Source: Candidatus Moraniibacteriota bacterium | GTDB taxonomy: Bacteria; Patescibacteriota; Minisyncoccia; Moranbacterales; UBA1568 | Assembly (NCBI GenBank): GCA_028711705.1 | Contig: JAQTRS010000001.1 | Location: 30,581-94,580 of the forward strand | Length of the DNA: 64,000 nucleotides | Reading direction: 5' to 3' | Shown: positions 1 to 64,000 of the stretch, one piece after another | Layout: each line of letters opens with the position of its first letter | Numbering within the stretch: the stretch's first letter is position 1 | Program-made: the position numbers and the translations under genes | The notes under the pieces: model-generated | What the model was told of the DNA's origin: nothing | What the model saw: only the letters and a program-made list of their open reading frames with translations | Databases searched by the model: none

Positions 1-670
1 GCTCCACAAAGGAAACAAAGAAGCGGAAGCCCGTCTTAAAAACGGCACCCTGACTGGTAAGGATGCTTTCGAGCTTTTCACGACCTATGGATTCCCCTTG
101 GAAATGACGCAGGAAATCGCCATCGAGAACGGAGTGGATGTGAATATCGTCGAATTCGAAAAGGAATTCAAGAATCATCAGGACCTTTCCCGTGCCGGAA
201 GCGCCGGAAAATTCAAGGGAGGATTGGCGGATCACGGGGAGATGTCGGTGAAGTATCACACGACAACCCACTTGCTTCAGCAGGCCCTGCGCCAAGTCTT
301 GGGCGATCATGTGGCTCAGAAGGGAAGCAACATCACCGCCGAGCGTTTGCGTTTCGACTTCTCGCACCCGAGCAAAATGACGGAGGAGGAAATCAAACGG
401 ACGGAAAGTATCGTGAATGAGAAAATCAAAGAAGCGCTGCCAGTGAGTTATCAGGATATCCCATTGGAAGAAGCGAAGAAGCTCGGGGCGATCGGACTTT
501 TCGGCGAGAAGTATGGCGAGACCGTGCGGGTGTATAAAGTCGGCGACTTCAGCCTCGAATTCTGCGGGGGGCCACACGTGACCAATACTTCGGAGCTTGG
601 AACGTTTAAGATTACGAAGGAAGAGGCTTCGTCGGCCGGGGTGCGACGGATCAAGGCGGTGCTGGAATAA
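1..670 (+). CDS. alaS: Alanyl-tRNA synthetase, C-terminal portion (5'-partial). It ends shortly after the editing-domain CGGPHV motif with no C-Ala domain.
   Basis: The frame entering the window translates LHKGNKEAEARLKNGTLTGKDAFELFTTYGFPLEMTQEIA, continuing to HTTTHLLQQALRQVLG and EFCGGPHV. These are classic AlaRS editing-domain motifs. Confidence 0.85.
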   Translation, partial: LHKGNKEAEARLKNGTLTGKDAFELFTTYGFPLEMTQEIAIENGVDVNIVEFEKEFKNHQDLSRAGSAGKFKGGLADHGEMSVKYHTTTHLLQQALRQVLGDHVAQKGSNITAERLRFDFSHPSKMTEEEIKRTESIVNEKIKEALPVSYQDIPLEEAKKLGAIGLFGEKYGETVRVYKVGDFSLEFCGGPHVTNTSELGTFKITKEEASSAGVRRIKAVLE

Positions 671-724
671 ATAGCAAGCTTGTAAGGAATTTTTACAAGT
701 TCGAGGCTATCATTTTGTAAAAAA

Positions 725-834
725 GCAACTGTTTCCAAAATAGAAACAGTTGCAAGAGAAATAGTAGTGTGCGCAGATTTTGCACACACTGCCAATATAT
801 GGAGAGTCAACTGTTGCAAAATTTGCAACAGTTG
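725..834. repeat. Cluster of three near-perfect palindromes in an AT-rich spacer. Two share a CAACTGTT core: GCAACTGTTTC-N7-GAAACAGTTGC at 725-753, and CAACTGTTGCAAA-a-TTTGCAACAGTTG at 808-834. The third is an imperfect GTGTGCGCA/TGCACACAC pair at 767-789.
   Basis: Inverted repeats read directly from the sequence between the alaS stop and the ygjP-like start. Confidence 0.6.
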
Positions 835-933
835 AAAAATTAGTTACTATAACCGATTTTAAAATATATTGATGAAAAAGCAATATATAAAAAGTGCATA
901 TTGCATATTTCAATAAACTAGGTGCTTTGTCTC

Positions 934-1494
934 ATGAAAAAAGAAATCAAAACACATAGCGGAACCATCCCGTACACGATGAAATCGGTGCGGTGGTCCA
1001 AGTCGGTGCGGCTTATCGTGCATGGCGATGGGTCGCTCGTTTTGACGAAGCCGTTGTGGGTGAGCGTCAAAAGAGCGGAAGGCTTTCTTTCGGATAAGAT
1101 TGAGTGGATTATCGAGAAGGTGCGGCAGGCGAAAGAGAATCATCCGGCTCATTTGGCACGCCAGGGGACCAAGGAGGAATATGCGAGGCTCAAGAAGCAG
1201 GCGCTCCAATTCGTGACCGAGCGGGTACGTAGTATCAACCAGGCGCATTATGGGTTCGACTATGCCAAAGTTTCGGTGCGGAATCAGAAGACGAGATGGG
1301 GGAGTTGCTCCAAGGATGGCAATCTGAGCTTCAATTACCGCATCGTCCTCCTCCCGCCTCACTGCGCGGATTACCTCATCGCCCACGAACTCTGCCACCT
1401 CAAGCAATTCAACCACTCGGACAAGTTCTGGAATCTCGTATCCAAGGCCTGCCCCGATCACCGAAAGGTGAGAAGGGAGATGCGGGGGTTGTAG
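934..1494 (+). CDS. YgjP-like zinc metallopeptidase (DUF45/WLM, M48 family), a gene type commonly found inside type I RM loci.
   Basis: HELCHL zinc-binding motif in the C-terminal half. Size ~186 aa. Lies directly upstream of hsdM. An alternative GTG start is at 922. Confidence 0.7.
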   Translation: MKKEIKTHSGTIPYTMKSVRWSKSVRLIVHGDGSLVLTKPLWVSVKRAEGFLSDKIEWIIEKVRQAKENHPAHLARQGTKEEYARLKKQALQFVTERVRSINQAHYGFDYAKVSVRNQKTRWGSCSKDGNLSFNYRIVLLPPHCADYLIAHELCHLKQFNHSDKFWNLVSKACPDHRKVRREMRGL

Positions 1495-1657
1495 ATCAAT
1501 TTTTTTTACCTTACATAAAGAGAATTCCTGATAGAGTATCTATTTGGGAATTTTTTTATCAAACTACAAAGAAAATATAAAAAATGCGGGATTTACCCCT
1601 TGTAAAGCCAAGAATTTAGGAGTAGACTAAAGAAAATCAGTAAATTTCCATTCTGCT

Positions 1658-3202
1658 ATGGCAAAAAACAATACTCAGAAATCAGAATCGTTTGAAAAGA
1701 TACTTTTCAGATCGGCGGATAAGTTGAGAAAGAATATGGATGCAGCCGAGTATAAGCATATTGTACTTGGTCTTATTTTTCTCAAATATATCTCTGATTC
1801 TTTTGAGGAGTTGTACGAAAAAATAAAGTTGGGAGAAGGGGATTTTGCAGGAGCAAATCCTGAGGATGCGGACGAGTATCGCGCGGAGAATGTTTTCTTT
1901 GTTCCGCAGATTGCGCGATGGACATTTCTTCATACAAGAGCAAAGCAACCGACTATTGGCAAGGATCTTGATAATGCGATGGAAGCTATTGAAAAAGAAA
2001 ATCCAACACTCAAAGGAATTCTTCCGAAAGTATATGCTAGACCAAACCTTGATAAAACTGCACTTGGTGGACTTATCGACCTTGTGGGAAATATCGCCAT
2101 TGGAACAGAAGCAGCAAAAAGCAAAGATTTACTCGGAAGAGTATATGAGTATTTCCTCGGAGAATTTGCTAATGCCGAAGGAAAGAAGGGTGGCCAATTC
2201 TACACGCCAAAATCAATTGTTCGATTGATGGTAGAAATGGTCGAACCACACAATGGCCGAGTATATGATCCTGCCTGCGGAAGCGGCGGGATGTTTATTA
2301 TGAGTGAGAAATTTGTTCAAAGTCATCAGGGAAGAGTGGATGATATTTCCATCTATGGTCAAGAATCCAATCAGACAACATATCGTCTTTGTCGGATGAA
2401 TCTTGCTATCCGTGGTATTGATGGATCGCAAGTAAGATGGAATACTGAAGGATCCTTTCTTAACGATGTTCACAAAGACCTTAAAGCAGACTATATCCTT
2501 GCGAACCCCCCTTTTAACGATAGCGATTGGTCAGGACAGCTCCTTGTTAATGATCCTCGCTGGCAATATGGTACTCCACCAGCTGGCAACGCCAATTTTG
2601 CATGGCTTCAGCATATGTTGTATCATCTTTCTCCAAAAGGTGTGATGGCATGCGTACTTGCAAACGGATCACTTTCAAGTCAGACAAGCGGGGAAGGCGA
2701 AATTCGAAAATCACTTATCGAGCATGATGTTGTGGATTGTATCGTCGCACTTCCAAAGCAGCTTTTCTACAATACCGGTATCCCAGCGTGTATTTGGTTT
2801 CTTTCTCGAAAGCGTACGGGTAATGGCGATCGAAAGCGGACTGGAGAAATACTTTTTATCGACGCAAGCGAAGTTGGATATATGGCCGATCGCACTCACA
2901 AAGAATTTAGTGAGGATGATATGGCTATGATTGCCAATACGTATCACGAGTGGCGCAAAGAGGATGGGAAATATGAAGATAAAAAAGGTTTCTGTAAATC
3001 CGCTACGTTGGAAGAAATAGTCAAACATAATTTTGTCCTTACACCGGGGCGCTATGTGGGTATTCCAGATGAGATAGATGACGGAATCCCATTTGAAACC
3101 AAAATTTCCGCCCTTACCGCAACTCTCAAAAACCAGATGACACAGGAGGAAAAGTTGAATGCAGAGATACGAAAGCAGCTAGGGAAAATTAACATATTCT
3201 GA
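1658..3202 (+). CDS. hsdM: Type I restriction-modification system methyltransferase subunit HsdM (N6-adenine)
   Basis: N-terminal HsdM_N-like [25 protein letters not shown]. AdoMet motif DPACGSGG. Catalytic NPPFN motif. Confidence 0.92.
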
Positions 3203-3322
3203 TACCCCCCAACAAGAAATCATCACGGATAGTGCTTTAAATGAGCCATATTTACGACTATTTACATCTCTTGTATAGTATAGTATACTAGAAACATACA
3301 TTTGTAGATAAGTATACTCTCT

Positions 3323-4747
3323 ATGAACCAAGAACTCATTCATTATCTTCAACAGCAACTTCGAACAACTGATGAACGGTTGAAACGCTTTACGCATAGT
3401 TCAGATGGAAAAAAACATCCGAGCCGTTTTATGTTTGTGAAATTGAAACAATACATCGATGATTTTCTTGAAAAAAAATCCGAAAATAAAATGATTATCA
3501 TTCCAGGATTTCGAGGTGTTGGTAAAACGACATTGACAGCTCAAATGTGCGAGCACTACCAACGTCGCATAAAACACACCCTCTTTATTTCGATTGAGGA
3601 TGCAAAGAATCTTTTTGATGTCGGTATTGCTGAGATTATGAATGCTTACGAAAGTATTCTTGGGAAGGATCTTGAAAGTATTGATTATCCAATCCTTATT
3701 TTCCTCGATGAAGTTCAAACTGATCCAAAGTGGGCAATTACACTTAAATCACTTTTCGAAAAAACGACAAATGTGTTTTTTTGCTGCACCGGTTCATCTG
3801 CAGTAACGCTTCAAACAACAAGCAATCTTGCTCGTCGAGCTGTTTTTGAACGGATGCCGCCTATGTGTTTCACTGAGTACGAAATGGTGAAGAATAATAT
3901 TTTTCCGATAACTAAATTGAAAGATTTTATTCGACAGGCAGTGTATTTTTCTCAGGATGCCGATGCAGTTTATGCAAGTCTCCTTCGTATTCAGCCATCG
4001 GTCAATCAGTATTGGTCGAAAGTAAATCGAAATGATATTCGTCCTTATTTGGCATACGGCGCCTTACCCTTTTCTCTTATAATGCCAAATGAAACGGTAG
4101 TCTATGAATCGATCTCGTTGCTTTTGGATAAGATTATCAAATCAGATCTTTCGACGATCGGTAATTTCGATATTGAGACATTGGGAGCGGTCAAGCGAAT
4201 TCTCTTTGCTATTGCTGAGAATGACACAACGAGCCTCAAAACTCTCGAAGATCGTTTTGGCCTGAGTCGTCTCACTATTGCTAATATCTTTGATGCTTTA
4301 GAGAAAGCGGAATTACTTATCAAAATCCCAGCTTACGGATCAAATATGACTATTGCTAAAAAGGCGAATAAATACCTCTTTATGGCCCCGGCTATCCGAA
4401 TGTCTTTCTTTTATCTTACTGGTCTTGAGAGCACTTACCTTGTCAGGCAAGGAAAACTGCTTGAGGATTCTGTTGGCTCGCATCTCTATCGAGAATTTAT
4501 TCTCAGGGGCCAGGGCGCTATTCGTTATGATAGCGCTCAAGGGGGAGCAGATTTCATATTGCAGATTCAAAATAATCGACAAATCATCATTGAAGTTGGA
4601 ATGGGAAAGAAGGATAGAAAGCAAGTTGCTAACAGTGCGAAGAAAATCAATGCCGTTTACAATATTGTTTTTTCAGAATCAGAACTCAGGATTGATCATG
4701 ATTTGAAAACAGTATTTGTACCGTTAGATTATTATTTTTTGATGTAA
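3323..4747 (+). CDS. AAA+ ATPase of the AAA_14/DUF4143 (COG1373-like) type, nested between hsdM and hsdS.
   Basis: Walker A PGFRGVGKTT. Walker B ILIFLDEVQ. ~470 aa architecture typical of the AAA+DUF4143 family. Confidence 0.65.
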   Translation: MNQELIHYLQQQLRTTDERLKRFTHSSDGKKHPSRFMFVKLKQYIDDFLEKKSENKMIIIPGFRGVGKTTLTAQMCEHYQRRIKHTLFISIEDAKNLFDVGIAEIMNAYESILGKDLESIDYPILIFLDEVQTDPKWAITLKSLFEKTTNVFFCCTGSSAVTLQTTSNLARRAVFERMPPMCFTEYEMVKNNIFPITKLKDFIRQAVYFSQDADAVYASLLRIQPSVNQYWSKVNRNDIRPYLAYGALPFSLIMPNETVVYESISLLLDKIIKSDLSTIGNFDIETLGAVKRILFAIAENDTTSLKTLEDRFGLSRLTIANIFDALEKAELLIKIPAYGSNMTIAKKANKYLFMAPAIRMSFFYLTGLESTYLVRQGKLLEDSVGSHLYREFILRGQGAIRYDSAQGGADFILQIQNNRQIIIEVGMGKKDRKQVANSAKKINAVYNIVFSESELRIDHDLKTVFVPLDYYFLM

Positions 4748-4780
4748 GGAAAGAATTTTTAGTTTTTATGATTTTTTATT

Positions 4781-5311
4781 ATGGGACCGAAAGATATAAG
4801 AAAGAAAATTTTAGAGATGTTGTATTCTCAGAGATCAGGGTTTATGGTAAAAACTGATGATTTAATAAATAGCTTTAAACCTAAACTTGATGACCCAATT
4901 TTGCATCAAGAAATAGAGTATCTTAAAGGAAAGGGTTTTCTTGAGACCCAAGCTGAATTCATGGGGAGAGAGTATCTTTATTTTGCTGGCTTAAAAATTA
5001 CTCCTATTGGAATTGATCTTGTTGAAAATCCAGAAGAATTTGGAAAATTATTTAACGTACATATAAATAATTTTGGAAATATCTCACAAAGCAACGTTGT
5101 AGCTAGCTCTTCCAATATTAATCAAAGTATAAATGTTCAAACCAATGATATCTCTCCTGAAATTTTAGAATTGTTACAGCAGTTAAAAAAAGCGATTGAG
5201 GATGGCGACATTGAGAAGAAGGATTCTCTGCTACAGAAGCTGAGGAGCGGTGCTGAAAATGTATTTTGGAACCTCGTAGCAAGTGGTATTTATACGGTGA
5301 TTCAAAAATAA
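4781..5311 (+). CDS. Hypothetical protein with a probable N-terminal winged-helix DNA-binding domain, nested in the RM locus.
   Basis: The ORF starts 34 nt after the ATPase stop. The N-terminal KKILEMLYSQRSGFMVKTDDLINSF...EIEYLKGKGFLET resembles PadR/wHTH folds. The C-terminal half is Asn/Ser-rich and helical. Confidence 0.45.
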   Translation: MGPKDIRKKILEMLYSQRSGFMVKTDDLINSFKPKLDDPILHQEIEYLKGKGFLETQAEFMGREYLYFAGLKITPIGIDLVENPEEFGKLFNVHINNFGNISQSNVVASSSNINQSINVQTNDISPEILELLQQLKKAIEDGDIEKKDSLLQKLRSGAENVFWNLVASGIYTVIQK

Positions 5312-5331
5312 AGTGGGGTAAATTTACACAT

Positions 5332-5745
5332 ATGTTAAAAGTAAAGTACAAAGAAAGGCCAACGAAGGAGGCTATAGAAGGATATTGCAGAATGATTGAG
5401 GGTCTTTTGTCCGTTCATAAGTTGAAATTAGAAGTTGATATCTGGGATGGTCCTATGATTATCAAATCATATCAGGGCAATCAACATATAGAGGATGCAT
5501 ATGTTTGGATACGAGGTATTGCTGTTAAGATGCCTGGAAGGAAAGTTTTTTCTATATATCCAGCGCCAAGAGGCGGATTAGATGAAACCGTTTCAGATAA
5601 GGAAATATGGGATGATGCCTATATTATTCAAGATGAAATTTATCAGAAGTTGAATAGATTTTCTTATGTAGGAAATATGTCTGATCCATATTGGGAATTA
5701 TGGGATAACCTCCCCAAGGCGGTTAAGAAATTGAAAGGGGAATAA
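5332..5745 (+). CDS. Hypothetical protein (~137 aa), nested in the RM locus.
   Basis: ORF with an ATG 21 nt after the upstream stop, same strand, very AT-rich. No recognisable motif. Confidence 0.4.
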   Translation: MLKVKYKERPTKEAIEGYCRMIEGLLSVHKLKLEVDIWDGPMIIKSYQGNQHIEDAYVWIRGIAVKMPGRKVFSIYPAPRGGLDETVSDKEIWDDAYIIQDEIYQKLNRFSYVGNMSDPYWELWDNLPKAVKKLKGE

Positions 5746-5761
5746 ATTTTACAAGAAAGTT

Positions 5762-6406
5762 ATGTTTTCTAGCGAGATATTTGAGGTAATAAATCATGGG
5801 AGCGAAGAGGTAAACATCGAGTATAAAGATTCGATGGATTGGTCTTTGGATGAAACGAGATGGAAAATTATTCAGGCTGTTTTAGCGATGTCTAACACAA
5901 AAGATGGCGGATACATCGTTATTGGTGTAGAGGAAAGAGAAAAAGTTTTTTATGCAAAGGGTATGTCTGAGGAGTATTTTAAATCATTTAATCATGACCA
6001 TCTCTCAAATGTGTTAAGCGAATACTGTGATCCAAATATTCAGTTTCGCGTATTGTCAGATGTAGCGGAAATAGATGATGAGAAAAGGCTATTTATTGTG
6101 ATTGAGGTCTCGGAATCAATGCAACCTGTCATATGTAAAAAATTAGCACTACGGAGCAAAAAAGAAAAAGCGTTTCCAGAAAATATTGCATTAAGGAAAA
6201 ATGCTATTTACATACGTTCAAAAACACCTATTGAATCTCGCGAAATCGCATCAGCACATGAATGGCGCGAATTTATCGAGCGAATTGTTGAGAAAAATCG
6301 TGCAGAATTGATCAAAAGAATGCCTTGTTCCAGGTTTAAGTCAGAGATCTTAGTATCTGACAGTGATAAATTTAATAAGGATCAGGAAAGAGATAAGATT
6401 ATATAA
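5762..6406 (+). CDS. AlbA_2 / Schlafen-like putative DNA-binding domain protein, nested in the RM locus.
   Basis: EYKDSMDWSLDETRWKIIQAVLAMSNTKDGGYIVIGVEE matches the AlbA_2 (divergent Schlafen core) signature E.K...AfaNt.GG.l.iGV. Confidence 0.5.
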   Translation: MFSSEIFEVINHGSEEVNIEYKDSMDWSLDETRWKIIQAVLAMSNTKDGGYIVIGVEEREKVFYAKGMSEEYFKSFNHDHLSNVLSEYCDPNIQFRVLSDVAEIDDEKRLFIVIEVSESMQPVICKKLALRSKKEKAFPENIALRKNAIYIRSKTPIESREIASAHEWREFIERIVEKNRAELIKRMPCSRFKSEILVSDSDKFNKDQERDKII

Positions 6407-6411
6407 AACAT

Positions 6412-7146
6412 ATGTCAGATACTGATAAATTGTTGGCTAAGATTAAGTCACGCGGCCATTGGAAGGTGGTTATACGACCAACCGAGTATTCGGAGAATCT
6501 TATTCCATCCTTAGAAGATTGCAAAAGATTAATAGAGGAGAGTAGTGTTAGTCTAAGAGGGTGGGATTACCCTTATATTGATAGACATGGTAATGTGGGA
6601 AATGCAAGTGCAAATAGTGTTCATTCAATGTGTGATTGGGATGACATGTCATTTTTTGAATACTGGAGATTCTATAAAACGGGACAATTTGTTCATTATT
6701 TTTCAATGAGGGAAGATTGGGAAATTGATGAAAATAAAAAAGTAGAAATTCAAAGAAACCTTCGTACGAAATCCGATAAGTTTCTTGGTATTCTATCGAC
6801 ACTTTATTCAATAACGGAAATTTTTGAGTTCGGTTCGAGATTGTTTACAAAGTTAGAGCTTGTCAAGGGTGTTGAAATTATAATTGAATTACATGGAGTT
6901 AATGGAAGAACCTTATTTTTCTGGGATTCTTTCATGCGTATTCTCTATAAGGATTACACGTGCGTATATACTGATGACCTGGCTAAAATTTCACTGACAA
7001 TACCGCGAGAGGATTTAATAAGAAATTCGACAGACCTTGCGCTCCGAGAGTCAATTAAACTTTTCAGAGAAGCTTTCAATTGGAGTGGGGCTAACGAAGG
7101 TATTTTCAGGGAAGATCAGAAAAAGCTATTGGAACGTCGTTTGTAA
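6412..7146 (+). CDS. Hypothetical protein (244 aa), nested in the RM locus. It is possibly the functional partner of the preceding AlbA_2 protein.
   Basis: ORF starts 6 nt after the AlbA_2 gene stop. Trp/Phe-rich. No recognisable motif. Confidence 0.45.
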   Translation: MSDTDKLLAKIKSRGHWKVVIRPTEYSENLIPSLEDCKRLIEESSVSLRGWDYPYIDRHGNVGNASANSVHSMCDWDDMSFFEYWRFYKTGQFVHYFSMREDWEIDENKKVEIQRNLRTKSDKFLGILSTLYSITEIFEFGSRLFTKLELVKGVEIIIELHGVNGRTLFFWDSFMRILYKDYTCVYTDDLAKISLTIPREDLIRNSTDLALRESIKLFREAFNWSGANEGIFREDQKKLLERRL

Positions 7147-7169
7147 TTGAAAGTAAAATATTTCTCAGT

Positions 7170-8408
7170 ATGAAAAATTGGAAAGAAACAACTTTAGGAG
7201 AGGTGACTGATCTTATTATTGACCATAGGGGACTGACTCCAAAAAAGATTGGAGGAGATTGGTCTGATATTGGGTATCGGGCGATTTCTGCAAAGTCTAT
7301 TAAAAATGGTCAGCTTGTAAATGAGGAACAAATGAATATTCTTCCGGAAAACCTCTATAAAAAGTGGATGAAGGAGGAAATTCAATACGGCGATATTTTT
7401 CTGACTTCTGAGGCACCTCTGGGTGAACATATCGTTTGGAAGTCTGAGGAGAAGTTGGTATTGAGTCAAAGAATTTTTGGCATAAGAACCAAGAAAGAAA
7501 AACTTGATCCGTTTTTCTTTAATTATTTTATCGATAGCAAATTTTACCAACACGAACTAAAGAGCAAGGAATCCGGGTCTACTGTTACGGGCATAAAACA
7601 ATCGGAATTATTAAAGACTAGGGTTATTCTTCCACCTCTCGAAGAGCAGAAAGAAATTGCGGGGGTTTTGGGGAGTTTGGATGATAAGATCGAGCTTTTG
7701 CGAGAGGAGAACAAAACCTTGGAAGCAACCGCACAGACCATTTTCAAAGAATGGTTCGTCAATTTCAATTTCCCAAATATTGAAGGAAAACCCTACAAAT
7801 CATCCGGCGGAAAAATGATCAACTCCGAACTCGGCTTGATCCCAGATGGGTGGAGAGTTGGGAGACTATCAGAGATTGCGAATTTCCTGAATGGCTTGGC
7901 ATTACAGAAGTTTCCGCCAGAGAGTACCACTGAGTATTTACCTGTTATTAAAATTAAAGAACTGAATTCTGGAATTTCTAACCAAACCGATAAAGCAAGC
8001 GCGAAACTGGATAAGAAATATATTGTTGAGGATGGAGATATCTTATTTTCATGGTCAGGGAGCCTCATCGTAGATATTTGGAAATACGGAAGAGGGGCAT
8101 TGAATCAGCATTTGTTTAAGGTAGCATCTGACCAGTACCCAAAGTGGTTTTATTTATATTGGACGAAAGAGCATTTGGCGAACTTTCAGCAAATAGCAAC
8201 TGCAAAGGCCGTTACAATGGGGCATATTCAGAGACATCATTTGGATGATGCGCTTGTCACGATACCAATTGAAGAGTTTATGAAGATATCAGATGATGTA
8301 TTTGCACCGATGCTTGAAAAAATTATCAATAATAATTCTGAGATCCAGACTCTCTCAACTCTTCGCGATACTCTTTTACCAAAGTTGATGAGTGTTAATA
8401 ATAAGTAA
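7170..8408 (+). CDS. hsdS: Type I restriction-modification system specificity subunit HsdS (two target-recognition domains)
   Basis: Conserved central and C-terminal HsdS helices (LPPLEEQKEIAGVLGSLDDKIELLREENKTLEATAQTIFKEWF and LSTLRDTLLPKLMSV). ~410 aa. Confidence 0.88.
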   Translation: MKNWKETTLGEVTDLIIDHRGLTPKKIGGDWSDIGYRAISAKSIKNGQLVNEEQMNILPENLYKKWMKEEIQYGDIFLTSEAPLGEHIVWKSEEKLVLSQRIFGIRTKKEKLDPFFFNYFIDSKFYQHELKSKESGSTVTGIKQSELLKTRVILPPLEEQKEIAGVLGSLDDKIELLREENKTLEATAQTIFKEWFVNFNFPNIEGKPYKSSGGKMINSELGLIPDGWRVGRLSEIANFLNGLALQKFPPESTTEYLPVIKIKELNSGISNQTDKASAKLDKKYIVEDGDILFSWSGSLIVDIWKYGRGALNQHLFKVASDQYPKWFYLYWTKEHLANFQQIATAKAVTMGHIQRHHLDDALVTIPIEEFMKISDDVFAPMLEKIINNNSEIQTLSTLRDTLLPKLMSVNNK

Positions 8409-8415
8409 TTTATGT

Positions 8416-9393
8416 ATGGTGACAAGGCAACGAAAACTGGGATCAGTAAAAAATGAATTGATTCGAAAATCTATTGAGTCAATGCTTTCTGCTGTTCAAA
8501 TATTTAATAATCCCAGTATCCAATTTAAATCTGAATCTTTTATAGTTCTCTCTGTGATTGCATGGACATACCTCTTACATGCTCACTACAGAGAACAAAA
8601 AATCGAATACCGGTATTTTGAACAGAAAGGGAAGAGAAGAAAGTTTGATACAACGAAGAATGGAGCATATAAATATTGGGAACTTGAAAGATGTTTAAAT
8701 GATATTAAATCACCTATAGACAAAGTTACATCAAATAATTTAAAGTTTTTGATTGGGTTAAGACATGAGATAGAACATCAAATGACAACTAAAATTGATG
8801 ATTTATTGAGTGCTAGATTTCAAGCATGTTGTTTGAATTATAATAGTTACCTAAAGAAATTATTTCCAAAACAGGATGGGATTGAAAAGTATTTGTCTTT
8901 TAGTCTTCAGTTCTCATCTTTGAATGAAAAACAGATTGACCAATTGGTTGATTATGAAGATTTACCCCAAAACATTTCAATTTATATACAACAATTTGAT
9001 CAAGAACTACCGGATGAAGAATTTAATGATAGCAGATTTTCTTATAGGGTTTTATTTGTACCGAAAACAGCAAACAGAAAAGGTCAGGCGGACAAGGTTA
9101 TTGAATTTATTCCAGCTGATTCAGAAGTTGCCAAGGGAATGAATAAAGAATATGTATTAGTGAAAGAGAAAGAGAAAATGAAATATTCACCTAGTGAAAT
9201 TTGGAAGAAAATACAAAAAGACGGTTTTAAAAAATTTGGCGCATACCAACACACTCAACTGTGGCGGACTGAAAACGCAAAAGACCCCTCAAAGGGATTT
9301 GGTACTTTCGTTGTAAAAACTTGGTATTGGTATGATTCCTGGCTTGATTTTGTAAAAAAACATTGTGAGGAGAATAAATCAGAATATACCTAG
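8416..9393 (+). CDS. Hypothetical protein carrying an R-x4-H (RHEIEH) motif, a possible HEPN/Abi-like domain, nested between hsdS and hsdR.
   Basis: ATG at 8416 (MVTRQRK) overlaps the hsdS stop region. The motif GLRHEIEHQ is flanked by predicted helices. Confidence 0.5.
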   Translation: MVTRQRKLGSVKNELIRKSIESMLSAVQIFNNPSIQFKSESFIVLSVIAWTYLLHAHYREQKIEYRYFEQKGKRRKFDTTKNGAYKYWELERCLNDIKSPIDKVTSNNLKFLIGLRHEIEHQMTTKIDDLLSARFQACCLNYNSYLKKLFPKQDGIEKYLSFSLQFSSLNEKQIDQLVDYEDLPQNISIYIQQFDQELPDEEFNDSRFSYRVLFVPKTANRKGQADKVIEFIPADSEVAKGMNKEYVLVKEKEKMKYSPSEIWKKIQKDGFKKFGAYQHTQLWRTENAKDPSKGFGTFVVKTWYWYDSWLDFVKKHCEENKSEYT

Positions 9394-9436
9394 TTTTATG
9401 TGAATGAATACTCGCTCTAAGGATTGATATTAACGG

Positions 9437-10426
9437 ATGATTTTTATGAATGAAAATAGAGAATTTATAGGATATCTTAAGTATTCTGGAAAGTCTGTAG
9501 AGGGTGGATTTTTGGATGCTAGAAAATCTGCAGAAGCTCTACTTGGTTTTGATGAGGTGTTGCGATATTTTATTTCAGTAGGAAATCCAGATTTTAGAAA
9601 TGTTAATTATGAAATACCGGTAAGGGTTAAGAAGGGGTCATGGGGTATTTGGATTCCAATTGGAATAGCTCTCACTCAGTATTTAAACACGATTGCAAAA
9701 AAAGCTGGATCAGATGGTTTTTTTGAGACAGGACCATCAAAGGATATAGAGAAGATGTTTCGAGGTGCAGTTATTGCTGCACAATGGGTAATGAGAATTG
9801 GGATACATGTTGGCGACTTTGCAAAGAAAGAATTCGAGAAAACCGTGAGGATAAAACAAGTAGGTGATGATATAATTATTGGTGTACCAAATGCTGAAGG
9901 TAAAATATTGGATGTGCCAAAAAAATACTTTGATATATATGTTAAATGTCCCGAGAAGCTTTTTTCAAAGAATGCAAACCTTATAGAACAAGATCGGTAT
10001 TTAGAGATGGGCGTGTTTCAAAATAGTGAGGAAGAAAAGGTCCTCGTAACTGAAAAAGAGAAGAATATTTTTTATAAAAAAGATGATTCTGATAAGGATA
10101 TTTTGTTCCCGGAATTAGAACATGGTCAATTTGTTGAATTAGATGGCGAAATTACTAGAGCAACAGAGAGTACAAATACAATTGGATTTAGGTATAAAGA
10201 TCATACCTTGGTTTGTACTCCAGATAAAGATATAGCGATAGCGATATTCAAAAATAAAATGATTTCACAACAAAAGGAACATTTATTCCCCAGAGTAAAA
10301 ATTCGAGGCATTGTATCTAGAGTAGATAAAGATGGTTTCTTTAAAGAGAGAAGGCCCCAAATCATATTTTATGATATTGAATCGTTGGAGGTGGAAGCAA
10401 ATAATCGAAAGATGACACTTTTTTAA
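9437..10426 (+). CDS. Hypothetical protein (~326 aa), nested between hsdS and hsdR.
   Basis: ORF on the operon strand, AT-rich. An alternative start is at 9446. It ends 10 nt before hsdR. Confidence 0.45.
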   Translation: MIFMNENREFIGYLKYSGKSVEGGFLDARKSAEALLGFDEVLRYFISVGNPDFRNVNYEIPVRVKKGSWGIWIPIGIALTQYLNTIAKKAGSDGFFETGPSKDIEKMFRGAVIAAQWVMRIGIHVGDFAKKEFEKTVRIKQVGDDIIIGVPNAEGKILDVPKKYFDIYVKCPEKLFSKNANLIEQDRYLEMGVFQNSEEEKVLVTEKEKNIFYKKDDSDKDILFPELEHGQFVELDGEITRATESTNTIGFRYKDHTLVCTPDKDIAIAIFKNKMISQQKEHLFPRVKIRGIVSRVDKDGFFKERRPQIIFYDIESLEVEANNRKMTLF

Positions 10427-10435
10427 AGTTAAATT

Positions 10436-13400
10436 ATGACCAAAATATTTGAATCAACCATTGAGGAATTTGTAATCGAACTCTTGCAGAATCAAGGGTT
10501 TGAGTATCTATCACCCGAGGATCAAGAGAATGAACGGCCTGATCTGGGTGAAGTGGTATTGAAAGATCGTTTGAAGCGTGCCATCGATGCTATCAATTCG
10601 GGAATTCCGGAGGAAGCCAAGGAACAGGCTTTGAAGTTAGCTCTGAATCTTCCAAGTCAGAATTTGATGGATAATAATGAGATTTTCCATCGGATGCTTA
10701 CGGAAGGAATCGAGGTGGAAGTGATGGGTGTAGATGGTGTGAAAGGTGAGAAGGTTTGGCTTATAGATTTCTTGCATCCTGAGAATAATGAATTCCTTGT
10801 TTGTAATCAGTATACGGTTATTGAAAATGGAGTGAATAAAAGGCCGGATGTTGTGGTATTGGTGAATGGCTTGCCTTTGGTGGTGATAGAACTCAAGAAT
10901 CCTGCAGATGAAAATGCAACAGTGCAAAAAGCATTTACGCAGCTGCAGAATTACAAGAATGCTATTCCGAGCTTGTTTGGATATAATGCGCTTCTGGTGG
11001 CGTCGGACGGATTGGATGCGAAGGTCGGGACGATTTCTTCGGATATGTCGCGTTTTTTGGCGTGGAAGTCTCGTGATGGAGTGAAGGAGGATAGTGTAAC
11101 TGTTCCGCAAATTGAAACATTGGTGCGGGGTATGCTTGCTCAAGAAGTCTTGCTTGATTTGGTCAGGAATTTTATTGTCTTTGAGAAAGATAAAAAAGAA
11201 GATCCGGAAACGGGAATGATTTCAATAGTTACTATTAAGAAAATTGCAGCGTATCATCAATACTATGCAGTCAATAAAGCGATCACCTCGACAATGACTG
11301 CCTCGAGTGAAGAGGGGAATAGAAAAGCTGGTGTGGTATGGCATACGCAAGGATCCGGAAAATCGCTTTCGATGGTTTTCTATACTGGGAAAGTAGTATT
11401 GTCATTGAACAATCCTACGGTGGTAGTGATTACGGATCGAAATGATTTGGATGAGCAATTGTTTGATACATTTGCGAGTTGCGGACAGTTATTGCGACAA
11501 GATCCTGTGCAGGCAAAGAGTCGTGGTGAACTCAAAGATCTTTTGAGGGTTGCTGGCGGAGGGATTGTGTTTACGACGATTCAGAAGTTTTTTCCCGAGG
11601 ATGGATCGGCGGATTTTGATATGCTCTCGGAACGAAAAAATATTATCGTGGTTGCTGATGAAGCGCATCGTAGCCAATATGGATTTGGAGCAAAGACTCG
11701 TGAAAAAGATGGTGAAGTATCTACGAAATATGGATTTGCGAAGTATTTGCGCGACGCTTTGCCTCATGCGTCGTTTATAGGGTTTACGGGGACGCCGATT
11801 GAAAAGGAGGATGCTTCGACACCGGCAGTGTTTGGAAATTATGTGGATGTGTATGATATCGCGCAAGCGGTAGAGGATGGCGCGACGGTGCGCATATACT
11901 ATGAATCACGACTTGCTAAAGTGCATCTTGATGATGAGGAGAAGGCGCGATTGGATGAGGAGGTTTCTTCTATTACAGAAGGGGAAGAAAGTACGGCTGC
12001 CGAAAGAGCGAAAGCGAAGTGGGCACAGCTTGAAGCTATTGTCGGTCATCGGGATCGGTTGAAGGTTATCGCTTCGGATATCGTAGATCATTTTGAAAAG
12101 CGACAAGCAGTGATGGAGGGAAAAGGGATGATCGTTTGTATGAGTCGAAGAATTGCTGTTGAGCTTTATGAAGAGATTGTAAAGATTCGTCCGGATTGGC
12201 ATGATAGTGATTTGAAGAAAGGTGCGATAAAAGTAGTGATGACTTCGTCTTCTTCGGATCCTGAGAATTGGCAACCACATCATACAAGTAAGCAGGCACG
12301 TAAAGCGCTTGGTGATCGACTTAAGGATACGAATGATACTTTGAAGTTGGTGATCGTGCGGGATATGTGGCTTACGGGGTTTGATGCGCCGTGTTTGCAT
12401 ACGATGTATGTCGACAAGCCAATGCGTGGACATAATCTTATGCAGGCGATTGCCCGGGTGAATCGGGTGTTTAAGGATAAGTCTGGTGGTTTGATCGTGG
12501 ATTATATCGGTATTGCCTCAGATCTGAAGTCTGCTCTCGCAACATATACTGCAAGCGGTGGAAAAGGTGCGCCAACACTTGACCAGGAAGAAGCAGTCGC
12601 CGCTTTGCTTGAGAAGTTTGAAATCGTCGAGCAGATGTTCCATGGCTTTGATTATAGGCGATTCTTTTCTGTGGATACGAGAGAGAAATTGACATTAATT
12701 CTTGAAGCTCAGGAGTATGTATTTGGTTTGGATGATGGAAAGAATCGATTTACACGTCAGGTAGGATTGCTCTCGCAAGCCTTTGCTCTGTCGGTGCCGA
12801 ATCTGAAAGCTATGGCAATAAAAGATGAGGTAGGATTTTTTCAGGCAGTGAAGGCTCGTCTGACAAAATTTGAATCAATCGGAACAGGAAAATCGGATCT
12901 TGAAATTGAGACGGCTATTCGACAAATAGTTGATCGTGCTGTGGTATCGGAAGGCGTGATTGATGTGTTTGATGCTGCAGGAATTAAGAAACCGGATATT
13001 TCTATATTGTCGGATGAATTTTTGGAAGAGGTAAAGCATATGGAGCGGAAGAATCTTGCACTGGAGCTTTTGAAAAAGTTGTTGAATGATGAGATCAAGA
13101 TGCGGACGAGAAAGAATTTCATCCAGAGTAGGAAATTGTCCGAGATGCTTGAAAATGCTATCAAGAAATACCAGAACAATCTTTTGACAACAGCGCAGGT
13201 AATTGAAGAATTGATTGGATTGGCAAAGGAAATTCGTGAAGGTGATAAACGAGGAGAAGAACTTGATTTGAGTGAGGACGAGTTAGCGTTCTATGATGCT
13301 TTGGCAAATAATGACAGCGCCCGTGGTATTTTGGGAGACAAACAATTAGCAGTAATTGCAGTTGAGGTTTTCCGAAGCGTGAAAGGTAATGCAACAATAG

Positions 13401-13552
13401 ACTGGAACCTCAAAGAAACAGTACGTGCTCGATTACGTCGGGATGTGAAACGTATTCTTAATCGATATGGGTATCCACCAGATGAACAGTTAGTTGCGAC
13501 AGAGAATGTCTTGAAACAGGCTGAGTTGATGGCGAGTGAATTAGGGGAGTAA
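10436..13552 (+). CDS. hsdR: Type I restriction enzyme endonuclease/translocase subunit HsdR
   Basis: 1038 aa. The N-terminus [24 protein letters not shown] is typical of HsdR. A nuclease motif ([15 protein letters not shown]) is followed by SF2 helicase motifs (GSGKS..., DEAHRSQ). Confidence 0.92.
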
Positions 13553-13859
13553 TTTTTTAAAATATAGGAAGATTAAAATAATGCGTACTTGATAAGGATG
13601 AATGATTTGAATGAAAATGCGTAGAAGCTATATATTCACGCCACAATACCCGTATAACCCTATCAAAACGATTGCAGAAATAAACCCCCTGAAACCCGTT
13701 GACTTTCCCTTGCAGGCATGCTTCAATAGACGTGTTGTTTGCGTCGCGGTTTTTGCGGATCCAGGTCTTGCAGAGACGGGCAACAACCCATCGGCGCCCC
13801 ATAGGTGATGGGGTTCAAAGAATGATTCAGGTGGCTTTTGAATGGCGAGGAGTAGGAAG

Positions 13860-14174
13860 ATGAATAGGCTCGAAGTGGGTAGGGTGATTTCCTTTGATTC
13901 GGCAAAAGGAAAAAGATTCGGGTATCTCCAGCTGGAGAATGGGGAGAAAATGTGGTTTCATGAGGGTGATCACACCGCTCTTGTGACGGTAGATAAAGGG
14001 AGGCATCGTTTTGTGAAGCGGGTCGTCTGCCCGAAACCGATACGGCAGGGGGATGAAATCTGGTTTGTTCGAGGTTTCGGAAGCTCGGGCAAGGAAAGGG
14101 CGAGGTGTTGGTGTTACAGGAAGCGATCCAGACATACGGATTGCCGAACAAGACAAAAACCTACCGTCCATTGA
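13860..14174 (+). CDS. Hypothetical small protein with a cold-shock-domain-like N-terminus and a basic Cys-containing tail.
   Basis: GRVISFDSAKGKRFGYLQLENGEKMWFHEGD resembles the CSD pattern G.V.wF...KGfGFI...G.dvFvH. The alternative start at 13842 adds a basic leader. Confidence 0.3.
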   Translation: MNRLEVGRVISFDSAKGKRFGYLQLENGEKMWFHEGDHTALVTVDKGRHRFVKRVVCPKPIRQGDEIWFVRGFGSSGKERARCWCYRKRSRHTDCRTRQKPTVH

Positions 14175-14313
14175 AGAATATACGGCATGATTGGGAATAA
14201 CATTTTCCCATAGCCAAACAAGGTTTGCCAAGCATGCGTGCGTGGCAGACCTTTTGATTTTTATGAGGCAATCGATAATCCGTATGGCGAAGTTAGTTTT
14301 GAGCTGATATACT

Positions 14314-15024
14314 GTGAGTATGAGGCTTACGTTAAAAGAACAACGTGTCGCTGATGAAGCGAGGCAGTGGGTTAGATCTCATCAGTTGAATATTATCGAT
14401 CATTTCGTCGGAAGTGTCGAGCCGGTGGAATTTCCCGTATCGATTTTTATGGCAGGGTCTCCTGGCGCTGGAAAAACGGAATTTTCGAAACGATTGATCA
14501 AAAGGTTGGGCGGGAATATCGTACGTATCGATGCGGATGATATCCGAGATATGCTGCCGCAGTATCAGGGAAAGAATTCCTATGTTGTCCATGGTGCCGC
14601 AGCTCTTGGCGTTGAGAAAGTGTACGATTTCGTATTGAAAAAGCGATTACACGCCCTGCTCGATGGAACATTTCAAAAATATGAAAAAGCTACCGATAAT
14701 ATACGCCGTTCTCTGAAGTATGAGAGGAGTATCGATATCTTCTACGTGTATCAGGATCCTTTGGTCGCATGGGATTTTACGCAGAAGCGTGAGGTGGTTG
14801 AAGGCAGGAATATTTTGAAAGGAGTGTTCGTTGATGCATTTTTCGCTTCTTATGAGAATGTGAAAAGGGTAAAATTGGAATATGACGAGGCAGTGCGTCT
14901 CAATGTGGTGTTCAAGGATATTTCGAATCACGATGAAGAGATATGGTATAATGTAGATATCGATCAGATTGACTCGTATGTAAAAATAGGGTACACTCGC
15001 ACAGAACTAGAAAAACGCTTATGA
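14314..15024 (+). CDS. Zeta-toxin family P-loop kinase (PezT/zeta-like)
   Basis: Walker A FMAGSPGAGKT is followed by RIDADDIRDMLPQY, the typical zeta_toxin layout. ~235 aa. Confidence 0.65.
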   Translation: MSMRLTLKEQRVADEARQWVRSHQLNIIDHFVGSVEPVEFPVSIFMAGSPGAGKTEFSKRLIKRLGGNIVRIDADDIRDMLPQYQGKNSYVVHGAAALGVEKVYDFVLKKRLHALLDGTFQKYEKATDNIRRSLKYERSIDIFYVYQDPLVAWDFTQKREVVEGRNILKGVFVDAFFASYENVKRVKLEYDEAVRLNVVFKDISNHDEEIWYNVDIDQIDSYVKIGYTRTELEKRL

Positions 15025-15209
15025 GAAGCATTTTGAATATTTTCAAGAAGAAAGAACAGAAAGTCGATCGGGTATCGGAGTTTTTTCGACATACTTCGAA
15101 AGAGGAAAAGGTGCGGGTGCTGCGCGAGGTAGCCAAAGAGGCGAGCGATGATCAACGCAGGCTTTTGCGGGAGTATGATAAAAGGCTTGGAACGATGCGC
15201 GCCCGATAA
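15021..15209 (+). CDS. Small helical hypothetical protein (62 aa) whose start overlaps the zeta-like gene stop in ATGA. It is a candidate antitoxin-like partner.
   Basis: ATG at 15021 overlaps TGA 15022-15024. The protein is charged and helical (RVLREVAKEASDDQRRLLREYDKRL). Confidence 0.35.
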   Translation: MRSILNIFKKKEQKVDRVSEFFRHTSKEEKVRVLREVAKEASDDQRRLLREYDKRLGTMRAR

Positions 15210-15292
15210 GGTTTGTTTCGAGCGAAAAGATGCTTGGGATAGCGATTATGGCATAATGAAACGCCATATGACTGTGTTTTATGTGCTTTTCA

Positions 15293-15321
15293 TTGACAAT
15301 CGGCGCAAAAAAGGATAAGAT
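15293..15321 (+). promoter_or_regulatory. Sigma-70-like promoter for rplU (TTGACA-N17-TAAGAT)
   Basis: TTGACA at 15293-15298. A 17-nt spacer. TAAGAT at 15316-15321, about 35 nt upstream of the rplU start. Confidence 0.4.
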
Positions 15322-15356
15322 AAGTCTATTACTAAATTTTTGAGGAAAAAACCGTT

Positions 15357-15668
15357 ATGTTGGCTATTATTAAGACTGGTGGAAAGCAATACAAGGTTGC
15401 TGAAGGGGATATCTTGAAGGTTGAGAAATTGGAAGGCGAAGTCGGGGAGACGCTGACTTTTTCCGAAGTGCTTTTCACGGGCGATGACAAGGCTGTGGCT
15501 GTCGGGATGCCTCTTTTGGACGGCGTGACCGTTGAATCCAAGATTCTCAAGCAGGATCGCTCGAAGAAGGTGTGGGGCATCAAGCACAAGCCGAAGAAGC
15601 GCGAAAAGACCAAGTTCGGTCATCGCCAGCCGTATACCGAAGTCGAAATCACCAAGATCAACGCGTAA
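15357..15668 (+). CDS. rplU: 50S ribosomal protein L21
   Basis: MLAIIKTGGKQYKVAEGDILKVEKL is a canonical L21 N-terminus. 103 aa. Confidence 0.92.
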   Translation: MLAIIKTGGKQYKVAEGDILKVEKLEGEVGETLTFSEVLFTGDDKAVAVGMPLLDGVTVESKILKQDRSKKVWGIKHKPKKREKTKFGHRQPYTEVEITKINA

Positions 15669-15689
15669 TCGTTGGGATGGGACTTGAAA

Positions 15690-15717
15690 AAAACAGGGCA
15701 AGTGCCCTGTTTTTTTG
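15690..15717 (+). terminator. Rho-independent terminator after rplU
   Basis: Hairpin CAGGGCA-agt-GCCCTG followed by TTTTTTT. Confidence 0.6.
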
Positions 15718-15726
15718 CGGCCGCAA

Positions 15727-15755
15727 TTGACCGGAAGCGGTTTGTGTGCGATGCT
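15727..15755 (+). promoter_or_regulatory. Promoter of paralog-array unit 1 (TTGACC-N17-GATGCT)
   Basis: The same architecture recurs before each array unit: 16527-16555, 17313-17341 and 18115-18143. Confidence 0.4.
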
Positions 15756-15805
15756 TGGCAGCGTAGGGGCGCACCGTTTCGGTTGCGCGAAGGAAAGTTC
15801 TTTGT

Positions 15806-16465
15806 ATGGGGGTAGGTGTGATGAAAGGAAAAGTGGTGGCATTGGTGCCGGTGAAAGAGGGGAAGCTGTGGGCGGAGATGTTTGAGAATCCGGAGCAGCT
15901 GACGGTGGAAGATATTTTGGGGGTGACTTTCGATCAGAATAGGGATCTGGGCCACCTGCTGAGTTATCTGGATTTCAAGCCGGAGTTCTCCGGAATCCTA
16001 AGAGAGGTGGTTGAGGAATTCCTTGAAACGATGGTGAGGGACCTGTTGCCGGAAGCGATACTCTCGAGCGCATCGTTTGCACGATTGATGTCGGGAGATA
16101 TACGGAGGCTGTATGATCATGATGGCGGGGAGATTGTCCGTGACAGTCTGTATAGGTTTTTCAAAAGACTTGATGATGCCGGTACCGATATCGGCAAGCA
16201 GCCGGCATGCATGGACGACTGCCCATTTCTGGAGTTTGCGATAGTCGCGCATATAGAGTTCGGTCTGGAGGCGTATTCCGAAGCGTTCGGCGCAGGCTGT
16301 CTGGCTCTCAATGAGAATGATGTCGCGTCTTTTCCGCCTGATTCGGGTGAGAATGACCAAAAGCAGCTCGCCTCTCTTATATGCATAATGATGAGCGCTA
16401 CCGAGATCTTGCTCAAGAAGGCGGTCGATATGAAAAAGAAAGCTTCCGAAGCCTTCCCAGTGTAG
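15806..16465 (+). CDS. Paralog-array protein 1 (acidic hypothetical, ~215 aa)
   Basis: Shares the KVVALVPV...WAEMFENPE.LTV.D.L and PEFSGILREV.EEFLE....LPEAI blocks with the next two ORFs. An alternative start is at 15821. Confidence 0.6.
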   Translation: MGVGVMKGKVVALVPVKEGKLWAEMFENPEQLTVEDILGVTFDQNRDLGHLLSYLDFKPEFSGILREVVEEFLETMVRDLLPEAILSSASFARLMSGDIRRLYDHDGGEIVRDSLYRFFKRLDDAGTDIGKQPACMDDCPFLEFAIVAHIEFGLEAYSEAFGAGCLALNENDVASFPPDSGENDQKQLASLICIMMSATEILLKKAVDMKKKASEAFPV

Positions 16466-16484
16466 TTGAAATGGCTGAAATAGC

Positions 16485-16520
16485 GGCTGGCAATCGAAAC
16501 GATTGCCAGCCCATTTTTTT
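16485..16520 (+). terminator. Rho-independent terminator of array unit 1 (GCTGGCAATCG-aaa-CGATTGCCAGC + T-run)
   Basis: Perfect hairpin and an 8-T run. Homologous hairpins lie at 17271-17300 and 18075-18104. Confidence 0.6.
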
Positions 16521-16624
16521 TGCCCGATTGACAGGGAGCGGTTTTTGTGCGATGCTGATCAGGCGCGTGGCGCGCGAGCCTTTCTGGCCGCGCATAAGTT
16601 GGTTCTTTTTATGAGGTAGGTGTG

Positions 16625-17257
16625 ATGGTGAAAGTAGTTGCGTTGATACCGGTAGACGATGGTAAACGTTGGGCGGAGATGTTTCAAAATCCGAAGGACT
16701 TGACGGTGGATGATGTTTTGGACGTAACCGTGAAAAAAGGCTTGGATATAGATAGGCTGATATGGTATCTGAGTTTTAGGCCGGAACATTCCGGAATCTT
16801 GAAAGAGGTGACGGAAGAGTTTCTTGAAAGGGTGGCCAAGGAATATTTGCCGGAAGCGATAGTCTTGAGCGATCTGTTTGCGCAGGTGCTGTCCGGAGAG
16901 GCGGCGAAGGCGTATACGGACATCGATGCGGCCAATGCCTGGGATCGCCTCTATGAATCCCTTGAGGATATCGAAAAGCCGGATTTTGAGCAGTTGGTTT
17001 CGCCTCAGGCCTACGCTTTGCGGGAAAATGCGATCATTTCCTATACGAGTTTCGGTCTGGAGAAATATGAATGGGCGCTCGATGTGGCCAGATATATTTT
17101 CAGTGAAAAGAGCATACCTTTTTTCGCGGAGGAAGTTGAAGCGAGGAATCCGGAGGCGAGCCTTTCTGCGGTAGAGGCGACAAGAATCGTTGCCGAGATA
17201 CTCCTGCAAAAATCGATCGCAAGAACGGTAGGAGGGGGTGAAACCTTTTCCGCTTAG
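16625..17257 (+). CDS. Paralog-array protein 2 (~210 aa)
   Basis: MVKVVALIPVDDGKRWAEMFQNPKDLTVDDVLDV...PEHSGILKEVTEEFLERVAKEYLPEAI is homologous to unit 1. Confidence 0.6.
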   Translation: MVKVVALIPVDDGKRWAEMFQNPKDLTVDDVLDVTVKKGLDIDRLIWYLSFRPEHSGILKEVTEEFLERVAKEYLPEAIVLSDLFAQVLSGEAAKAYTDIDAANAWDRLYESLEDIEKPDFEQLVSPQAYALRENAIISYTSFGLEKYEWALDVARYIFSEKSIPFFAEEVEARNPEASLSAVEATRIVAEILLQKSIARTVGGGETFSA

Positions 17258-17270
17258 TTGAAATGAAGGA

Positions 17271-17300
17271 CTGGCAGCTGATAATCGCTGCCAGTTTTTT
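17271..17300 (+). terminator. Rho-independent terminator of array unit 2 (CTGGCAGC-tgataatc-GCTGCCAG + TTTTTT)
   Basis: Hairpin read from the sequence. Confidence 0.55.
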
Positions 17301-17390
17301 ACATCCCTCGCCTTGACTTTTCATTGCTATTGCGTAATGCTGTATGGCGTAGGGGCGCACTTTCTGAGTCGCGCAGGAACAGTTCTTTGT

Positions 17391-18053
17391 ATGGGGGTAA
17401 GTGTGATGAAGCTATATGTGCTGGAAAGAAAAGAGCCGACGCCGGAAGATCGCAGGCAGTTTATGTTAGAATTGTTTCGGAATCCGGAGGAGCTGACGAT
17501 ACGGAGACTTTCTGATGCTTCCTTCCGATGGAATATCACTTTTGATCAGATATTTCTGTGGTTGGATGCCACCCCGGAGTTTTCCGGGATTCTGCGGGAG
17601 GCGACCACGGAGTTTTTGGAAACGGAAATCAAGGGGATGATACCGGAATCGATACTTTCGAGCGATCTGTTTTCGAGTGTGGTGTCGGGGGTTGCGAAGG
17701 AATTATATGAGGATGATGAGGAAGAGGCTGTTCGTGACAGTCTTGTCGAATCCTTTATGATATTCGATGTTTTCGGTGCCGATGGCCGGTCGTTATTGCT
17801 TGATGAATGTCCGCAGATAGGGACCGCGATTATCGCGTATGTAGAACTTTATCTGGGGAATTATATCGAAGCGATCGGCGCGGCCGGCTTTGCTCTCGGC
17901 GAGAGAGACGATCCTGATTTTTCGGATAATTTTGACAATGGCAAACAGGAGTCGATCGATCGCCTGAGGCGAATCATGGCGGGCTTCATTGAAATATTTT
18001 TGCAGAAAGCTATGGCGAGGCACAAGGGGGTTACGGGAGTTTTTTTCGCGTAA
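17391..18053 (+). CDS. Paralog-array protein 3 (~220 aa)
   Basis: Homologous to units 1 and 2 (PEFSGILREATTEFLETEIKGMIPESI). The upstream 5' UTR is nearly identical to that of unit 1. The longer ORF from 17313 is probably an overextension. Confidence 0.6.
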   Translation: MGVSVMKLYVLERKEPTPEDRRQFMLELFRNPEELTIRRLSDASFRWNITFDQIFLWLDATPEFSGILREATTEFLETEIKGMIPESILSSDLFSSVVSGVAKELYEDDEEEAVRDSLVESFMIFDVFGADGRSLLLDECPQIGTAIIAYVELYLGNYIEAIGAAGFALGERDDPDFSDNFDNGKQESIDRLRRIMAGFIEIFLQKAMARHKGVTGVFFA

Positions 18054-18074
18054 CCGAAGAAGTTGAAATGGTGG

Positions 18075-18104
18075 CTGGCAATCATAATGGTTGCCAGTTT
18101 TTTG
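18075..18104 (+). terminator. Rho-independent terminator of array unit 3 (CTGGCAATC-ataatgg-TTGCCAG + TTTTTT)
   Basis: Hairpin read from the sequence. Confidence 0.55.
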
Positions 18105-18198
18105 CATCCCTCGCCTTGACTTTTCGGTATTTTTGTGCAATGCTTACGACATGGGGGCGCGCTTTTGAAGCTGCGTCGGGTTGGTTCCTTGATAAGGA

Positions 18199-18924
18199 GT
18201 GTGTGTGATGTCGGATAAAACGATGAATGCGATGAAGCGAAAGGCTGCTCCATTGAAGTTAAGGGCGGTTGCGGCGAGGCTGAGGAATGTGAAGCATGCG
18301 AAGAGGCTGGCTGCGGCGATGGAAAGATTGATGGCATCCAATGATAAGATGGACAAATTGGATGGGCTGATATGGAGTTTGGATGGAATGTATCCCGGGT
18401 TTGTAAAGCGGCTGGTGAAGTCGCTTCTGGAAAACCATATACGGGGGTTGCTTCCTGAAAAGATAGCCACGCACACCGACTTCGAGAGGATATTCTCGGG
18501 CGAGCGGTATTGCTTCGGGACCGAACCGGGCCAGATGCTGAAATACGACCTGCTGCAATGCCGGCAGCGTCGGATTATCCCGTTCGATGGGTTCATGCTG
18601 AGGTGTTATAACTGGGCCTATGAGCGGCCGACGCATGGCTATGTCAAAAAGGCGATGGCCGCGTATCTTCACTTTTGGTATCATGCGCATGTTCAGGCGC
18701 TTGCTGCCGCCAGGAATGCCCTGATGGACAGACGCGTTGCCGCATTCGATTATACGATGGATTGCCTTCGTGCTCGGGCCGCTTCCCCGGAGGATATTGC
18801 GGAGTTGGCGGCGGCCGCCGACGAGGCGAATGCGCTCGTTGCGGCGCTCGTACATGAGATGAAAAAGAAAATGGTGCAGGAAAAGCTGGTGAAAATAGCA
18901 CAAAATCATGCGGAACTCGCATGA
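18199..18924 (+). CDS. Paralog-array protein 4, a divergent member with an extended basic N-terminus.
   Basis: LDGLIWSLDGMYPGFVKRLVKSLLENHIRGLLPEKI aligns to the PEFSGIL...LPEAI block of units 1-3. It carries the same promoter, UTR and SD cassette upstream. Confidence 0.5.
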   Translation: MCVMSDKTMNAMKRKAAPLKLRAVAARLRNVKHAKRLAAAMERLMASNDKMDKLDGLIWSLDGMYPGFVKRLVKSLLENHIRGLLPEKIATHTDFERIFSGERYCFGTEPGQMLKYDLLQCRQRRIIPFDGFMLRCYNWAYERPTHGYVKKAMAAYLHFWYHAHVQALAAARNALMDRRVAAFDYTMDCLRARAASPEDIAELAAAADEANALVAALVHEMKKKMVQEKLVKIAQNHAELA

Positions 18925-18933
18925 AAAGCGGCG

Positions 18934-18969
18934 GACTGATCAATCGTATCGATTGACAGTCCGTTTTTC
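18934..18969 (+). terminator. Terminator closing the paralog array (imperfect GGACTGATCAATCG/CGATTGACAGTCC hairpin + GTTTTT)
   Basis: Read from the sequence. Confidence 0.5.
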
Positions 18970-19047
18970 TTTATCCGACCGCGCTTTGTCATTTGGGGGG
19001 CGGCACGGTATAATGGGGGTAATGAACCATATATAAACTACATCTCT

Positions 19048-20223
19048 ATGCGCGTGGGCATCAACGCATCGTTTTTGCGGAAGCCGTCGACCGGCATCGG
19101 CCAGGTGACGCGGCATTTCCTCGAAGAGCTCTCAAAAAATCCCGATGTCGTGTCCAAGCCGGAAGGGGAGGATGTCGAATTCATCGTGTATCTTGAGGAG
19201 GCTCTGCCTGCAGGGCTGCGATTATCCTCGAGGTTTTCGGTGCGGGCGTTCCTGCCGTTTCTGTGGAAGCGCGATGATCTGATCCGCAAGATGCTGTGGG
19301 AAAAGGTGTCGCTGCCGAGACGTGCCAAGGCGGACGGCTGCGATGTGCTACTCAGCCTGTATCAGTCCGCGACCGTGGCGCCCAAGGGGACGCGGCATGT
19401 CATGCTGGTGCACGATATCATCCCGCGGATCTTTCCGGAGTACCTGAACAATTCCCGCAAGCGGACGTATCAGCGCCTGATCGAGGCCGCCATCAAGAAA
19501 GCAGACAAAATCGCGGTAGTTTCGGCCTATACCCGCAACGACCTGGTGGCGCAGCTTGGCATCATGTCGCGCGACGTGTCCGTTTGCTATGTCGATGTCG
19601 ATCCGCTGTTTCGCAAGTCCGTTTCGATCGGCAGGGCGCATGACGTGATGCGGAAGTATCACCTGCATCCGGGATATATCTATCTGGGCGGCGGATTGGA
19701 GAAGCGCAAGAATGCGGAAGGATTGCTGTATGCCTATGCCGCGCTCCTCAAGACAAACAAGAAGCAGGAGTTCATCCACGATATGCCCAAGCTCGTGATT
19801 TCCGGGAAACTGATGCCAGAACTTGCGCCGCTTATCGTGGATGTGGAGGCGCTGGTCAAGCAGTTGAATCTGACGGGGCAAGTGAAGATTTTGGGATTCG
19901 TGCCGCAAGAGGAGCTGCCGGCGCTGTATAAGCAAGCCCTGTTTTTCGTGTTCCCGTCTTTGTATGAGGGGTTCGGCCTGCCGGTGCTCGAGGCGATGAG
20001 TCAGGGCACGCCGGTGCTTACCTCTCACACCACATCGCTTCCCGAGGTGGGCGCGGATACGGTGATGTACTGCGATCCGAGCGATGTGTCGGATATGGCG
20101 CGGGCCCTTCGGAAGCTGTTGCTCGACAAGGAGTATCGCGCCGCGCTGGGAGCCCGCGGCAAGGTTCGGTCTCAAGAGTTTTCTTGGGGGAAGTTCGCCA
20201 AAAGGATAGCGAGGATGGTCTAA
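19048..20223 (+). CDS. Glycosyltransferase family 4
   Basis: Contains FVFPSLYEGFGLPVLEAMSQGTPVLTS (the GT4 EX7E region). ~390 aa. Confidence 0.85.
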   Translation: MRVGINASFLRKPSTGIGQVTRHFLEELSKNPDVVSKPEGEDVEFIVYLEEALPAGLRLSSRFSVRAFLPFLWKRDDLIRKMLWEKVSLPRRAKADGCDVLLSLYQSATVAPKGTRHVMLVHDIIPRIFPEYLNNSRKRTYQRLIEAAIKKADKIAVVSAYTRNDLVAQLGIMSRDVSVCYVDVDPLFRKSVSIGRAHDVMRKYHLHPGYIYLGGGLEKRKNAEGLLYAYAALLKTNKKQEFIHDMPKLVISGKLMPELAPLIVDVEALVKQLNLTGQVKILGFVPQEELPALYKQALFFVFPSLYEGFGLPVLEAMSQGTPVLTSHTTSLPEVGADTVMYCDPSDVSDMARALRKLLLDKEYRAALGARGKVRSQEFSWGKFAKRIARMV

Positions 20224-20244
20224 TATATTTTCAGGGGAGTATGC

Positions 20245-21882
20245 ATGCGTATGCTGTATAGATTCTTACAATCGATCAACCCGATTAAGATCGCGCTCAT
20301 ATGCGGAAGCGTGCTCTTTTCGTGTGTGCTGATCGCGCTCAATACTATCGGGGTGCTGCCGCTTGCGCTCGGGGACTTTGTGTTCTTTTCCGGCGTCATA
20401 TTTTTGTGCGCCCTGTATCGTCCGGGGTGGGCTTTTCTGTTCTTTATCGGGCTGCTGCCGTTCGAGATCGTGTCCGTCGCGCCCAAAGAAATCGGGGTGC
20501 TGTTGCGGCCCTATCAGTGGGTGGGCACCCTGACGCTCGCAGCGACCATGACGCGCTTCCTTGGAGGGCGGCTTCCGTTCGCCCTGCCGCGAGTGCATCG
20601 TTTGGATATGCTGTTGCCCGTACTGTGGGTCGGGAGCGTGATCGCGGTTTTGGGCGCGCCGGATCGCGGCGTGAGCCTGAAGCAGTCCGCGGTGCTGCTT
20701 TCGTTCATCGCGTTGTATGCGCTGGTGCGGATCTTTATCCGCAATGCCTCGGATGTCAAAAATACCGTCGTGTTCTTCTTGGGTTCGGGGATGATCGTGT
20801 CGCTGTATGCGCTGTGGCAGAATATCCGTTTCGCGCAGGGCATGGACGCGTTCGAGGTGATGGCCGGCCGGCCCAACAGCGTCTTTGCCGAGCCGGATTG
20901 GCTGGGAGTTTTTCTGGCGATATGTATCAGCGCGGTCTATGCGATGCTCTTCGCCTATCGGAAGCCTCGGGTGTATGAGGGTGATGTCTTGAAGCTGTTG
21001 GGTATCGCATCTCCGATCGCCCTGAAGGCCCGCCATATCACCGTGGGCGCCTTGTATGCTCTGCTTGCGTTGCTGTACGTCGCGCTTCTCCTGTCGGTGG
21101 CTCGGAGTGCATGGCTGAGTGTGGCGCTCATTGCCATCGTCGCGACCTTCGCCGTCTTGACCGAAGGCGCCTGGCTGGATGTTTCGCAGTGGAAGTGGAA
21201 AAGAGGGTTTGTGTACGCCGTTGGTATCTTCGGGACATTCATCGCGAGTCTGCTCTTGGTCTTTTCTTTGCATCTCACTTCCTTCCGATTGCTTGATCGG
21301 GCGTCGAGCACAGCGTCGGGCCTGCAGCGGATAACCATCGCATGCCAGGGCGATATCGCTTTGCCGCAAAGCATCGCCTCGGCGGATGAGCTTGCCGCGT
21401 ATGGTTGCCGCCATATCGATCTGGAAGAGAAGGAAAGTGCGGCTTCGGCCGGCGAGGTGGTGAAGGAAATCGATAGGGATGATCCCAATGTCAGTATCCG
21501 CAAAAGCATTTATGCCAAGACGTTCTCGCTGATCAGGGAACACTTCTTTACCGGTATCGGTTTTGGGAGCGTGGCGACGTTTTTGGGGAATGACGAGCGC
21601 GGCACAGGACTCAATACGAGCAATATCTTTTTGGAGGTGTGGCTGGGGAGCGGACTGCTGGGTTTGATGGCGCTGCTCATCATCTGGCTTTCGATCGGCA
21701 TCGTTTCGTTCAGGCGTTTTGCGCTCCTGCGGGCAAGGCCCGATGTGGCGGCGGTGTATCTGTTCCTTTTCCTGTCCTGGCTCGGATTAAGCATCTTCAA
21801 TCTTTTTAATGCCGGCATCTTTTTGGGATTTTTCTGGGCGTGGCTTTCGGTGGCGGTGAGTTTCGTGCACAAGAGGCTCTAG
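20245..21882 (+). CDS. O-antigen ligase / Wzy-like polytopic membrane protein
   Basis: 545 aa with ≥10 hydrophobic segments and a central loop, sandwiched between glycosyltransferases. Confidence 0.5.
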   Translation: MRMLYRFLQSINPIKIALICGSVLFSCVLIALNTIGVLPLALGDFVFFSGVIFLCALYRPGWAFLFFIGLLPFEIVSVAPKEIGVLLRPYQWVGTLTLAATMTRFLGGRLPFALPRVHRLDMLLPVLWVGSVIAVLGAPDRGVSLKQSAVLLSFIALYALVRIFIRNASDVKNTVVFFLGSGMIVSLYALWQNIRFAQGMDAFEVMAGRPNSVFAEPDWLGVFLAICISAVYAMLFAYRKPRVYEGDVLKLLGIASPIALKARHITVGALYALLALLYVALLLSVARSAWLSVALIAIVATFAVLTEGAWLDVSQWKWKRGFVYAVGIFGTFIASLLLVFSLHLTSFRLLDRASSTASGLQRITIACQGDIALPQSIASADELAAYGCRHIDLEEKESAASAGEVVKEIDRDDPNVSIRKSIYAKTFSLIREHFFTGIGFGSVATFLGNDERGTGLNTSNIFLEVWLGSGLLGLMALLIIWLSIGIVSFRRFALLRARPDVAAVYLFLFLSWLGLSIFNLFNAGIFLGFFWAWLSVAVSFVHKRL

Positions 21883-21911
21883 GGCGACATAATATCATTT
21901 GAAACAAGAGC

Positions 21912-23057
21912 ATGAAAATAGGCATCGATATTCGTATGTTGGGAAGAAAACGGACGGGGGACGAGTCGGTGTTTTTCAACATCGTCAAAAATCTAGCCCT
22001 GGTGGACGAGGTGAACGAGTACAGCCTCTTCATCGACAAACGCTCTTCAGAGGAAATCACCGCCATCGTGCAGTCGCTGGGTATCGAGGGAAAGAATAAT
22101 TTCCGCCTGGTCATGCTGCCGGCCAAGAATAAGTTCACGTGGAATTTCTGGATGCTGCCCAGGTATCTGCGCAGGTATCCCGTGGATGTCTATCACACCC
22201 AGTATATCGTCCCGTTTTTCGTGCCTCGGGATATCAAGATTGTGACGCATATCCATGACGTTTCGTTTCACGCGTATCCGCAGTATATCAGCTGGAAGGA
22301 CCGGTTTTTTCTGGACGCCCTGATCCCGCGGAGCCTGAAGCGGGCGGATAAGATTATCGCCGTATCGGAGTTCACGAAACGAGAAATCATGGAGCGCTAT
22401 GCCATCGGGGAGGGCAAGATCTCGGTTGTCCTGAATGCGCTGTCGGATGATTTTCTGCGCTATGAGCCATGCGACCCGGAGCGATCGGCCAGGGTGCGCA
22501 GCAAGTACGCGCTTCCGGAGCGATACATCCTTTATGTCGGGACGCTGCAGCCGCGCAAGAATATCCCGGCGCTGATAGGGGCCTTCGCACGTATCTGTGA
22601 GAAACTTCCCGATATGCAGCTTGTGATTGTCGGCAATCGGAAGGGGCATCACTACGATACAGGCATCGATGCGGCCATCCGCGAGAACAATCTTTCGGAT
22701 CGCATCGTTTTTCCCGGATACGTGGATCAAGAGGATGTGTTTGCGGTGATGCAGGGGGCGTTGGCCTTCGTGTTCCCGTCTTTGTACGAGGGATTCGGCC
22801 TGCCGGTGCTCGAGGCGATGAGTCAGCGGGTGCCTGTGGTGGCTTCGGATATACCGCCGCTGCGCGAGGTTGCGGTCGATGCGGCATTGTTCGCCGATAC
22901 GCGAGACCTTGCCGAATTCTCTGAAATTTTGTATACTATCTCCACTGTGGCAAAAGTTCGCGAAGAACTGATTACCTCTGGAATAAAGCAAATGCAGCGT
23001 TTCTCCTGGCGTGCCAGTGCGAAGCGTTTGCGCGATGTATATGTGTCTTTGATATAA
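21912..23057 (+). CDS. Glycosyltransferase family 4 (paralog of 19048-20223)
   Basis: Contains FVFPSLYEGFGLPVLEAMSQRVPVVAS, a block identical to the first GT4. Confidence 0.85.
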   Translation: MKIGIDIRMLGRKRTGDESVFFNIVKNLALVDEVNEYSLFIDKRSSEEITAIVQSLGIEGKNNFRLVMLPAKNKFTWNFWMLPRYLRRYPVDVYHTQYIVPFFVPRDIKIVTHIHDVSFHAYPQYISWKDRFFLDALIPRSLKRADKIIAVSEFTKREIMERYAIGEGKISVVLNALSDDFLRYEPCDPERSARVRSKYALPERYILYVGTLQPRKNIPALIGAFARICEKLPDMQLVIVGNRKGHHYDTGIDAAIRENNLSDRIVFPGYVDQEDVFAVMQGALAFVFPSLYEGFGLPVLEAMSQRVPVVASDIPPLREVAVDAALFADTRDLAEFSEILYTISTVAKVREELITSGIKQMQRFSWRASAKRLRDVYVSLI

Positions 23058-23066
23058 TTTTTTAGC

Positions 23067-24284
23067 GTGGATATGTCTATGAATCTTTTTCCAAATCGAA
23101 GTAGGGGTGGAGTCGGCCCGATGCAAGGCGCTTCCGGGACAGTCGTCAAGAAAAAAGCCTGGGTGAAATGGGCACTTACCGGCGGGGCCGTGGTGCTTGT
23201 TGTTGGCGGTGCGTTTTTGTGGAAGACGGGATCCGTTCTGAATAAGATCTCTTCGAGCGGGAACATTTTCAGCAGCTTAGCGAAGTCTCTTCCGGGAGTG
23301 AATAAGACGCTCAAGGGTGAAGAGACCGGAAGGATCAATATCGCGCTGTTGGGAATGCGCGGCGAGCATATGGATGGCGGCGGGCTCTTGGCGGATACTA
23401 TCATGGTGATGAGTATCCATCCTTCCAAGGGAGAAGGCGACCAGCCGAAGGTTTCGCTCGTGTCCGTGCCGCGCGATCTGTATGTGACCATGCCGGGAAC
23501 ATCCGATCAGATGAAGATCAACGCCGTGCATGCGCTCAACGAAGAGAAGGGTAAGGGCCAGGGCATGAAGGGTATGGAAGCGATTCTTTCCGAAGTGACC
23601 GGCGTGCCGATCGACTACGCCATCAGCATCAGCTTCAAGGGCTTCACCGATCTGGTGAATGCGGTCGGCGGTATCGATGTGACGCTCAAGGAACCGTTCA
23701 ATGAAAGCGTGCAATTCCGTCAGCCGCATGTGTGTGATCCGTATGTGTTCAATGTGCCGACCAGTCCGCAACAGTTCGAGAACAAGTATCATGTACGCCA
23801 GGACGGTACGCGTTATGTCGCGAAGTCATACCCGCTCTGCTATAACAAGGATGTCGAATGCGGCGGTATGTTCGAGCTTCCCGCCGGAGTCAATCACCTT
23901 GCGGGGGATAGGGCTCTGTGTTTCGCTCGTGCCCGCTATACTTCCAACGACTTCGAACGCGCCCGCAGGCAGCAGCTCGTCTTGCAATCGCTCAAGGAAA
24001 AAGCGCTCAGTGCCGGAACCCTGACCGATTTCGGCAAGGTAAATGCCATCATCGATGCGCTCGGTGATAATGTGCGTACCGATATGGAAGGCTGGGAGCT
24101 CAAGCAATTGTTCGAAATTTATCAGAAAATGGGCAATGCCCCGCAATTGACGCAGAAGGTTCTGGAAGATTCCGAGGAAGGATTGCTTCACGCGCCGGAG
24201 GCTACTAAGGAAACCGGCTATATCCTCTTGCCGCGCGGCGACAACTATGATCGAATCCATGCATTGTTTAATTCATTGCCGTAA
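23067..24284 (+). CDS. LytR-CpsA-Psr (LCP) family protein
   Basis: N-terminal TM segment, then INIALLGMRGEHMDGGGLLADTIMVMSIHP...VSLVSVPRDLYV, the LCP signature. Confidence 0.8.
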   Translation: MDMSMNLFPNRSRGGVGPMQGASGTVVKKKAWVKWALTGGAVVLVVGGAFLWKTGSVLNKISSSGNIFSSLAKSLPGVNKTLKGEETGRINIALLGMRGEHMDGGGLLADTIMVMSIHPSKGEGDQPKVSLVSVPRDLYVTMPGTSDQMKINAVHALNEEKGKGQGMKGMEAILSEVTGVPIDYAISISFKGFTDLVNAVGGIDVTLKEPFNESVQFRQPHVCDPYVFNVPTSPQQFENKYHVRQDGTRYVAKSYPLCYNKDVECGGMFELPAGVNHLAGDRALCFARARYTSNDFERARRQQLVLQSLKEKALSAGTLTDFGKVNAIIDALGDNVRTDMEGWELKQLFEIYQKMGNAPQLTQKVLEDSEEGLLHAPEATKETGYILLPRGDNYDRIHALFNSLP

Positions 24285-24290
24285 TAGCAA

Positions 24291-25118
24291 GTGTTCTCTA
24301 TGCAGCCAGTCGATGTTTCCATCGCCATCAACAGTTACAAGAATACGGAGCTTCTCAGGCTCTGTATCGAGTCCATCAAAAGAAACGTGAAAGGCGTTTC
24401 TTTTGAGGTTATCGTCGTGGATGGGGAAACGGAAGAATCCACGGCCATGATGATGCGCGAGGATTTTCCGGATGTCCGGTTCTTTTCCTTCGCCGAGAAT
24501 GTCGGATTCCGGCGCCTGGTCCAGAAGGGGCTGGAGATGAGCCGGGGCTCATATGCGCTTTTGCTCAACAGCGATATCATCGTGACGCCGGGCGTGGTGG
24601 AAGAGATGTACGCCTTTTTGAAGGGTCGGCCGGATATCGGTATGGTGGGACCCAAGCTTTTGGGTTTCAATGAGCTGTTCCAGGAATCATGCTTCCGTTT
24701 CTATAAGCCGATAACCATACTCTACCGACGGACATTCTTGGGGCGCTTCGGTTTCGCCAAACGGCATATCGATTGGTTCTTGATGCGCGATTACGATCAT
24801 AAGCATCCGCAGGAAGTGGATTGGCTGATGGGATCGGCGATGATGGTGTCGCAAGCGTCCGTGCGGAAGGTGGGCTTTATGGACGAGCGGTTTTTCATGT
24901 ATATGGAGGATGTGGATTGGTGCCGAAGATTTTGGGAAAACGGGTACAAGGTGGTGTATTACCCGTATGCGCATATGTACCACTATCACGGCAAAGGAAG
25001 CGCTCGGGGAGGCTTTTTGCGTTCGCTTCTGTTCAATAAGCTGATGTGGTATCACATCGCGAGCGCATTCAAATATTTCAAGAAGTATCGAGGAAAGCCA
25101 TTGCCATCGCATGATTAA
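24291..25118 (+). CDS. Glycosyltransferase family 2
   Basis: VSIAINSYKNTELLRLCIESI...VIVVDGETEE, DXD-type motifs and the GT2 layout. Confidence 0.8.
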   Translation: MFSMQPVDVSIAINSYKNTELLRLCIESIKRNVKGVSFEVIVVDGETEESTAMMMREDFPDVRFFSFAENVGFRRLVQKGLEMSRGSYALLLNSDIIVTPGVVEEMYAFLKGRPDIGMVGPKLLGFNELFQESCFRFYKPITILYRRTFLGRFGFAKRHIDWFLMRDYDHKHPQEVDWLMGSAMMVSQASVRKVGFMDERFFMYMEDVDWCRRFWENGYKVVYYPYAHMYHYHGKGSARGGFLRSLLFNKLMWYHIASAFKYFKKYRGKPLPSHD

Positions 25119-25136
25119 ATAACATGAAGACACATT

Positions 25137-26429
25137 ATGGAAATGAACACTAAAGAAAACAATGCAGGTCCCAGGCGCGTTTCGAGAAAATCCCAGCTCG
25201 TGCCGCTCATCGTCATGATTCTTCTGATGACAGGGTCGTTTTGGGTCGGTTTCGAGCGGGGTGCTCAGAAGGCCTGTGTGGCCAAGGACGCTTCTTCGGC
25301 AAGCGATGCGGTCGTTTCTCCGCAGGGCGCGTTTATTTTGAATAAGAACGATGACCATGCCGTCGATTTCAGCCTGTTTTGGAAATCATGGGATCTGCTC
25401 AAGGACAAGTATGTCGATCGGGCAAAGCTTGATGCCAATGAGATGATGTATGGCGCCATCAAGGGCATGCTCGCTTCGACTGGGGATCCGTATACGACGT
25501 TTTTTGATCCGAAAGAGAACAAGGAATTCCAAGAGGAGATGACCGGAAGCTTCCAGGGCATCGGGGCCGAGATCGGCATGAAAGACAATGTCTTGACCAT
25601 CGTGGCGCCGCTGGATGATTCTCCGGCGCAGAAGGCCGGTCTTCAGGCAGGAGACAAGATCCTCAAGATTGACGATGTGACGACGATGGATATGGATTTG
25701 AACAAGGCGGTGAGCTTGATTCGTGGTGAAAAGGGAACCGAGGTGAAGCTGACGATTTTTCGTAATGGCAGCGATGAGCAGACCAAGGAGGTATCGGTCA
25801 AGCGCGACGTTATCAGCGTGAAAAGCGTGAAGACCGAAGTGAGGGATGACGGTATCGCGGTTATCAAAGTGAGCCGATTCGGCGACGATACCGCCGAGGC
25901 CTTCAATCAGGCTATCGCGGATGTCGCTGCGAAAAAAAGCCGCGGCCTAATTCTCGATCTGCGCAATAATCCTGGAGGATACCTGGATGCCGCCGTGTCT
26001 ATGGCGAGCCTCATGCTTCCCGAGGACAAGGTGGTCGTGATGGAGGAGAACAGCAAGGGTGATCGCAAGAAGATGTATGCCAAGGGCGGCGATAAGGTGA
26101 GCGGCATCGAGACGGTGGTGCTCATCAATGAAGGAAGCGCCAGTGCTTCGGAAATCCTTGCCGGTGCGCTTCAGGACAATCGCGCCAATGTGACGCTCAT
26201 AGGAAAGAAATCTTTCGGCAAAGGTTCGGTTCAGGAGCTGGTGCCGGTCACCAAGGATACGTCGGTCAAGATTACCGTAGCCAGGTGGCTGACTCCTAAT
26301 GGCAAGCAGATCAATCATGAAGGTATTGCACCGAGTGTCGATATCGAAATCAGCGAAGATGACAGAAAAGCGCAGAAAGATCCGCAATTCGACAAAGCGG
26401 TCGAGGTTTTGCAGGAAAAAATGCAATAA
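25137..26429 (+). CDS. ctpA: C-terminal processing peptidase, S41 family, with PDZ domain
   Basis: PDZ segment (DDSPAQKAGLQAGDKILKIDD). S41 motifs LILDLRNNPGGYL and GASASASEILAGAL. Confidence 0.85.
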   Translation: MEMNTKENNAGPRRVSRKSQLVPLIVMILLMTGSFWVGFERGAQKACVAKDASSASDAVVSPQGAFILNKNDDHAVDFSLFWKSWDLLKDKYVDRAKLDANEMMYGAIKGMLASTGDPYTTFFDPKENKEFQEEMTGSFQGIGAEIGMKDNVLTIVAPLDDSPAQKAGLQAGDKILKIDDVTTMDMDLNKAVSLIRGEKGTEVKLTIFRNGSDEQTKEVSVKRDVISVKSVKTEVRDDGIAVIKVSRFGDDTAEAFNQAIADVAAKKSRGLILDLRNNPGGYLDAAVSMASLMLPEDKVVVMEENSKGDRKKMYAKGGDKVSGIETVVLINEGSASASEILAGALQDNRANVTLIGKKSFGKGSVQELVPVTKDTSVKITVARWLTPNGKQINHEGIAPSVDIEISEDDRKAQKDPQFDKAVEVLQEKMQ

Positions 26430-26561
26430 AATAGCTTATCAGAGCCATTGTTCCGGTGTTTTTCGTGCGGGGTGTGAAAAGGAAGTAGCGGATACTTGAC
26501 AAAAACATAGAATATGTACTAATGTATATTGATAGTATCATTCAGTAAGCAATATGTTTCT

Positions 26562-27581
26562 ATGGAATCTTTTTACATTCAGTTCGAAAAACTCACCGGA
26601 AATCTGATGGAGCGCTCTCAGGACATATTGCGCGAGCGTTTCGGCGTGGTGGACGGCAAGGCGAAGACGCTCGAAGAGATCGGTAAGAAGTACCGTATCA
26701 CCAGGGAGCGGGTGCGTCAGATTATCCGCAGCTCGCTGAAGGACATCCAGGCCCGTAGTAAGAACCGTTTCCAGGAGGTGGCGCAGGTTTTCGAATCGAC
26801 GGTACGTGCGAGAAGCGGCATCATAAGCGAAGCCGACCTTGTGGCGGCCCTGGGCAAGGGGGATGCCAAGGAAGTGGCGGCACTCTCTTTCTTTTTGGAG
26901 TGCCTTTCTGTCGTGCGACTCATCAAGGAGGATAGGCGCATGAAGCGATCCTATGCCCTGAAGGGTTTTTCCGTGGAGGAATGGTCCGCATCGATGAAGA
27001 AGGTCGTGAGCGTGCTTGAGGAGGAGAATGGCGCTATCGAGAAGAAGGATCTGTTCAAGAAGTTTTCCCAGAAATATCCGAGCGATGGGAAGGAGCAGGA
27101 GTTTTTTGACTACATCGCCGTATCCAAGGAAGTGAAGCGCAATGCTTTCGGGAAATTCGGCCTCGTGTTCTGGAGCGATATCTCGCCCAAGGGTACCCGC
27201 GAAAAGGCGTATCTGGTGATGAAGGCCACGAACAAACCGCTTCATTTCCGTGAAATCACCACGCTGATCGACGAATACGGCCTCAATAAGAATAGCAAGA
27301 AGAAGACGCATCCGCAGACCGTGCACAACGAGCTTATCAAGGATAACCGTTTTATCCTCGTGGGACGCGGTATCTATGCGCTCTCCGAGTGGGGGTATGC
27401 CCAAGGGACGGTGCGCGAGGTGGTGGGTGAAGTGCTGCGCAAGCATGCCTCGCCTATGCAGCGGACCGATATCATCAAGGAGGTCTTGGCGCTCCGCCAG
27501 GTCAAGAAATCGACCATTGTCATCAATCTCAATACGTTCTTTGCCAAAGTCGGCAAGGACGCTTATACTTTAAAGAAGTAG
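26562..27581 (+). CDS. DNA-binding protein with an N-terminal sigma-70 region-4-like HTH and a C-terminal HARE-HTH-like domain
   Basis: [28 protein letters not shown] matches the sigma70_r4 pattern. The C-terminal [16 protein letters not shown] matches the HARE-HTH hallmark. No sigma region 2 is present. Confidence 0.5.
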
Positions 27582-27638
27582 TGCCCCTAAAAAAAGCGCT
27601 GCTTCTGAAATACAAAACTGTAAATTAAAAGCCACGCC

Positions 27639-28928
27639 ATGGACATTTTACTTGTAAGCTTCGCCAACATAGCGCACGCCTTCTCACAGATAGCCTTTAT
27701 CGGTGCGAACGTGTGGTTTTTTGTGTTGCCATCGATGCTGACGCCGTTGTTTTTGTACGTGTGGATGAACCATATCATCGGCAAATACGAATCTTCGGTG
27801 CCTCGCGTGATGCTCGAAATCATTCCGCCCAAGGACATCGAGAAGAGCCCGCAGCTCATGGAAGGGCTTTATGACGGTCTTTCGGGTACGGATAAGGCGT
27901 ATACCGTATTCGAACAGTATGTGCTCGGTATGGGCGCGCCGAAATTCAGTTTCGAGATCGTGGGAAGCGAGGGGCATGTCCACTTCTATATCCGCACCCC
28001 GGTCGTGACCCGTAACCTGATCGAAGCGCATTTGTATGCCCAGTATCCGGATGTCGAGATCACGGAGGTGGAGGACTATGTGAACGAGGTGCCCAAGAGC
28101 ATTCCGAATAAGGACTGGAATCTATGGGGGACCGACTTCAAGCTTCTCAAGGCCGATGCCTATCCGATCAAGACCTATCACTATTTCGAGGAGAGCGTGA
28201 CGGGCAAGATGATCGACCCTTTGGCGGGACTGATCGAAGTTATCGCCAAGCTTCCGCCGGGACAGAAAATCTGGCTGCAATACATCATCTCTCCCGAGCG
28301 TTCCAGCTGGGCCGATGCAGTGGGACGCGCGCTCATAGATGAGATCGTCAAGGGCAAAAAAGAAAAGCCTGCCGGTATCATGAGCATACTTTTTTCGCAT
28401 CTGAGCGATATCGTCGGAGGCGTTTTTCGCGGTATTTTCGGAGGCACGCCGCCCGAGGTCAAAAAGTCCGAGAGCAAGGCCGATCCGCTCGATCTGCGTT
28501 TGACGCCGGTGCAAAGGAAGGTCTTGGAGGCCATCGAAAACAATCTCGGAAAGAACGTCTTCCGCGTGAAGGCCCGCTTCATGTACCTCGGAAGGCGTGA
28601 GACCTATCATAGCGGCGCATTCTTGCCGGCTATTTTCGGCGCCATCATCAAGCCGTATGGCGATTCCAATCTCAATAGCATGATCCCGTACAATCCGACT
28701 AAGACGTCGGCGGAGTATGTGTTCATGAAATCCCGTCTGCTGTATCTGCAAAGGCGGCTCTACCGTCGTTACCGCGACCGCGACCGCGATCCGAGCGAGA
28801 ATATCTTCGTACTGAGCACTTCGGAATTGGCGACACTGTTCCACCTTCCGGATATGTCCGTGATTTCTCCGGCGCTTTCCCGCGTGGCTGCCAAGCGAGG
28901 CGGATCACCGTCTAATCTCCCTATATAG
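27639..28928 (+). CDS. Membrane-anchored hypothetical protein (two N-terminal TM helices), upstream partner of the VirD4-like ATPase.
   Basis: A 16-nt gap precedes the next gene, on the same strand. The C-terminus is RD-rich. Confidence 0.5.
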   Translation: MDILLVSFANIAHAFSQIAFIGANVWFFVLPSMLTPLFLYVWMNHIIGKYESSVPRVMLEIIPPKDIEKSPQLMEGLYDGLSGTDKAYTVFEQYVLGMGAPKFSFEIVGSEGHVHFYIRTPVVTRNLIEAHLYAQYPDVEITEVEDYVNEVPKSIPNKDWNLWGTDFKLLKADAYPIKTYHYFEESVTGKMIDPLAGLIEVIAKLPPGQKIWLQYIISPERSSWADAVGRALIDEIVKGKKEKPAGIMSILFSHLSDIVGGVFRGIFGGTPPEVKKSESKADPLDLRLTPVQRKVLEAIENNLGKNVFRVKARFMYLGRRETYHSGAFLPAIFGAIIKPYGDSNLNSMIPYNPTKTSAEYVFMKSRLLYLQRRLYRRYRDRDRDPSENIFVLSTSELATLFHLPDMSVISPALSRVAAKRGGSPSNLPI

Positions 28929-28943
28929 CCATAACGCAACAGT

Positions 28944-30926
28944 ATGCATCAGGAAATTACATTTTTCGCCAAAACCAACTTCCGCAATCAGCAGCGGGTG
29001 TTCGGCATCAAGACCGACGATCGGCGTCGGCATATGTATGTTATTGGAAAGACGGGAATGGGGAAGACGAACCTTCTGGAGAATCTCGTCATCCAAGACA
29101 TCCAGCATGGGCACGGGGTCGCTTTTATCGATCCTCACGGAGACACGGCCGAAAAGATCATCAAGGCCATCCCGGCGCACCGTATCAACGATGTGATCTA
29201 TTTCAATCCGGCCGACCAGGAATTTCCCCTCGCCTTCAATGTGATGGAAAGTGTCAGTCTGGAGCATCGCCATCTGGTGGCTTCCGGACTCGTGGGCGTG
29301 TTCAAGAAAATCTGGGCGGACTCGTGGGGGCCTCGTTTGGAATACATCCTCCGTAACGCTATTTTGGCCCTTCTGGAGTATCCGGGAAGCACGCTTTTGG
29401 GCGTGACCCGCATTTTGGTGGACAAGGAGTACCGCAAGCGCGTCGTGGACAAGGTGACGGACCCGGTGGTGAAGTCCTTCTGGGTGGATGAGTTCACCAA
29501 GTGGAATGACCGTGTTTTGCAGGAGGTGATCGCGCCTATTCAGAACAAGGTGGGGCAGTTCTTGTCGAGCTCGCTTATCCGTAATATCGTCGGACAGACC
29601 AAGTCGTCTTTCGATGTGCGTGAGGCGATGGATTCGCGCAAGATTATCGTCCTCAACCTTTCCAAGGGTCGCATCGGCGAGGACAATAGCGCCCTTTTGG
29701 GTGCCATGATGATCACCAAGATCCAATTGGCAGCCATGGGACGCGTGGATATCGAAGAGGATGAGCGCAAAGATTTCTACCTCTACGTCGACGAGTTTCA
29801 GAACTTCGCCACGGAATCGTTCGCCAATATCCTATCCGAAGCGCGAAAGTACCGCTTGAGCCTTATCTTGGCGAACCAGTATGTCTCCCAGATCGACGAG
29901 AAGGTGCGCGATGCCATTTTTGGAAACGCCGGAACGATTATCAGTTTCCGTATCGGTGCGGCCGATGCGGAATTCCTCGAGAAAGAATTCGAGCCGGTTT
30001 TCATGGTGAACGATCTGGTCAATTTGCCGAAATTCAATGTCTATCTGAAACTCATGATCGACGGTGTGGCGGGGGATGCCTTCAGTGCGACCGTGCTGCC
30101 ACCGATCGAGCTCAAGTCTACTGTTGAAAATATCGAAAAGGTTATCCGCATTTCACGCGAGCGCTATACTTCCAAAAAGCAGGATGTCGAAGACAAGATC
30201 AGGCGTTGGACGGGCATGCTGACTGAAGAAGAGAAAGCGGTCTTGATGGACAGGGTGGCAGCCAGCCGCGCAGCGCAGCAGACGGGCGCTCCAGTCGGTA
30301 CTCCAGTGGCGTATCCGAAGCCAGCCGTGTCCACTCCGATGGCGCACACTCCTCGAGCATCCGCACCAGCATATTCTGTCAGCGCCCCTGTAGCCGCTAC
30401 TATGGGTGCAGGCGTAAGTGCGACCGTGCTCCCGGGCACGTCCGATAAGCCGATGTATGTCGCGTATTGTGCTGTATGTGATACTGAAATCAACGTGCCG
30501 TTCAAACCGGATGGCAAGCGCCCGACATTTTGTCGCGACCACCTAAAGGAATATCAGCGCACCGCTGCCAAGGCCAAAGAGGAAATGGAACGAAATGCCG
30601 CCGCGCGTCCGGGAATGCAGCGCAGCATTCCAGTGCAGCCGCACCTGAAATCGCAGGCACCGATCGAAAATCCGCGAACCGTGAATGAACGATCGGGCGT
30701 CCGTATCTCAACTGAAAAACCGCTGTCTTTGTCTCAGATGGAATATATCGCTCCGAAAAAGTTCACCCAGAAGCCCTCGACAGAAAGATTACCAGCGCAG
30801 GAGAGTGTTACGATTGATGCGCCTGCCGCCCCCGTGGCCCCTATCGCTCCTGCCGTGTCGGCACCTTCACAGACAGAGGAAGCTTCCGCAGAATCTGTTT
30901 TGCCGACTACTCCGTCCCTATTTTGA
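28944..30926 (+). CDS. TraD/TrwB/VirD4-like (type IV coupling protein-like) P-loop ATPase with a Pro/Ala-rich C-terminal tail
   Basis: Walker A VIGKTGMGKTNLL is followed by VAFIDPHGD. Walker B FYLYVDEFQNF. SLILANQ. The C-terminal 200 aa are low-complexity A/P/T-rich and contain a CAVCDTEINVPFKPDGKRPTFCRDH motif. Confidence 0.7.
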   Translation: MHQEITFFAKTNFRNQQRVFGIKTDDRRRHMYVIGKTGMGKTNLLENLVIQDIQHGHGVAFIDPHGDTAEKIIKAIPAHRINDVIYFNPADQEFPLAFNVMESVSLEHRHLVASGLVGVFKKIWADSWGPRLEYILRNAILALLEYPGSTLLGVTRILVDKEYRKRVVDKVTDPVVKSFWVDEFTKWNDRVLQEVIAPIQNKVGQFLSSSLIRNIVGQTKSSFDVREAMDSRKIIVLNLSKGRIGEDNSALLGAMMITKIQLAAMGRVDIEEDERKDFYLYVDEFQNFATESFANILSEARKYRLSLILANQYVSQIDEKVRDAIFGNAGTIISFRIGAADAEFLEKEFEPVFMVNDLVNLPKFNVYLKLMIDGVAGDAFSATVLPPIELKSTVENIEKVIRISRERYTSKKQDVEDKIRRWTGMLTEEEKAVLMDRVAASRAAQQTGAPVGTPVAYPKPAVSTPMAHTPRASAPAYSVSAPVAATMGAGVSATVLPGTSDKPMYVAYCAVCDTEINVPFKPDGKRPTFCRDHLKEYQRTAAKAKEEMERNAAARPGMQRSIPVQPHLKSQAPIENPRTVNERSGVRISTEKPLSLSQMEYIAPKKFTQKPSTERLPAQESVTIDAPAAPVAPIAPAVSAPSQTEEASAESVLPTTPSLF

Positions 30927-31158
30927 AACCGCTCGATAATTTGATATACTGTAAAAGAATCTATCCGTATCACGCAGAGTAATCGGCGAGCGGGATGAAA
31001 CGATGGATTGCAACCATTATCCGTATATCTCTTTGTCATATGCAAAATTTTCAGAGGCGTCATAAAAAAATATACGCTATTTGGGTTGTCATATCGGTAC
31101 TGACCGGCATTTCCATGCTACTGTTTCTTGTCGCACCTCTTTTCATGTACTAATCCCT

Positions 31159-31554
31159 ATGATCGGAAAAGCCTTTCGTTTTCTTATCCCTAAACTCTTC
31201 GTGATAGCGTCGCTTGTTTTGGCGTTTTGGATCGGGGATGTCACGCTCAAAGAAATGGATCGTGGGAAACGCATCCAAGAGGAAATCGCGTCGCTCCGTG
31301 CTGAAGCCCAGAAGACACAGAAGGAAAACACCGTTCTCCGGGAAAAGATACAATATTTCCAGACGGATGATTTTAAGACACAGGAGGCTCGCACCAAGCT
31401 CAATTACCAAAGTGAGAATGAACGGGCGGTGGTGATCAAGTCCGGCGTGGCCGATGACGCTGCTAAGACGCAGGAGATCGTGCCTGTCGAGCCCAAGGCC
31501 CAGGATTTCTCACCGAATTACGAGAAATGGTTGAAGCAGTTCTTCGCGGCGTGA
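31159..31554 (+). CDS. FtsB/DivIC-like septum formation initiator
   Basis: Single N-terminal TM segment, then a coiled coil (IASLRAEAQKTQKENTVLREKIQYF...DFKTQEARTKLNY), the typical FtsB layout. Confidence 0.55.
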   Translation: MIGKAFRFLIPKLFVIASLVLAFWIGDVTLKEMDRGKRIQEEIASLRAEAQKTQKENTVLREKIQYFQTDDFKTQEARTKLNYQSENERAVVIKSGVADDAAKTQEIVPVEPKAQDFSPNYEKWLKQFFAA

Positions 31555-31582
31555 ATTTTTTACACATGATAAAACATATACT

Positions 31583-32641
31583 ATGAATGAGCAGGAAAAA
31601 ATAAAAAGCATCAGCGTGAAGACCCTCCTTGCCGGAGGCGCTATCGTCCTTGCGGCGCTGCTTGTCGTGACGGCCGCGCTGGTGTATTTTTTCCCTCAGA
31701 ATTCGTGGGCGATGCGTGTCCGCCATATCCTTCCGTATCCGGCCATCCTGGTCAACGGATCGCACCCTATTTTTTTCCGCGATACGGACGAAGACGTCGC
31801 CTCTATCCGCCGTTTCTATGAAAGCCAATCCGATGATCTCTCCAAGGCGGGCATGCGGGTGGATTTTTCGACACCGGATGGGCAAAGGCGTCTTATGATC
31901 CGTGAAAAGGAACTGCTCAACAAGATGATCGAGGATGCTGCGGTGCGGATACTGGCCGAGGAACGCCATATTTCTATCACGGAAGATATGGTCAGTCAGA
32001 CCGTCGATCAGAAGATAAGCGCGCTCGGCAATAATCGCGAGGAGGTTGCCAAGCAGCTCGACCGCCTGTATGGCTGGACGATCAGCGATTTCGAGGAGAA
32101 AATAGTGCAGCCCGAACTCTATAAGGAGGAATTGTCCAAGGTCTATGCGGACGGTATCGACACCTCTTCTTCGGCAAAAAAGAAGATCGAGGATGCTGAG
32201 CACGATCTGAAGCAGGGCGAGTCGTTTGCGGACACGGCGAAGAAATACTCCGAAGGCAATACGGCCCAAGATGGCGGGGAACTGGGTTTCATCCCGGTGT
32301 CGAGTCTGACGGAGGAGGTCAAGGCGGCCTCGCAGAAGCAGAAGCTCAATCAGGTGACCGATATCATCGAGAGTCCGCTCGGTTTCCACCTGATTGTGAT
32401 CGAGGAGAGGAAGCAAGAGCAAGGTCAGGATATGATCCGATTGAAGCAGATTTTCACAAGGAAGATCACCTTCGCCGATTGGCTGACGAGTCAGATGCAG
32501 CGGATGAATGTCACCGTATTGTTCAAGGGATATATGTGGGATAAGGGAACGGCCCGCATCGAGTTCAAACAGCCCGAAATGAAGGCCTTCGAGGAAAACC
32601 TCTTACAGAAATCACAAGGAGACGCCTCCGTACTCTTCTAA
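31583..32641 (+). CDS. Peptidyl-prolyl cis-trans isomerase, parvulin (PpiC) type, SurA/PrsA-like, membrane-anchored
   Basis: N-terminal TM segment. The parvulin core is DGGELGFIPVSSLTEEVKAA...SPLGFHLIVIEER. Confidence 0.7.
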   Translation: MNEQEKIKSISVKTLLAGGAIVLAALLVVTAALVYFFPQNSWAMRVRHILPYPAILVNGSHPIFFRDTDEDVASIRRFYESQSDDLSKAGMRVDFSTPDGQRRLMIREKELLNKMIEDAAVRILAEERHISITEDMVSQTVDQKISALGNNREEVAKQLDRLYGWTISDFEEKIVQPELYKEELSKVYADGIDTSSSAKKKIEDAEHDLKQGESFADTAKKYSEGNTAQDGGELGFIPVSSLTEEVKAASQKQKLNQVTDIIESPLGFHLIVIEERKQEQGQDMIRLKQIFTRKITFADWLTSQMQRMNVTVLFKGYMWDKGTARIEFKQPEMKAFEENLLQKSQGDASVLF

Positions 32642-32679
32642 TGTTCTCATTCATGTAAACAGCTCTTAATATCAACCAT

Positions 32680-34005
32680 ATGGAAAAGAATACTCATGAC
32701 GAGATAATTGCGCCTACCAACGAGCCCGCTTTCGATACGGCACCGAATGCGGAACGGACGCTCTGTCGGAGGCATCACCGGTCACACCAGCTCCTTTTCG
32801 GAGCGCTGTTTGGCATTATTTTCGGCTTCATCGGCGGCGGACTCGCGCTCTTGTATATGCCGAAGATTCAGAGCGGCCTGCCTATCCCGTTCATGCAGCG
32901 ATTCCTGAAACCGACGGCGGAGCAGCCTCAGGCGGTTCCGCTACCGCAGAATCTGACCGTGGAGGATGAGGCAGTGATCACGACCGTCGATAAGACATCG
33001 CCTGCGGTCGTGAGCGTGGTGATCAGCCGGGATGTGCCGAAACTGCAACGGGGAGGGATGAGCCCTTTCGGATTCCCATTTTTCATGATGCCCCAGGACC
33101 TTCAGGGCGGGGATGCGCCGGCAGCCGGCGATACGGAAAAGCAGACCGTGGGCCAGGGTTCCGGATTCATCGTCTCGGCCGATGGGCTTATCGTGACCAA
33201 TAAGCACGTGGTATCGGCGACCTCCGCGGACTATACCGTCATTACGACCGACGGCAAGGAATTTCAGGCCCAAGTGTTGGCGCGCGACCCGAATCGGGAC
33301 ATCGCCTTGCTCAAGATTGATGCCAAAGATCTGCCGTTTTTGGAGCTCGGTAATTCGGATGCCGTGAAGGTCGGTCAGACCGTGGTGGCTATCGGGAACT
33401 CTTTGGGCGAATTCAGCAACACGGTGAGCAAAGGTATCATATCGGGACTGAAGCGTAATCTGGTGGCGGGTTCGGACGGTGGCGGAAGCGAGCGCCTGAG
33501 CAATATCATCCAGACGGATGCAGCGATCAATCCAGGCAATTCCGGAGGACCGCTTTTGAATACGGACGGCCAGGTGATCGGCGTCAATGTGGCGATGGCA
33601 CAAGGGGCGCAGAGTATCGGTTTTGCGCTGCCGGCGAATCAGATCAAGAAAATCATCGACCAGGTCCGGTCGACGGGAAAGATAACCACCGCCTTCCTCG
33701 GTGTCCGTTATATCATGCTGACTCCGGAAATCCAGAAGGAGAATGCCCTGCCGCTCGATCATGGCGCACTTATCTTGCGCGGGGATAAGATGACGGATTT
33801 TGCGGTTATTCCGGGTTCTCCGGCGGACAAGGCGGGGATTATGGAAAACGATATCATAGTGGAAATCAACGGTACGAAGATCGACAATGACCGACAGATA
33901 GCGGATATTGTTGCCGACAATCAGCCGGGCGATACGATGCAAGTCACGGTGTGGCATAAGGGCGAGACCAAAACTATAGCAGTCACGCTGGAGGAGAAAA
34001 AATAA
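32680..34005 (+). CDS. htrA: HtrA/DegP-family serine protease with PDZ domain (catalytically intact)
   Basis: Catalytic His in TNKHVV, Asp in DIALLKI, Ser in GNSGGPLLN. A C-terminal PDZ domain. Confidence 0.85.
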   Translation: MEKNTHDEIIAPTNEPAFDTAPNAERTLCRRHHRSHQLLFGALFGIIFGFIGGGLALLYMPKIQSGLPIPFMQRFLKPTAEQPQAVPLPQNLTVEDEAVITTVDKTSPAVVSVVISRDVPKLQRGGMSPFGFPFFMMPQDLQGGDAPAAGDTEKQTVGQGSGFIVSADGLIVTNKHVVSATSADYTVITTDGKEFQAQVLARDPNRDIALLKIDAKDLPFLELGNSDAVKVGQTVVAIGNSLGEFSNTVSKGIISGLKRNLVAGSDGGGSERLSNIIQTDAAINPGNSGGPLLNTDGQVIGVNVAMAQGAQSIGFALPANQIKKIIDQVRSTGKITTAFLGVRYIMLTPEIQKENALPLDHGALILRGDKMTDFAVIPGSPADKAGIMENDIIVEINGTKIDNDRQIADIVADNQPGDTMQVTVWHKGETKTIAVTLEEKK

Positions 34006-34051
34006 AAACGCGTTTTGAGGTGGATTTGTTTTGATTATTATCGACACCCCT

Positions 34052-36700
34052 ATGAATATCAATCAATTTACATCGAAAAGTCAGGAGGCATTGAGAAATG
34101 CTCAGGAGATCGCGTTGTCACGAGGGACGCAGCAGGTGGATATCCCGCACCTGCTTTATGCCCTGATTATCCAGGAAGACTCGGTGGTCCCGACGGTCAT
34201 GCGTAAGCTGCAGGCGGATGTCGAAAAAGTGAAGGGGGCGATTTTGGGGATCATCGAGAGCCTGCCGCAAGGGGGTGCCGGAGGTGCTGCCGGGCAGATC
34301 TATGTTGCGCCGCATTTGGGCAAGGTGATCGATCAGGCGGAAAAAGAAATGAAGAAAATCGGCGATACGTTCATCTCGACCGAGCATCTCTTATTGGCGA
34401 TACTGAGTAATGCTTCCTCATCCAAAACGGCGCTGGAAAAAGCCGGCATCACCTATGATACGGTATTGAAGACCCTCTCGCAGGTGCGAGGAAGCCAGCG
34501 CGTGGAGAGCGCGGAACCCGAGCAGAGCTATCATTCGCTGGAAAAGTATACGGTCAATATGACTGAGCTTGCCCGTAATGAGAAGATCGATCCGGTAATC
34601 GGGCGCGATGAGGAGATTAGGCGCGTGATGCAGGTGCTCAGCCGTCGCACCAAAAATAACCCGGTGCTGATCGGTGAGGCAGGAACAGGCAAAACGGCCA
34701 TCGTCGAGGGATTGGCACAACGTATTGTTGCGGGCGATGTTCCGGACAATCTTAAGAATAAGGAATTAGTCCTGCTCGATCTGGCATCGATTCTGGCGGG
34801 AGCCAAGTTTCGCGGCGAATTCGAAGAGCGGCTCAAGGCGATTCTGAAAGAAGTGGATGCGGCGGCCGACAAATATATTTTGTTTATCGATGAACTTCAT
34901 ACTCTCGTGGGCGCCGGCGCTACGGAAGGGTCTTTGGACGCGTCCAATATGCTCAAACCCGCCCTGGCCCGCGGGAAATTGCGTACCATCGGCGCTACGA
35001 CACTCAAGGAATATCAGAAGTATATCGAAAAAGACGCGGCTCTGGAACGGCGCTTCCAACCGGTCATGGTAAGTGAACCGTCCGAGGAAGATTCTTTGGC
35101 GATGCTTCGTGGCATCAAGGAGAAATACGAATTGCATCACGGCGTGCGTATCACCGACGATGCCCTGGTGGCGGCGGTGAAACTTTCGAAGCGATACATC
35201 ACGGATCGATTTTTGCCGGACAAGGCGATCGATTTGGTGGACGAGGCAGCGTCGCTTCGTCGTATCGAAATCAACTCCTTGCCAACCGATATCGACCAAT
35301 TGGAGCGTTCTATCCGCCGTTTGGAAATCGAGCGTCGGGCCCTGGAAAAAGAAACGGATGAAGCGGGCGTTACGGAAAAGCTTCGGGATATCAATAAGGA
35401 ACTGGCCGATCTGAAGGAGCGTTCGCAAAAGCAGACCCTGCAGTGGAAGACGGAACGGGATCTTATCACGGCCATCCGCGGTCATAAGGAGAAAATCGAT
35501 GCTTTGAAGTCGGAATCGGAAGTGGCCGAGCGCGAAGGACGATTGGATCGTGTGGCAGAAATCCGCTACGGGGATATCCCGACTTTGGAAAAGCAGATTA
35601 AGGTGGAGGGGAAGAAATTGAACAAGGCTCAGAAGAACGGTTTCATCCTTCGCGAAGAAGTGACGGAAGAGGATATCGCGATCATCGTGTCCAAATGGAC
35701 GAATGTGCCGGTCTCCAAAATGCTGGCGGGCGAGATGGAAAGGCTGACGCATATGGAAACCGAGCTCTCCAAACGGGTCATCGGGCAAAAAGATGCGATC
35801 GCATCGGTCTCCAATGCGATCCGGCGTTCACGCTCAGGACTTGCGGAGGAAGGCAAGCCGATTGGGTCCTTCATTTTCCTGGGCATGACCGGGGTTGGTA
35901 AGACGGAGCTCGCGAAAGCCCTGGCCGAGTTTTTGTTCGATGATGAAAAGGCGCTTATTCGTATCGATATGAGCGAATATATGGAAGCGCATTCGACCGC
36001 CAAGTTCATCGGATCACCTCCGGGATACATCGGGTATGACGAGGGCGGGCAGTTGACCGAGATGGTCCGCAGGCGTCCGTATAGCGTGATTCTCTTTGAC
36101 GAAATCGAGAAGGCGCATCCGGATGTCTTCAATAGTATGCTGCAAATCCTTGATGACGGGCGATTGACGGATGCCCGGGGACGAGTAGTCAATTTCAAGA
36201 ACACGGTGATCATCATGACATCCAATGTCGGTTCCGATCTGCTCTCCAGTCCGACGCAGGAGCTGGGCTTCCGGGAGGAAGCGGACAGACAGGCCGAGGA
36301 GAACGAGCGGGAACTTCGGGAGAAAGTATTCAAGAGTCTGCGTGAAACATTTAAGCCAGAATTCCTGAATCGCATCGACGAGATCATCATGTTTCATCCG
36401 CTGACGCCCGAGATGCTCGCCAGAATCGCCGACATCCAGCTGCAGAAAGTGATCGACCGCCTCAAAGAAAGGAGTATCGGATTAAGCATTACAGAGGAAG
36501 CCAAAGCGTATATCGCGAAAATAGGGTATGATCCATTATACGGCGCTCGACCGCTCAAGCGCGTCATTCAGAGCCAGGTGCTGGACATACTCTCGATGAA
36601 GGTGCTCTCCAAGGAAATCGCGGAGGGCGATCGCGTGCGTATGGATGCAGTGCAAGAGAAGCTCATCTTTACTAAGGAACGTACCAAAACAAGAAAATAA
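34052..36700 (+). CDS. clpB: ATP-dependent chaperone ClpB
   Basis: Clp N-domain at the N-terminus. Two AAA modules ([15 protein letters not shown] and [15 protein letters not shown]). A long middle coiled-coil domain. ~880 aa. Confidence 0.9.
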
Positions 36701-36703
36701 CCT

Positions 36704-37444
36704 ATGCTTTTCAATTTTTCTATTTTGTTTTCATCGCTGCTCTTTTTGGGCGGACTTGAGTTGGTTATTTTCCAATCCGAGCACGTGATTGCCTCGGCCA
36801 TGCTCATCACCGTCCTGACGCTCCATGCCTCGCACCGTATCGGCAAGGGCCTGTTTTCGGGCGTAATCCCTCTTACCTTCGCGCTTTCCGCGGTGATGCT
36901 GCTGTATCTGGTCGATTCCATGATGCAACGCCAGTGGCTGATCGGACTGAGCTTCGGGGTCTATTACCTTGCTTTTTTGGGCATATATAGGTTACGATAC
37001 TATGAGCGGGATAAGACAGCCCGCGGTATGGTGTCTTTCGTGGTGATGGCCACCATGTTCCTTTTTTATGCGAGCATTTACGGACTGTACCTCAATTTCG
37101 CTGTCCCGATATGGGGATTTATGCTGGCATACTGTGCTGTAACCGCGTTGCTCAGCTATCAGTATTTTCTGCTTTTCGACCAGACACAAACGCGTCGGGT
37201 GCGCATATATAGCCTCATACTGGGACTTTCCATGGCGGAAGTCGCCTGGATCATCAATTTCTGGCCGTTCGGCTATCTGACTACCGGCGTCGTAGTGCTT
37301 ATGTTCTACTACATCCTCTGGGATTTGGTTCAGAGCTATTTTTTGAAGGATCTCTCCAAGAAGCGCATTTTCGTACACCTTGTACTCTTCGGTTTTCTGA
37401 TCGGCATGGTGCTGACGAGTACGCGATGGGTTCCGGTGGCGTAA
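36704..37444 (+). CDS. Polytopic membrane protein, hypothetical
   Basis: ORF starts 4 nt after the clpB stop. 6-7 hydrophobic helices. Confidence 0.5.
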   Translation: MLFNFSILFSSLLFLGGLELVIFQSEHVIASAMLITVLTLHASHRIGKGLFSGVIPLTFALSAVMLLYLVDSMMQRQWLIGLSFGVYYLAFLGIYRLRYYERDKTARGMVSFVVMATMFLFYASIYGLYLNFAVPIWGFMLAYCAVTALLSYQYFLLFDQTQTRRVRIYSLILGLSMAEVAWIINFWPFGYLTTGVVVLMFYYILWDLVQSYFLKDLSKKRIFVHLVLFGFLIGMVLTSTRWVPVA

Positions 37445-37469
37445 TTATTATTTCTAAGGCACATATTCT

Positions 37470-38648
37470 ATGAACGTTGTGAAGAAAATCGGATGGATCT
37501 TATTGCTCATACTGTTCGTCGCGTTTTTCGGCGGCGTCGGTTCCGTCGTCATCGATCGCTATCTGATTCCGAAGTTCGCAGGATCCTCCATATTCTATCG
37601 TTTCGCCTTCCTCAAGAAAGCCACTGAAAACACGACCATTATCAATAAGACGGAGCAGGTGGTGGTGCGCGAAGATGACTCGGTGGAGAAGATCGCGTCC
37701 CAAGCGACGACCGCCGTGGTCAAGATCGTGAGCGTGTCGGACAATAAGGCGCTGAAGACGACGGATAATTTGGCGGACACGCAAACGAACGCACCGGCAT
37801 TCGTGGTGGGGTCGGGCGTTTTGGTGACCAATGACGGGTTCATCGTGACCTACCGCAAGGCGATCACGGAAAAGAGCGCGACCTATACCGTGATGCTCTT
37901 CAATGGCGCGACACATGAAGCACGGCTTCTGGGTATCGATCCTTTGACCAATCTGGCCTACCTGAAAATCCAGGCCGACAATGTCCCGGCCATCTCGTTC
38001 TCCAATTCCGGCGATGTCCGCTCGGGCAAGAAATTGATCGCGCTCGCCGCATCTTCCCAGGGTTATCAGAATCAGTTCTCGACAGCGCTCCTCAATACTA
38101 TCGACAAGACCTTCAACCTGTCGGAAAAGACAGTCTCTTCTTCCGAGAAGTTGGAAGGCGTTTTCACGATGGATTTTCCGAATCAGAAGGACTATGTCGG
38201 CGGACCGGTCATCAACTACAACGGCGAGATGGTGGGTCTTGTCGGATGGACCGAGATGGACAATCAGAAACAGTATTTTGTCTTGCCGTCCAACACCATC
38301 AAGTCATCCTTGGACTTGGCATTGAGGGATGAATTAAGCAATCGTCCGGTGCTCGGATTGTACTACCTCTCCATCACCAAGGAGATGAGCCTCGCATATC
38401 GTTTTGAACGCGATTACGGCGCCCTGGTCTATTCTCCTTCGGGAAAATCGAGTTTGGCGGTCATCGCCGGCTCTCCCGCGGACCAGGCGAACTTCTCGGT
38501 GAATGACATCATCCTTGCGGTCAATGGCAAGGAGATCAACCTCGACAATCCGCTTTCCGTCGTAGTTAGCCAATTGAAGAAAGGAGACACTGCCGAATTC
38601 CTCGTCTTGCGTAACAAGGAGGAAATAAAGATTTCGGTGACGCTGTAA
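37470..38648 (+). CDS. HtrA-like trypsin-fold/PDZ protein with all three catalytic residues replaced, a probable pseudoprotease.
   Basis: It aligns to the upstream HtrA, but His becomes Lys (TYRKAI), Asp becomes Asn (NLAYLKI) and Ser becomes Val (YVGGPVIN). The PDZ domain is retained. Confidence 0.65.
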   Translation: MNVVKKIGWILLLILFVAFFGGVGSVVIDRYLIPKFAGSSIFYRFAFLKKATENTTIINKTEQVVVREDDSVEKIASQATTAVVKIVSVSDNKALKTTDNLADTQTNAPAFVVGSGVLVTNDGFIVTYRKAITEKSATYTVMLFNGATHEARLLGIDPLTNLAYLKIQADNVPAISFSNSGDVRSGKKLIALAASSQGYQNQFSTALLNTIDKTFNLSEKTVSSSEKLEGVFTMDFPNQKDYVGGPVINYNGEMVGLVGWTEMDNQKQYFVLPSNTIKSSLDLALRDELSNRPVLGLYYLSITKEMSLAYRFERDYGALVYSPSGKSSLAVIAGSPADQANFSVNDIILAVNGKEINLDNPLSVVVSQLKKGDTAEFLVLRNKEEIKISVTL

Positions 38649-38674
38649 AGCTACTGATTTTACAAGTATCTACG

Positions 38675-38701
38675 ATTAGCACCCGTCCTTGACGAGTGCT
38701 A
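38675..38701 (+). promoter_or_regulatory. CIRCE element (HrcA operator) overlapping a TTGACG-N17-TATAAT promoter in front of groES.
   Basis: TTAGCACCC-N9-GAGTGCTAA matches the CIRCE consensus TTAGCACTC-N9-GAGTGCTAA. The -35 box is at 38688-38693 and the -10 at 38711-38716. Confidence 0.75.
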
Positions 38702-38747
38702 AGTTTTTTCTTATAATTGAGGTATAAACAGTAATAGCGAATCCCTT

Positions 38748-39023
38748 ATGAATACCGTACACGTAAAGCCGCTCGGCAAGAATATCCTGGTCCTCCCGCA
38801 GCAGGCGGAGAAGAAAACGGACACCGGCATTTTCCTCCCGGACACCGCCACTCAGGAACGCCCCCAGCAGGGGAAAGTCATCGCCGTGGGGGAAAGTGAC
38901 AAGATCACCGTCAAGCCCGGTCAGACGGTCATTTACACCCGCTACGGCGGTACCGAAGTCAAGATCGATGACCAAGAGTACCTGATCGTGAAAAACGAGG
39001 ATGTCTTGGCGGTCATCGGGTAG
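38748..39023 (+). CDS. groES: Co-chaperonin GroES
   Basis: 91 aa. VKPLGKNILVLPQQAEKKTDTGIFLPD...GKVIAVGE is typical of Cpn10. Confidence 0.9.
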   Translation: MNTVHVKPLGKNILVLPQQAEKKTDTGIFLPDTATQERPQQGKVIAVGESDKITVKPGQTVIYTRYGGTEVKIDDQEYLIVKNEDVLAVIG

Positions 39024-39064
39024 GGGTAGATTGAGTGGTTCAAGTTCTATCATTGGAGCATAGG

Positions 39065-39097
39065 AAAAAAACAGGACTTTATTCAGTTCTGTTTTTC
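39065..39097 (+). terminator. Weak rho-independent terminator after groES
   Basis: AAAACAG...CTGTTTT stem flanked by an A-run and a T-run. Confidence 0.35.
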
Positions 39098-39237
39098 GTT
39101 ACTGAGAACAAGATTCAAACCTTTTGTCTATTGCATTGGCTTGCATAAAATACATGATTCGGTGAAATAATGGTACTATATATTCAAAGAGGGTGGGTGT
39201 TGAATCGAGGCAGGATTTTCCCATATATATTAAACCT

Positions 39238-40614
39238 ATGAGTAAAGTGGAGAAAGATTTCATCGAGGAGATGGCGGAGGCCCCGGCAATCATCTTGGAG
39301 AAGACGCTCAAGACGACCGGTGAGGCCATCGCGAGCCTCCCGGGAAAAACATCGCTCAAGAAGGCGCGCCGCTATTGGGACACCTTGGGGCCGGGACTGA
39401 CGACCGGAGCATCCGACGATGATCCGTCGGGCATCGCGACCTATTCGCAGACGGGTGCCCAATACGGCTTCCAGCTTCTGTGGCTGGCGCCGTTCACGTT
39501 CCCGCTCATGGCCACGATCCAGGAAATGTGCGCCCGCATCGGGATGCAGACCGGCAACGGGCTGGCATCCAATATCCGGCAGAACTTCTCAAAGAAAATC
39601 CTCTATGGCACAGCCGGGCTGCTCCTTGCGGCAAACGCCTTCAATATCGGTGCGGATCTGGGCGCGATGGCACAGGGAGTGAGGCTGCTCATCCCTTCGA
39701 TGAATGCCGGATTACTCGTCATCTTCTTTACGCTCCTCAGTATCGGGCTGCAGATCTTCGTTTCGTATGCGCGCTATGCCCAATACCTCAAATACCTCGC
39801 GCTCGTTTTGCTCGCATACATCGTGTCGGCGATTTTGGCCGGCCTGGATTGGCGACAGGTCGCGCATGCCGCCGTGGTCCCGTCGATCACGTTTTCCAAG
39901 GACCAGGTCATACTGATCTGCGCCATTTTGGGAACGACCATCTCCCCATACCTTTTCTTCTGGCAGTCCTCGCAGGAAGTGGAGGAGGAAATCAGCAAGG
40001 GAAAAACGTCGCCCCAATCGCGCAAGGGTATGGCAAAGAAAGAGATCCGTGAAATGCGCGTCGATGTCTGGTCGGGCATGTTCCTCTCCAATGCCGTCAT
40101 GTTCTTCATTATCGCCGCCTGCGCCGCTGTTTTGTATTCGCGCGGCATCACCACCATCACCAGCGCTGCCGAGGCTGCCGAGGCGCTGCGTCCGTTCGCG
40201 GGCGACTCGACCTATTTCTTATTCGCGCTCGGGATTATAGGGACGGGGCTTTTGGCGATACCGGTGCTGGCAGGATCGGCCGCCTATGTCATAGCGGAGA
40301 GTTTCGATTGGAAGACCGGCCTTTCGAAAACCCTCAAGCAGGCGCGCGCTTTCTACGGCGTGATCATCATCGCCATGTGCGCCGGCCTTGCGATGAACTT
40401 CGTCGGACTGGACCCTATCAAGGCCCTGATCTATTCCGCTGTCTTAAACGGGCTCATCGCGCCGGTCATCTTGGTGCTCATCGTGCGTCTCAGCAGCAGC
40501 AAACTCGTCATGGGCAAACGCACTAATGGCCCCTTAACCACTGCCGTCGGCTGGTTTACGGTCACCCTTATGGTCTTTGTCGGACTGGCAACCATCTCTG
40601 CTTTGTTCGTGTAA
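39238..40614 (+). CDS. mntH: Nramp-family divalent metal transporter (MntH-like)
   Basis: GPGLTTGASDDDPSGIATYSQTGAQYGFQLLWL is the Nramp signature. ~11 TM helices. An upstream alternative start exists at 39193. Confidence 0.85.
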   Translation: MSKVEKDFIEEMAEAPAIILEKTLKTTGEAIASLPGKTSLKKARRYWDTLGPGLTTGASDDDPSGIATYSQTGAQYGFQLLWLAPFTFPLMATIQEMCARIGMQTGNGLASNIRQNFSKKILYGTAGLLLAANAFNIGADLGAMAQGVRLLIPSMNAGLLVIFFTLLSIGLQIFVSYARYAQYLKYLALVLLAYIVSAILAGLDWRQVAHAAVVPSITFSKDQVILICAILGTTISPYLFFWQSSQEVEEEISKGKTSPQSRKGMAKKEIREMRVDVWSGMFLSNAVMFFIIAACAAVLYSRGITTITSAAEAAEALRPFAGDSTYFLFALGIIGTGLLAIPVLAGSAAYVIAESFDWKTGLSKTLKQARAFYGVIIIAMCAGLAMNFVGLDPIKALIYSAVLNGLIAPVILVLIVRLSSSKLVMGKRTNGPLTTAVGWFTVTLMVFVGLATISALFV

Positions 40615-40729
40615 GCAATGAGTACTGGACAAAATAGGAAGGTTGCGCTATTATACACAGTCCGATCGTGGACCACATATTTTTTGCTACGAGAGTAGTT
40701 CCTTTCCAACATGATTGAGGAGAATGGGT

Positions 40730-40957
40730 ATGCAAAGCTTGATGAAAAATTTGGTGGAAATGCTTAGAATAACCACCGAATTTACGGAAGACTATATACT
40801 GGAAAAATTCAAAGAGTTCAGACTGCTCGAACAACACAAAGATGTTGATTTTGAAGGAGATGTTTCCAATTTTCCAGTTACCACGCAGCTTCCATTATTG
40901 CACCAACTGGAAACTTTCATTATAAACGGTATGGATGGCCAGCATCTTCGGGATTGA
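40730..40957 (+). CDS. Small hypothetical protein (~75 aa)
   Basis: ORF with GAGGAG about 10 nt upstream. No recognisable motif. Confidence 0.3.
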   Translation: MQSLMKNLVEMLRITTEFTEDYILEKFKEFRLLEQHKDVDFEGDVSNFPVTTQLPLLHQLETFIINGMDGQHLRD

Positions 40958-41020
40958 AGTAAAAAAAGCGGCGAGACTTAAGAAGTCGAACCGCTTTTAT
41001 CATACCCGAAAGGGGAGTAT

Positions 41021-41845
41021 TTACTTCTGTGCCTCAAAGCCCTTATCCTTCCAGGCAGAGAAGCCGCCCTTGAGGACTTCGGTCGAGAAGAAGCCCAAGT
41101 CGAACAGTCTCACGCCGGACTGGAAATCCTCGAGCTCCGAATTGCCATAGGAAACGATTTTCGCGGCCGCCGGTATTTTCCCGTAGAAGGTTTCGAGCTG
41201 ATCGAAGGGGAGGTTGACGGCGCCAGGGACATGGCCTTGGTCGTAATCGTCCTTGGAGCGCATATCGATGATGAAGTAAGACTGTCTGGCACTCAGGTTG
41301 CCCTTGAGCTTTTCCGGGGTGATGTAATTGACCTTGGATTGATCGGTTACCGATTCCGGATCTCCGAAGGTGATGGTTTTCCCGCCGGAATTTTTCCACC
41401 CGTCGAATCCGCCGCGCAGGATAAATATCGGCGCCGTATCATTCTTTTCCTGTAGGGCTTGGAGGGCCATGATGCCGATGCCCTGCTCATTGCCGGAGGC
41501 GGTGATCAGCACGAAGGTGAAACCCTCCTTTATATTGAGCGCATCGATGAGCTCGAAGGGGATATTGGTGGACTGCGGGACATGCTCGGAGGAGAAGAGC
41601 TCGTTGGAGCGGATATCGATCAGGATGATTTTCGACGGATCCTGCTGCCTCTTTTCAAGGACGCCCTCGTAGGAGATGAAGCTCTCGTCATCGGCGACAG
41701 GCGCGCTCTCTATTTGGGTGGAGAGCATCGACTGCGCCTTATGTTTTTTGAAATAGCTGTTTCCATAGAAGACGACAATGCCTATGATGCCGAAAAACCC
41801 GATAAAGAAGATGACGGATTCTTTGCGAGGTCGAAATAGGGACAT
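41021..41845 (-). CDS. Membrane-anchored tandem rhodanese-domain sulfurtransferase
   Basis: Two rhodanese modules (ILIDIRSNELFSSEHVPQSTNIPF and FIIDMRSKDDYDQGHVPGAVNLPF) after an N-terminal TM segment. Confidence 0.75.
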   Translation of the reverse strand: MSLFRPRKESVIFFIGFFGIIGIVVFYGNSYFKKHKAQSMLSTQIESAPVADDESFISYEGVLEKRQQDPSKIILIDIRSNELFSSEHVPQSTNIPFELIDALNIKEGFTFVLITASGNEQGIGIMALQALQEKNDTAPIFILRGGFDGWKNSGGKTITFGDPESVTDQSKVNYITPEKLKGNLSARQSYFIIDMRSKDDYDQGHVPGAVNLPFDQLETFYGKIPAAAKIVSYGNSELEDFQSGVRLFDLGFFSTEVLKGGFSAWKDKGFEAQK

Positions 41846-41862
41846 AGTTTTTGTTTTAATGA

Positions 41863-42843
41863 CTACTGCAGGACGCTCCCGATAAATTGCGGATACCCTT
41901 TGACGAATTCCTTGATAGGCGCGACAGTTTTTCCTTCCAGATGGACCTCCTCAAGGAGTATGACACCCGAGGAAGTCTGTACGCCGATTTTTTCGCCCAG
42001 CTCGAACACCTCTCCGAGGCGATGCGTCGTCTGAGGGCTTTGCTTTTGGCAGGCGATGCGTATCAGTTTGATTCTCAGGCGCTGGCCGTCCTCGCGATGC
42101 CAGATGCTGTACATGCCCGGCCAAGGATAGAGCGCGCGGTAGGCATTGTATATCGTCACGGCATCCGTGTTCCAGAGGATATGCCCGTCTTCGCGTTCGA
42201 TGAGCTGGCACAGCGTGGCCTGCGACGCATCCTGGCTTTGCGAGGTGATCCTACGCTCTATCCATGCCGGGAGCGTTTCCAAAAGCAAGGCGGCGCTTTC
42301 GTTGGCCAGTGTTTCGGCAAGTTCCGGGTAGCGTTCGTCCGCATCGATAGCGACGACTTTCTGCGCGATGATGTCGCCGCTGTCCACGCCCTCGTCCATC
42401 AGCATGATAGTGGTACCGGTAGTTTCTTCGCCGGAAATCAGGGCATTTTGGATAGGGGATGGCCCGCGGAATTTCGGAAGCAGGGATGGGTGGATATTGA
42501 TGCAACCAAAGCCGGGTATCTTGAGGACCGATAGCGGAAGGATCTTGCCATACGCCACCACGACGATCATATCGGGCTTATATTCCTTGAGCTTCCGGAG
42601 CGTTTCCTCGTCGAATCGCTCCGGCTGTTCGACAGGGATAGCGTGCTTCCCGGCGAGCTGTTTCACGGGACTTTCCTGGATTTCCTGCTTGCGTCCGATA
42701 GCCTTGTCCGGGCGCGTGTAGGCGGCCACGATGTTATAGCGCCTATCGATCAAGGACGCGAGGATGGACTGCGCGAAGGCGGGCGTTCCCATGAAAACGA
42801 CGCGGATTTTCGGAGCCTCGGAGTTTGTCTTTTGTGTATCCAT
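41863..42843 (-). CDS. fmt: Methionyl-tRNA formyltransferase
   Basis: IRVVFMGTPAFAQSILASL...AYTRPDK is a typical Fmt N-terminus. ~325 aa. Confidence 0.9.
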   Translation of the reverse strand: MDTQKTNSEAPKIRVVFMGTPAFAQSILASLIDRRYNIVAAYTRPDKAIGRKQEIQESPVKQLAGKHAIPVEQPERFDEETLRKLKEYKPDMIVVVAYGKILPLSVLKIPGFGCINIHPSLLPKFRGPSPIQNALISGEETTGTTIMLMDEGVDSGDIIAQKVVAIDADERYPELAETLANESAALLLETLPAWIERRITSQSQDASQATLCQLIEREDGHILWNTDAVTIYNAYRALYPWPGMYSIWHREDGQRLRIKLIRIACQKQSPQTTHRLGEVFELGEKIGVQTSSGVILLEEVHLEGKTVAPIKEFVKGYPQFIGSVLQ

Positions 42844-42867
42844 AATGGTTTTGTGTTTCGTAACGGT

Positions 42868-43350
42868 TTAGCGCCACACCGGAGTTTTCGGATTGATCTT
42901 CTGCTTCTTGTAGCGGTCGATGATCAAGGTCCCTTCGAGGTGGTCGATTTCGTGCTGTATGGCGATGGCCATGATGCCGGACATCTTCGCTTTCACGTCT
43001 TCACCGAATTCATTCTGGTAGCGCACAGTGACCTGTTCGGAACGCTCGATCCAAAAGAACTGCCCCGGCAGGCTCAAGCAACCTTCCTCGAACAGGACCT
43101 TCTCTTTGGAGAGCGAGGTGAGTGTCGGGTTGATATATACGCTGCGTTTCTCCTCGTATTCGATAACGGCGACACGCACGGATCGGTTGATCTGCGGTGC
43201 GGCAAGGCCCATGCCTTCGGCGGCATGCATCGAATCGAACATATCCTCAATCAACTGCTTGATTTCCAGACTGTTCGGGTCTTTGACTTTCTGGGCTTTT
43301 TTGTGGAGCACTTCGGTCTGGGCTCCGGTAACGATGGGGATGACTGACAT
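42868..43350 (-). CDS. def: Peptide deformylase
   Basis: GMGLAAPQI, EGCLSLPG and HEIDHLEG motifs. Confidence 0.92.
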   Translation of the reverse strand: MSVIPIVTGAQTEVLHKKAQKVKDPNSLEIKQLIEDMFDSMHAAEGMGLAAPQINRSVRVAVIEYEEKRSVYINPTLTSLSKEKVLFEEGCLSLPGQFFWIERSEQVTVRYQNEFGEDVKAKMSGIMAIAIQHEIDHLEGTLIIDRYKKQKINPKTPVWR

Positions 43351-43377
43351 ATACGTGATTCTAGGTCTTTATGATTT

Positions 43378-45408
43378 TTAAATGAGGCTGATCGGATCGA
43401 TGTCGATAATGCAGTCCTTGGCTATTGTGAGAAAAAAATCCGAAAGTTCGGTCGGGAGCTTTTGCTCTTTGCAGCGGATAATGATCTGTTTACGGTAGTT
43501 CTCTCGAACCTTGGCGATGATCGGATGCTGCGGTTCGGATATGCGGAGCGCTCGGTTGCGTCCGGCGATTCCTGTGAGTTTGGTGTGGATTTTCTGCGTC
43601 TCTTTTTCGACCTTCTTGCTCTCTTCGTGTTGGAAGATGATTTTGATCAGGCGCCCGAACGGGGGATAGAAAAGCATCTCCCGCTGCTCCGCCGTCTCTT
43701 TATAAAAAGTAGGGAAGTCCCTGATTTGTATTTTTTGCAGCGTCGGATTCTCGGGATAGAAAGTCTGAATGAGTGCTGTTCCGTGGGAGCGGCTTCCGAT
43801 ACGCGCCATGCGGCCCGCCGCCTGAAGGATGTGTTGGAATGCGTTCTCATCGGTCTTGAAATCGGCCCACGCAAACAAACTATCCGCATCAATCATACCA
43901 ACAAGAGCTACATTCGGCAAGTCCCAGCCTTTGGTCGCCATCTGTGTTCCGATGAGGATATCGATGTTTCCCTGGGCGAAATTTCGGAAGACCTTCTCCT
44001 GTGCACCTTTCTTCTGCATGGTCTGCCGGTCGATGCGAGCAACCTTGCTATACGGGAAGCGTTTCAGGACATCGCGCTCTATTTTTTGCGTTCCGGTGCC
44101 GACATTTTTGAAGTTGACGCCGCCGCACGAGACGCATGCGGGAGTGGCCGAGCTTTTGTGCGAACAGTGGAGGCAGCGATAAATACTAAGCGACGCGTCG
44201 AAGACAAGCGCGCGTTCGCAGGAGGGGCATTTCAGGATAGTCTTGCAGTGATCGCATACCGAAAATGAGCTTGCTCCCTGGCGATTGATAAACAGGAAAA
44301 TTTGGCGCTTGGCTTTGAGCGTAAGCGTCATCTCGGCCATGAGTTCCTCGGAGAGCGACCCGAAGTTTTTGTTATGGCGTTCGAAACGGAGATTGACGAG
44401 TTTGATATCGTAATGCGGCTGCATCGGAAGCGCCGAGAGTTTGAGGAGGGTGTAGGTACGCTCATGCGCCTTGTGGAAACGCTCGATGGAAGGGGTGGCG
44501 GATCCGAAGACGAGATTGGCATGGTGGATGGCGGCAAGCTTTTCTGCCACGTCGCGCCCGTCATAGCGCGGGCTCATATCCCATTGCTTATACGCATCGT
44601 CTTGTTCCTCATCCACGACCACGAAACGAAGGTTCTTGAAGGGTGCGAAGAGCGCCTGTCTTGTCCCGATAATCACTTGCGCTTCGCCGCGCGCGATACG
44701 TGCCCAGGTTTCATAGAAGGTGCCGGTCGTGAGGTGACTGTGGATGATAGCGATATTCTCCTTGCCGAAGGCCTCGCCGTAGCGGCCGATCTCTTGGGGG
44801 ATGAGCGTGAGTTCGGGAACGAGGACGAGCGCCTGTTCTCCCGCTTCGAGCTTCGCCTTGATGGAACGGATATACACCTCGGTTTTGCCGGAGGATGCAG
44901 GACCGAACAGATAGAACGGTTTTGTGCTCGGGCGGCTGATCTTTTCGATGGCTGAAAGCTGCTCTTGCGTCGGATGGATACGCTTGGCGGACATTGGTGC
45001 TTGTTGCATGGCAGGCAGTCCTGTCTTGGCGCGCGCCTTGGCGACCTGCGGGATGAAGTGAACAAGCGTCCGGCCCAACGAGGTGAAGTAGCGCTTGGAG
45101 ATGAAGATAGCAAGCTGCAACTGTTCGGGCGTCAGGAAATCCTCGCGTATGACGGAGAGGATAGGCTTGACCCTGAAGGGCGGCATCTTGTGTTTGCCGG
45201 TACTCATATTGCGCGAGGCGAAAACGACTCCCTTGAGGGTGCGTGTCGTCACCGGGATAGAGACAAGCGCCCCCGGCCGAACCTCGACATCGGAGGCATA
45301 GGTAAAAAATTGCCCGCGCGTGAGCGGAAGGCTGGTGAGGGGCGCGACTTCCACATGCCACACGGAAGCTTTGCCTGAAGTTGCGGAGACTGATTTTTGA
45401 GTGGTCAT
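43378..45408 (-). CDS. priA: Primosomal protein N' (replication restart helicase PriA)
   Basis: Helicase motifs GPASSGKTEVY and DEEQD. A Cys-rich zinc insertion (CDHCKTILKCPSCE...CLHCSH...CVSCGG). The longer ORF to 45522 probably overextends the N-terminus. Confidence 0.85.
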   Translation of the reverse strand: MTTQKSVSATSGKASVWHVEVAPLTSLPLTRGQFFTYASDVEVRPGALVSIPVTTRTLKGVVFASRNMSTGKHKMPPFRVKPILSVIREDFLTPEQLQLAIFISKRYFTSLGRTLVHFIPQVAKARAKTGLPAMQQAPMSAKRIHPTQEQLSAIEKISRPSTKPFYLFGPASSGKTEVYIRSIKAKLEAGEQALVLVPELTLIPQEIGRYGEAFGKENIAIIHSHLTTGTFYETWARIARGEAQVIIGTRQALFAPFKNLRFVVVDEEQDDAYKQWDMSPRYDGRDVAEKLAAIHHANLVFGSATPSIERFHKAHERTYTLLKLSALPMQPHYDIKLVNLRFERHNKNFGSLSEELMAEMTLTLKAKRQIFLFINRQGASSFSVCDHCKTILKCPSCERALVFDASLSIYRCLHCSHKSSATPACVSCGGVNFKNVGTGTQKIERDVLKRFPYSKVARIDRQTMQKKGAQEKVFRNFAQGNIDILIGTQMATKGWDLPNVALVGMIDADSLFAWADFKTDENAFQHILQAAGRMARIGSRSHGTALIQTFYPENPTLQKIQIRDFPTFYKETAEQREMLFYPPFGRLIKIIFQHEESKKVEKETQKIHTKLTGIAGRNRALRISEPQHPIIAKVRENYRKQIIIRCKEQKLPTELSDFFLTIAKDCIIDIDPISLI

Positions 45409-45639
45409 ACCTCTATTGTAACAGCCCCGGCCCATTTGCGGAACGGACGTCATTTGGAGCTGTTTTGCTAGCGAATGCATGAAAAAACGCGCAACAGGGG
45501 TGGGTATATGAAAGACTGTCAAAGACCATTGACACTTTGTCTCTTTTGTACTATATTGGGTAGGTCACGGCGGAGAAATCCCTCTCAATGCCGGAGACAC
45601 AATTTAGGTTGATTTAACAAATAGAGGAAGAGGTGTACG

Positions 45640-46086
45640 ATGAAGAGCAACAGTCTCGGTGGTAATCTTGAATTAACCACAGAAATACTAGCGACCACGC
45701 CCATATATTTCGCGGGTCTCTACGGTAAGATCGTGACAAGAATTCAGTCGCCCGAGCAACTGCAAACGCTCGCGGATTTGGTATCGACACTCCATAATGC
45801 GGGGTGTACGGAAGAAACCATCGAAACACTGTGTGTTTATGGTGAATTTACCAGTCTGAGTGAACTGGCAAACGGACGGTATGCATTCAGGGATTATCGC
45901 GATTTGGGCATTTCTGTTGATCAGGCATGGTTTCTGATTGAAGAAATGAAGCAGATTAGAAAACAAATGGAGCAGGCACGACAAAAGTCTGCCTATAGAC
46001 TTCAATTAATAAAAACTGCTTACCAAAAAATCATACAACGCAATAACGAAGCCCAAGCCCAAGAAAAAGTAACGGCCGGGGCTTAG
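45640..46086 (+). CDS. Hypothetical protein (148 aa)
   Basis: Preceded by TTGACA-N17-TATATT (about 45569-45597) and followed by a strong terminator. Confidence 0.5.
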   Translation: MKSNSLGGNLELTTEILATTPIYFAGLYGKIVTRIQSPEQLQTLADLVSTLHNAGCTEETIETLCVYGEFTSLSELANGRYAFRDYRDLGISVDQAWFLIEEMKQIRKQMEQARQKSAYRLQLIKTAYQKIIQRNNEAQAQEKVTAGA

Positions 46087-46115
46087 GGAAAGGCGGTGTA
46101 TTCCTAAACGTGAAG

Positions 46116-46153
46116 GGCAGTGAAAAAGTTAAAAACTTATCACTGCCTTTTAT
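46116..46153 (+). terminator. Rho-independent terminator (GGCAGTGA-loop-TCACTGCC + TTTTAT)
   Basis: Perfect 8-bp stem read from the sequence. Confidence 0.6.
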
Positions 46154-46257
46154 AATACCCACATACACAAACCTCCATTGCCTAGAATTTCTTTACAGAT
46201 ACCTGAAGATGGTGTATGGTGAGGGATACGCGAGTATGTATATTTCAGCGCTAATAG

Positions 46258-46581
46258 ATGATCATTATGCCTAAGGTATTCGAGGTGAAGGGGGAAGTGA
46301 AGAAACATGAAGGCAAGGCTGGCTGGCTTTTTATCCATATCGATAAGGAGATTTCGGCGGAAATCTTCAGACTGACGAAGGGCATGAAAAAAGTCGGTTT
46401 CGGCTTCATTCCAGTGCAGGCAAAACTCAGGACAAGCACGTGGGATACCGCCATCTTCCCAGGCAGGGATCATCGATATCTTTTGGCTATCAAAAGGTCT
46501 ATCGGGAGGGTGGAAAATACCAATGAGGGTGATCGTATCGATGTCCGATTGACCCTGATCCCGCCGCAAGGCAAGGAGTGA
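46258..46581 (+). CDS. DUF1905-like small beta-rich protein
   Basis: ~100 aa. KHEGKAGWLFIHIDKEISAEIF...VRLTLIP resembles the DUF1905 pattern. Confidence 0.45.
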   Translation: MIIMPKVFEVKGEVKKHEGKAGWLFIHIDKEISAEIFRLTKGMKKVGFGFIPVQAKLRTSTWDTAIFPGRDHRYLLAIKRSIGRVENTNEGDRIDVRLTLIPPQGKE

Positions 46582-46782
46582 TCTTGCAGCATATCAGAAA
46601 ATGAGCATGAAAAAACAATGGATACGGATATGCGCTACTATTTTTGTTGTGTCTCAGGATACCCTCTTGTATTCTTTGTCGCACTCAAAACGAAGAGCTT
46701 ATGATGACTGTAGTTTTCGTTTATGCGTTCAACCTCTTGAAACTCTTTACAACGCATGACAAAAAGAGTATGGTAGAAGTAT

Positions 46783-47436
46783 ATGATGCACACAACCCAA
46801 CAACGTATCCTCGATGCTGCTAAAAACCATAATCTGGCCAAGATGACGCTGCGCGAAGTGGCGGATGTTATCGGTATGCAAGGGACAGCGCCGCAAACCA
46901 TCAAGCATCATCTGGCGCAGCTTGAGAAGAAAGGATTTCTGAAAATCGACACGCGGAAGGGGAGTATGAAACGATCGACGAAAGTATCGCTGCAATCCGC
47001 CGCATCAAATATCCTGGCGATACCGATCATCGGGACGGCGAATTGCGGACCGGCCGATGTGTTCGCTGAGGAAAATTTCCATGGTTTCCTCCATGTTTCC
47101 GCCCGTCTCGTGCAGCGCGCGCAGGCCTTCGGATTATTCGCGATCAAGGCGGACGGATCATCCATGAATCGTGCGACGATCAAGGGGAAGCGGATAGAGG
47201 ATGGGGACTATATCGTTGTGGACAGCGAGGATAAAAGCGCTTCCAACAACGATATCGTCTTGGTCATCATCGACGGCAAAGCGACGATCAAGCGCTTCAT
47301 CGATGACCGGGCCAACGGACAGATCGTGCTCAAGGCCGATTCCTCCTATGACTACGCTCCGATGTTTTTACATCCGCAGGACGACTTCAGTATCAATGGT
47401 AAGGTGATCGGCGTGATCAAGAAACCAAAGACGTGA
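46783..47436 (+). CDS. lexA: LexA-like S24 repressor
   Basis: N-terminal wHTH (LTLREVADVIGMQGTAPQTIKHHLAQLEKKGFL). The C-terminal S24 domain has the Ser-Lys dyad (ADGSSM ... ATIKRF). Confidence 0.8.
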   Translation: MMHTTQQRILDAAKNHNLAKMTLREVADVIGMQGTAPQTIKHHLAQLEKKGFLKIDTRKGSMKRSTKVSLQSAASNILAIPIIGTANCGPADVFAEENFHGFLHVSARLVQRAQAFGLFAIKADGSSMNRATIKGKRIEDGDYIVVDSEDKSASNNDIVLVIIDGKATIKRFIDDRANGQIVLKADSSYDYAPMFLHPQDDFSINGKVIGVIKKPKT

Positions 47437-47523
47437 AGGCTGCAGTGACCATGTGACATATAAATGAAAAGCGGGCAGTATTGAACTGTCCGCTTCTTGT
47501 TTTTTCAAGCTTTGCCAGAGTTG

Positions 47524-48048
47524 TTAGAGTTTACTTTCGATTTCCACTTGAACACCACTTCGCATGTTTCCAAGTAATCGAAGCATGTCATCATGTGCCG
47601 CTTGAGCGCTTCCGGACTTCATGCCATCGAGCAACAAGGCTATGTTTTCGGATATGTGTCCAAGCTTTCTGCGTGCGAGCGTAAAGAACACTATGATCGC
47701 TTGCTCCGTATTTTTCGTTATCCGCGCGACGCGTCGCCGGATAAGAGCGAGCCTTTTCTTATGATGCTTATGGTGCGATGCATGATGCTTTCCTTTGCGA
47801 AGAAGCACCTCTTTGCGCTTACAGTGGAATGAAAGCCTGAATATTCCTGGATCGAAAGAACTATTGAAATTGCCCAGTAGCTTTTGGATACTTTTGTGGA
47901 TTTCCTGCTCGGCTTCCTCGACATAACATAATGGGATGCTTTGCATGCGATGTTCTATGATGAGCATCTCTTCAGAGAAGTCATCATTGATGCCTATGTG
48001 GTAACATATTTTGACCCTAAGACGGACGTGCGGTTGTACCTTTGGCAT
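47524..48048 (-). CDS. Hypothetical protein with a His/Lys-rich segment (HHASHHKHHKK)
   Basis: ORF convergent with lexA. A longer version runs to 48105. Confidence 0.35.
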   Translation of the reverse strand: MPKVQPHVRLRVKICYHIGINDDFSEEMLIIEHRMQSIPLCYVEEAEQEIHKSIQKLLGNFNSSFDPGIFRLSFHCKRKEVLLRKGKHHASHHKHHKKRLALIRRRVARITKNTEQAIIVFFTLARRKLGHISENIALLLDGMKSGSAQAAHDDMLRLLGNMRSGVQVEIESKL

Positions 48049-48142
48049 AATTGCCTCCTGTATATGTTTGAGACCTATCACATCGATAGGTCTCAAACAT
48101 AGCATATTTCAGTTGAAAAGTCAATGTTTTACGCATAGATCT

Positions 48143-48177
48143 AAAAAAGAATCCAGTATGGCATTCCGTACTGGATT
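48143..48177 (-). terminator. Rho-independent terminator of the SDR gene (AATCCAGTA-loop-TACTGGATT followed by a T-run on the minus strand)
   Basis: Perfect 9-bp inverted repeat and an adjacent A6 run on the plus strand. Confidence 0.6.
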
Positions 48178-48206
48178 ATGAAGGATACACATGGATCGAT
48201 GGCCAG

Positions 48207-48983
48207 CTACAGCAGGAAACCGCCGCCATCGACCACGATATTGCTGCCGGTGACGAAGTCATTTTCTATGACGCAGAGGACCGCCTTGACAATGCTGTCA
48301 TTGCCGCCCTCGTGCCCGAGCGGGACGGTCCGCAAGACATGCTGGTGATGAGTATCGCTTTTCCCGGATGCCTTCAGTATGGCTCCGGGGCTGATGCGTA
48401 CCACGCGGATATTCCGACCGGCGAGCGCGAGCGCGATGGAGGTGCTGGCTTCCGAAAGCGCCGCCTTGGCCATGGCATAGGAGTAGTGATCGGGGTACGG
48501 GCGATTGCCGATACGGGAATCGATGATATTGATAATCACGCCCCCGGTGCCATTGGGTATCGCCTTGACCATCGACTGCATGAGTAGGGATGGGCCGATG
48601 CTCATGATCTTGAGGGTCTGGATGGTTTTCTGCGCGTCGAAGGAGAGGATATCGTCCGTAGGGAATATCGCAGCGCTATTGATGAGGATGCGTACCGGCG
48701 CACCGAAACGTCCGATCGCTTCCGAAACGATTTTTTCGCCGACGTTTTCATCGGCAAGATCCGCTTGGAATGCGAATGCCTCGCCACCGAAATTCCTGAT
48801 AGTCGCGACAGTGCTTTCCGCGCCCTCTTTCGAGGAACTGTAATGCACCAAAACACGCGCCTTACGCATAGCGAGCGCGAGCGCGATCGCATTGCCGATG
48901 CGAGGATTTCCTGTATCATCGACCCTTCCGGCACCGGTTACTATGGCGACTGCGTTGTGAATGTCCATGCTGTTTCTCCACAA
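48207..48983 (-). CDS. SDR-family oxidoreductase (FabI/FabL-like)
   Basis: AIVTGAG...IGNAIALALA Rossmann motif. ~258 aa. Confidence 0.8.
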   Translation of the reverse strand: MWRNSMDIHNAVAIVTGAGRVDDTGNPRIGNAIALALAMRKARVLVHYSSSKEGAESTVATIRNFGGEAFAFQADLADENVGEKIVSEAIGRFGAPVRILINSAAIFPTDDILSFDAQKTIQTLKIMSIGPSLLMQSMVKAIPNGTGGVIINIIDSRIGNRPYPDHYSYAMAKAALSEASTSIALALAGRNIRVVRISPGAILKASGKSDTHHQHVLRTVPLGHEGGNDSIVKAVLCVIENDFVTGSNIVVDGGGFLL

Positions 48984-49106
48984 AGATTAGAGTGATAGGC
49001 TCCCTTTCGGGAGTCGTTCCGAGTATGACAAAGAACCGCTTTCCTCTGTATACTTATTTTCCCGCGCATAACTTTCAGGAGGAGCTCTCTACCTTTCGGT
49101 CGCGCT

Positions 49107-49895
49107 GTGCAAAGGTGGTATAATAGGGCTATGTCCGGATGGATTCGGGCGCATCGGTATATGTATAATAAATCCTTCCGTATGGTTGATAGAATCAAAC
49201 AGGAACTGCGTCGACTCGGTACAAAGGAGCGGGCGATGGCTTCGCAACGATATTTCAAGACGGGCGTCGGACAGTATGGCGAGGGTGATGTGTTCATCGG
49301 ACTTACCATGCCGGAGCAACGGCGTATCGCCAAGCAGCATCTCGGTCTTGGTCTTCCGGATATACGAAAGCTGCTCGAATCAAAAGAGCATGAATTCCGC
49401 ATGGTGGCGCTCCTGATCATGACCTATCAGTACGCCACGGCCTCCGATGCGAAGAGGAAGCGACTGTATGATTTTTATCTGACGCATACCAAATGGATCA
49501 ATAACTGGGATCTGGTGGATGTGACCGCGCACAAAATCGTCGGCGCGTATCTGCAGGACAAGGATCACTCCATCCTCTTGCGACTGGCACGGTCCGAATC
49601 CTTATGGGAACGCCGTATCGCTATCGTGTCGACATTCTCGTTTATCGCCAAAGGTGAATCGAAGACGGCCCTGAGTATCGCGGAGATGCTGTTGCAGGAC
49701 ACTCATGATCTTATTCACAAGGCGGTCGGTTGGATGCTGCGCGAGGTAGGGAAGTGCTGCGGCGAGTCGGTGGAGAAAGGGTTTCTTAAGCTCTACGCGC
49801 CATCGATGCCGCGCACTATGCTTCGCTATGCCATCGAGCGATTCGATGCGGATACCAGGATGCGGTATATGCATATGCATAAGTATGTAATATGA
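49107..49895 (+). CDS. DNA alkylation repair protein (AlkD-like HEAT-repeat glycosylase family)
   Basis: RYFKTGVGQYGEGDVFIGLTMPEQRRIAK and INNWDLVDV motifs of the DNA_alkylation family. Confidence 0.75.
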   Translation: MQRWYNRAMSGWIRAHRYMYNKSFRMVDRIKQELRRLGTKERAMASQRYFKTGVGQYGEGDVFIGLTMPEQRRIAKQHLGLGLPDIRKLLESKEHEFRMVALLIMTYQYATASDAKRKRLYDFYLTHTKWINNWDLVDVTAHKIVGAYLQDKDHSILLRLARSESLWERRIAIVSTFSFIAKGESKTALSIAEMLLQDTHDLIHKAVGWMLREVGKCCGESVEKGFLKLYAPSMPRTMLRYAIERFDADTRMRYMHMHKYVI

Positions 49896-50482
49896 ACCCT
49901 ATGTCGGAAAAATTTCTGCTGCACGTCTGTTGCGCTCCCTGCAGTATCGCGGTGATCGATGAATTACGCACACAGTACGATCTTTCTATTTTGTTTTTCA
50001 ATCCGAATATCCACCCAAAAGAGGAATACCTGCGGCGTAAGCACGAGGTCATCCGTATCTGTAAGGAATGGGATATCCCGATGCTCGATCAGGATTATAG
50101 TACCGAAGAATGGGATTTCGCGACGAAAGGACTGGAGGAGCAGCCCGAAGGCGGGTTCCGGTGCAACGCCTGCTTTCGCGTGAGGCTATCTTGGACGGCC
50201 CAGGTGGCTGCAGAAGGAGGGTTTTCGCGCTTCGGTTCGACACTCACCACCGGGCGCTACAAGAAGGCGGCCATTATCAATCCTATCGGTGAAGCGGCGG
50301 CCAATCGTTTCGGCAGTCGATTCCATGCCGAGGACTGGAAGAAAAAAGGTCGTGAGGCGCTCTCACGGAGGATGGTCAAAGATCGCGCTATGTATGAACA
50401 AAACTATTGCGGATGCCGGTATTCGCTGCGGGATATGCACAGGCGCGAGGAACGGAAAAAAGCCCTGCAAAAAGAGGCCTGA
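49892..50482 (+). CDS. queH: Epoxyqueuosine reductase QueH
   Basis: LLHVCCAPCS ... RCNACF, a Cys motif typical of DUF208/QueH. Confidence 0.85.
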   Translation: MNPMSEKFLLHVCCAPCSIAVIDELRTQYDLSILFFNPNIHPKEEYLRRKHEVIRICKEWDIPMLDQDYSTEEWDFATKGLEEQPEGGFRCNACFRVRLSWTAQVAAEGGFSRFGSTLTTGRYKKAAIINPIGEAAANRFGSRFHAEDWKKKGREALSRRMVKDRAMYEQNYCGCRYSLRDMHRREERKKALQKEA

Positions 50483-50645
50483 TAACTCATTTTAAGGCTT
50501 TATTGTGCCACACTCTGCCACTAACCATTGACAGAGTGTTTAAAATATGCTAGGATGAGCGGTTGATTTGAAATGAGGTGATCGAATATCTCTTCATGCC
50601 TGTCAGCATTCCATCTTTAAAACACAACAAGAAAAGGGGATTACG

Positions 50646-50951
50646 ATGACACTGTTCATATCTGAAGTAGAAGCAAGATTACAAGAAGAGGCAGCTGGAA
50701 GAAAATCAGGAAAAGGAAGGCACCAAACGAGGACTCCCGGAAAAACCCCCCTTGTGACTTGGGGCTTACCGGTGCAGCAATTGAAAGAATATGTTGCAAA
50801 AAGGCCTGCGGCGGCTACTAAGACAGTAAGGATCATGAATACCGAAGACACTTTTCAGCAAAGTCATAAAGGGCGCGGTGCCGGTCTGCGTTTGAGAAAT
50901 AATGTTAAATCTTGGTATAATAATTATTCTGATTGTAAGAATCACTTATAA
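50646..50951 (+). CDS. Small basic hypothetical protein (101 aa)
   Basis: AAAGGGG Shine-Dalgarno 7 nt upstream. TTGACA-N17-TAGGAT at about 50543-50571. Confidence 0.4.
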   Translation: MTLFISEVEARLQEEAAGRKSGKGRHQTRTPGKTPLVTWGLPVQQLKEYVAKRPAAATKTVRIMNTEDTFQQSHKGRGAGLRLRNNVKSWYNNYSDCKNHL

Positions 50952-51118
50952 TATAAGTGGTCAAAAAGCTTCGATGAATCCACAGGATTCGGCGGAGCTT
51001 TTTTAATATTTTTTCCGTACTGAAATTGAAGGCCGTGACTGGTGTATACTGTAAAGAGAGGGCGCTCTCGCTACGATGTTTAGATTGTTTGGCATAAATA
51101 AGATCAAGAAAGGGTACA

Positions 51119-51859
51119 ATGAAACAGATAAAGCATACGTACATGGAATACATACTTCACAAAGCAGAAAATCGCGGGCGAGCGGAACACAGCTGGCTTC
51201 ATACCAGGTTCAGTTTCAGTTTCGCAGAGTGGTACGATCCGGATCGCATGGGCTTCGGAACGCTGCGGGTGATCAACGATGACGTAATCGATCCTGACTC
51301 CGGTTTCGACTTGCATCCGCACAGCAATATGGAAATTATCACGATCGTCATGGAAGGCGCCGTGACGCATGGGGATAGCATGGGCAATCAGGAAGTGGTT
51401 CCGGCCGGAGATGTGCAGGTGATGTCTGCAGGCACGGGCGTGGTCCATTCGGAGCGCAATACATCCCTGGACGAGACGCTCAAACTTTTCCAGATATGGA
51501 TTCATCCGAAAGTTCGCAATGTCGTGCCACGCTATGGTCAGAAATCATTCGGGGTCGATTGGAAACCCAATGTTTTGCGGTTGCTCGTATCGCCAGATGG
51601 ACGCGAGGACTCGCTTTCGATACATCAGGACGCCTTCATATCGAAAGGCTCTCTTGAGGCAGAGCAAACGCACATATACATGCTCCGCGATGCGCGCAAG
51701 AACGGCGTCTATGTGTTCGTAGTCGATGGCAGCGTGACGGTGAACGATCATCATCTGACAAAGCGGGATGCTCTGGGTATTACTGGTGCGGATGTGATCG
51801 CTTTTGTGGCCGATCAACATTCCCGCTATCTGGTGTTTGAGGTGCCCATGGCAGTATGA
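51119..51859 (+). CDS. Pirin-family cupin protein
   Basis: HPHSNMEIITIVMEGAVTHGDSMGN...GDVQVMSAGTGVVHSE. Confidence 0.85.
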   Translation: MKQIKHTYMEYILHKAENRGRAEHSWLHTRFSFSFAEWYDPDRMGFGTLRVINDDVIDPDSGFDLHPHSNMEIITIVMEGAVTHGDSMGNQEVVPAGDVQVMSAGTGVVHSERNTSLDETLKLFQIWIHPKVRNVVPRYGQKSFGVDWKPNVLRLLVSPDGREDSLSIHQDAFISKGSLEAEQTHIYMLRDARKNGVYVFVVDGSVTVNDHHLTKRDALGITGADVIAFVADQHSRYLVFEVPMAV

Positions 51860-51896
51860 TTGACTTTTTGGCTTTCTTTGGCTATACTGAGTCCAT

Positions 51897-52451
51897 ATGA
51901 AACAACGGAAAATATTTTTAGGCGTGTCGATCCCCAAAGATGTCTCGAAGCGATTGGCAAGGAAAATGGAGCGATGGCAACATCTTCCATTCCGCTTTAC
52001 CAAAGAGGGCAATATGCATATCACATTGCTTTTTTTGGGGCATGTGCTTGACGAATCGGTAGCCAAGATATGTATGCAGGTGGAAGAGGTGTGCCGGAAC
52101 ATACACGCGTTCGATGTGGATCTTAACACGATCACTCTGGTGCCGGAGCAGGGAAGGGAAGCCAAGCAGCTTTGGTATATGGGCGAAGCCAATGAGGAAT
52201 TGAAGCAGCTCCGCATGGCGCTCGAACAGGAACTGGGTATGTTCAGTGTGGAGAAAAAAGTCTTCCGTCCGCATGTGACCTTGGGCCGCGCAAGGCAACA
52301 CCTCTGGCAGGAACTTTCAGAAATACCGGAAATGAAGGACAGCCTCTCAGTATTTTTACCGGTCGACAGCGTCATTGTCTATGAAAGCGTCTTTCAGAAA
52401 GGGGAGGGGCTGGCCTATGAAGTCTTGGCCGAATGCCCTCTTGTGTATTAG
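51897..52451 (+). CDS. thpR: RNA 2',3'-cyclic phosphodiesterase (2H family, ThpR/LigT)
   Basis: Two H-x-T/S-x motifs (HITLLFLG and HVTLGR). Confidence 0.8.
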   Translation: MKQRKIFLGVSIPKDVSKRLARKMERWQHLPFRFTKEGNMHITLLFLGHVLDESVAKICMQVEEVCRNIHAFDVDLNTITLVPEQGREAKQLWYMGEANEELKQLRMALEQELGMFSVEKKVFRPHVTLGRARQHLWQELSEIPEMKDSLSVFLPVDSVIVYESVFQKGEGLAYEVLAECPLVY

Positions 52452-52454
52452 CTT

Positions 52455-53192
52455 ATGGTTCAAAATAGTTTTATTTTCAATACCCGCGTCGATAATCTTA
52501 AGAAGCAGGATATTTTCCGTATTATAGATGATTCTCTGCAAAGCGATTCCTTTCATCAGATAGCCACAATCAATCCGGAATTCCTTTTGCTGGCTCGGAA
52601 AAACAGCGCGTTCCGAGACATCCTCAACGGCTGCGATCTTAATGTGTCCGATGGCGTCGGGGTGCATGTCGCGTTTTGGAGGCAAGGAGAGAGGCTTTGG
52701 GCGCGTATGGCGGGTGCGGATTTGATGGCATATATTTTGCAGCAAGCTCAAGAGAAGCATCTCAGCGTGATGTGTATCATACGAAAAGACGGCTTGAGCA
52801 TCTGGAAAGATATCCGGCGCGCCCTGAAGAAATTCTATCCAACGCTGCACGTCGAAGGTATGGATATCGGGCACGCCATGTCGATAGACATGCTTCGTGC
52901 GGAAACGCAGCAGCGTATAAGCGGGTCCAATATACTCCTGTGCAATTTTGGTGTCCCATATCAGGAAGTATTTTTGGCGGGATTGCGAAAGAATCAGAGC
53001 GCTATCCGTGTGGCGATGGGCGTGGGCGGCAGCTTCGATTTCCTAACAGGCAAATTAAAACGCGCTCCGAAGTGGATGCGCGATACGGGTCTTGAATGGC
53101 TCTGGAGACTGCTTCTGCAACCCAAGCGTTTCAAGCGAATCTGGAAGGCGGTTGTTATTTTTCCTTTGAGAGTGATTCTTAGAATAAAATAA
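52455..53192 (+). CDS. WecB/TagA/CpsF-family glycosyltransferase
   Basis: LLCNFGVPYQEVFL ... WRLLLQPKRFKRIW, the family C-terminal signature. Confidence 0.8.
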   Translation: MVQNSFIFNTRVDNLKKQDIFRIIDDSLQSDSFHQIATINPEFLLLARKNSAFRDILNGCDLNVSDGVGVHVAFWRQGERLWARMAGADLMAYILQQAQEKHLSVMCIIRKDGLSIWKDIRRALKKFYPTLHVEGMDIGHAMSIDMLRAETQQRISGSNILLCNFGVPYQEVFLAGLRKNQSAIRVAMGVGGSFDFLTGKLKRAPKWMRDTGLEWLWRLLLQPKRFKRIWKAVVIFPLRVILRIK

Positions 53193-53247
53193 GACCCTGG
53201 CTACAATATTGCAGTAACCAGGGATTTTACTCTATTTAAGTAAGCTT

Positions 53248-53721
53248 TTAATTCTGTTTTCCGCCTACTTCTTGATTTGCTAGGCGGAAATATTTTAAAA
53301 CATTTTCCGTGTAATCATCCTGATCTTTATAATGTGAGACAAAAAATGTCTGGCTATCTACAAAACTACTCACATTTGTGCACATTATCTTCGTATCAGA
53401 ATACATTGTTGTCCGATCACCCGCATGCATGACGCAAGTAATTTTCGATTTTTGGTCAAGTGAAGGTGCTAATTCAAAATTATCATTTTCGAAAGCGTCC
53501 ATGAAATCTGTAAAGCTTTTTCCAGGAAGACCAACCACTTTGATAGATGTTTCACTATTTGAAAGAAAAAAACTCACCTGATGGATTTGGTGGTAGTCGA
53601 TGTTTTTAAATGTTGCTCTCGCTGCAAGCCAGATGAACATAACAAGGGAAGTGGAGAGGACCCACACTATTATCCAGAGCATTTTTTCTTGGGATGTACT
53701 TTGATTTTGGCTCATGACCAT
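53248..53721 (-). CDS. Membrane-anchored hypothetical protein (157 aa)
   Basis: ORF with an N-terminal TM segment. No motif. Confidence 0.4.
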   Translation of the reverse strand: MVMSQNQSTSQEKMLWIIVWVLSTSLVMFIWLAARATFKNIDYHQIHQVSFFLSNSETSIKVVGLPGKSFTDFMDAFENDNFELAPSLDQKSKITCVMHAGDRTTMYSDTKIMCTNVSSFVDSQTFFVSHYKDQDDYTENVLKYFRLANQEVGGKQN

Positions 53722-53883
53722 TTCCTCCAGAGGAAAGTGTTATTGAAAAATTAAGGAACTGTTTTTCCGAAAGACATCGCTGTATCTTCGGATGCTCCAT
53801 AATAGCATATCCACATAATATTGTCAAGACTTCCCAGAATGCTGAAAAAAAGCTAAACTAAGGGTAATTAATATATACATCGT

Positions 53884-55464
53884 ATGATTTCTTCCTCAAA
53901 TATCCGTGTCCGTTTCGCCCCATCACCGACAGGCTATGTCCATATCGGCAGCCTTCGCACCGCTTTGTACAACTATCTCTTCGCTAAAAAGCAGGGTGGC
54001 GAGTATTTATTGCGTCTCGAAGACACCGATAAGAAGCGTTTTGTCTCAGGTGCCACTGAGAACCTTCTGTCCGTTTTGGAAACGATGGGTCTTTTGCATA
54101 GCGAAGGACCCTTTATCAGTCAGCAATTAACAGTCAACAGCCTGCCCGAATCGCCACGCGAAACGTTGCGGGCGGGTCAACAGCAAACTATCGAGTCAGT
54201 GAAGTATCCTGGTATCGTAGAGGTTGGCGACTACGGCCCGTATATCCAGTCGGAGCGATTGGAACTCTATCGGAAATACGCTCAGGAATTGATCGATAGC
54301 AAGAAAGCGTACTACTGTTTCTGTTCACCTGAAAGACTCGACGCGATGCGCAAAGAACAGATGACGAATAAGCAGATGCCGAAATATGATCGTTTGTGTT
54401 GCCAGCTTTCTTCCGAGGAAATCCAAAAAAATCTCGATGCCAAACTTCCCGATACCACTATCCGTTTTAAGTTGCCCGACAATGAAACCGTGTGGTTTAC
54501 TGATATGGTTCGCGGAGAGGTTTCTTTCAATACCGCTTCTATGGCAGATGCTGTACTTCTTAAGTCAGACGGTTATCCGACGTATCATTTGGCGATGGCG
54601 GTTGATGATCACTTTATGCGCATCAGTCATGTGATACGTTCCGAAGAATGGCTTCCAAGCCTACCGCTGCATGTGCTCCTGTATCGCGCTTTCGGTTGGG
54701 ATGCGCCGCAGTTCGCGCATCTCCCCCTCATTATCAATGCTGACAAAAGCAAGCTTTCAAAACGACAAGGTGATGTGGCAGTAGAAGATTATCTGAAGAA
54801 AGGCTACCTTAAAGAAGCTTTGATAAACTTTGTTGCCATGCTTGGCTGGAATCCGGGCGAAGGCAGTATGCAGGAACTCTTCTCAATGGATGAATTGATC
54901 GAGAAATTCGATTTCGAACATGTCCACAAGGCCGGCGCGGTCTTTGATATGAAAAAACTCGATTGGATCAATGCACAGTATATCAAAAGACTTTCTGTGG
55001 ACGAACTCTATGAAAAATCCCTTCCATTTTGGCAGGAAAAAGATTTTTATAAAGCCGCAAAACCGGAGCAGCAATCAGAAGAATACCTGAAAAAGGTACT
55101 CTTTATCGAGCGCGACCGCTTGAATCGCCTGGACGCAGTGGGGGAGAGTAACGCATTCTTCTTTATCGATACCCTCGAGTACGACAAAGAGCTGCTCCGA
55201 TGGAAGAAAAACACTGATGACGAGATTATCACCGCTCTTACGAAAGCTCAGGAAGTTCTGACGGCCCTCGATGAGCAGGATTGGACGCAGGATAACTTGT
55301 CGGAAAAACTTATGGCAGCGGCAGGGGAGAAGAGAGGGGATCTGCTCTGGCCGCTCCGTGTCGCCCTGACCGGCGCCAAGCAATCGCCATCCCCTTTCGA
55401 AGTCGCTTTCGTGCTCGGAAAAATTGAGTCATTGAAGCGGATAGGAAAAGCGCTCTCAAAGTAG
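53884..55464 (+). CDS. gltX: Glutamyl-tRNA synthetase
   Basis: IRVRFAPSPTGYVHIGSLRTALYNYLFAKK (HIGH region) and KLSKRQG (KMSKS). Confidence 0.92.
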   Translation: MISSSNIRVRFAPSPTGYVHIGSLRTALYNYLFAKKQGGEYLLRLEDTDKKRFVSGATENLLSVLETMGLLHSEGPFISQQLTVNSLPESPRETLRAGQQQTIESVKYPGIVEVGDYGPYIQSERLELYRKYAQELIDSKKAYYCFCSPERLDAMRKEQMTNKQMPKYDRLCCQLSSEEIQKNLDAKLPDTTIRFKLPDNETVWFTDMVRGEVSFNTASMADAVLLKSDGYPTYHLAMAVDDHFMRISHVIRSEEWLPSLPLHVLLYRAFGWDAPQFAHLPLIINADKSKLSKRQGDVAVEDYLKKGYLKEALINFVAMLGWNPGEGSMQELFSMDELIEKFDFEHVHKAGAVFDMKKLDWINAQYIKRLSVDELYEKSLPFWQEKDFYKAAKPEQQSEEYLKKVLFIERDRLNRLDAVGESNAFFFIDTLEYDKELLRWKKNTDDEIITALTKAQEVLTALDEQDWTQDNLSEKLMAAAGEKRGDLLWPLRVALTGAKQSPSPFEVAFVLGKIESLKRIGKALSK

Positions 55465-55524
55465 GCGACCGTTTCCTCTTTTGTTGATTTTGAGCTATAC
55501 TGGGAATGTGGAAAAACTTTCTTT

Positions 55525-56796
55525 ATGGATCAGACGATGGATCAAAAACACAATAAACGAAGCCATTTGCATCCGTTGTACTCGAAACTCGCCAAGAGCT
55601 TGTTTCTTGGCGCGTTCATCGCCGGTTACTGCGCATACCCGGCATCCCTCGTTATCGCTGCCGACAGCGCGAATTCTTTACAGGATGAGCTTGATGCGAT
55701 TAACAACAAGATCAAATCATACAACAGCCTCGTCAATCAGACCCAGCAGCAGCGTGTGATGCTTGCCAATGAAATCAAGATACTCGAGGCGAATGCCGCC
55801 GCGCTGGAGAAAAAAATCAGTGACAATACCCAGCAGATCCAAAGTCTTGATAGCGAAATAACCGGGATACGCAGTAAAATAGACGAAAAAGAAAGGATCA
55901 TCATAGCGCAGAAAGACCTGCTCAAACAGCTGATGCGCTCATATTACGAAAATACCGAGCGCACGAAGATTCAATTGCTCCTTTCGACGCAGGAATCGAA
56001 TCAGCTGCTCGATCAGAACGATTGGACGGTTGAGACCGGGGACAAAATAAAGGAACTCCTTGCAGATATGCAGTCCACGAAAGCCGGCCTTGCCACGCAG
56101 CATGACAGCCTGCAGGATAAGAAGCAGCAGGCCGACGCCTTACGCGCGCAGCTTGAGCGACGATCTGGATATCTGGAAACCACTAAGCAATCCAAAGAAT
56201 CTTTGGTGGTAAAGACTCAGGTACAGGAAAAGAAATACAACAATATCATCGACGATCTCGAGGAAAAGCGAAACGAGATCGAAGATGAAATCAATCAGTT
56301 GGAAGCTGCCAAGACGAGCAATCTTGACCTCAGCAAGCTTCCTGCATTCCGGAAAAGCACGCTGTATTTTCCGGTTGCGAATCCCCACAAGAGCCAAGGC
56401 TATGGCAAGGCTACATGGACAAAGCAGTACTCATTCCACAATGGTATAGACTTTTCCGACAGTACAGGTACGCCGATCATCGCAGCAGGGGATGGTAAGG
56501 TTTTGGCGACTGGAAATAACGGTAAGTATGCCTATGGAAAATGGATCGCCATCGATCACGGCAACGGATTGGTGACTATGTATGGCCACTTAAGCGTGCA
56601 GAAGGTCTCGAAGGGGGAGAGCGTTAAAAGGGGAGGTGTTATCGGGCTGATGGGTAATACGGGATTTTCGACCGGGCCCCATGTCCACTTCAGTGTCTTC
56701 GCCAAAAATTCATTCGACATAGTCCCCTCCACCAAAGTTTCTGGATTGATGCTGCCTACCGGCGCTCACGTCAATCCGGCGAACTACCTTCCTTGA
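55525..56796 (+). CDS. M23-family peptidoglycan metalloendopeptidase with an N-terminal coiled coil (EnvC-like)
   Basis: Long coiled coil, then HNGIDFSDSTGTPIIAAGDG ... GNTGFSTGPHVHF. Confidence 0.85.
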   Translation: MDQTMDQKHNKRSHLHPLYSKLAKSLFLGAFIAGYCAYPASLVIAADSANSLQDELDAINNKIKSYNSLVNQTQQQRVMLANEIKILEANAAALEKKISDNTQQIQSLDSEITGIRSKIDEKERIIIAQKDLLKQLMRSYYENTERTKIQLLLSTQESNQLLDQNDWTVETGDKIKELLADMQSTKAGLATQHDSLQDKKQQADALRAQLERRSGYLETTKQSKESLVVKTQVQEKKYNNIIDDLEEKRNEIEDEINQLEAAKTSNLDLSKLPAFRKSTLYFPVANPHKSQGYGKATWTKQYSFHNGIDFSDSTGTPIIAAGDGKVLATGNNGKYAYGKWIAIDHGNGLVTMYGHLSVQKVSKGESVKRGGVIGLMGNTGFSTGPHVHFSVFAKNSFDIVPSTKVSGLMLPTGAHVNPANYLP

Positions 56797-57560
56797 TCTT
56801 TATAGATAGACGCGCACCCCGTCCTATCGCTCGTATTGTGCGCTGTGACGAATATTTGATGCCACGGATGTATGCGAAAGTCTATCGATACTTTTTCACG
56901 TCTTCATTTGCAAAATAACGGGCACGTTTGTGGAAATTATCGGCTCGTAATGACCGAATTTCGGCCAAAAACACCATCATTTTGACACTCTATTTAAGGC
57001 TTATATAAACCATAAAATGACGCTCAAAATTGACCTGTGCGGGGTTTTTCTTCCGAAATGGTACACGTATACCACCAAAATAGGCTCAAATGAGGGAGTG
57101 CTGCGAGAAACGGGGATTATTGGAAAATGGAAGAGTGTATCTCGTGTACAAGATAAGGATTGGGGGTATGAGATAAACGCCGCATGTCGGGGTAAGGAAA
57201 CGTTCCTGCGAATCCGTGTGTTGTTTGCCGTATGTAATATCTGTAAACTACAATCAGATTGAAAATTGATGCACTTGTACTTATGTGTGTAAAAAACGCG
57301 TCTGAGAGGAAAGTGCTAGCAGGTGATGTCTATTGGTATGCTATCTGTATGAGAATTTATATGGACCACGTATAGAGGTCGATACATTTTTCATATCTGA
57401 ATGTGTTTATGTCGCATAAGTTACATTATGCGACATTGTACATACCGCTTGAAATAAGGTATTTCTATCAATTTGTCTCACTTCAGTATCTTCTGCGATA
57501 TACGTAGCTTCTCATTCAGCAAAACCCACTCCTCTTCCCCTTAACCGGTCCGATTACAAA

Positions 57561-57610
57561 TGTAAAAGCCGTACAAAAAGAAATTCATTGAAATTCTTTT
57601 CGCACGGCTT
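57561..57610 (-). terminator. Terminator hairpin downstream of the GGDEF-like gene (AAAGCCGTGCG...GTACGGCTTT)
   Basis: Imperfect ~9-bp stem read on the minus strand. Confidence 0.4.
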
Positions 57611-57645
57611 TATATTCGTTTATGCTTCCGGCATTTTCTCAGCCT

Positions 57646-58368
57646 TCAGACATAGGACGACTGGGAACGTGTTTTCTCACTCTTTTTATGTAAAGCATTC
57701 GATATCCAGGCCCATGTCGATACGACTTCCTGCTCCGCTTCATTTTCTTCTTCCTGAGCAACATCAAAGGATATGTCTATTGTCTCGTGCAATGTATGCT
57801 CGGCAAGCTCTACCCATGATAGCATGGTGGTTGATACGACGCTTTCAAGCGCGGGATAGATAAGGATAGTATCATCCGCCGCTGTCTGTATGGTTTGCAG
57901 GAATTGATCACTCTCTTCCTTGCGAACTTTTTTTCGAGTAATGATGATGCGGAATACGCCTTTATCGATCCTGAAACATTGATCGGCCGGGTGGAGCAGA
58001 TATTTCTTAATATTCGCAGCCAAAAGTCTGACGAGTATATCTTGCTCTACCTTTTTCAGGCTTTCGATTCTATTCAGTTTTACCTGAATAAAATGTATCG
58101 CTTCATCTTTGCCATCGCCATCAGCCTCGATGCAGGCTTCAAGCAACAGCTGCGGTAGGAACACCTCGTCCAAAAACCGCTTATTCCCCCACTTGGTCAA
58201 TGGGTCGAAGAAAGCGACCGATGAAAGCTGCGCGTTTGTCTTGCAGGTCATCACCAGCATTGTGATCATACCTACTACAAGTATAAGGAGCGCGATCAGT
58301 ATTTCGTTAGTGTGGAGCGTTACGAACTTGGCTAGATATAACATAAAAACACCTCTTTGTTGTTGCAA
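57646..58368 (-). CDS. Membrane-anchored degenerate GGDEF-domain protein (GGDEF replaced by DKGVF)
   Basis: FDPLTKWGNKRFLDE resembles the GGDEF domain start. The A-site position reads CFRIDKGVFRIII instead of RYGGDEF. Confidence 0.45.
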   Translation of the reverse strand: MQQQRGVFMLYLAKFVTLHTNEILIALLILVVGMITMLVMTCKTNAQLSSVAFFDPLTKWGNKRFLDEVFLPQLLLEACIEADGDGKDEAIHFIQVKLNRIESLKKVEQDILVRLLAANIKKYLLHPADQCFRIDKGVFRIIITRKKVRKEESDQFLQTIQTAADDTILIYPALESVVSTTMLSWVELAEHTLHETIDISFDVAQEEENEAEQEVVSTWAWISNALHKKSEKTRSQSSYV

Positions 58369-58491
58369 TAAAGAAAATTGTTAAGGTATGCGATAAGTGA
58401 ATTACTTATCAAAGCATATTAACATATCTTTACAAAAAAGTCAAGTGTTTTTATGATGATATTCGGTTGCTTCGCTTCAGAAATACCGTTA

Positions 58492-58842
58492 CTAAGCCTT
58501 TCTAAATTTGACGGCGAAGAGGGGTTCGTAGCGGTTCTGATACTCATCCACCACTTCGACGGTTTTGCCGTCCATGAGGGTGGTGATAGCGATATCGTTG
58601 AGCATCTCTTGCTCGCTTTCGATCTCGTCTTTCAGGTCTTCAAGTTCGGCGTAGCGTTTTCCCATCTGCTCTTGGGTGCGGATCTCGATCTGTTTTTTGC
58701 GCTCCTTGAGTTTCTTGAGTTCCTCCAGAATCAATTCATGATCATCAGCATTGGCAAGCGTATCGGCGTATTCTTTCTTAATGGTCTTCATTTCCTTTTT
58801 CATCTCTTGGATGTGGTTGAAAATCGATTGCAGGTCCTTCAT
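58492..58842 (-). CDS. Hypothetical coiled-coil protein (116 aa)
   Basis: Lys/Glu-rich heptad-like ORF. Confidence 0.4.
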   Translation of the reverse strand: MKDLQSIFNHIQEMKKEMKTIKKEYADTLANADDHELILEELKKLKERKKQIEIRTQEQMGKRYAELEDLKDEIESEQEMLNDIAITTLMDGKTVEVVDEYQNRYEPLFAVKFRKA

Positions 58843-58970
58843 AGCATTTCTTTTTATATGATGAGTTAAAATGTATCCCCCGCCCCCTTTTTAAATAAAC
58901 AAAAAGAGCACCGGAAAGAATGTCTATACATAGTATAGCACATACCTCGGCCACCCTTCTTTCAGGTGCT

Positions 58971-60110
58971 TTATTCGAACAGATAAAGGTATTTACTGTA
59001 GCCTTTGGCTTCCATTTCTTCCTTCGGGATGAAGAAGAGGGCGGCGGAATTCATGCAGTAGCGTTTGCCGCCGCGATCCTTAGGGCCGTCATCGAAGACA
59101 TGCCCGAGATGGGAGTCGGCGTGTTTGGACCGCACCTCGATTCGGGTCGTGAACAACCCCTTGTCCTCGTGGAGTGTGACATCATCGTTTTCGATCGGCT
59201 TGACGAAGGATGGCCAACCGGTGCCAGAGTCATATTTGTCTTTGGACGAGAAAAGCGGTTCTCCGGAAATTCGGTCAACATAGATACCGTCGGCCTTATT
59301 GGTATCGTATTCGTTATTGAAGGGCGGCTCGGTGCCTTCTTGCTGGGTCACTTTGTATTGGAGCGGGGTCAGCGTCTGCTTGAGCATCTCGTCGGATGGC
59401 TTCTGATAGTTTTCAAAATCCGTCGCGCCGGATATTTGAGGCATCGGTGTTTCGGCTACGGATCCCTTTCCTTTGTGCTGTTCGATAAAATCGCTCCGAC
59501 CGGATCTGCTTCGATAGAAGTTATAGCGAACCGGGTTTTTCTTCGCGTAGTCCTGATGGTATTCTTCCGCCGGCCAAAACTTCACGCGTGGGATCACGAC
59601 GATAGCGATCGGCTTGGCATACACCTCTTCCGCGTCTATTTTGGCGATCACTTTCTGTGCGATGATTTTTTCCTCATCGGTGTCATAGTAGATGGCCGGT
59701 GCATACTGCTTTCCGCGGTCATTGAAGGAGCCCGTAGCGTCTGTCGGGTCACTGTAGCGCATGATGTGCTCCACAAGGCTCTCATAGGTCGTTTTTGAGG
59801 GGTCATAGGTGACCTCAACGACTTCGCGGTGTCCGCCTTGGGCGTAGTTTTCATAGGTCGGGTTTTCCGTTGAGCCGCCGGCATAACCGGAAACGACGTT
59901 CACGATTCCGCTCAGCTTCTCAAAATCCGCTTCGACGCACCAAAAACACCCTCCCGCAAAAAGAGCGGTCTTTGTTCCCTCTGTAGTGGTTGATGGCATA
60001 GGCGTGATGTTAGATGATGATTGATTACGCGACAAAAACGCTGCCAGAGAGATGACCGCGAGTAGGATAAGGATTCCGGCGAGTACCATAGGTTGTTTGT
60101 AGTTATACAT
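58971..60110 (-). CDS. msrAB: Bifunctional methionine sulfoxide reductase MsrA-MsrB, N-terminally membrane-anchored
   Basis: TM segment ([17 protein letters not shown]). MsrA motif GGCFWCVE. MsrB motifs [17 protein letters not shown] and CMNSAAL. The longer ORF to 60332 overextends. Confidence 0.85.
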
Positions 60111-60112
60111 AG

Positions 60113-60481
60113 TTATTTCCATAGAGTGAGCCATACGCCGATATAGTGTACTACGACGTAGAGGAAGAAAATATATCCGAGGACACCGACGATGAGGGTC
60201 AACGCGATCGTATTGATAATCTCGTTGCGCTGGCGTTTCGCGGCGTCGAGCGAGCAGATGTTTTTGGTCCGACGGAAGTAGAGCACGAGTGCGATGGCCA
60301 TGACGATCAGACCTGCCAGACGAAAATACCATTTATATTCCCCATAGAGCGTATCAGCAAGCGAGGAGGCGAAACTGACCGTCCCGATACCGAAAACGAC
60401 CAATATGACCGGCGACAAGCAGCAAAGCGATGCGATCAGTACCGGTATCCCGCTCAGTTTGAGGATTTCCTTTATATTCAT
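60113..60481 (-). CDS. Small 3-TM membrane protein with a vicinal Cys pair (SLCCLSPV) in TM1, MerT-like. Its stop lies 2 nt from the msrAB start.
   Basis: The architecture (CC in the first TM, a Cys in a cytoplasmic loop, ~120 aa) resembles MerT. Confidence 0.5.
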
Positions 60482-60492
60482 ACGTGGAACTT

Positions 60493-60882
60493 TTAATATA
60501 CTTTTGCGGAATTAAAGAGCACTCCGAATGCCTTACACCAGATGAGCACATACGGGTACTCGCGAGGATTGATATTCTCTGGGATTTCATAGTTGATATT
60601 CCCCTCCGTTGCGCGGACACGACCGATTTCGACATATTCTTTCGCATCAAAATCTTTCGAAAGATAGACATAAATATCCGGGCCGTTGATAGTTTGCAAC
60701 TCCTCGTAACGTACGAACGATTTGCCACCCGACCGGATAATGCGTACAAAGCCGCTTCCAGGATGAGCCGGGGTCGCGATTATCGCTACCCGATTACTGA
60801 TCGTTTCTTCTGCTACGTCCTGCGGAAGCGTATCCGTAACAGACCGGTCTAATGATGCCGGTGCGCCTTTGGAAGAAGGCAT
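60493..60882 (-). CDS. DM13-like domain protein. The N-terminal signal/TM segment appears to lie in another frame upstream (possible frameshift).
   Basis: NGPDIYVYLSKD, YEIPENI and YPYVLIWCKAFGVLFNSA resemble DM13 domain motifs. An out-of-frame MNTQRIIIICVGVAAAGFAYYAI ORF starts at 60992. Confidence 0.4.
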   Translation of the reverse strand: MPSSKGAPASLDRSVTDTLPQDVAEETISNRVAIIATPAHPGSGFVRIIRSGGKSFVRYEELQTINGPDIYVYLSKDFDAKEYVEIGRVRATEGNINYEIPENINPREYPYVLIWCKAFGVLFNSAKVY

Positions 60883-61071
60883 CGGTAGGGCTCATCGACA
60901 CGCACATTGCGAAACAAAGGCGAGATGGCATAGTAAGCAAAACCCGCCGCCGCTACACCAACACAGATGATAATGATTCGTTGCGTATTCATAGTAGTAG
61001 TATATACCACTTTAGGATTAAAACCAGCTCCGAAATCATACCCTTTCAGTCCTACTACGAAAAGAGCGCCG

Positions 61072-61527
61072 TTATTTTTCCAAAGCGGATGATGCCTGTC
61101 CTATCATGCGGCTGAGTGTTTGTAAAAAACTTGCTGCCCCGGCCACGGAAAGGAGGATGAGGAGTATGAAATACTCGGGCAGTGTCGTATAAAAAACCAT
61201 AACTCCGAAACCGAACCATATCCCCGCACACCACGGACAGCTTGTGATGTGACCCAAAGAACGCATGAGGGCATTCCCGCGCGTCAGCCATTCACGGATA
61301 AACTGCGTGATGGAATCATACACGAAAAGACGGATAATCCGATACGTCGCCAAAATCAATATCGACATATCCAGCATGGGAATCCTCGTCGGCAGAGCCC
61401 CGATGAAATGCTGAAAATAATATGCCATCCCAAAAGAAAGGACTGGAAAAAAGAAGAAAAGGAAGACGCTCCATCTTTCTGCGCCTGTATCCCCTTTGTG
61501 TATGTGGCACCCAAGGTGTTGGTTCAT
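61072..61527 (-). CDS. DUF1360-like membrane protein
   Basis: The CPWCAGIW motif after hydrophobic helices is typical of DUF1360. Confidence 0.5.
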   Translation of the reverse strand: MNQHLGCHIHKGDTGAERWSVFLFFFFPVLSFGMAYYFQHFIGALPTRIPMLDMSILILATYRIIRLFVYDSITQFIREWLTRGNALMRSLGHITSCPWCAGIWFGFGVMVFYTTLPEYFILLILLSVAGAASFLQTLSRMIGQASSALEK

Positions 61528-61570
61528 AAACGTTAACGCTTATCGCCATCGAGTATGCGGAATATATTCT

Positions 61571-63028
61571 CTACAGACTTCCCAAATCCAAGACCTCGTC
61601 GATACGGATCTGCGACCAGAAGTCCGGGACGTGGCTCACGAGAATCATCGTGCCCTTGTACTGATCGAGCGCTTCGGCGATAACAGGAATGTGACGGAAG
61701 TTGATGTGATTGGTCGGCTCATCAAGAATCAGGAGGCCCGGTTTTTCCAAGACGAGCCTGGCGAATGCTAAAAGCCCCTTCTGTCCTTCGGAAAGGCTGC
61801 CGACCGTTTTGGCCAAAAGGTCACCGGTCAAAAGGAACTGCGCCGCGGTTTTGCGGATTTCTTCTTCCGCACCGAAATTGGATGCCTGTTTCAAAATATC
61901 ATAGGCCGTAGCATCGAAATCCAGGTTGGAAAAGTCCTGACGATAATAACCGACGATAACGCCTTCGGTGATGACGGTGCGTTCCGAGCTGCCGCCGGTC
62001 AGGGATTCCAAGAAGGTTGTTTTACCGATACCGTTGGGTCCGGAAATAAGGAGATGCTGATTTTTCTTAAGCGTCATATTGACCGGGCATATGGTCGGTT
62101 CATGGTCTTTCATGACGGAGACGGTCTTGATCTGCAGTACCGGCCCGATGATCTCTTGGGCCTGGATAGTGAAGGGGCGGATGGTTTTGTCTTCACGGCG
62201 CACATCGGCTTTGTTTTCTTCAAGGTCTTCAATCGTATCGCGCATTTTCTTGGCGACATTACGCAGCTTGCCTCCCTTTTGCGCGAAGAAGTTGGCCTGC
62301 TCCTTGCGATGCTTGATATCTTTTTCCAAACGGGCGTTCTTGCGCTCTTCTTGTTCGATGCGGCGAGCCACTTCTTCCATCACATCATAATAATTGCCGC
62401 TGTATTGATCTGTTTTATGCGTGAATACATCAAGGTAGACGACGCCATCGGTGAAGGCATTGAGGAAATCGGCATCGTGAGAAATAACGATACAGGTGTT
62501 CGGGTAATTGAGGATGAATTGCGTGAGGTGTTCGATACCGGCATGATCGAGGTTATTGGTCGGCTCATCGAGCAAAAGGATATCCGGATTCTGGATGAGG
62601 GCGTGGGCCAGCAAAAGACGTGCCTGTTGACCGCCTGAAAATGACGAAATCTTTTTCTCGATAGGGTCTTTGACGGTGAGGTGCACGATTTCGAGAGCCT
62701 CTTTGATTTTTCCAACGATATTTCCCGGGACTTCCCGGAATGCGGTTTCAAAGAATTCTTGCACGGTAAGCTCGAGCTGTTCGCGCGCGAATACCTGCTT
62801 GGCGATAGCGACGGTTTCATCCCGATCGATAGAAATCCGGCCGCCTTCCGGTTTGTTTTCTCCGGTAATCAGCTTGAAAAGGGAGCTCTTCCCTGCCCCG
62901 TTCTGACCCATGAGGGTGATTTTCGATCCGCGGCGTATCGAAAAGCTTGCCTCATCCAAGATGGGCTTTTTGTGGTCATACTCGAAGGAAACCTCATCGA
63001 ATCTCAGGATTACATCGTCTTTCGCCAT
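61571..63028 (-). CDS. ABC-F family ATPase (two ABC domains, no TMD)
   Basis: Two Walker A motifs (GQNGAGKSSL and GPNGIGKTTF). Two signature motifs (FSGGQQARL and LSEGQKGLL). Confidence 0.85.
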   Translation of the reverse strand: MAKDDVILRFDEVSFEYDHKKPILDEASFSIRRGSKITLMGQNGAGKSSLFKLITGENKPEGGRISIDRDETVAIAKQVFAREQLELTVQEFFETAFREVPGNIVGKIKEALEIVHLTVKDPIEKKISSFSGGQQARLLLAHALIQNPDILLLDEPTNNLDHAGIEHLTQFILNYPNTCIVISHDADFLNAFTDGVVYLDVFTHKTDQYSGNYYDVMEEVARRIEQEERKNARLEKDIKHRKEQANFFAQKGGKLRNVAKKMRDTIEDLEENKADVRREDKTIRPFTIQAQEIIGPVLQIKTVSVMKDHEPTICPVNMTLKKNQHLLISGPNGIGKTTFLESLTGGSSERTVITEGVIVGYYRQDFSNLDFDATAYDILKQASNFGAEEEIRKTAAQFLLTGDLLAKTVGSLSEGQKGLLAFARLVLEKPGLLILDEPTNHINFRHIPVIAEALDQYKGTMILVSHVPDFWSQIRIDEVLDLGSL

Positions 63029-63154
63029 AGCTTTTTCACATTTATCTAGTAGTATGCTTTATTGTTACATAAAAACCGGCCTTTTGCAACCGGATAAGTA
63101 TGCTTCAGATATTTTAAAGAGCCCTCTGGTTTTCAGTAGAGCTCTTTAGGATTG

Positions 63155-63694
63155 TTATTTTACCGCTGCTTCGATAGAAAGCTCTGACGGTAAGTTTTTG
63201 ACGATCTTAAACATCGGCTTGAGCGACCTGGCTTCATATGCCACAAAAAGGAATCGGGCATCATTTGCCAAAATAGCGAACAAATGAAGTTTTATTTCCT
63301 GAATCACCTGATTGCCTTCGGTACGCCTTAATCCTCGAGCGAAGCTGTCAAACGTGAGGTCGCTGGGGTTTGATGAGGTAGTGGTAGCTTTTCTAGAAAC
63401 CAGCTCCCGTGTGAGATGCATGTGACTCAGTACTCCACTATCAGACTCCTTCCACAGAGTAATCGGCAATTCCTTGACACTATCGGTCATTGAATCTGTA
63501 AAAGTAAGTCCTTCAAAAAGCAATAATGGCGGTATTTTTTTGAACTTATCGATATGCGGGTATTCGAATGTTAGGACACGACTACCTGGCAGCGCCGTTT
63601 GATAGCGGCATGATTCTTTATCGATAAGGATTGCTTCATATTTTTTCAAGGCGCTTTGACCGTGAAAATAAGTGCATAGAATGAGTTTATCCAC
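63155..63694 (-). CDS. Hypothetical protein (179 aa)
   Basis: ORF only. Confidence 0.35.
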   Translation of the reverse strand: MDKLILCTYFHGQSALKKYEAILIDKESCRYQTALPGSRVLTFEYPHIDKFKKIPPLLLFEGLTFTDSMTDSVKELPITLWKESDSGVLSHMHLTRELVSRKATTTSSNPSDLTFDSFARGLRRTEGNQVIQEIKLHLFAILANDARFLFVAYEARSLKPMFKIVKNLPSELSIEAAVK

Positions 63695-63847
63695 GAGAAA
63701 TTCTCCATTGTTATGAGAGGAACTGTTATGTCACAGGGTGACACCGTATTTAAGCATAAAGAACACATCCTGTCAATGACATCAAAAAGCCCCGACGAGA
63801 AACATCAGGGCTTTTGAAAATGGCGAGTGGTACTGGCGCACGGTTAT

Positions 63848-64000
63848 TGCCCTGTCCAGCGGGTCAGAAGAATGATCTGCATGACCACCATAATCCAAAA
63901 GGATGCGAGAAAGAACGTGCGGCCTTTCGCGATAAGGTTCGGATCCGAAGCGATTTCCTTGCTTGAAAGACCGGGGTTCTTGAAAAGGAAAACGGATTCA
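63848..64000 (-). CDS. 3' end of a membrane protein gene whose upstream part lies beyond the window end
   Basis: Minus-strand frame open to the window edge, ending ...FLASFWIMVVMQIILLTRWTGQ*. Confidence 0.25.

Follow-up and report, generated by a model that had tools for sequence, protein, structure and literature searches.

Does the type I restriction-modification (RM) locus on the chromosome of an uncultured Candidatus Moranbacteria (Patescibacteria/CPR) form a single unit with all of its eleven co-directional genes, or is it a complete enzyme that holds unrelated genes between its subunits? We analysed a window of 64,000 nucleotides, in which the eleven genes occupy positions 934-13552 of the + strand. 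Their positions and their order (YgjP-like peptidase, HsdM, five genes, HsdS, two genes, HsdR) were as given in the initial annotation, and an identical Logan contig with a separate gene call yielded the same genes.

The restriction-modification subunits and their upstream neighbour

The three RM subunits are HsdM (N6-adenine methyltransferase subunit, 514 aa, 1658..3202; PF02384, E=8e-113, and PF12161), HsdS (specificity subunit with two target-recognition domains (TRDs), 412 aa, 7170..8408; PF01420 in two stretches, E=2e-30) and HsdR (restriction/translocase subunit, 1038 aa, 10436..13552; PF04313, PF18766, PF22679 and PF11867, the last with E=2e-134). All three were full length with respect to their relatives (coverage 0.99-1.0 in many loci), in agreement with the complete system proposed initially, and a check of the translations found all catalytic motifs of M and R to be intact: NPPF (residues 283-286) and CGSG (207-210) in HsdM, and the nuclease residues D138...E152-x-K154, Walker A (GSGKS, 306-310) and DEAH (408-411) in HsdR. 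HsdM is 93% identical to that of a syntenic related locus (L002), and HsdS shares 72% identity with that of another (L022) along the entire protein. The identities of HsdM and HsdR co-vary in 49 related loci (r = 0.86), and the three subunits are therefore cognate. In sequence terms, the RM system is complete and apparently intact, and is split at two places by foreign genes.

Among solved structures, the nearest relative of the system is the type IC enzyme EcoR124I. The EcoR124I/II HsdR (PDB 2w00, 7bst) is the top solved match to HsdR (E=1e-39, residues 6-489), and HsdM matches the M subunit of EcoR124 at E=5e-39, versus E=3e-18 for that of EcoKI. However, the HsdR alignment covers the N-terminal half alone, the C-terminal domain belonging to the HindI-type PF11867 family, and HsdM is much nearer to another solved structure, 3khk (E=1e-145).

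The YgjP-like (DUF45) zinc metallopeptidase (186 aa, 934..1494, with the ATG at 934 annotated previously; PF01863, E=3e-43) has an HELCH motif at residues 151-155 and weakly matches proabylysin (4jiu). It had been read as a companion of the RM genes, within one transcription unit of eleven genes. YgjP/DUF45 genes frequently adjoin type I RM genes, and L002 has a YgjP ortholog (73% identical) in the same upstream position. However, a RhuM/Fic gene intervenes between YgjP and hsdM in L002, and a YgjP-like ORF was present within ~10 kb in 3/80 related loci, in two of them downstream of hsdR. The GC content of the gene (0.54) is similar to that of the host flanks rather than that of the RM genes and cargo (0.32-0.43). 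Furthermore, an AT-rich spacer of 163 nt separates it from hsdM. The spacer is unrelated to L002 up to position 1593, where similarity restarts 65 nt ahead of the hsdM start codon, so as to define a conserved leader (1593..1657, + strand) as a candidate promoter/RBS region. The membership of YgjP in the system is therefore doubtful, and it is most likely an adjoining gene rather than a subunit.

The intergenic gaps, in gene order, are 163, 120, 33, 20, 16, 5, 23, 7, 52 and 9 nt, so that the earlier description of the junctions as short or overlapping suits eight of them but neither YgjP-HsdM nor HsdM-ATPase. Long ORFs are nearly all on the + strand from 98 to ~40600, and the profiled part (1-20000) has a positive GC skew over its whole length; eleven co-directional genes alone are therefore no evidence for one transcript. 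Consensus scans for promoters and terminators performed no better than on shuffled sequence, and yielded no convincing terminator among the eleven genes. A promoter-like site from these scans (3261-3289) lies in the 120-nt gap before the ATPase gene (3203..3322, + strand), a candidate promoter/operator region which also contains the palindrome AGTATACT twice (3282-3289 and 3311-3318); no further copies were found in the 64-kb window (0.21 expected by chance). The site and the repeated palindrome argue for at least one internal transcription start, before the ATPase gene. A terminator-like hairpin with a T-run (13729..13755, + strand; a consensus match), 177 nt past the hsdR stop, is a candidate end of the unit, the regional total of such hairpins not being above that of shuffled sequences. 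Given the spacer, the internal site, the distribution and base composition of YgjP and a co-directionality that extends over the whole first 40 kb, we consider a single eleven-gene operon with a companion peptidase unlikely, despite the shared strand, the lack of a convincing internal terminator and the syntenic ortholog. Closely following hsdR is a gene for a zeta toxin.

Gene turnover at the subunit junctions

The order M..S..R was kept in 49 related loci. Gaps of at least 600 nt were found between S and R in 43 of these loci and between M and S in 26, with neither gap above 400 nt in four, although gap sizes are inflated where the HsdS match was partial (coverage 0.5-0.8 in several related loci) and some gaps of 600-1000 nt may be unaligned TRD sequence. 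Most gap ORFs (135/150) are on the RM strand. Clustering of the 150 gap ORFs with the proteins of the window gave 100 singletons, and none of these ORFs matched the window cargo. The gap genes were diverse, with an enrichment of defence families, namely DUF1016/YhcG, Fic/SoFic, AbiLi/AAA_21, RloB, Abi_C, PIN, RhuM, GmrSD, Shedu SduA_C, Mrr and several PADLOC PDC candidates.

The comparison with L002, which has rplU (bL21; 85% DNA identity) downstream as well as the YgjP ortholog upstream, locates the limits of this variation. The DNA of hsdM, of hsdR and of the 5' half of hsdS is 77-85% identical in the two loci. This similarity breaks off at 3180, to return at 7155, and again at 8397, to return at 10421, in each case within ~20 nt of the end of a subunit gene, and the cargo in these intervals is wholly different. 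Within hsdS, DNA identity is 83% in the first half (7155-7863), and TRD2 (7863-8319) is unrelated. The cargo has a GC content of 0.32-0.38, hsdM and hsdR 0.42-0.43, and the rest of the window 0.51. On these comparisons, the hsdM-hsdS and hsdS-hsdR junctions are exchange points for foreign embedded genes.

Cargo between hsdM and hsdS

The first cargo gene (3323..4747) encodes a 474-aa AAA_14 ATPase (PF13173, E=9e-24; Walker A GFRGVGKT at residues 62-69) with a C-terminal DUF4143 domain (PF13635, E=7e-9), which is counted among the PD-(D/E)XK families (PMC3424549). The protein matches the PADLOC candidate PDC-S01 (E=1.5e-27).

The next two genes are less readily placed. The orphan 176-aa protein g176 (4781..5311) gave weak matches only, to phrog_3983 (E=3e-5, N-terminal 80 aa) and to Gasdermin (E=0.006, under the Pfam cut-off and in a low-complexity stretch), and had no relatives in the 80 related loci, in viral contigs or in the PDB. 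g137 (5332..5745) belongs to a rare family of ~130-aa proteins, with 67 representatives among 1.84 billion proteins in the homolog search; we used the called ATG at 5332, and a mechanical ORF from the TTG at 5266 would overlap g176. The contexts of g137 homologs were varied and none included a g176-like neighbour. The two genes are unlinked orphans, connected with defence by position alone.

These two genes could suggest that the cargo consists of selfish or regulatory passengers (addiction genes, mobile-element remnants, regulators) piling up in a tolerated, often recombining locus without any part in immunity. They lack recognisable defence domains, g137 homologs adjoin dnaK in one locus (L096) and a Panacea-type antitoxin pair in another (L024), the zeta-toxin gene is close to hsdR, and embedded genes lack a clear function in more than 50% of cases, according to Payne et al. 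(bioRxiv 10.1101/2024.01.29.577857). However, the cargo showed neither a transposase or integrase nor repeat boundaries, 4/7 cargo genes encode nuclease or NTPase domains of the kind common in defence, their motifs being intact, and known defence families dominate the cargo of sister loci. We therefore regard a non-defence role of the cargo as very unlikely, and the passenger genes are probably antiviral.

The last two genes at this junction form a conserved pair. The first (5762..6406) encodes a short Schlafen-type protein of 214 aa with an AlbA_2 nuclease domain (PF04326, E=3e-11) and an Ex4ExK motif (residues 15-22) that corresponds to the catalytic one in prokaryotic Schlafens (PMC13056530), and is predicted to be an RNase effector. 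The second (6412..7146) encodes g244 (244 aa), with 188 homologs that lack any Pfam domain, except for an AlbA_2 fusion (P0120); another homolog (P0116) is fused to an unrelated N-terminal domain. A short AlbA_2 gene was found directly upstream of the g244 homolog in 8/8 further places, from five homologs, usually with a 4-nt overlap. In these 8 places, one of them a viral contig, the pair stands outside RM systems. The AF2 model of g244 (pLDDT 96.7) had no significant match in the PDB, the best being TBP (1mp9; Foldseek E=0.012, TM 0.16-0.19), but the order of its secondary-structure elements predicts a double beta-alpha-beta4-alpha fold of TBP-like topology. g244 is a candidate sensor or regulator of the AlbA_2 protein.

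Prokaryotic Schlafens (pSlfns) are phage-activated tRNases mostly fused to sensor domains, TBP-like domains among them (Perez Taboada et al., Nat Microbiol 2026, PMC13056530). The pair resembles them in the Ex4(E/D)xK motif of the AlbA_2 protein, in the predicted TBP-like fold of g244 (TBP-like fusions account for 1.5% of pSlfns) and in the existence of a fused version (P0120). However, effector and putative sensor are encoded here by two genes, whereas 97.1% of the catalogued pSlfns are fused, and the g244 family has no Pfam model or significant PDB neighbour.

Cargo between hsdS and hsdR and its relationship to the enzyme

The DUF3644 protein (325 aa, 8416..9393; PF12358, E=4e-58) matches PDC-S19 (E=5e-165); its start was set at the ATG at 8416, where both the gene call and the PADLOC match begin, and not at the GTG at 8392. 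DUF3644 is classed as a HEPN domain and is found in R-M operons (PMC3710099), and defence by the DUF3644 protein HEC-08 needs the histidine of the motif (bioRxiv 10.1101/2024.01.29.577857). The protein has an Rx4H motif (RHEIEH, residues 116-121) and is predicted to be an RNase.

The second gene (9446..10426) encodes g326 (326 aa; phrog_32975, E=5e-57), which has 219 homologs, no Pfam domain and a single PADLOC match, to PDC-S42 (E=0.002). In the AF2 model (pLDDT 84), the C-terminal ~100 aa match the OB folds of RPA, Stn1/Ten1 and AspRS (Foldseek probability 1.0, E ~1e-3). All six contexts of g326 homologs examined elsewhere adjoin or lie inside RM systems of differing types, the g326 gene often overlapping the methyltransferase or specificity gene or lying 5-15 nt from it, and homologs occur without DUF3644. 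This constant adjacency is no less compatible with a functional dependence on RM than with autonomy. With at least five types of RM system among its neighbours, the g326 family offers the most novel lead of the locus.

Such a dependence raises the question of whether the DUF3644 protein, g326 or both bind or monitor the RM enzyme, remaining latent and firing when a phage inhibits or evades restriction, in which case the locus would be one functional machine and not a host with passengers. PrrC, which lies between hsdS and hsdR and is latent under EcoprrI, offers the model, and the DUF3644 HEPN protein has the same position. The RM adjacency and close junctions of g326 homologs and an OB fold suited to nucleic-acid sensing are also consistent with a guard. 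However, g326 is found beside at least five unrelated RM architectures (type I; Type ISP; IIG/MmeI-like; SNF2-PLD together with an Eco57I-type methylase; a type II C5-methylase with Eco29kI), making a specific protein-protein interface with each unlikely, and DUF3644 lacks the ABC ATPase domain of PrrC. Furthermore, the 80 closest RM relatives contain no relative of DUF3644 or g326, and RM therefore does not need either of them. An integrated guard thus seems improbable.

The two embedded accessory modules recognised previously should instead be read as about six independent cargo units, because the AlbA_2-g244 pair stands outside RM systems, g326 occurs without DUF3644 and g137 without g176, and because the ATPase and the DUF3644 protein each match single-gene PADLOC candidates. 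We therefore favour, with a probability of about 0.75, a type I RM system with two junctions as exchange points, holding about six independent cargo units mostly of RNase or abortive type. The first junction would hold a PDC-S01-type AAA_14/DUF4143 ATPase-nuclease, g176, g137 and a split prokaryotic Schlafen (AlbA_2 RNase with TBP-like partner), and the second a DUF3644 HEPN RNase-type protein (PDC-S19) with the OB-fold protein; PDC-S01 and PDC-S19 are PADLOC candidates, not validated systems. The RM enzyme would methylate host DNA and cut unmodified invading DNA, and the cargo, presumably transcribed with the RM unit or from promoters inside it, may act as an autonomous second line of defence, mostly by RNase or abortive-infection mechanisms, once restriction is evaded. 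Embedding would thus provide co-inheritance and co-expression rather than physical coupling.

This embedded layout has already been described, and the locus is a good example of it, not a new kind of system. PrrC, an anticodon nuclease of the HEPN class, occurs almost exclusively inside type I RM loci (PMC3710099; bioRxiv 10.1101/2024.01.29.577857). The locus resembles PrrC-EcoprrI (type IC) in that an RNase-type HEPN gene separates hsdS from hsdR in a type I system similar to EcoR124I, a second embedded RNase-type gene (Schlafen-like) being added here, but it differs in the lack of an ABC-ATPase domain in DUF3644 and in carrying several unrelated cargo units rather than one. Payne et al. described "guilt by embedding" for genes nested in loci of type I RM, BREX, DISARM and Hma systems (bioRxiv 10.1101/2024.01.29.577857), and the PADLOC PDC and HEC candidates derive from such genes. 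The window shares with these the foreign co-directional genes between RM subunits, the two cargo genes matching PDC-S01 and PDC-S19, and, in DUF3644, the HEPN domain of the validated HEC-08. However, the DUF3644 protein matched PDC-S19 models, with no HEC-08 model among the PADLOC matches listed, and no PADLOC model matched the AlbA_2-g244 pair, g176 or g137. That survey searched RefSeq genomes, whereas the host here is a CPR bacterium.

Core subunits and exchangeable cargo of the restriction-modification locus

We read positions 934-13552 as an intact type IC-like restriction-modification (RM) locus in which about six autonomous cargo units of defence type are embedded, a reading to which we assign a probability of roughly three in four. 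The eleven plus-strand genes of the initial annotation were recovered as the same set when an identical 16-kb Logan contig was gene-called independently; this call refined the starts of the genes encoding g137, the DUF3644 protein and g326 (g-numbers denote cargo proteins by length in aa) to 5332, 8416 and 9446, respectively. The complete RM system proposed in that annotation was borne out, but its two accessory modules were replaced by about six independent units. The successive intergenic gaps, from 5' to 3', are 163, 120, 33, 20, 16, 5, 23, 7, 52 and 9 nt. The locus (tags PHT88_00180, PHT88_00190 and PHT88_00205) lies on a 323-kb contig of a Candidatus Moranbacteria MAG. An E. coli source was rejected, as positions 1-14000 matched none of the complete genomes of that species by megablast.

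The RM gene set comprises three separate subunits, each with the expected domains and intact motifs. HsdM (1658-3202) has an N6_Mtase domain (E=8e-113) with the AdoMet motif CGSG at residues 207-210 and NPPF at 283-286, as in gamma-class N6-adenine methyltransferases; HsdS (7170-8408) matches Methylase_S in two stretches, corresponding to two target recognition domains (TRDs); and HsdR (10436-13552) contains HSDR_N, SWI2_SNF2, T1R_D3-like and T1RH-like_C domains, with a PD-(D/E)XK nuclease signature (D138..E152-x-K154) and the GSGKS and DEAH motifs of an SF2 translocase. The catalytic motifs are intact in HsdM and HsdR and also in the YgjP-like protein, the cargo ATPase (Walker A), the AlbA_2 protein (Ex4ExK) and the DUF3644 protein (Rx4H). 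The activities predicted for the RM enzyme are bipartite m6A methylation of the host genome and ATP-dependent cleavage of DNA that lacks the modification. The best PDB match of HsdR was EcoR124I/II (E=1e-39), covering only residues 6-489, the N-terminal half, and the nearest solved structure to HsdM was 3khk, ahead of the EcoR124 M subunit. The type IC family is defined by a closest sequence relationship to EcoR124I subunits and, classically, also by subunit complementation and antibody cross-reaction; we call the system type IC-like, a description that makes no claim of family membership.

A scan with HsdR, taking one genome per species, returned 80 loci with 51-86% identity; they span many phyla, among which Patescibacteria are prominent. 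The order hsdM..hsdS..hsdR was invariant in the 49 loci holding all three genes (49/49). Among these loci, the identities of HsdM and HsdR to their window counterparts were correlated (r = 0.86), and those of HsdS ranged from 24 to 72%, a far wider spread than for HsdM or HsdR, as expected from shuffled TRDs. Judged from these comparisons, HsdM, HsdS and HsdR are cognate subunits of one system rather than fragments of several. HsdR relatives with 76-86% identity were scattered over MAGs of very different phyla, which implies either horizontal transfer or mis-binning.

The junctions between hsdM and hsdS (M|S) and between hsdS and hsdR (S|R) are, by the same comparative reading, hot spots for cargo. 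The S|R gap reached at least 600 nt in 43 of the 49 loci and the M|S gap in 26, with both gaps shorter than 400 nt in four, gap lengths being overestimated in loci with a partial HsdS match. These gaps held 150 ORFs of at least 70 aa, 135 of them co-directional with the RM genes, and clustering them together with the window proteins gave 100 singleton clusters. When 145 gap proteins were scanned against Pfam and PADLOC, typical defence families (DUF1016/YhcG, Fic/SoFic, AbiLi/AAA_21, Abi_C, PIN_12, RhuM, GmrSD, Shedu SduA_C, Mrr and DUF3800) and several PDCs (candidate defence genes of PADLOC) emerged. Even iterative searching turned up no relatives of the ATPase, g176, g244, the DUF3644 protein or g326 among the 80 loci; the relatives of window cargo detected there were a clear AlbA_2 protein in one locus (L030), a g137 homolog outside the RM gaps of another (L024) and a marginal AlbA_2 match in a third (L077, E=1.3e-4).

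One of these loci, L002 (CAZUWR010000001.1), is syntenic with the window, with a YgjP ortholog upstream and rplU downstream. It is labelled 'uncultured Bdellovibrionales', but at the DNA level its rplU shares 85% identity with the window gene, so that it is probably a close relative; given this identity and the synteny with a Moranbacteria window, its label or binning is doubtful. The two DNAs are 71% identical over the YgjP gene. Similarity resumes at 1593, 65 nt 5' of hsdM, and continues at 83% up to 3180; it is absent from there to 7155, 15 nt 5' of hsdS, extends to 7863, skips TRD2, and reappears at 8319-8397. It is again absent from 8397 to 10421, 15 nt 5' of hsdR, after which it runs at 77-82% through the hsdR stop codon. 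L002 carries a RhuM/Fic gene between the YgjP gene and hsdM, genes for AAA_21/AbiLi and RloB and a 152-aa ORF in M|S, and ORFs of 189 and 324 aa in S|R, and this cargo shares nothing with that of the window. The GC content of the window cargo (0.32-0.38) is lower than that of hsdM and hsdR (0.42-0.43), which is in turn lower than that of the host (0.51). From the alignment, whole cargo sets are exchanged between the two loci, at boundaries no more than about 20 nt from the ends of the subunit genes.

PrrC-EcoprrI is the classical case of a defence gene embedded in an RM locus. That defence genes are embedded in type I RM, BREX and DISARM operons is already in the literature, and the PADLOC PDC sets derive from it (bioRxiv 10.1101/2024.01.29.577857); the present locus is therefore a further example of a known phenomenon, and its value lies in specific candidates rather than in a new principle. 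The designations PDC-S01, S19 and S42 had no text match in the supplements of that study. The locus nevertheless illustrates clearly how type I RM operons in nature dock exchangeable immune genes, here in a small-genome bacterium of the CPR. Its distinctive features are this CPR host, the precise two-site replacement of cassettes relative to a syntenic locus, a putative split Schlafen system whose partner protein is unclassified, and g326, which is possibly independent of RM type. The defence candidates that it nominates are the predicted split Schlafen pair (AlbA_2 and g244), the OB-fold protein g326 and the DUF3644 HEPN protein.

The AlbA_2-g244 pair and the DUF3644 protein

The AlbA_2 gene (5762-6406) encodes a short Schlafen/AlbA_2 protein (PF04326, E=3e-11) with the Ex4ExK motif EEVNIEYK at residues 15-22. 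Ex4(E/D)xK is the defining catalytic motif of prokaryotic Schlafen (pSlfn) tRNases, and 97.1% of catalogued pSlfns are fused to sensor domains, TBP-like ones accounting for 1.5% (PMC13056530). The window protein resembles pSlfns in its AlbA_2/Slfn nuclease domain and motif, but differs from most of them in that its 214 aa contain the AlbA_2 domain only, the putative sensor, g244, being encoded by a separate gene (6412-7146) 5 nt downstream. No family was assigned to g244 itself. It had 188 homologs, among which the only Pfam domain was the AlbA_2 of P0120, a homolog in which the two proteins are fused; in another, P0116, the g244 domain is joined to a different N-terminal domain. In eight further places, representing five homologs, an AlbA_2 gene of 194-236 aa stands immediately 5' of the g244 gene, typically with a 4-nt overlap; a viral contig supplied one of the eight, and an RM locus none. 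On this recurrent adjacency and the fusion, AlbA_2 and g244 are a real two-gene unit, which we interpret as a split pSlfn system with AlbA_2 as the predicted effector, which would cleave tRNA when triggered by phage, and g244 as a putative sensor or regulator.

The AF2 model of g244 (pLDDT 96.7) has two beta-alpha-beta4-alpha repeats, a TBP-like topology. A Foldseek search of the PDB with this model gave no significant neighbour, TBP being the top match (E=0.012). The pair would thus represent a widespread split Schlafen system having a TBP-like partner without a neighbour among solved structures, a smaller novelty than g326. The one viral contig bearing the pair (IMG/VR UViG_2630968783_000002) has an SRAP-like gene upstream and, directly 3' of the pair (6122-7009), a 295-aa ORF that may be another HEPN protein, since it contains the Rx4H motif RHACVH.

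The DUF3644 protein (8416-9393; PF12358, E=4e-58) matches PADLOC PDC-S19 (E=5e-165) and has the conserved Rx4-6H motif in the Rx4H form RHEIEH at residues 116-121. DUF3644, the EC042_2821 family, belongs to the HEPN superfamily and is known from R-M operons (PMC3710099). In HEC-08, a tested defence gene related to this protein, defence depends on the motif histidine (bioRxiv 10.1101/2024.01.29.577857). The window protein is a HEPN-family member and candidate defence protein, with a predicted RNase and phage-defence role.

g326, the ATPase and the orphan cargo

The gene for g326 (9446-10426) lies between those for the DUF3644 protein and HsdR. The protein had 219 homologs and no Pfam family, and matched phrog_32975; the AF2 model and Foldseek assign an OB fold to its C-terminal domain. 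In all six other contexts read, the g326 homolog was inside or directly 3' of an RM system: in the S|R gap of a type I system, 3' of a Type ISP enzyme, 3' of an Eco57I/TaqI_C methylase that is part of an SNF2-PLD system, between the genes for a IIG-like methylase and a specificity subunit, 3' of an MmeI-like enzyme and 3' of a C5-methylase with Eco29kI (L089, L091, L092, L101, L102 and L103, respectively). At least five unrelated RM architectures are thus represented, and g326 is possibly a general RM companion, independent of RM type. That it represents a hitherto undescribed kind of accessory or 'backup' factor dependent on RM is a more speculative proposal, to which we give a rather low probability. 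Such a factor would sense something that all RM types share, a product of restriction or its failure, for example ssDNA or degraded DNA ends bound through the OB fold, and would go on to trigger or extend immunity. A two-gene system of g326 with the DUF3644 protein was discarded, as a DUF3644 neighbour was present in none of the six g326 contexts. For a phage origin of g326, neither IMG/VR nor a set of 50,697 phage records yielded a match. Two Vibrio replicons of 1.3-1.7 Mb in a plasmid collection carry g326 homologs with 33-34% identity, in unannotated sequence.

The ATPase (3323-4747; PF13173, AAA_14, and PF13635, a C-terminal DUF4143 domain) matches PADLOC PDC-S01 (E=1.5e-27) and has a Walker A motif, GFRGVGKT, at residues 62-69. 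DUF4143 has been catalogued as PD-(D/E)XK (PMC3424549), a signature only partly recognisable here (D410...E424-V-G). Exactly two copies of the 8-bp palindrome AGTATACT are present in the 64-kb window, against 0.21 expected, at 3282-3289 and 3311-3318. Both lie in the 120 nt that separate hsdM from the ATPase gene, where the palindrome overlaps a promoter-like site; from the end of the second copy to the ATPase ATG there are 4 nt. This gap is probably the ATPase's own regulatory region, and AGTATACT is a candidate operator or promoter that would have arrived with the cargo.

The next gene encodes g176 (4781-5311), an orphan outside any family, with a weak PHROG match. Bacterial gasdermins are recognised by a pore-forming domain, a length of about 240 aa or more and an adjacent protease. 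A gasdermin match of g176 was rejected, as it scored 16.4 bits against a Pfam cut-off of 25 and covered 66 residues of a low-complexity stretch; no hydrophobic or transmembrane segment was found in this protein. More generally, no convincing hydrophobic segment, and hence no sign of membrane localisation, was seen in the cargo proteins. The adjacent g137 (5332-5745), also without an assigned family, belongs to a rare group (67 representatives among 1.84 billion proteins). A metagenome scan with seq​uences of seven members contributed to the g137 contexts compared here. A single frameshifted g176-g137 gene was dismissed because the gene calls keep the two apart and g137 forms a stand-alone family, and so was a conserved g176-g137 pair, with a g176-like neighbour in none of seven g137 contexts. 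The neighbours of g137 homologs vary with context. In the Wolfebacteria locus L024 (746-2124), the homolog follows a gene for a SocA/Panacea-domain antitoxin and a 174-aa ORF, and in L094 it is also preceded by the same ORF (141-174 aa); in these two loci the g137 family may be part of a three-gene toxin-antitoxin-like cassette.

The YgjP-like gene, transcription and flanking genes

The YgjP-like protein (934-1494) is a bona fide HExxH peptidase of the YgjP-like/DUF45 family (PF01863, E=3e-43; HELCH at residues 151-155). The initial annotation regarded it as a companion of type I systems, a view that recurrent adjacency failed to support: among ORFs of 100 aa or more in the 80 related loci, iterative searching identified YgjP-like genes in only three loci (L002, L057 and L080). 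Its GC content is host-like, 163 nt separate it from hsdM, and in L002 another gene intervenes. A literature search for YgjP, DUF45 or COG1451 with type I RM gave nothing usable. Taken together, the case for the gene as part of the RM system is weak. Scans for promoter and terminator consensus sequences performed no better than on shuffled sequences, and over its first 40 kb the window is essentially co-directional throughout, so that a single 12.6-kb transcript is possible but unproven. We think that two or three start sites, at about 1600 and about 3290, are likelier.

The interval 13842-15209, between hsdR and rplU, is occupied by an ORF of 110 aa, a gene for a zeta-toxin kinase (14314-15024; PF06414, E=3e-35) and an ORF of 62 aa. 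In L002, a homolog of the 110-aa ORF stands immediately before rplU and the zeta gene is absent. The zeta gene, together with the 62-aa ORF, therefore has the appearance of a further insertion, and the antitoxin is probably not the product of the 110-aa ORF. The gene at 15357-15668 encodes ribosomal protein bL21 (rplU; PF00829, E=1e-35). A longer antisense ORF overlapping it (15279-15842) was rejected, since mismatches with L002 favour the third codon position of the plus-strand frame (36, against 18 and 12). No tRNA or Rfam family was detected in the whole 64-kb window. Further downstream (19048-23057) are genes for family 4 glycosyltransferases (GT4) and for a Wzy_C O-antigen-ligase-like protein, and two of the GT4 products have an additional Pfam match, to 'GT4-conflict' (E about 1e-9 to 1e-8).

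Follow-up and report, generated by a model that had tools for sequence, protein, structure and literature searches.

Introduction

Prokaryotic Schlafen proteins (pSlfns) defend against phage, and they cannot cleave tRNA without their Ex4(E/D)xK motif (Perez Taboada et al. 2026, PMC13056530). The antiviral role of bacterial Schlafen tRNases was established as recently as 2025-26; in 97% of the catalogued pSlfns, nuclease and sensor form one polypeptide, and the characterised ones are all fused (PMC13056530). In pSlfn5, the sensor domain varies more than the rest (PMC13056530). Genes embedded in type I restriction-modification (RM) operons have been catalogued systematically, and PrrC is hardly ever found outside type I RM (Payne et al. 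2024, bioRxiv 10.1101/2024.01.29.577857). PanA (PMC8832971), NetFlax (PMC10440598) and CapRel (PMC9712102) contain antitoxin or sensor domains that serve many toxins.

Here, a type I RM operon from a Candidatus Moranbacteria genome is examined; the window, i.e. the whole stretch of DNA that was analysed, comprises 64,000 nucleotides. Five genes (g1 to g5) lie between hsdM and hsdS, and a sequence-only reading had taken them for one defence module, undescribed in this position. That novelty claim is not supported: embedded type I cargo has been catalogued (Payne et al. 2024, bioRxiv 10.1101/2024.01.29.577857) and the AAA_14/DUF4143 type to which g1 belongs is already a PADLOC candidate, while phage defence by Schlafen tRNases dates from 2025-26 (PMC13056530). 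The new part is the split arrangement of a Schlafen nuclease (g4) and g5; RM embedding and Schlafen defence are already published. It is reasonably likely that the 3.97 kb between the two RM genes (3203-7169) are composite cargo with at least three functionally independent units, including an RM-independent g4-g5 Schlafen system.

Layout of the locus

By ORF calls, the cargo consists of five + strand genes (3323-7146), and both of its borders are intact.

hsdM, 1658..3202, + strand: methyltransferase of the type I RM system, 514 aa; borders the cargo site upstream
Spacer, 3203..3322, + strand: 120 nt, AT-rich, with a promoter-like site; the operon's sole sizeable gap
g1, 3323..4747, + strand: 474 aa; P-loop NTPase (AAA_14), MarR-like wHTH and DUF4143 (PD-(D/E)XK-like)
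g2, 4781..5311, + strand: 176 aa; function not assigned by profile matches
g3, 5332..5745, + strand: 137 aa from ATG (the longest ORF begins at TTG, 5266); small family without known fold
g4, 5762..6406, + strand: 214 aa; stand-alone prokaryotic Schlafen (AlbA_2) nuclease domain; predicted tRNase effector
g5, 6412..7146, + strand: 244 aa; conserved protein paired with g4; predicted to act as regulator, neutraliser or sensor
hsdS, 7170..8408, + strand: specificity subunit, 412 aa; borders the cargo site downstream
hsdR, 10436..13552, + strand: restriction subunit, 1038 aa, full length

The RM subunits are recognised both by Pfam (hsdM: N6_Mtase 7.8e-113, HsdM_N 1.4e-22; hsdS: Methylase_S 1.6e-30, in two stretches; hsdR: HSDR_N, SWI2_SNF2, T1R_D3-like and T1RH-like_C) and by PADLOC (MTase_I 1.5e-214, Specificity_I 2.4e-97 and REase_I 1233 bits, respectively). 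ORF calls and Pfam together confirm the five same-strand genes between hsdM and hsdS, and gene calls are identical on an independent public contig (L001). From hsdM through g1 to g5 and on to hsdS, the intergenic lengths are 120, 33, 20, 16, 5 and 23 nt. The tight spacing described earlier therefore stands, with true gaps of 33, 20, 16 and 5 nt in place of 34, 21, 17 and 6, which are start-minus-end values. The promoter-like TTTACA-17-TATACT at 3261-3289 in the hsdM-g1 spacer is a consensus match only, and promoter-like sites in the region do not exceed the shuffled expectation in number; terminators predicted inside the RM operon do not rise above background.

The whole RM island has a GC content of 0.33-0.45, versus ~0.51 for the remaining window. 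The cassette genes, at 0.33-0.38 (g1 0.38, g2 0.33, g3 0.36, g4 0.35, g5 0.36), are AT-richer than the RM genes, at 0.39-0.43 (hsdM 0.42, hsdS 0.39, hsdR 0.43), as had been judged by eye.

Cargo turnover at the hsdM-hsdS junction

The hsdM-hsdS junction is a known cargo hotspot. Relatives of hsdM, 51-89% identical, were collected from 80 metagenome loci, and the junction was scored in 56 loci with hsdM in this identity range. In this lineage, the expected adjacency of hsdM and hsdS is seen in only about half of the cases: the two genes adjoin in 29/56 relatives, and 25/56 carry more than 500 nt of unrelated cargo. Other junction cargo among the relatives includes recombinase, DUF3800, Fic, KilA-N, IrrE+HTH, GmrSD, RhuM and PDDEXK genes. 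Nucleotide homology with the closest relatives spans hsdM, the hsdS core and hsdR; none of the loci with 51-89% identical hsdM shows homology to 3203-7169. In this survey of homologous type I loci, which had been proposed as a check, the cassette is absent. A secondary insertion into the RM operon, suggested previously, agrees with this pattern, and the hsdM-hsdS stretch is supported as secondary, variable cargo. The locus illustrates rapid cargo turnover on either side of hsdS in a type I RM operon, which is useful for 'guilt-by-embedding' discovery, a principle that is not new.

The genes g1, g2 and g3

Pfam recognises both AAA_14 (9e-24) and DUF4143 (7.3e-9) in g1, as the first reading had it. 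The protein matches PADLOC PDC-S01 (PDLC04787; 1.5e-27, 94.5 bits, residues 38-437), a single-gene defence candidate. Its Walker A (62-70, GFRGVGKTT) and Walker B (126-131, IFLDEV) motifs are both intact. DUF4143 is a listed member of the PD-(D/E)XK superfamily (PMC3424549); the PD-(D/E)XK-like motif of g1, D410...E424-V-G-M-G-K429, has a non-canonical E-V-G-M-G-K spacing. The literature yielded no paper that ties DUF4143 to tested defence. Like other PADLOC 'guilt-by-embedding' candidates, g1 (PDC-S01) and a further gene downstream of hsdS, g6 (PDC-S19), are nested in type I RM; PDC families are predictions, and g2, g3, g4 and g5 match neither these nor any other PADLOC model.

The label 'wHTH-like', given earlier to g2, could not be confirmed: the protein has no match in Pfam, PADLOC or the PDB, and its residues 5-83 give only weak matches to PHROG families of unknown function. 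It features a low-complexity linker, a helical C-terminus and a hydrophobic 16-aa tail. A single homologue (59% identity) was found in 5.8 billion clusters, with a PIN_12 gene and hsdS downstream of it. Neither g3 nor g5 is matched by Pfam. Homologues of g3 occur solo or beside TIR_2 or trypsin-like genes, mostly outside RM loci; these associations, like that of g2, speak against a five-gene module. Both g2 and g3 are rare. As elsewhere they adjoin PIN, TIR or protease-type effector genes, they may have an accessory or regulatory role beside a partner, or be left over from earlier cassettes.

The Schlafen nuclease g4

The AlbA_2/Schlafen-like character of g4 is corroborated by Pfam, with SLFN_AlbA_2 (PF04326) matched at 2.6e-11 and 44.5 bits (gathering cutoff 25.3). 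The catalytic Ex4ExK motif is intact (E15-EVNI-E20-Y-K22), and E15, E/D20 and K22 are 100% conserved across 70 g4 homologues. The family profile matches the structures of SLFN11 (1.5e-7), CbCash (3.5e-7), Slfn8 (3.7e-5) and also SLFN14, and in SLFN11 and CbCash the catalytic motif lines up with that of the family. By its PF04326 domain and Ex4(E/D)xK motif, g4 qualifies as a pSlfn, sharing both with RorSlfn5 and EcoSlfn7 (PMC13056530) and with Cash (PDB 9ylu); judged by these features, it is predicted to be a tRNA-cleaving RNase effector. The HMM searches thus place the recognisable parts of the cassette in defence-type families (g1 in PDC-S01, g4 among Schlafen nucleases with a catalytic motif).

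With pSlfns, the locus has in common a modular principle in which one effector goes with changing accessory domains; in this case, the setting is a defence locus. Unlike the fused pSlfns, g4 comprises the Slfn domain and a 60-aa tail only and stands alone, with g5 as a separate, translationally coupled gene; furthermore, g5 has neither Pfam annotation nor solved-fold match and is no more variable than the nuclease. It may correspond to the 'unannotated' or 'TBP-like' pSlfn fusion class (PMC13056530).

The g4-g5 pair and its variants

Relatives of g5 were surveyed in 80 genome loci, by crude ORF calling and with type I genes detected by single-sequence phmmer, which could miss divergent RM. In 70/80 loci, from many phyla, an AlbA_2 gene lies directly upstream of the g5 relative and g1-g3 do not accompany the pair, contrary to the five-gene module; g2 and g3 occur in none of the 80. 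The two genes overlap by 4 nt in 51/70 loci, and at the source locus they are separate, 5 nt apart. Their divergences are correlated (Spearman 0.42), and natural Schlafen-g5 fusions exist (P0120, L023). Hence, g4-g5 is an autonomous two-gene pair. No third gene family recurs near g5 relatives in more than 7/80 loci, and the nearest relatives (61-62% identity) are in non-type-I settings. A g1-like gene was scored in one of the 80 loci (L023); when immediate neighbours of the pair are counted, an AAA_14/DUF4143 gene occurs in 2/80, and some cooperation of g1 with g4-g5 is conceivable. Defence-island support for the pair is weak because its immediate neighbours are heterogeneous, often housekeeping genes or other toxin-antitoxin (TA) pairs. 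Among 2.9 million viral contigs, one carries the pair.

The partner of g5 can also be exchanged. In L003 (g5 50% identical), a RelA/SpoT-like gene with an EIQVRT motif is upstream, with a 4-nt overlap; in L013, the upstream gene is TIR_2; and in P0116/L008, an N-terminal domain without annotation is fused to g5. The swaps are therefore two separate-gene cases and one fusion to an unannotated domain. Because g5 is found fused to Schlafen, or paired with RelA/SpoT-like or TIR proteins, it seems to be a regulator or sensor that is reused across interchangeable toxic effectors.

As in PanA, NetFlax and CapRel, one partner domain is combined with unrelated toxic effectors, which in those systems include RelA/SpoT-like toxSAS, either in an operon or as a fusion. 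The PanA-like pattern of a two-gene operon with one partner and unrelated effectors is seen with AlbA_2 (70 loci), RelA_SpoT (L003) and TIR_2 (L013), and as a fusion in L008. In contrast to PanA-type systems, g5 has another effector set (Schlafen, TIR, RelA/SpoT-like) and another fold, and it has no homology to Panacea/DUF4065 or any Pfam family.

The structure model of g5 is confident and matches no known or solved fold. There is no recognisable fold or motif, and genomic context suggests that g5 could be a neutraliser, sensor, enzyme or chaperone. Mean pairwise identity is 0.32 for g5 versus 0.34 for the nuclease; that the two are conserved about equally speaks against g5 being a rapidly evolving sensor for some phage protein, and for the same reason g5 may sense a conserved small molecule or host perturbation instead. 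More tentatively, g5 could represent a new domain family with a new fold, spread widely over bacteria (including CPR) and archaea, and could serve as a portable regulator or sensor of three or more immune effectors that are unrelated to one another (Schlafen RNase, TIR and RelA/SpoT-like nucleotidyltransferase), a proposal about which we have more doubt than confidence. If true, the family would be a counterpart of the Panacea antitoxin domain and add another reusable control domain to prokaryotic immunity. The widespread split version would also offer a clean genetic handle on the restraint and activation of Schlafen nucleases, because its partner is a gene of its own and also works with TIR and RelA/SpoT-like effectors.

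Proposed mode of action and alternatives

To the observed gene content, motif conservation, g4-g5 linkage, fusions, partner swaps and cargo turnover among relatives, the explanation favoured here adds a putative RNase activity, a role of g5 as neutraliser and sensor, and an anti-phage phenotype, all of which we infer. Composite cargo would have built up where a horizontally acquired type I RM operon has a junction prone to recombination. The translationally coupled g5 would bind g4 and hold it inactive; once an infection-linked cue is sensed, g4 would cleave tRNA, translation would stop, and the infection would be aborted or the phage burst reduced. The pair would act independently of the RM enzyme, and g1 would be a stand-alone NTP-dependent nucleic-acid sensor or nuclease.

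It is unlikely that g4-g5 is instead a conventional type II TA (addiction) pair, with g5 as the antitoxin of a Schlafen RNase toxin; such a pair would stabilise the island and not sense phage. The bicistronic arrangement with its 4-nt overlap would suit such a pair, as would a g5 that is not hypervariable and serves unrelated toxin-type domains (RelA/SpoT, TIR) in the manner of PanA antitoxins, and the frequent housekeeping or TA neighbours; however, the stable effector-g5 fusions (P0120, L023, P0116) do not fit a labile, degradable antitoxin and are more akin to a domain that regulates in cis or acts as a sensor, as in CapRel or the fused pSlfns. Since many TA pairs have a role in defence (PMC10440598), the TA and defence readings are compatible.

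The old label 'AlbA_2 putative DNA-binding' would make g4 a non-catalytic nucleic-acid-binding regulator and g5 a ligand-binding co-regulator, together controlling expression of RM or neighbouring genes. This is very improbable: the catalytic triad is invariant across the g4 family, g4 contains no HTH, replacement by TIR or RelA/SpoT-like proteins is typical of toxic effectors and not of regulators, and the neighbouring genes are not conserved.

Finally, as in PrrC/RloC (EcoprrI), a predicted tRNA-targeting nuclease is encoded among type I RM subunit genes, and the sequence-only reading saw one integrated five-gene system with the RM complex as phage sensor. Tight same-strand genes in an intact RM operon without internal terminators above background would be in keeping with this, as would the two other loci where type I genes lie no more than 10 kb from the pair: L023, where an AAA_14/DUF4143 gene adjoins the AlbA_2-g5 fusion, and L056, where the pair is directly upstream of hsdS. 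Yet such genes are lacking within 10 kb in 78/80 loci; PrrC is near-obligate in type I RM, whereas g4-g5 is almost always outside, which makes guarding by the RM enzyme unlikely. No cassette protein is related in sequence to PrrC or RloC (NTPase plus ACNase domains) or matches their PADLOC models. In metagenome and genome locus surveys, all five genes together were found solely on the source organism's own contig, with no recurrence in other genomes. Because of this restricted co-occurrence, and because g4-g5 travel alone, the five genes are not one system; the co-occurrence data largely refute the RM-guarded reading, which we regard as barely credible, and the hsdM-hsdS cargo is better read as a patchwork of separate insertions, which are probably related to defence.

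A second cargo site between hsdS and hsdR

A second cargo site, which the earlier reading did not mention, lies between hsdS and hsdR and holds two genes.

g6, 8416..9393, + strand: DUF3644 (HEPN) protein with an RHEIEH motif; outside the five-gene finding
g7, 9437..10426, + strand: 329 aa, second hsdS-hsdR cargo gene

The g6 protein matches DUF3644 in Pfam (4e-58) and PDC-S19 in PADLOC (4.9e-165), and has its Rx4H motif at residue 116. HEC-08, a DUF3644 HEPN protein, has been validated as anti-phage (Payne et al. 2024, bioRxiv 10.1101/2024.01.29.577857). The g7 protein matches phrog_32975 (5.4e-57) and, weakly, PADLOC PDC-S42 (0.002); its homologues occupy the same junction in L106.

Organisation and base composition of the locus

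The type I RM operon is complete in the window, with hsdM, hsdS and hsdR all on the + strand. Five further genes lie between hsdM and hsdS:

1658–3202, + strand: hsdM, full-length Pfam and PADLOC matches
3323–4747, + strand: g1, ORF
4781–5311, + strand: g2, ORF
5332–5745, + strand: g3, ORF
5762–6406, + strand: g4, ORF
6412–7146, + strand: g5, ORF
7170–8408, + strand: hsdS, full-length Pfam and PADLOC matches
10436–13552, + strand: hsdR, full-length Pfam and PADLOC matches

Gene calls are identical in an independent public assembly of the source organism, an uncultivated CPR bacterium. Gaps within g1–g5 measure 33, 20, 16 and 5 nt, with spacers of 120 nt after hsdM and 23 nt ahead of hsdS; given this tight spacing, g1–g5 probably share a transcript with hsdS and hsdR. 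That transcript would arise by read-through or from a promoter-like site at 3261–3289 (a consensus match only); terminator and promoter scans of the region gave counts not above shuffled expectation.

The description of five nested AT-rich genes in the sequence-only reading is borne out by both the ORFs and their GC contents (0.33–0.38 for the cargo genes; 0.42, 0.39 and 0.43 for hsdM, hsdS and hsdR). The entire RM island (about 1.6–13.6 kb, GC 0.33–0.45) looks like acquired DNA, because its GC content is below that of the other 50 kb of the window (about 0.51); the nested genes are still more AT-rich than the RM genes of the island. A repeat search found no flanking repeats marking insertion ends, and there are no tRNA genes across the whole window (1–64000) and no RNA families by Rfam in 1–15000.

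Immediately upstream of hsdM lies a gene for a YgjP-like metallopeptidase (922–1494; 3.3e-43), a frequent neighbour of type I RM operons, preceded by a tRNA_SAD-domain ORF (98–670). Just 3' of hsdR, a Zeta_toxin/AAA_33 kinase gene (14314–15024; 2.6e-35) may represent a toxin module of the zeta type on the margin of the AT-rich island; in the public contig of the source organism (L001), a 62-aa ORF follows it.

One cassette or several

The five genes had been proposed to form a single defence module. The distribution of g5 homologues points elsewhere. A family alignment was built from 188 homologues and led to 80 genome loci, from sources including Patescibacteria, Chloroflexota, Nitrospirota, Planctomycetota, Thermodesulfobacteriota, Bathyarchaeota, Methanolobus, Paenibacillus and Martelella; their ORFs were searched with all ten window proteins. 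An AlbA_2 gene like g4 stands immediately 5' of g5 in 70 of the 80 loci, with a 4-nt overlap between the two in 51 of these 70. Cultured hosts with such pairs include Paenibacillus sp. IITD108 (L044) and Martelella radicis DSM 28101 (L070). Matches to g1 occur in one of the 80 loci and matches to g2 or g3 in none, while clustering of all neighbours yielded no further family in more than 7 loci. The genes adjoining the pair are mixed, with DNA methylases, Mrr, HNH and PIF1 helicases at one extreme and clear housekeeping enzymes at the other; type I RM genes occur at just two of the loci, L023 and L056. The nearest relatives of g5 (61–62% identical) sit beside a 213-aa AlbA_2 gene, not in type I loci.

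The best-supported reading is that the cargo comprises three independent units: g4–g5 would be a two-gene Schlafen system, independent of the RM enzyme; g1 an NTPase/nuclease-like candidate acting alone; and g2 and g3 orphan accessory genes or remnants. Functional statements here and below are drawn from sequence and genomic context.

The Schlafen protein and its partner

The product of g4 is a predicted prokaryotic Schlafen nuclease. Its Pfam score exceeds the cutoff, and its family profile matches the solved structures of SLFN11, CbCash, Slfn8 and SLFN14, with the motif E15-x4-E20-x-K22 aligning with their catalytic motif; the E, E/D and K positions are unchanged in 70 homologues. This motif is needed for tRNA cleavage, and bacterial Schlafens provide phage defence (Perez Taboada et al., PMC13056530). 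According to the same study, 97% of bacterial Schlafens are fused to presumed sensor domains, and a second paper describes such fusion for all characterised prokaryotic Schlafens. In the window, by contrast, the Schlafen domain (g4) and g5 are encoded by separate genes.

The structural model of g5 is of high quality (pLDDT 96, pTM 0.93). Residues conserved in the protein are R22, R49, E83, H95, E101, D102 and E136. The nuclease, HEPN or TIR folds that the sequence-only reading proposed looking for in the unassigned proteins were found in neither g5 nor g3. Comparison of the g5 model with viral structures (Foldseek, BFVD) gave no match at E ≤ 0.001, and a PDB sequence search with the g5 profile returned nothing informative.

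In some relatives (P0120, L023), g5 is fused to a Schlafen domain. In a patescibacterial locus (L003, 9198–10720), a g5 protein 50% identical to that of the window is encoded behind a RelA/SpoT-like nucleotidyltransferase with an intact EIQVRT motif (PADLOC PDC-S33, 2.9e-11); in a bathyarchaeotal one (L013, 9410–10717), a TIR_2 gene replaces the Schlafen gene. The g5 homologue P0116 (locus L008) carries an extra, unannotated domain fused at its N-terminus, for which a TIR identity was rejected, as it has neither a Pfam match nor similarity to the L013 TIR protein. Within this stretch of L008 (1288–3901), the P0116 gene is overlapped at its start by one for an AlbA_2-HATPase_c_4-Fic-like_C protein (471 aa).

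A single conserved partner that goes with interchangeable toxic effectors is what characterises neutralising or sensing modules, and g5 is predicted to be one; PanA (PMC8832971), the NetFlax network (PMC10440598) and fused CapRel (PMC9712102) are precedents for such a shared partner. By this mechanism g5 would restrain g4, a predicted tRNase, until released by a cue, and translation would then stop. Mean pairwise identities of g4 and g5 are similar (0.34 and 0.32) and their divergences correlated (Spearman 0.42), which fits co-inheritance. The idea of g5 as a fast-evolving sensor of a phage protein was dropped, since g5 is conserved as much as g4.

A plain toxin–antitoxin pair is a reasonable rival, which overlaps with the defence reading. 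A PrrC-style arrangement, with the nuclease guarded by the RM enzyme and the latter serving as the sensor, as earlier proposed, is not supported, because g4–g5 hardly ever occur together with type I RM.

Schlafen-based defence is already known. The split Schlafen-plus-g5 architecture appears to be uncharacterised so far; the version of g5 that is fused to the nuclease may correspond to one of the 55 published pSlfn classes. The g5 family itself, with its new fold, broad distribution and swappable effector partners, likewise appears uncharacterised.

The remaining nested genes

HMM searches, suggested earlier as a check, identify g1 as an AAA_14/DUF4143 protein and g4 as a Schlafen. The former has intact Walker A and Walker B motifs, a MarR-like wHTH and a DUF4143 domain, and matches PDC-S01, a PADLOC single-gene candidate. 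DUF4143 has been placed within the PD-(D/E)XK superfamily (Steczkiewicz et al., PMC3424549). NCBIfam and PHROGs gave no more than weak P-loop matches (g1) and PHROGs of unknown function, and PDB sequence searches for g1 and g2 were uninformative. Genes of COG2865 and COG1373 have reportedly been noted in defence islands before.

For g2, Pfam, PADLOC and PDB offer no informative match, and a single homologue (59% identity) was found among 5.8 billion protein clusters. Its locus, L082 (34–1990), continues with a gene for a PIN_12 nuclease-like protein and, beyond that, hsdS; here too a pair of genes is nested at an hsdM–hsdS junction, the second one being different.

The g3 model is confident (pLDDT 91) and matches no known fold; a PDB profile search was uninformative. 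The family is small (67 representatives), with no stretch conserved enough for a pattern-based metagenome scan. One homologue (L083, 166–4535) follows a TIR_2 gene and precedes hsdS, DUF3644 and a PD-T7-5/PD-T7-1-like gene; another (L170, 2–1160) lies directly behind a trypsin-like peptidase gene; other homologues are solo. On the strength of these TIR_2 and trypsin-like neighbours, g3, too, may encode a small protein accessory to effectors of several kinds. A fixed g2–g3 pair was considered and dropped, as the homologues of each have different neighbours.

Cargo sites in the RM operon

The hsdM–hsdS junction is a cargo hotspot. Scanning metagenomes with hsdM recovered 80 loci (51–89% identity); among the 56 with a downstream hsdS, the two genes are adjacent in 29, at an intermediate distance in 2 and separated by 0.85–3.5 kb of cargo in 25. 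This survey, also foreseen in the sequence-only reading, reveals variable cargo: tyrosine recombinases (hsdS shufflons), DUF3800, Fic/DOC, KilA-N, an IrrE-like peptidase with HTH, GmrSD, a HATPase_c_4 protein, RhuM and PD-(D/E)XK nucleases. None of these loci carries g1–g5 homologues at that junction; the only g1-like gene (L118) is between hsdS and hsdR. Nucleotide homology to the window ends near the 3' end of hsdM, picks up again within the conserved hsdS core and thereafter covers g6 (one locus) and hsdR, from which we infer that cargo may be exchanged with the conserved RM genes as homology arms. That type I RM operons harbour nested defence cargo is already in print (Payne et al. 2024, bioRxiv 10.1101/2024.01.29.577857).

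A second nested pair, overlooked in the sequence-only reading, lies between hsdS and hsdR:

within 8416–10426: g6, DUF3644/HEPN protein with RHEIEH motif, PADLOC PDC-S19 (4.9e-165)
within 8416–10426: g7, 329-aa protein matching phrog_32975

DUF3644, like PDC-S01, is already catalogued. Among related RM systems, the hsdS–hsdR junction is filled even more often than the hsdM–hsdS one, exceeding 500 nt in 25/33 loci, with the genes adjacent in only 4/33.

Five human-gut metagenome loci (L148, L149, L152, L154 and L158), with hsdM 54–55% identical, carry a gene for a tyrosine recombinase of ~330 aa right behind hsdM, along with several incomplete copies of hsdS. Such arrangements are phase-variable hsdS shufflons and put the same junction to another use.

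Follow-up and report, generated by a model that had tools for sequence, protein, structure and literature searches.

PrrC, the RNase of the EcoprrI system at the E. coli prr locus, is encoded between hsdS and hsdR and is the classic second defence layer nested in a type I restriction-modification (RM) system. It carries an N-terminal ABC-ATPase domain, and its latency depends on the RM enzyme. The nuclease domain of PrrC has been classed in the HEPN superfamily, as has the DUF3644 (EC042_2821) family, which has been seen in RM operons and for which fusions to wHTH, REase and Zn-ribbon domains are listed (Anantharaman et al. 2013, PMC3710099).

Several DUF3644 proteins are linked to defence. 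HEC-08, a DUF3644 protein embedded in Hma and described as a single protein, defends against phage, and mutation of H128, the histidine of its motif, abolishes that defence (Payne et al. 2024, 10.1101/2024.01.29.577857). The Ishtar genes of Acinetobacter baumannii (Ist1 and Ist2, locus tags ACT42K_09795 and ACT42V_03045) encode a DUF3644 or DUF4145 HEPN domain followed by an alpha/beta C-terminal domain of five to seven strands and three helices, to which no function is assigned; they clear plasmid RP4, and their authors explicitly call them monogenic and stand-alone (10.64898/2026.07.06.735840). The PDC-S19 family is a single-gene candidate for phage defence that was put forward through guilt-by-embedding in BREX and DISARM systems and in type I RM (Payne et al. 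2024 preprint).

We analyzed a stretch of 64,000 nucleotides from a Candidatus Moraniibacteriota bacterium, here called the window, in which two genes, A and B, separate hsdS from hsdR. They lie in one tightly packed + strand operon spanning positions 1658-13552:

1658..3202, + strand: hsdM, type I methyltransferase subunit, 514 aa (Pfam N6_Mtase 7.8e-113, HsdM_N 1.4e-22)
3323..7146, + strand: first embedded block, five ORFs in the hsdM-hsdS interval, given for context and outside the present finding
3323-4747, + strand: AAA_14/DUF4143 ATPase in the first embedded block (PADLOC PDC-S01)
5762-6406, + strand: Schlafen AlbA_2 protein in the first embedded block
7170..8408, + strand: hsdS, specificity subunit, 412 aa, two target-recognition domains (Pfam Methylase_S 1.6e-30, in two stretches)
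8416..9393, + strand: gene A, 325 aa, assigned by Pfam and PADLOC profiles to the DUF3644 HEPN proteins and to the PDC-S19 candidate family
9446..10426, + strand: gene B, 326 aa, unnamed family, apparently a distant relative of PDC-S42, without a Pfam match
10436..13552, + strand: hsdR, restriction subunit, 1,038 aa (NCBIfam TIGR00348 hsdR 2.6e-187)

The three further ORFs of the first embedded block are all unknown. A Gasdermin match of one ORF, at 4781-5311, fell under the cut-off (E 0.006) and was taken as noise.

A preliminary description of this DNA had placed two genes in some 2 kb between hsdS and hsdR and had stressed their defence setting inside a type I RM operon, and both points agree with our results. 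The hsdS stop (8408) and the hsdR start (10436) are separated by 2,027 nt, filled by A and B, both intact, with intergenic gaps of 7 nt (hsdS-A), 52 nt (A-B) and 9 nt (B-hsdR). However, the start of A, which had been described as overlapping the hsdS stop region, does not do so. The hsdS stop codon occupies 8406-8408, and the reading frame of A opens with an ATG 7 nt downstream, at 8416, and closes with the stop at 9391-9393. The sole start that would make A overlap hsdS is an in-frame GTG at 8392. The 120 listed homologues of A are all about 325 aa with an N-terminus resembling the ATG form, and the database protein identical to A (P0121) is 325 aa. For the second gene the length given earlier, 326 aa, was right and the start, 9437, was not: that start would give 329 aa, while a start at 9446 yields 326 aa, the length of the database entry identical to B (P0001). 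Both A and B are 100% identical to database entries from a Candidatus Moranbacteria metagenome-assembled genome.

Across positions 1400-14400, promoter-like and terminator-like sites occur at background counts, as expected from shuffles. Both genes are probably co-transcribed with the RM genes. Their G+C content (0.32 for A and 0.34 for B) is lower than that of hsdM (0.42), hsdR (0.43) and the whole window (0.48), which is consistent with imported cassettes. No Rfam match, tandem array or meaningful repeat that could point to an RNA antitoxin or to repeats near A was found within 7000-11000.

Gene A matches the Pfam family DUF3644 (PF12358) with an E-value of 3.7e-58 and 196.6 bits, against a gathering cut-off of 27.6, over profile positions 1-182 of 183. 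It also matches PADLOC model PDLC04948 (PDC-S19) end to end (E 4.7e-165, 546.8 bits, residues 1-323 of A on a model of 325 positions), and eight other PDC-S19 models match as well. Homologues are numerous, with 5,761 clusters at 90% identity; the best 120 of these share 64-100% identity with A, and most have a length of exactly 325 aa. The NCBIfam search returned no match for A, and a PDB sequence search with A, B and their family profiles returned no meaningful one. The features of the protein are:

8455..9006, + strand: HEPN (DUF3644) domain of A, residues 14-197 (Pfam DUF3644)
8761..8778, + strand: R116-x4-H121 catalytic-type motif, RHEIEH (conservation in relatives)
9007..9390, + strand: C-terminal region of A, residues 198-325 (AF2 model, conservation)

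The stretch GLRHEIEHQ, to which the preliminary description had drawn attention, is indeed present in A at residues 114-122 (nt 8755-8781), with R116 at 8761-8763 and H121 at 8776-8778, and it holds the sole R-x4-6-H of the protein. Shuffled versions of A contain at least one R-x4-H in 24% of cases and an R-x4-6-H in 56%, so the motif by itself is not beyond chance. We accept it as real on the strength of the profile match and of the invariance of its residues among relatives. For the latter, plasmid tblastn matches at 64, 46, 42, 28, 26, 26, 24 and 26% identity served as divergent relatives for an alignment with A. R116, E120 and H121 are the same in all 13 aligned sequences, which span 100-23% identity, and in 30 close homologues, which answers the question of whether the R and H are conserved; N31 and N108 are likewise invariant in the divergent alignment. 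The HEPN assignment first made from the motif is thus upheld by two profiles and by the invariant R116, E120 and H121. However, the Abi_2/AbiD-type family named at that time is not the right one, since the Pfam search gave no Abi_2 match at E <= 0.1 and reported DUF3644 alone. Judged by these matches, gene A is a HEPN protein of the DUF3644 / EC042_2821 / PDC-S19 family, and profile comparison detects no difference between it and PDC-S19. The Abi_2 / AbiD-AbiF proteins belong to the same HEPN superfamily and have the same kind of motif, but form a different HEPN family.

The AlphaFold2 model of A is of moderate quality (mean pLDDT 70.9). In it the N-terminal domain adopts the four-helix up-and-down bundle typical of HEPN domains, mostly at pLDDT 74-90. 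The linker and residues 210-253 are unreliable or of low confidence, and residues 260-325 are modelled at pLDDT 78-91. Residues ~257-325 form a confidently predicted helix-helix-hairpin-helix module, which may be winged-helix-like, and H279, W283 and W309 are conserved in the C-terminal region. There are only four cysteines in A (93, 138, 139 and 317) and no CxxC; without cysteine pairs, A has no zinc ribbons.

Compared with its described relatives, A shares with the EC042_2821 family the Pfam DUF3644 match, the conserved R-x4-H and the RM operon setting. However, it has neither the REase nor the Zn ribbon of the fusions listed for that family, and carries only the short C-terminal helix-hairpin module. 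HEC-08 and A both begin with a DUF3644 HEPN domain, whereas the C-terminal zinc-ribbon domains of HEC-08 (compared here by their description) are absent from A, in which the C-terminal region has a single cysteine, C317. The settings also differ, Hma for HEC-08 and a type I RM operon for A, the latter being among the contexts that define the PDC families. In architecture, A can be likened to Ishtar: each is a single gene near other defence genes, with an N-terminal HEPN domain and a small C-terminal domain. The C-terminal region of the A model has about four strands and four to five helices, partly at low confidence, in contrast to the five to seven strands and three helices of Ishtar.

Gene B has no Pfam family, and NCBIfam gave only a sub-threshold match of its N-terminal part to LAPAL_fam. 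Its family is compact: the 90% collection holds 229 homologues, and at 50% identity there are 291 representatives. Members are known from CPR phyla, Lentisphaerota, Verrucomicrobia, Bacteroidota, Burkholderia and Vibrio. Matches that cover almost the full length measure about 300-350 aa and share one architecture; of the 150 listed, none has an added domain. The PADLOC family PDC-S42 is matched by 37 of 48 members, weakly (best E 1.4e-8), and by B of the window at an E-value of 0.002 (15.7 bits, model positions 8-205 of 302). By these scores B is a distant relative of PDC-S42 and not a member. The literature that we searched contained no paper mentioning PDC-S19 or PDC-S42 and none testing the exact 325-aa PDC-S19 subfamily. 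B matches phrog_32975 (5.4e-57); no copies were found in INPHARED phages or in IMG/VR contigs.

The AF2 model of B is good (pLDDT 83.8) and begins with an N-terminal alpha/beta region at residues 1-132. Two further domains follow:

9848..10075, + strand: middle beta-rich domain of B, residues ~135-210 (DSSP strands 135-139, 142-148, 154-158, 184-192 and 195-201, helix 159-167)
10118..10390, + strand: C-terminal domain of B, residues ~225-315, predicted canonical OB fold (AF2 model)

The C-terminal domain is modelled as a five-stranded beta-barrel with a helix between strands 3 and 4, the defining arrangement of an OB fold. The middle domain is possibly a second OB-like barrel, to judge from its topology alone. 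F248, Y250, K269 and R292 are conserved within the OB domain, which is only suggestive of ssDNA or RNA binding. Compared with PDC-S42 and with OB-fold proteins such as RPA, PriB and SSB, B has an extra N-terminal domain, for which whole-protein searches gave no informative match. A search of viral folds in BFVD returned only weak uncharacterised or generic OB matches (TM <= 0.35).

Two ideas about the action of B were rejected. A PD-(D/E)xK nuclease is not compatible with the secondary structure of the N-terminal domain, which has only two strands. A membrane effector is not compatible with the hydropathy of the family, in which all but 2 of 48 members stay below a Kyte-Doolittle mean of 1.6 over 19 residues and no transmembrane segment is conserved. 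Nor does B have a recognisable catalytic motif or enzymatic domain. The lack of both a catalytic motif and a conserved transmembrane segment counts against B as an effector.

The gene neighborhoods of the two families are distinct. The divergent DUF3644 alignment was turned into an HMM, which we ran against every ORF of about 57 loci with homologues of B. None of these loci contains a DUF3644 ORF, and the HMM had no match outside the A loci. Conversely, none of 13 distinct A loci contains a B gene by tblastn and by inspection of the listed genes. No sequence relatedness between A and B was detected.

Operons closely related to that of the window show the two genes being exchanged one at a time. 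In locus L047 the proteins HsdM, HsdR and A are 84%, 83% and 82% identical to those of the window, and the order is hsdM-hsdS-A-Abi_C-hsdR. DNA homology to the window ends at 9392 and restarts at 10432, so exactly B has been replaced. In locus L053 (HsdM 83% and HsdR 77% identical) the order is hsdS-unknown(296 aa)-B-hsdR, and thus exactly A has been replaced. Other type I loci have the following arrangements:

L077: hsdS-Abi_C-A-hsdR
L001: hsdS-B-Abi_C-BroN-hsdR
L045: Shedu-like-B-...-AAA_21-RloB-hsdR
L003: hsdS-PIN_12-B
L033: hsdS-RT-B-...-hsdR

We consider it most probable (about 0.75) that A and B are two unrelated single-gene cassettes, acquired independently in the hsdS-hsdR slot of a type I RM operon. 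The preliminary description had instead proposed a single unit of toxin and partner, that is, a two-gene abortive-infection system in which A is the HEPN toxin and B its antitoxin, sensor or other partner. Judged by gene neighborhoods this proposal is largely refuted, and we regard it as highly improbable. In the window the two genes are neighbours on one strand with 52 nt between them, but they co-occur nowhere else among the loci examined and are swapped separately in near-identical operons. HEPN toxins often have neutralising partners, as in the HEPN-MNT systems, and this counts for a paired system; however, B carries neither an MNT domain nor any other Pfam domain, and Pfam finds no NTP_transf_2 or Polbeta match in B or hsdS. 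An OB-fold protein is plausible as a nucleic-acid sensor, yet both PDC-S19 and PDC-S42 are single-gene candidates, although B is no more than a distant relative of the latter. The tested relatives of A also argue against a pair, the Ishtar genes being described as monogenic and stand-alone and HEC-08 as a single protein (10.64898/2026.07.06.735840; 10.1101/2024.01.29.577857).

The absence of joint occurrence elsewhere does not strictly exclude functional cross-talk between A and B in the window locus.

Seven close homologues of A (at least 72% identical, the window counted) have a readable context. Five of them are located within or next to type I RM operons and adjoin hsdS or hsdR, and two (L005 and L080) lie in other defence islands without type I genes. 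More distant homologues stand alone on plasmids, and no conserved partner was found in the sampled A neighborhoods. These contexts bear on a PrrC-like role, in which physical contact with the type I RM enzyme would hold A in a latent state and inhibition of the enzyme by a phage anti-restriction protein would free it, so that A would depend on RM. The five RM-associated homologues fit this role, as do the position between hsdS and hsdR and the HEPN superfamily membership that A shares with PrrC (PMC3710099). However, the N-terminal ABC-ATPase of PrrC and RloC is absent from A according to Pfam, many homologues of A lie outside RM operons, including the close ones in islands without type I genes and the distant ones on plasmids, and tested DUF3644 relatives function as transplanted single genes (10.1101/2024.01.29.577857; 10.64898/2026.07.06.735840). 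Such a guard is improbable here.

Taking A as an independent cassette, we suggest that it is an effector of the HEPN ribonuclease type, from the DUF3644 family, that works alone. Other HEPN defence proteins provide the analogy for its mechanism: A would most likely form a dimer in which the paired R-x4-H motifs make the RNase site. Detection of phage or plasmid, for which the C-terminal module may be responsible, would end the latency of this site, and activated A would then cut RNA and so halt growth or block replication of the invader. A adds nothing new beyond one more CPR (Candidatus Moranbacteria) member of an already flagged candidate family.

The contexts of B are more varied. At 26 distinct loci we took the four flanking genes on either side of B and clustered them all against all; no partner family was conserved across the loci, and the sole family recurring across unrelated loci was that of N6-adenine methyltransferases, which are RM genes. 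An RM gene lies at most two genes away in 11 of the 26 loci. B directly follows type IIG Eco57I-like enzymes in L012, L015, L019 and L021, a type III Res subunit in L010 and a Type ISP enzyme in L013. In type I operons, the gene directly upstream is hsdS, PIN_12, Shedu SduA_C, a reverse transcriptase or an unknown gene. The start of B is often a few nucleotides from the upstream stop, or overlaps it. However, more than half of the 26 loci have no nearby RM gene; some copies are solitary, and several lie among housekeeping genes, for example in Pontibacter, so that the link between B and defence is an enrichment and not a rule.

B might instead serve restriction enzymes as an accessory and not be an independent defence gene; it could, for instance, bind ssDNA and thereby modulate translocation, restriction alleviation or self-protection. 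Its location directly downstream of four types of RM gene (I, IIG, III and ISP), with closely spaced or overlapping starts, would suit such an accessory, as would the 11 loci with an RM gene close by. These RM partners are mechanistically unrelated, however, contrary to a specific cofactor role, and several type I operons have a further defence gene between B and the RM genes. The OB fold and the lack of a catalytic domain are also in keeping with an accessory, whereas the loci distant from any RM gene, some of them among housekeeping genes, are not. We consider this role unlikely.

If B is an independent cassette, it would act separately from A and most likely alone, and would probably bind single-stranded DNA or RNA that the invader produces. 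We put this forward tentatively, as the most likely activity and the most likely role (autonomous defence) among those considered. It is possible, though doubtful, that B founds a new family of single-gene defence proteins. Such a family would comprise proteins of about 325 aa in which a unique N-terminal domain is combined with one or two OB folds; they would be encoded as translationally coupled passengers behind type I, IIG, III and ISP restriction genes and would block invaders via their single-stranded nucleic acid without a recognisable enzymatic effector. B is the sole part of the locus with modest novelty, belonging to an unnamed family that has no Pfam model, is predicted to contain an OB fold and recurs beside several types of restriction system. 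As a candidate stand-alone defence gene that is cheap to test, it is a useful lead.

The hsdS-hsdR interval of the window is a known sort of RM-embedded cassette slot and an ordinary, if neat, example of shuffling. It provides a clean natural example of this junction as a hot spot for shuffled single-gene defence cassettes, and those seen at hsdS-hsdR junctions comprise DUF3644 HEPN proteins, B, Abi_C, Bro-N, Shedu, reverse transcriptases and AAA_21/RloB.

The type I restriction-modification operon carries passenger genes in a second position in addition to the DUF3644 HEPN gene and the OB-fold protein gene that lie between hsdS and hsdR. Five further embedded ORFs, all on the + strand, occupy the interval between hsdM and hsdS (3323-7146):

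3323-4747, +, AAA_14/DUF4143 ATPase (PADLOC PDC-S01, E 1.5e-27)
4781-5311, +, ORF without a family
5266-5745, +, ORF without a family, TTG start
5762-6406, +, Schlafen AlbA_2 protein (E 2.6e-11)
6412-7146, +, ORF without a family

The passenger genes in the operon therefore number seven, distributed over two slots. The embedded genes (3323-10426) have a G+C content of 0.32–0.36. The values for hsdM (0.42) and hsdR (0.43), like that for the entire window (0.48), are clearly higher, which suggests that the embedded genes were imported from elsewhere. The ORF at 4781-5311 matches the Pfam Gasdermin family weakly over residues 97–162 (E 0.0064; 16.4 bits compared with a cut-off of 25), and judged by its score this match is probably noise. 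Because this ORF overlaps the next one, which begins with TTG, by 46 nt, the start assigned to one or the other is probably incorrect.

The slot between hsdS and hsdR is also variably filled in related operons. Genes with an Abi_C domain recur there in three loci (L047, 6982-7605; L077, 4087-4980; L001, 9057-9677). The Abi_C gene follows the DUF3644 gene in L047, precedes it in L077, and comes after the OB-fold gene in L001, showing that the cassettes of this slot permute freely. In a further related type I operon (L045), a Shedu SduA_C-like gene (3-1016; E 4.6e-26) is found upstream of the OB-fold homologue, and an AAA_21 ATPase and a RloB gene (2430-4356) are found downstream of it, followed by hsdR. 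ORFs of 296 aa (L053, 2112-3002) and 414 aa (L074, 1611-2855), neither with a Pfam family, lie between hsdS and the OB-fold homologue, the slot held by the DUF3644 gene in the window, and are further embedded candidate genes.

A homologue of the OB-fold protein (34% identical) is encoded on a 1.7-Mb secondary replicon of Vibrio sp. THAF190c, where a small PLD-family nuclease gene (NgoFVII-like) adjoins it (L043, 5998-7672). In one homologue of the DUF3644 protein (P0210, 398 aa), the last ~70 residues, corresponding to the conserved C-terminal helix-hairpin module, are duplicated in tandem, which suggests that this module is an independent unit.

Follow-up and report, generated by a model that had tools for sequence, protein, structure and literature searches.

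Lineage-specific tandem expansion, from one gene to four, of an apparently CPR-restricted family at a conserved chromosomal slot

Results and discussion

A stretch of 64,000 nucleotides of DNA from Candidatus Moraniibacteriota bacterium (the window, below) contains a lineage-specific tandem expansion, from one copy to four, of a chromosomal gene whose family appears to be restricted to the CPR (Patescibacteria). The array comprises four tandem monocistronic units on the same strand (positions 15727-18969). Three of these are acidic, lineage-duplicated type A copies (g1-g3), while the fourth (g4) is of type B and has the opposite charge. The units are autonomous cassettes, and the duplications are old rather than recent. 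CPR genomes are about 1 Mb in size, and a large share of their genes lacks an assigned function; the dealings of these bacteria with hosts, competitors and phages are largely unknown. Four intact, separately expressed and diverged orphan copies in such a streamlined genome mark this gene as important for something environmentally variable.

Four tandem genes and their autonomous cassettes

The four consecutive same-strand ORFs encode proteins of 210-238 aa that align over their full length with 19-38% amino acid identity. A whole-unit duplication giving four tandem genes, each with its own promoter, UTR, SD and terminator, had been proposed in a sequence-only reading of this DNA; the ORFs, their alignment and the family HMM bear out the array, and the presence of a promoter, leader, SD and terminator at every copy bears out the duplication of whole units. 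The locus thus combines adjacent homologues (at least two), individual expression signals and variable copy number, as befits a tandem multigene family built of autonomous cassettes. It is exceedingly improbable that the array consists of pseudogenes in decay or arose as an artefact of assembly. The family is indeed very rare and the start of g3 differs between public annotations, but an independent Logan assembly equals window positions 15603-19086 at 100% identity, none of the four ORFs is disrupted even though their divergence is saturating, a family HMM from which g1-g4 had been left out recovers all four (E = 1e-18 to 4.5e-34), the fold prediction is confident, and the regulatory blocks are kept across species.

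We are highly confident of the anatomy of the units, in which the terminator of the previous gene is followed by a promoter, a 5' stem-loop, a pyrimidine tract with a strong SD and an ATG, and the protein gene. The features given here with coordinates lie on the plus strand. The conserved left border of the variable slot is formed by rplU, encoding ribosomal protein L21 (15357..15668; Pfam Ribosomal_L21p, E = 1.3e-35), whose intrinsic terminator (CAGGGC-AAGT-GCCCTG plus T7; 15694..15716), read from the sequence and the alignment, precedes unit 1. Just 5' of this terminator lies a box, GTTGGGATGG (15671-15680), that resembles the box GTTGAAATGG found after g1-g3, their homology being tentative.

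The motif TTGAC-N17-(G/A)ATGCT, which had been proposed as the promoter of every unit, does precede each of g1-g4; this degenerate pattern occurs four times where 0.32 matches would be expected, and every occurrence lies in the array. The individual sites are TTGACC-N17-GATGCT with a TG at the extended -10 for unit 1 (15727..15755; pattern and conservation in relatives), TTGACA-N17-GATGCT for unit 2 (16528..16556; 26 of 29 positions shared with unit 1), and TTGACT-N17-AATGCT for both unit 3 (17313..17341) and unit 4 (18116..18144), these last found by pattern search. The extended -10 TG is usually present in these sigma-70-type promoters. The sequence TTTTTT(A/G)CATCCCTCGCCTTGACTTTTC at the unit 3 promoter differs at one position from its counterpart upstream of unit 4, and the unit 1 promoter sequence is also found 5' of the single-copy orthologues in the related loci L004, L007 and L008. 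A consensus promoter scanner called none of the array promoters, since RATGCT fits only three of the six positions of TATAAT; the RATGCT elements are assigned as putative promoters from their position and their conservation across copies and species.

As the earlier reading had noted, a GC-rich leader hairpin is present in all four units, as is an SD block, GTTC(T/C)TT...GGRG...GTGTGATG. The stem-loop of unit 1 (15769..15786; RNAalifold) has seven pairs and lies near the predicted mRNA 5' end, and its equivalents in units 2, 3 and 4 (16574..16591, 17355..17372 and 18157..18174) emerge from the leader covariation analysis. Compensatory changes occur in four of the seven stem pairs across seven leaders (RNAalifold), and a second, weak helix, UCUU:GGGG, is predicted. 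For both helices together 94.8% of the cells are paired, versus 37-56% when the partner is slid, and none of 500 shuffles reaches the observed value. The aligned translation-initiation block of unit 1, GTTCTTTGTATGGGGGTAGGTGTGATG (15797..15823), comprises the pyrimidine tract, SD and ATG, and agrees with that of unit 3 at 26 of 27 positions.

Downstream of g1-g3 the box GTTGAAATG is followed by a CTGGCA...TGCCAG hairpin and a T-run. The terminator scan detects GGCTGGCAATCG-AAA-CGATTGCCAGCC plus T-run after g1 (16485..16521; 12 pairs) and GGCTGGCAATCA-TAA-TGGTTGCCAG plus T-run after g3 (18073..18105), while ACTGGCAGC...GCTGCCAGT plus T6 after g2 (17270..17301) was identified from sequence and scan. 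The scanner called the g2 palindrome on the minus strand; the T-run is on the plus strand. The downstream module that had been ascribed to all units is thus shared by g1-g3 but not by g4, whose terminator, GGACTGATCAATCG-TAT-CGATTGACAGTCC plus T-run (18933..18968; read from the sequence), is of a distinct GGACTG...CAGTCC type resembling that found 3' of the type B orthologue in L007. The description of the non-coding modules as near-identical proved too strong, the whole intergenic regions between units being 51-69% identical, with conservation confined to short blocks. Within these blocks the regulatory DNA is preserved as had been proposed: identity reaches 52-90% in the promoter block and 67-96% in the SD block, versus 33-50% at third codon positions.

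Two protein types and their divergence

The type A copies, defined by ORF, alignment and family core HMM, are g1 (15821..16465; 214 aa, pI 4.56, 106.8 bits), g2 (16625..17257; 210 aa, pI 4.47, 95.6 bits) and g3 (17406..18053; 215 aa, pI 4.40, 82.7 bits), and the type B copy, on the same grounds, is g4 (18208..18924; 238 aa, pI 9.65, 56.7 bits), so that the HMM score declines along the array from g1 to g4. The start of g3 was fixed by the conserved SD and ATG; public annotations give it as 196 aa or 238 aa. All four products had been described as acidic, which holds for g1-g3 (pI 4.4-4.6, net charge -16 to -19) but not for the basic g4 (net charge +13), although the family in general is acidic (pI 4.4-6). 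The additional basic N-terminus noted in g4 is real, being a Lys/Arg-rich extension of about 45 aa. The proposed contrast between a conserved N-terminal and a divergent C-terminal half is clear for g1-g2 (57% versus 22%) and less marked in the other pairs. Likewise, the copies are homologous, as expected of one multigene family, but they are not all of one kind: g1-g3 group with the L004 orthologue in a lineage-specific clade, whereas g4 belongs to a second, deeper type with orthologues of its own and clusters with P0006 and P0007, the slot genes of L007 and L008.

Rapid diversifying selection, also suggested earlier, is not demonstrable: synonymous sites are saturated among the copies (pS 0.60-0.75) and positive selection therefore cannot be shown, the apparent dN/dS being mostly 0.35-0.85 and exceeding 1 in a single half-gene comparison (1.12). 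By the same token an arms race is not demonstrated. That the four ORFs are nevertheless intact at such saturation indicates that each copy has been kept by selection, and selection on the copies is further implied by the retention of one copy at the same slot in relatives and by conservation of the regulatory DNA in excess of that at synonymous sites.

A variable gene at a fixed chromosomal position

The gene order of the slot is rplU, X, GT4, Wzy, where X is a single-copy gene of either type A or type B in four related genomes. Copy number indeed varies in the relatives, with one copy in L004/L005, L007, L008/L009/L019 and L010 versus four here, and the two types occur there singly and as alternatives at the same rplU-GT4 slot. 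DNA homology with L004 runs through the unit 1 promoter, stops at 15758 and resumes at 18974, near the right border of the slot, which is marked by the promoter of the downstream GT4 gene (18986..19014; TTGTCA-17-TATAAT, 11 of 12 positions in the promoter scan). The right-hand neighbours constitute a cell-envelope polysaccharide cluster, GT4-Wzy-GT4-LytR-GT2. The rapid protein divergence claimed for the gene is confirmed against these surroundings, the slot protein being 24-43% identical among relatives versus 56-94% for the flanking proteins (L21 87-94% in L004, L008 and L010; GT4 67-71%; Wzy 56-65%).

This setting raises the somewhat unlikely alternative that the products are accessory or regulatory factors tied to rplU or to the envelope cluster, with old duplicates persisting under relaxed constraint or sub-functionalisation and no arms race. 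Consistent with this, the rplU-GT4 position is strictly conserved in five genomes, and distant members have cell-wall genes beside or close to them, a PBP-like gene adjoining the L011 member and the mraZ-PBP-murE cluster lying within 5 kb in L012 and L017. Apparent dN/dS is below 1 except in one half-gene comparison, and the fall in HMM score from g1 to g4 would fit relaxed constraint after duplication. However, as each unit has its own promoter and terminator, the slot gene is not co-transcribed with its neighbours, and the more distant members of the family lie away from rplU and from glycosyltransferase genes. Moreover, the slot protein has diverged two to three times as far as any neighbour, an unusual pattern in a housekeeping partner, and a genome of about 1 Mb rarely retains four intact redundant copies at saturated synonymous sites.

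A rare family of all-helical proteins

The family yields 51 matches in 1.84 billion representatives, four of them g1-g4 themselves and two spurious, leaving about 45 clusters of unnamed, all-helical proteins of about 190 aa; their apparent restriction to the CPR follows from an NCBI name and record titles. In agreement with the earlier statement that no known family could be assigned, no Pfam domain, housekeeping or otherwise, is found in 41 members, NCBIfam, PHROG and PADLOC give no significant match, and phage, plasmid and IMG/VR collections yielded no relatives. The predicted protein is soluble, with about 210 aa and about 11 helices, and the AlphaFold model of g1 is all-helical (pLDDT 90.3, pTM 0.88). 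Its closest fold matches are SsdAI and DUF416, the structural resemblance being weak, and sequence and profile tests against the PDB, Pfam DUF416, Imm5 and a YjaG profile were all negative. The HEPN RNases, whose four-helix fold carries a conserved catalytic Rx4-6H motif, were rejected as a family for these proteins. As the family has no invariant polar residues, its members are probably binding proteins rather than enzymes.

The proteins could in principle be effectors, delivered into or displayed to the host by the episymbiotic CPR cell, evolving fast and multiplied to follow host targets. The apparent CPR restriction, fast divergence, variable copy number and strong-looking expression signals would fit such a role, as would a VirD4-like coupling protein 10 kb downstream. 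Yet the sequences, read by eye, have no obvious signal-peptide-like or membrane-spanning segment, the predicted model suggests compact helical bundles of cytoplasmic type, and the other loci have no linkage to secretion genes, which makes host effectors distinctly improbable.

Immunity-like inhibitors as a tentative explanation

Given the lack of invariant polar residues and the fold matches to SsdAI and DUF416, our tentative best explanation is that g1-g4 may be non-enzymatic, immunity-like inhibitor proteins engaged in an arms race. The leader hairpin would probably stabilise the mRNA, allowing the four genes to be expressed strongly and independently. Their products would most likely inhibit, in a stoichiometric manner, a partner that itself evolves fast, for example an incoming toxin, an effector, or a phage or host protein. 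Copies that duplicate and then diverge would neutralise a broader set of such partners. Immunity proteins are fast-evolving and are often multiplied in arrays. The rarity of the family, its lack of known domains, its variable copy number at a fixed slot, the divergence of the slot protein beyond that of its neighbours and its general acidity all favour this explanation. Against it, no toxin or other recurrent partner gene adjoins the family gene at about 11 distinct loci checked for toxin domains and recurrent neighbours (the window, L002, L004, L006, L008, L010, L011, L012, L015, L017 and L021), the slot is a conserved chromosomal one rather than a mobile or polymorphic-toxin island, and g4 is basic, unlike an acidic mimic.

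Another conceivable role is that of a defence or anti-defence component of the adjacent island, in which a zeta toxin and a type I R-M system lie directly upstream; the proteins could, for example, be acidic DNA mimics acting on the type I restriction enzyme to modulate it, or antidotes of the zeta toxin. In L004, too, the type I R-M system lies upstream; L010 has a zeta toxin beside rplU, and L008 has one within the cluster. In addition, g1-g3 are strongly negatively charged, and the best fold match, SsdAI, mimics DNA. We nevertheless consider this role highly doubtful: PADLOC and PHROG give no match, the 20 kb of L004, which do contain the family gene, have no zeta toxin, R-M and zeta neighbours are absent at distant family members, and no homologues turned up in phages and plasmids. 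Furthermore, the R-M region has a GC content of 33-46% versus 48-54%, and is thus probably a separate insertion. An epsilon-type antitoxin, expected to be a small gene co-transcribed with that of its zeta toxin and invariably linked to it, was rejected: in the window, L008 and L010 the zeta toxin is nearby, but rplU or other genes stand between it and the family gene, and it is missing at the distant loci as well as from the 20 kb of L004. An anti-restriction DNA mimic of the Ocr/ArdA type was likewise rejected, there being no Pfam or PHROG match and no phage, plasmid or IMG/VR relatives, and only the acidic g1-g3 would fit.

An extension of the inhibitor proposal, which we regard as unlikely, is that the family represents a CPR-specific new class of rapidly evolving inhibitors and the slot a specificity cassette, in which types A and B, as alternative ancient alleles, are swapped or stacked via recombination at the conserved promoters and terminators. 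Such a fixed, highly expressed slot would mediate conflict of the episymbiont with its host, competitors or phages.

The family is now defined by an alignment of HMM quality, a confident predicted fold, a syntenic slot, two allelic types and a leader hairpin. Should the weak structural resemblance to SsdAI and DUF416 prove real, it would also hint at what the DUF416 fold, long an orphan, does; should the proteins be ordinary lineage-specific accessory factors, the finding is a well-documented case of tandem duplication only.

Comparison with known systems

SsdAI (PDB 7jtu_B), which confers immunity to SsdA, an ssDNA deaminase toxin of type VI secretion, is comparable in size (193 aa), all alpha-helical and, like the family in general, acidic. 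Its acidic side chains mimic DNA phosphates and enter the DNA-binding cleft of the toxin, thereby blocking the deaminase (PMC7901873, PMC12494967). However, no sequence or profile similarity to the family was detected. An SsdAI-like immunity protein would be expected beside its cognate toxin, a BaDTF2 deaminase or other polymorphic toxin, in a T6SS or polymorphic-toxin locus, whereas the family gene occupies a conserved Patescibacteria chromosomal slot, with no adjoining cognate toxin at the loci checked.

The DUF416/YjaG profile (PF04222; PDB 2q9r, 3f7c) is not matched, as hmmscan finds no PF04222 in g1-g4 and the 41 members at E <= 0.1; hhalign against YjaG or a 13-sequence YjaG alignment gives probabilities of 0.4-0.5%, a weak test in view of the little diversity of that alignment. 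The YjaG relatives retrieved are single-copy, almost all named from gammaproteobacteria and at least 84% identical to the E. coli protein, and hence, unlike the array family, not fast-evolving. Among Imm5-type proteins (PF14423), the Imm-5-like phage protein A0A6J5RNF9, of comparable length (209 aa), is the best BFVD match, with a non-significant Foldseek E of 0.31 (probability 0.89, TM 0.41); membership was rejected, the Pfam profile being unmatched in all 41 members.

In its general behaviour the locus recalls tandem paralogue arrays of small or host-associated genomes, such as those of orphan immunity genes and the paralogous lipoprotein families of Borrelia, which also show tandem duplication, strong divergence, differences in copy number and retained expression signals. 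Unlike those arrays, the present one lies in a streamlined CPR chromosome and is built of complete cassettes that run from promoter to terminator. Its proteins have a cytoplasmic look, in contrast to surface lipoproteins, and two ancient types are combined in it.

Organization of the tandem array

An ORF listing combined with direct reading of 15300-19500 places four plus-strand genes in tandem: g1 (15821-16465, 214 aa), g2 (16625-17257, 210 aa), g3 (17406-18053, 215 aa) and g4 (18208-18924, 238 aa), whose products are 19-38% identical in end-to-end alignment. Together with alignments of the flanking DNA, this bears out the sequence-only reading of four consecutive paralogous genes, each equipped with its own promoter, leader, SD and terminator. 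The array is thus a set of four autonomous expression cassettes, in which two ancient types of the gene are combined. The start of g3 is annotated in three different ways, namely as a 196-aa protein by NCBI (P0003), a 238-aa protein by Logan (L001, 1735-2451) and a 246-aa maximal ORF opening with TTG at 17313; the conserved SD/ATG block places it at 17406.

Alignment of the upstream regions revealed the element TTGAC-N17-(G/A)ATGCT before each gene, and a degenerate version of this promoter pattern occurs at 4 sites in the 64 kb, all of them at the array (0.32 expected). Each upstream region also contains a G+C-rich hairpin and an initiation block of the form GTTC(T/C)TT...GGRG...GTGTGATG. On the 3' side, g1-g3 are followed by a GTTGAAATG box and then a CTGGCA...TGCCAG hairpin with a T-run, whereas the g4 terminator is of another type (GGACTG...CAGTCC). 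The earlier description of the noncoding modules as near-identical was too strong: whole intergenic regions are only 51-69% identical, with conservation residing in short blocks. The stretch 15603-19086 is reproduced exactly in an independent Logan assembly (run SRR22315508), which excludes an artefact of a single assembly pipeline as the source of the array; an artefactual origin of any kind is extremely improbable.

The four leaders of the array were aligned with three leaders of orthologous loci, seven sequences in all. The alignment predicts a stem-loop of 7 pairs a few nucleotides past the predicted transcription start, with compensatory double changes in four of the seven pairs. A second, weak helix is tentative; in it a pyrimidine tract could pair with the SD. 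Across both predicted helices 94.8% of cells are paired, as against 37-56% when the 3' partner is slid, and the pairing and covariation score, for a structure derived from this same small alignment, was matched by none of 500 shuffles. Promoter and hairpin also recur, in conserved form, ahead of the single-copy orthologues in three related loci (L004, L007 and L008). By analogy with known 5'-terminal hairpins, we infer that the stem-loop may stabilise the mRNA. Rfam gave no meaningful match, either for the whole window at the gathering threshold or for 13.5-19.1 kb at E <= 1, and a search of the window found no tRNA genes.

Age of the copies and selection on the cassettes

By the Nei-Gojobori method, pS lies between 0.60 and 0.75 for all pairs of g1-g4. 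As synonymous sites are saturated, the duplications must be old, and positive selection is neither demonstrable nor excludable. The dN/dS comparison proposed for the diversifying-family idea was run, and yielded apparent values mostly of 0.35-0.85, with a single half-gene comparison at 1.12; at this level of saturation such values say nothing for or against diversifying selection. None of the four reading frames is disrupted, and a family HMM from which these proteins were left out recovers them with E-values of 1e-18 to 4.5e-34, so each copy has been kept by selection. The HMM score declines along the array, from 107 bits for g1 through 96 for g2 and 83 for g3 to 57 for g4.

Conservation of the regulatory blocks clearly exceeds that of synonymous sites (promoter 52-90% and SD 67-96% identity among units, versus only 33-50% at third codon positions), which points to purifying selection on these blocks. 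Comparison of the four junctions (15669-15820, 16466-16624, 17258-17405 and 18054-18207) showed a mosaic of similarity. The promoters of units 1 and 2 agree at 26 of 29 positions and the SD blocks of units 1 and 3 at 26 of 27, while units 3 and 4, whose coding sequences are only 19% identical, have in common, with one mismatch, the segment TTTTTT(A/G)CATCCCTCGCCTTGACTTTTC, which comprises the terminator tail and the -35 box. Such a pattern suggests that the units have exchanged sequence, by patchy gene conversion or by unequal crossing-over.

A fixed chromosomal slot with variable content

Look-ups of the closest homologues recovered the gene order rplU, family gene, GT4, Wzy in four other genomes. 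In response to the suggestion that copy number be checked in relatives, we found a single slot gene in each of these, against four here. The occupant is of the g1-g3-like type A in GCA_964624415.1 (P0005; loci L004 and L005), of the g4-like type B in L007 (P0006) and in L008/L009/L019 (P0007/P0052), and of a third clade in L010 (P0008). In L010 an unrelated 123-aa ORF (2370-2741) with its own promoter-like and terminator-like signals lies between the family gene and GT4, which shows that the slot is open to other cargo as well. The window and L004 are homologous at the DNA level across rplU and the first promoter, up to 15758, and again from 18974, so that the variable block is precisely bounded. 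Flanking proteins are 56-94% identical to those of the window and the slot protein only 24-43%; the slot gene evolves far faster than its neighbours. In a neighbour-joining tree g1-g3 group with P0005, and g4 with P0006 and P0007, indicating that g1-g3 were duplicated in this lineage and that g4 represents a second, older type, one which holds the slot alone in other genomes. The locus is accordingly a lineage-specific one-to-four expansion of an orphan gene at a fixed position. A metagenome DNA-pattern scan with the rplU 3' end added a single contig, which derives from the organism of L008.

The gene for ribosomal protein L27, rpmA, usually lies directly after rplU. Here rplU (L21) spans 15357-15668 without rpmA behind it, and neither the 64 kb nor the syntenic loci gave a match in tblastn with E. 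coli L27; the usual rpmA position is occupied by the orphan family. Downstream of the array lies a cell-envelope cluster encoding GT4, a Wzy-type ligase, a second GT4, LytR-CpsA-Psr, GT2 and an S41 peptidase. A lineage-specific accessory factor tied to the ribosome or the envelope, with its copies under relaxed constraint, would suit such a position; we consider this unlikely, though only slightly less probable than the inhibitor role discussed below.

The window is chromosomal, and upstream of rplU it carries a type I restriction-modification locus, among whose genes others are inserted (1658-13552), followed by a zeta toxin gene (14314-15024). The restriction-modification backbone (HsdM, 1658-3202; HsdS, 7170-8408; HsdR, 10436-13552) is broken up by genes for an AAA_14/DUF4143 ATPase (3323-4747), a Schlafen AlbA_2 protein (5762-6406), a DUF3644 protein (8392-9393) and several ORFans; L004 has the same backbone with a Fic gene in place of these inserts. 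With a GC content of 33-46%, versus 50-57% downstream, the locus looks like a composite defence island. That g1-g4 are components of this adjacent island, e.g. as a DNA mimic or antidote, is quite improbable; the array has a GC content of 48-54%, close to the downstream genome.

The zeta toxin gene and, after it, an overlapping 62-aa ORF (14314-15209) lie just upstream of rplU, and a similar pair is found by rplU in L010 (89-980). The L008 zeta toxin, which has a 102-aa ORF upstream of it (4583-5596), has been inserted instead between Wzy and the second GT4, and in L004 there is no zeta toxin within 20 kb. Zeta modules seem to move around this region. A role of g1-g4 as linked zeta antitoxins was rejected, as the linkage is not conserved.

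Several other features of the region were observed. Plus-strand GC skew is unusually strong and positive (0.19-0.38) over 9000-18800, covering restriction-modification genes and the array, and about 0.1 from GT4 onward. The only plausible ORF in the ~760-bp gap between hsdR and the zeta toxin (13553-14313) encodes 110 aa (13842-14174) and has no Pfam match; a short stretch within the gap (13780-13835) has a conserved counterpart in L004 (8858-8914). Further downstream, past the envelope cluster, 26529-30926 encodes a sigma-70 region 4/HARE-HTH protein, a 429-aa protein that lacks a Pfam match and owes its DUF8128-type label solely to its syntenic counterpart in L004, and a VirD4/TraG-like coupling ATPase with a zinc finger; this arrangement is kept in L004.

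The protein family and its possible functions

Searches of Pfam, NCBIfam, PHROGs and PADLOC with g1-g4 gave nothing significant (sub-threshold hits were only to phd, YqeK and a PHROG of unknown function). Pfam likewise assigned no domain to the 41 aligned family members beyond scattered single-member noise, and sequence searches of the PDB with 4- and 41-sequence profiles gave no match. A word-index search of 5.8 billion proteins matched nothing beyond g1-g4 themselves, one of which NCBI lists under a Candidatus Moranbacteria MAG (323-kb contig) with the name hypothetical protein; with the 41-sequence profile only P0039 and P0041 were added. It took an exhaustive HMM search of 1.84 billion representatives to uncover the family, with 47 further matches. 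Two long, multi-stretch ones, P0023 and P0037 (a plant TIR-NB-LRR protein), were discarded as leucine-rich-repeat artefacts; the remainder are ~160-265 aa, most being 180-200 aa. Motifs common to the family are LT.(D/E)DIL, (F/Y)PGIL, LLPE and the C-terminal block RAMIAHIEFGLGN...AGFA.NEK..PNFG. Members are labelled "hypothetical" in every source that names them, and the family is previously undescribed.

Profile scans of genome contigs found no match with g1-g3, and with the core family two GTDB species representatives (MAGs) labelled Candidatus Saccharibacteria. More distant members lie in unrelated contexts with no recurrent neighbour. Long-form members of ~263 aa with an N-terminal extension occur in 'Saccharibacteria' MAGs (L012, 7606-8792; L013; L014; L017), always with a small MarR/HTH-like gene directly 5' and an mraZ-PBP-murE cluster ~4 kb away. 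Searches of phages, plasmids and IMG/VR turned up no relatives, and the expanded gene appears to be restricted to CPR bacteria. A host-directed effector is an unlikely role for these proteins.

The family alignment contains no invariant polar residue, and the HEPN-like R and H of the RAMIAH motif are frequently substituted, also in the copies of the window. An enzymatic role is therefore improbable, and we infer that the proteins act as non-enzymatic binders. A HEPN identity (Rx4H in RAMIAH) was rejected, these residues being unconserved and without fold support. The description of the products as acidic applies to g1-g3 (pI 4.4-4.6) and fails for g4 (pI 9.65, net charge +13, of which ~+9 lies in its N-terminal extension). 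This charge reversal in an otherwise acidic family is not seen in the type B orthologues of g4 (pI 4.7 and 6.0). A PLKLR motif in the Lys/Arg-rich extension is shared with P0031, which belongs to the long-form members of 250-265 aa and has the motif in its own N-terminal extension.

A confident AlphaFold2 model from the 41-sequence alignment has ~11 helices (pLDDT 90.3, pTM 0.88), its two least confident internal segments being residues ~121-130 and ~171-180; a model from four sequences was similar but weaker. Variable loops lie at residues ~122-134 and ~168-178. The best match in a viral structure library, an Imm-5-like phage protein, was not significant. A further lead at the level of the fold, which does not establish membership, is a weak resemblance of the model to SsdAI/DUF416. 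SsdAI is all-helical and blocks its toxin by using acidic side chains to imitate DNA (PMC7901873, PMC12494967). At the sequence level, all tests of this link were negative; the YjaG (DUF416) profile used was too shallow for a fair profile-profile test, since the relatives listed by a word-index search for E. coli YjaG were all at least 84% identical. Of the roles considered, that of immunity-like inhibitors of a variable partner is the most likely, though with low confidence, and expansion of the array would then broaden their specificity. Against this, no partner toxin was found in any locus examined, the gene occupies a chromosomal slot and not a mobile element, and g4 is basic.

That fast-evolving genes expand in tandem is already known, and no new mechanism is demanded here. 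As a variant of this phenomenon, the array is unusual and well defined in its fixed-slot, two-type and cassette-wise organization within a streamlined CPR genome.
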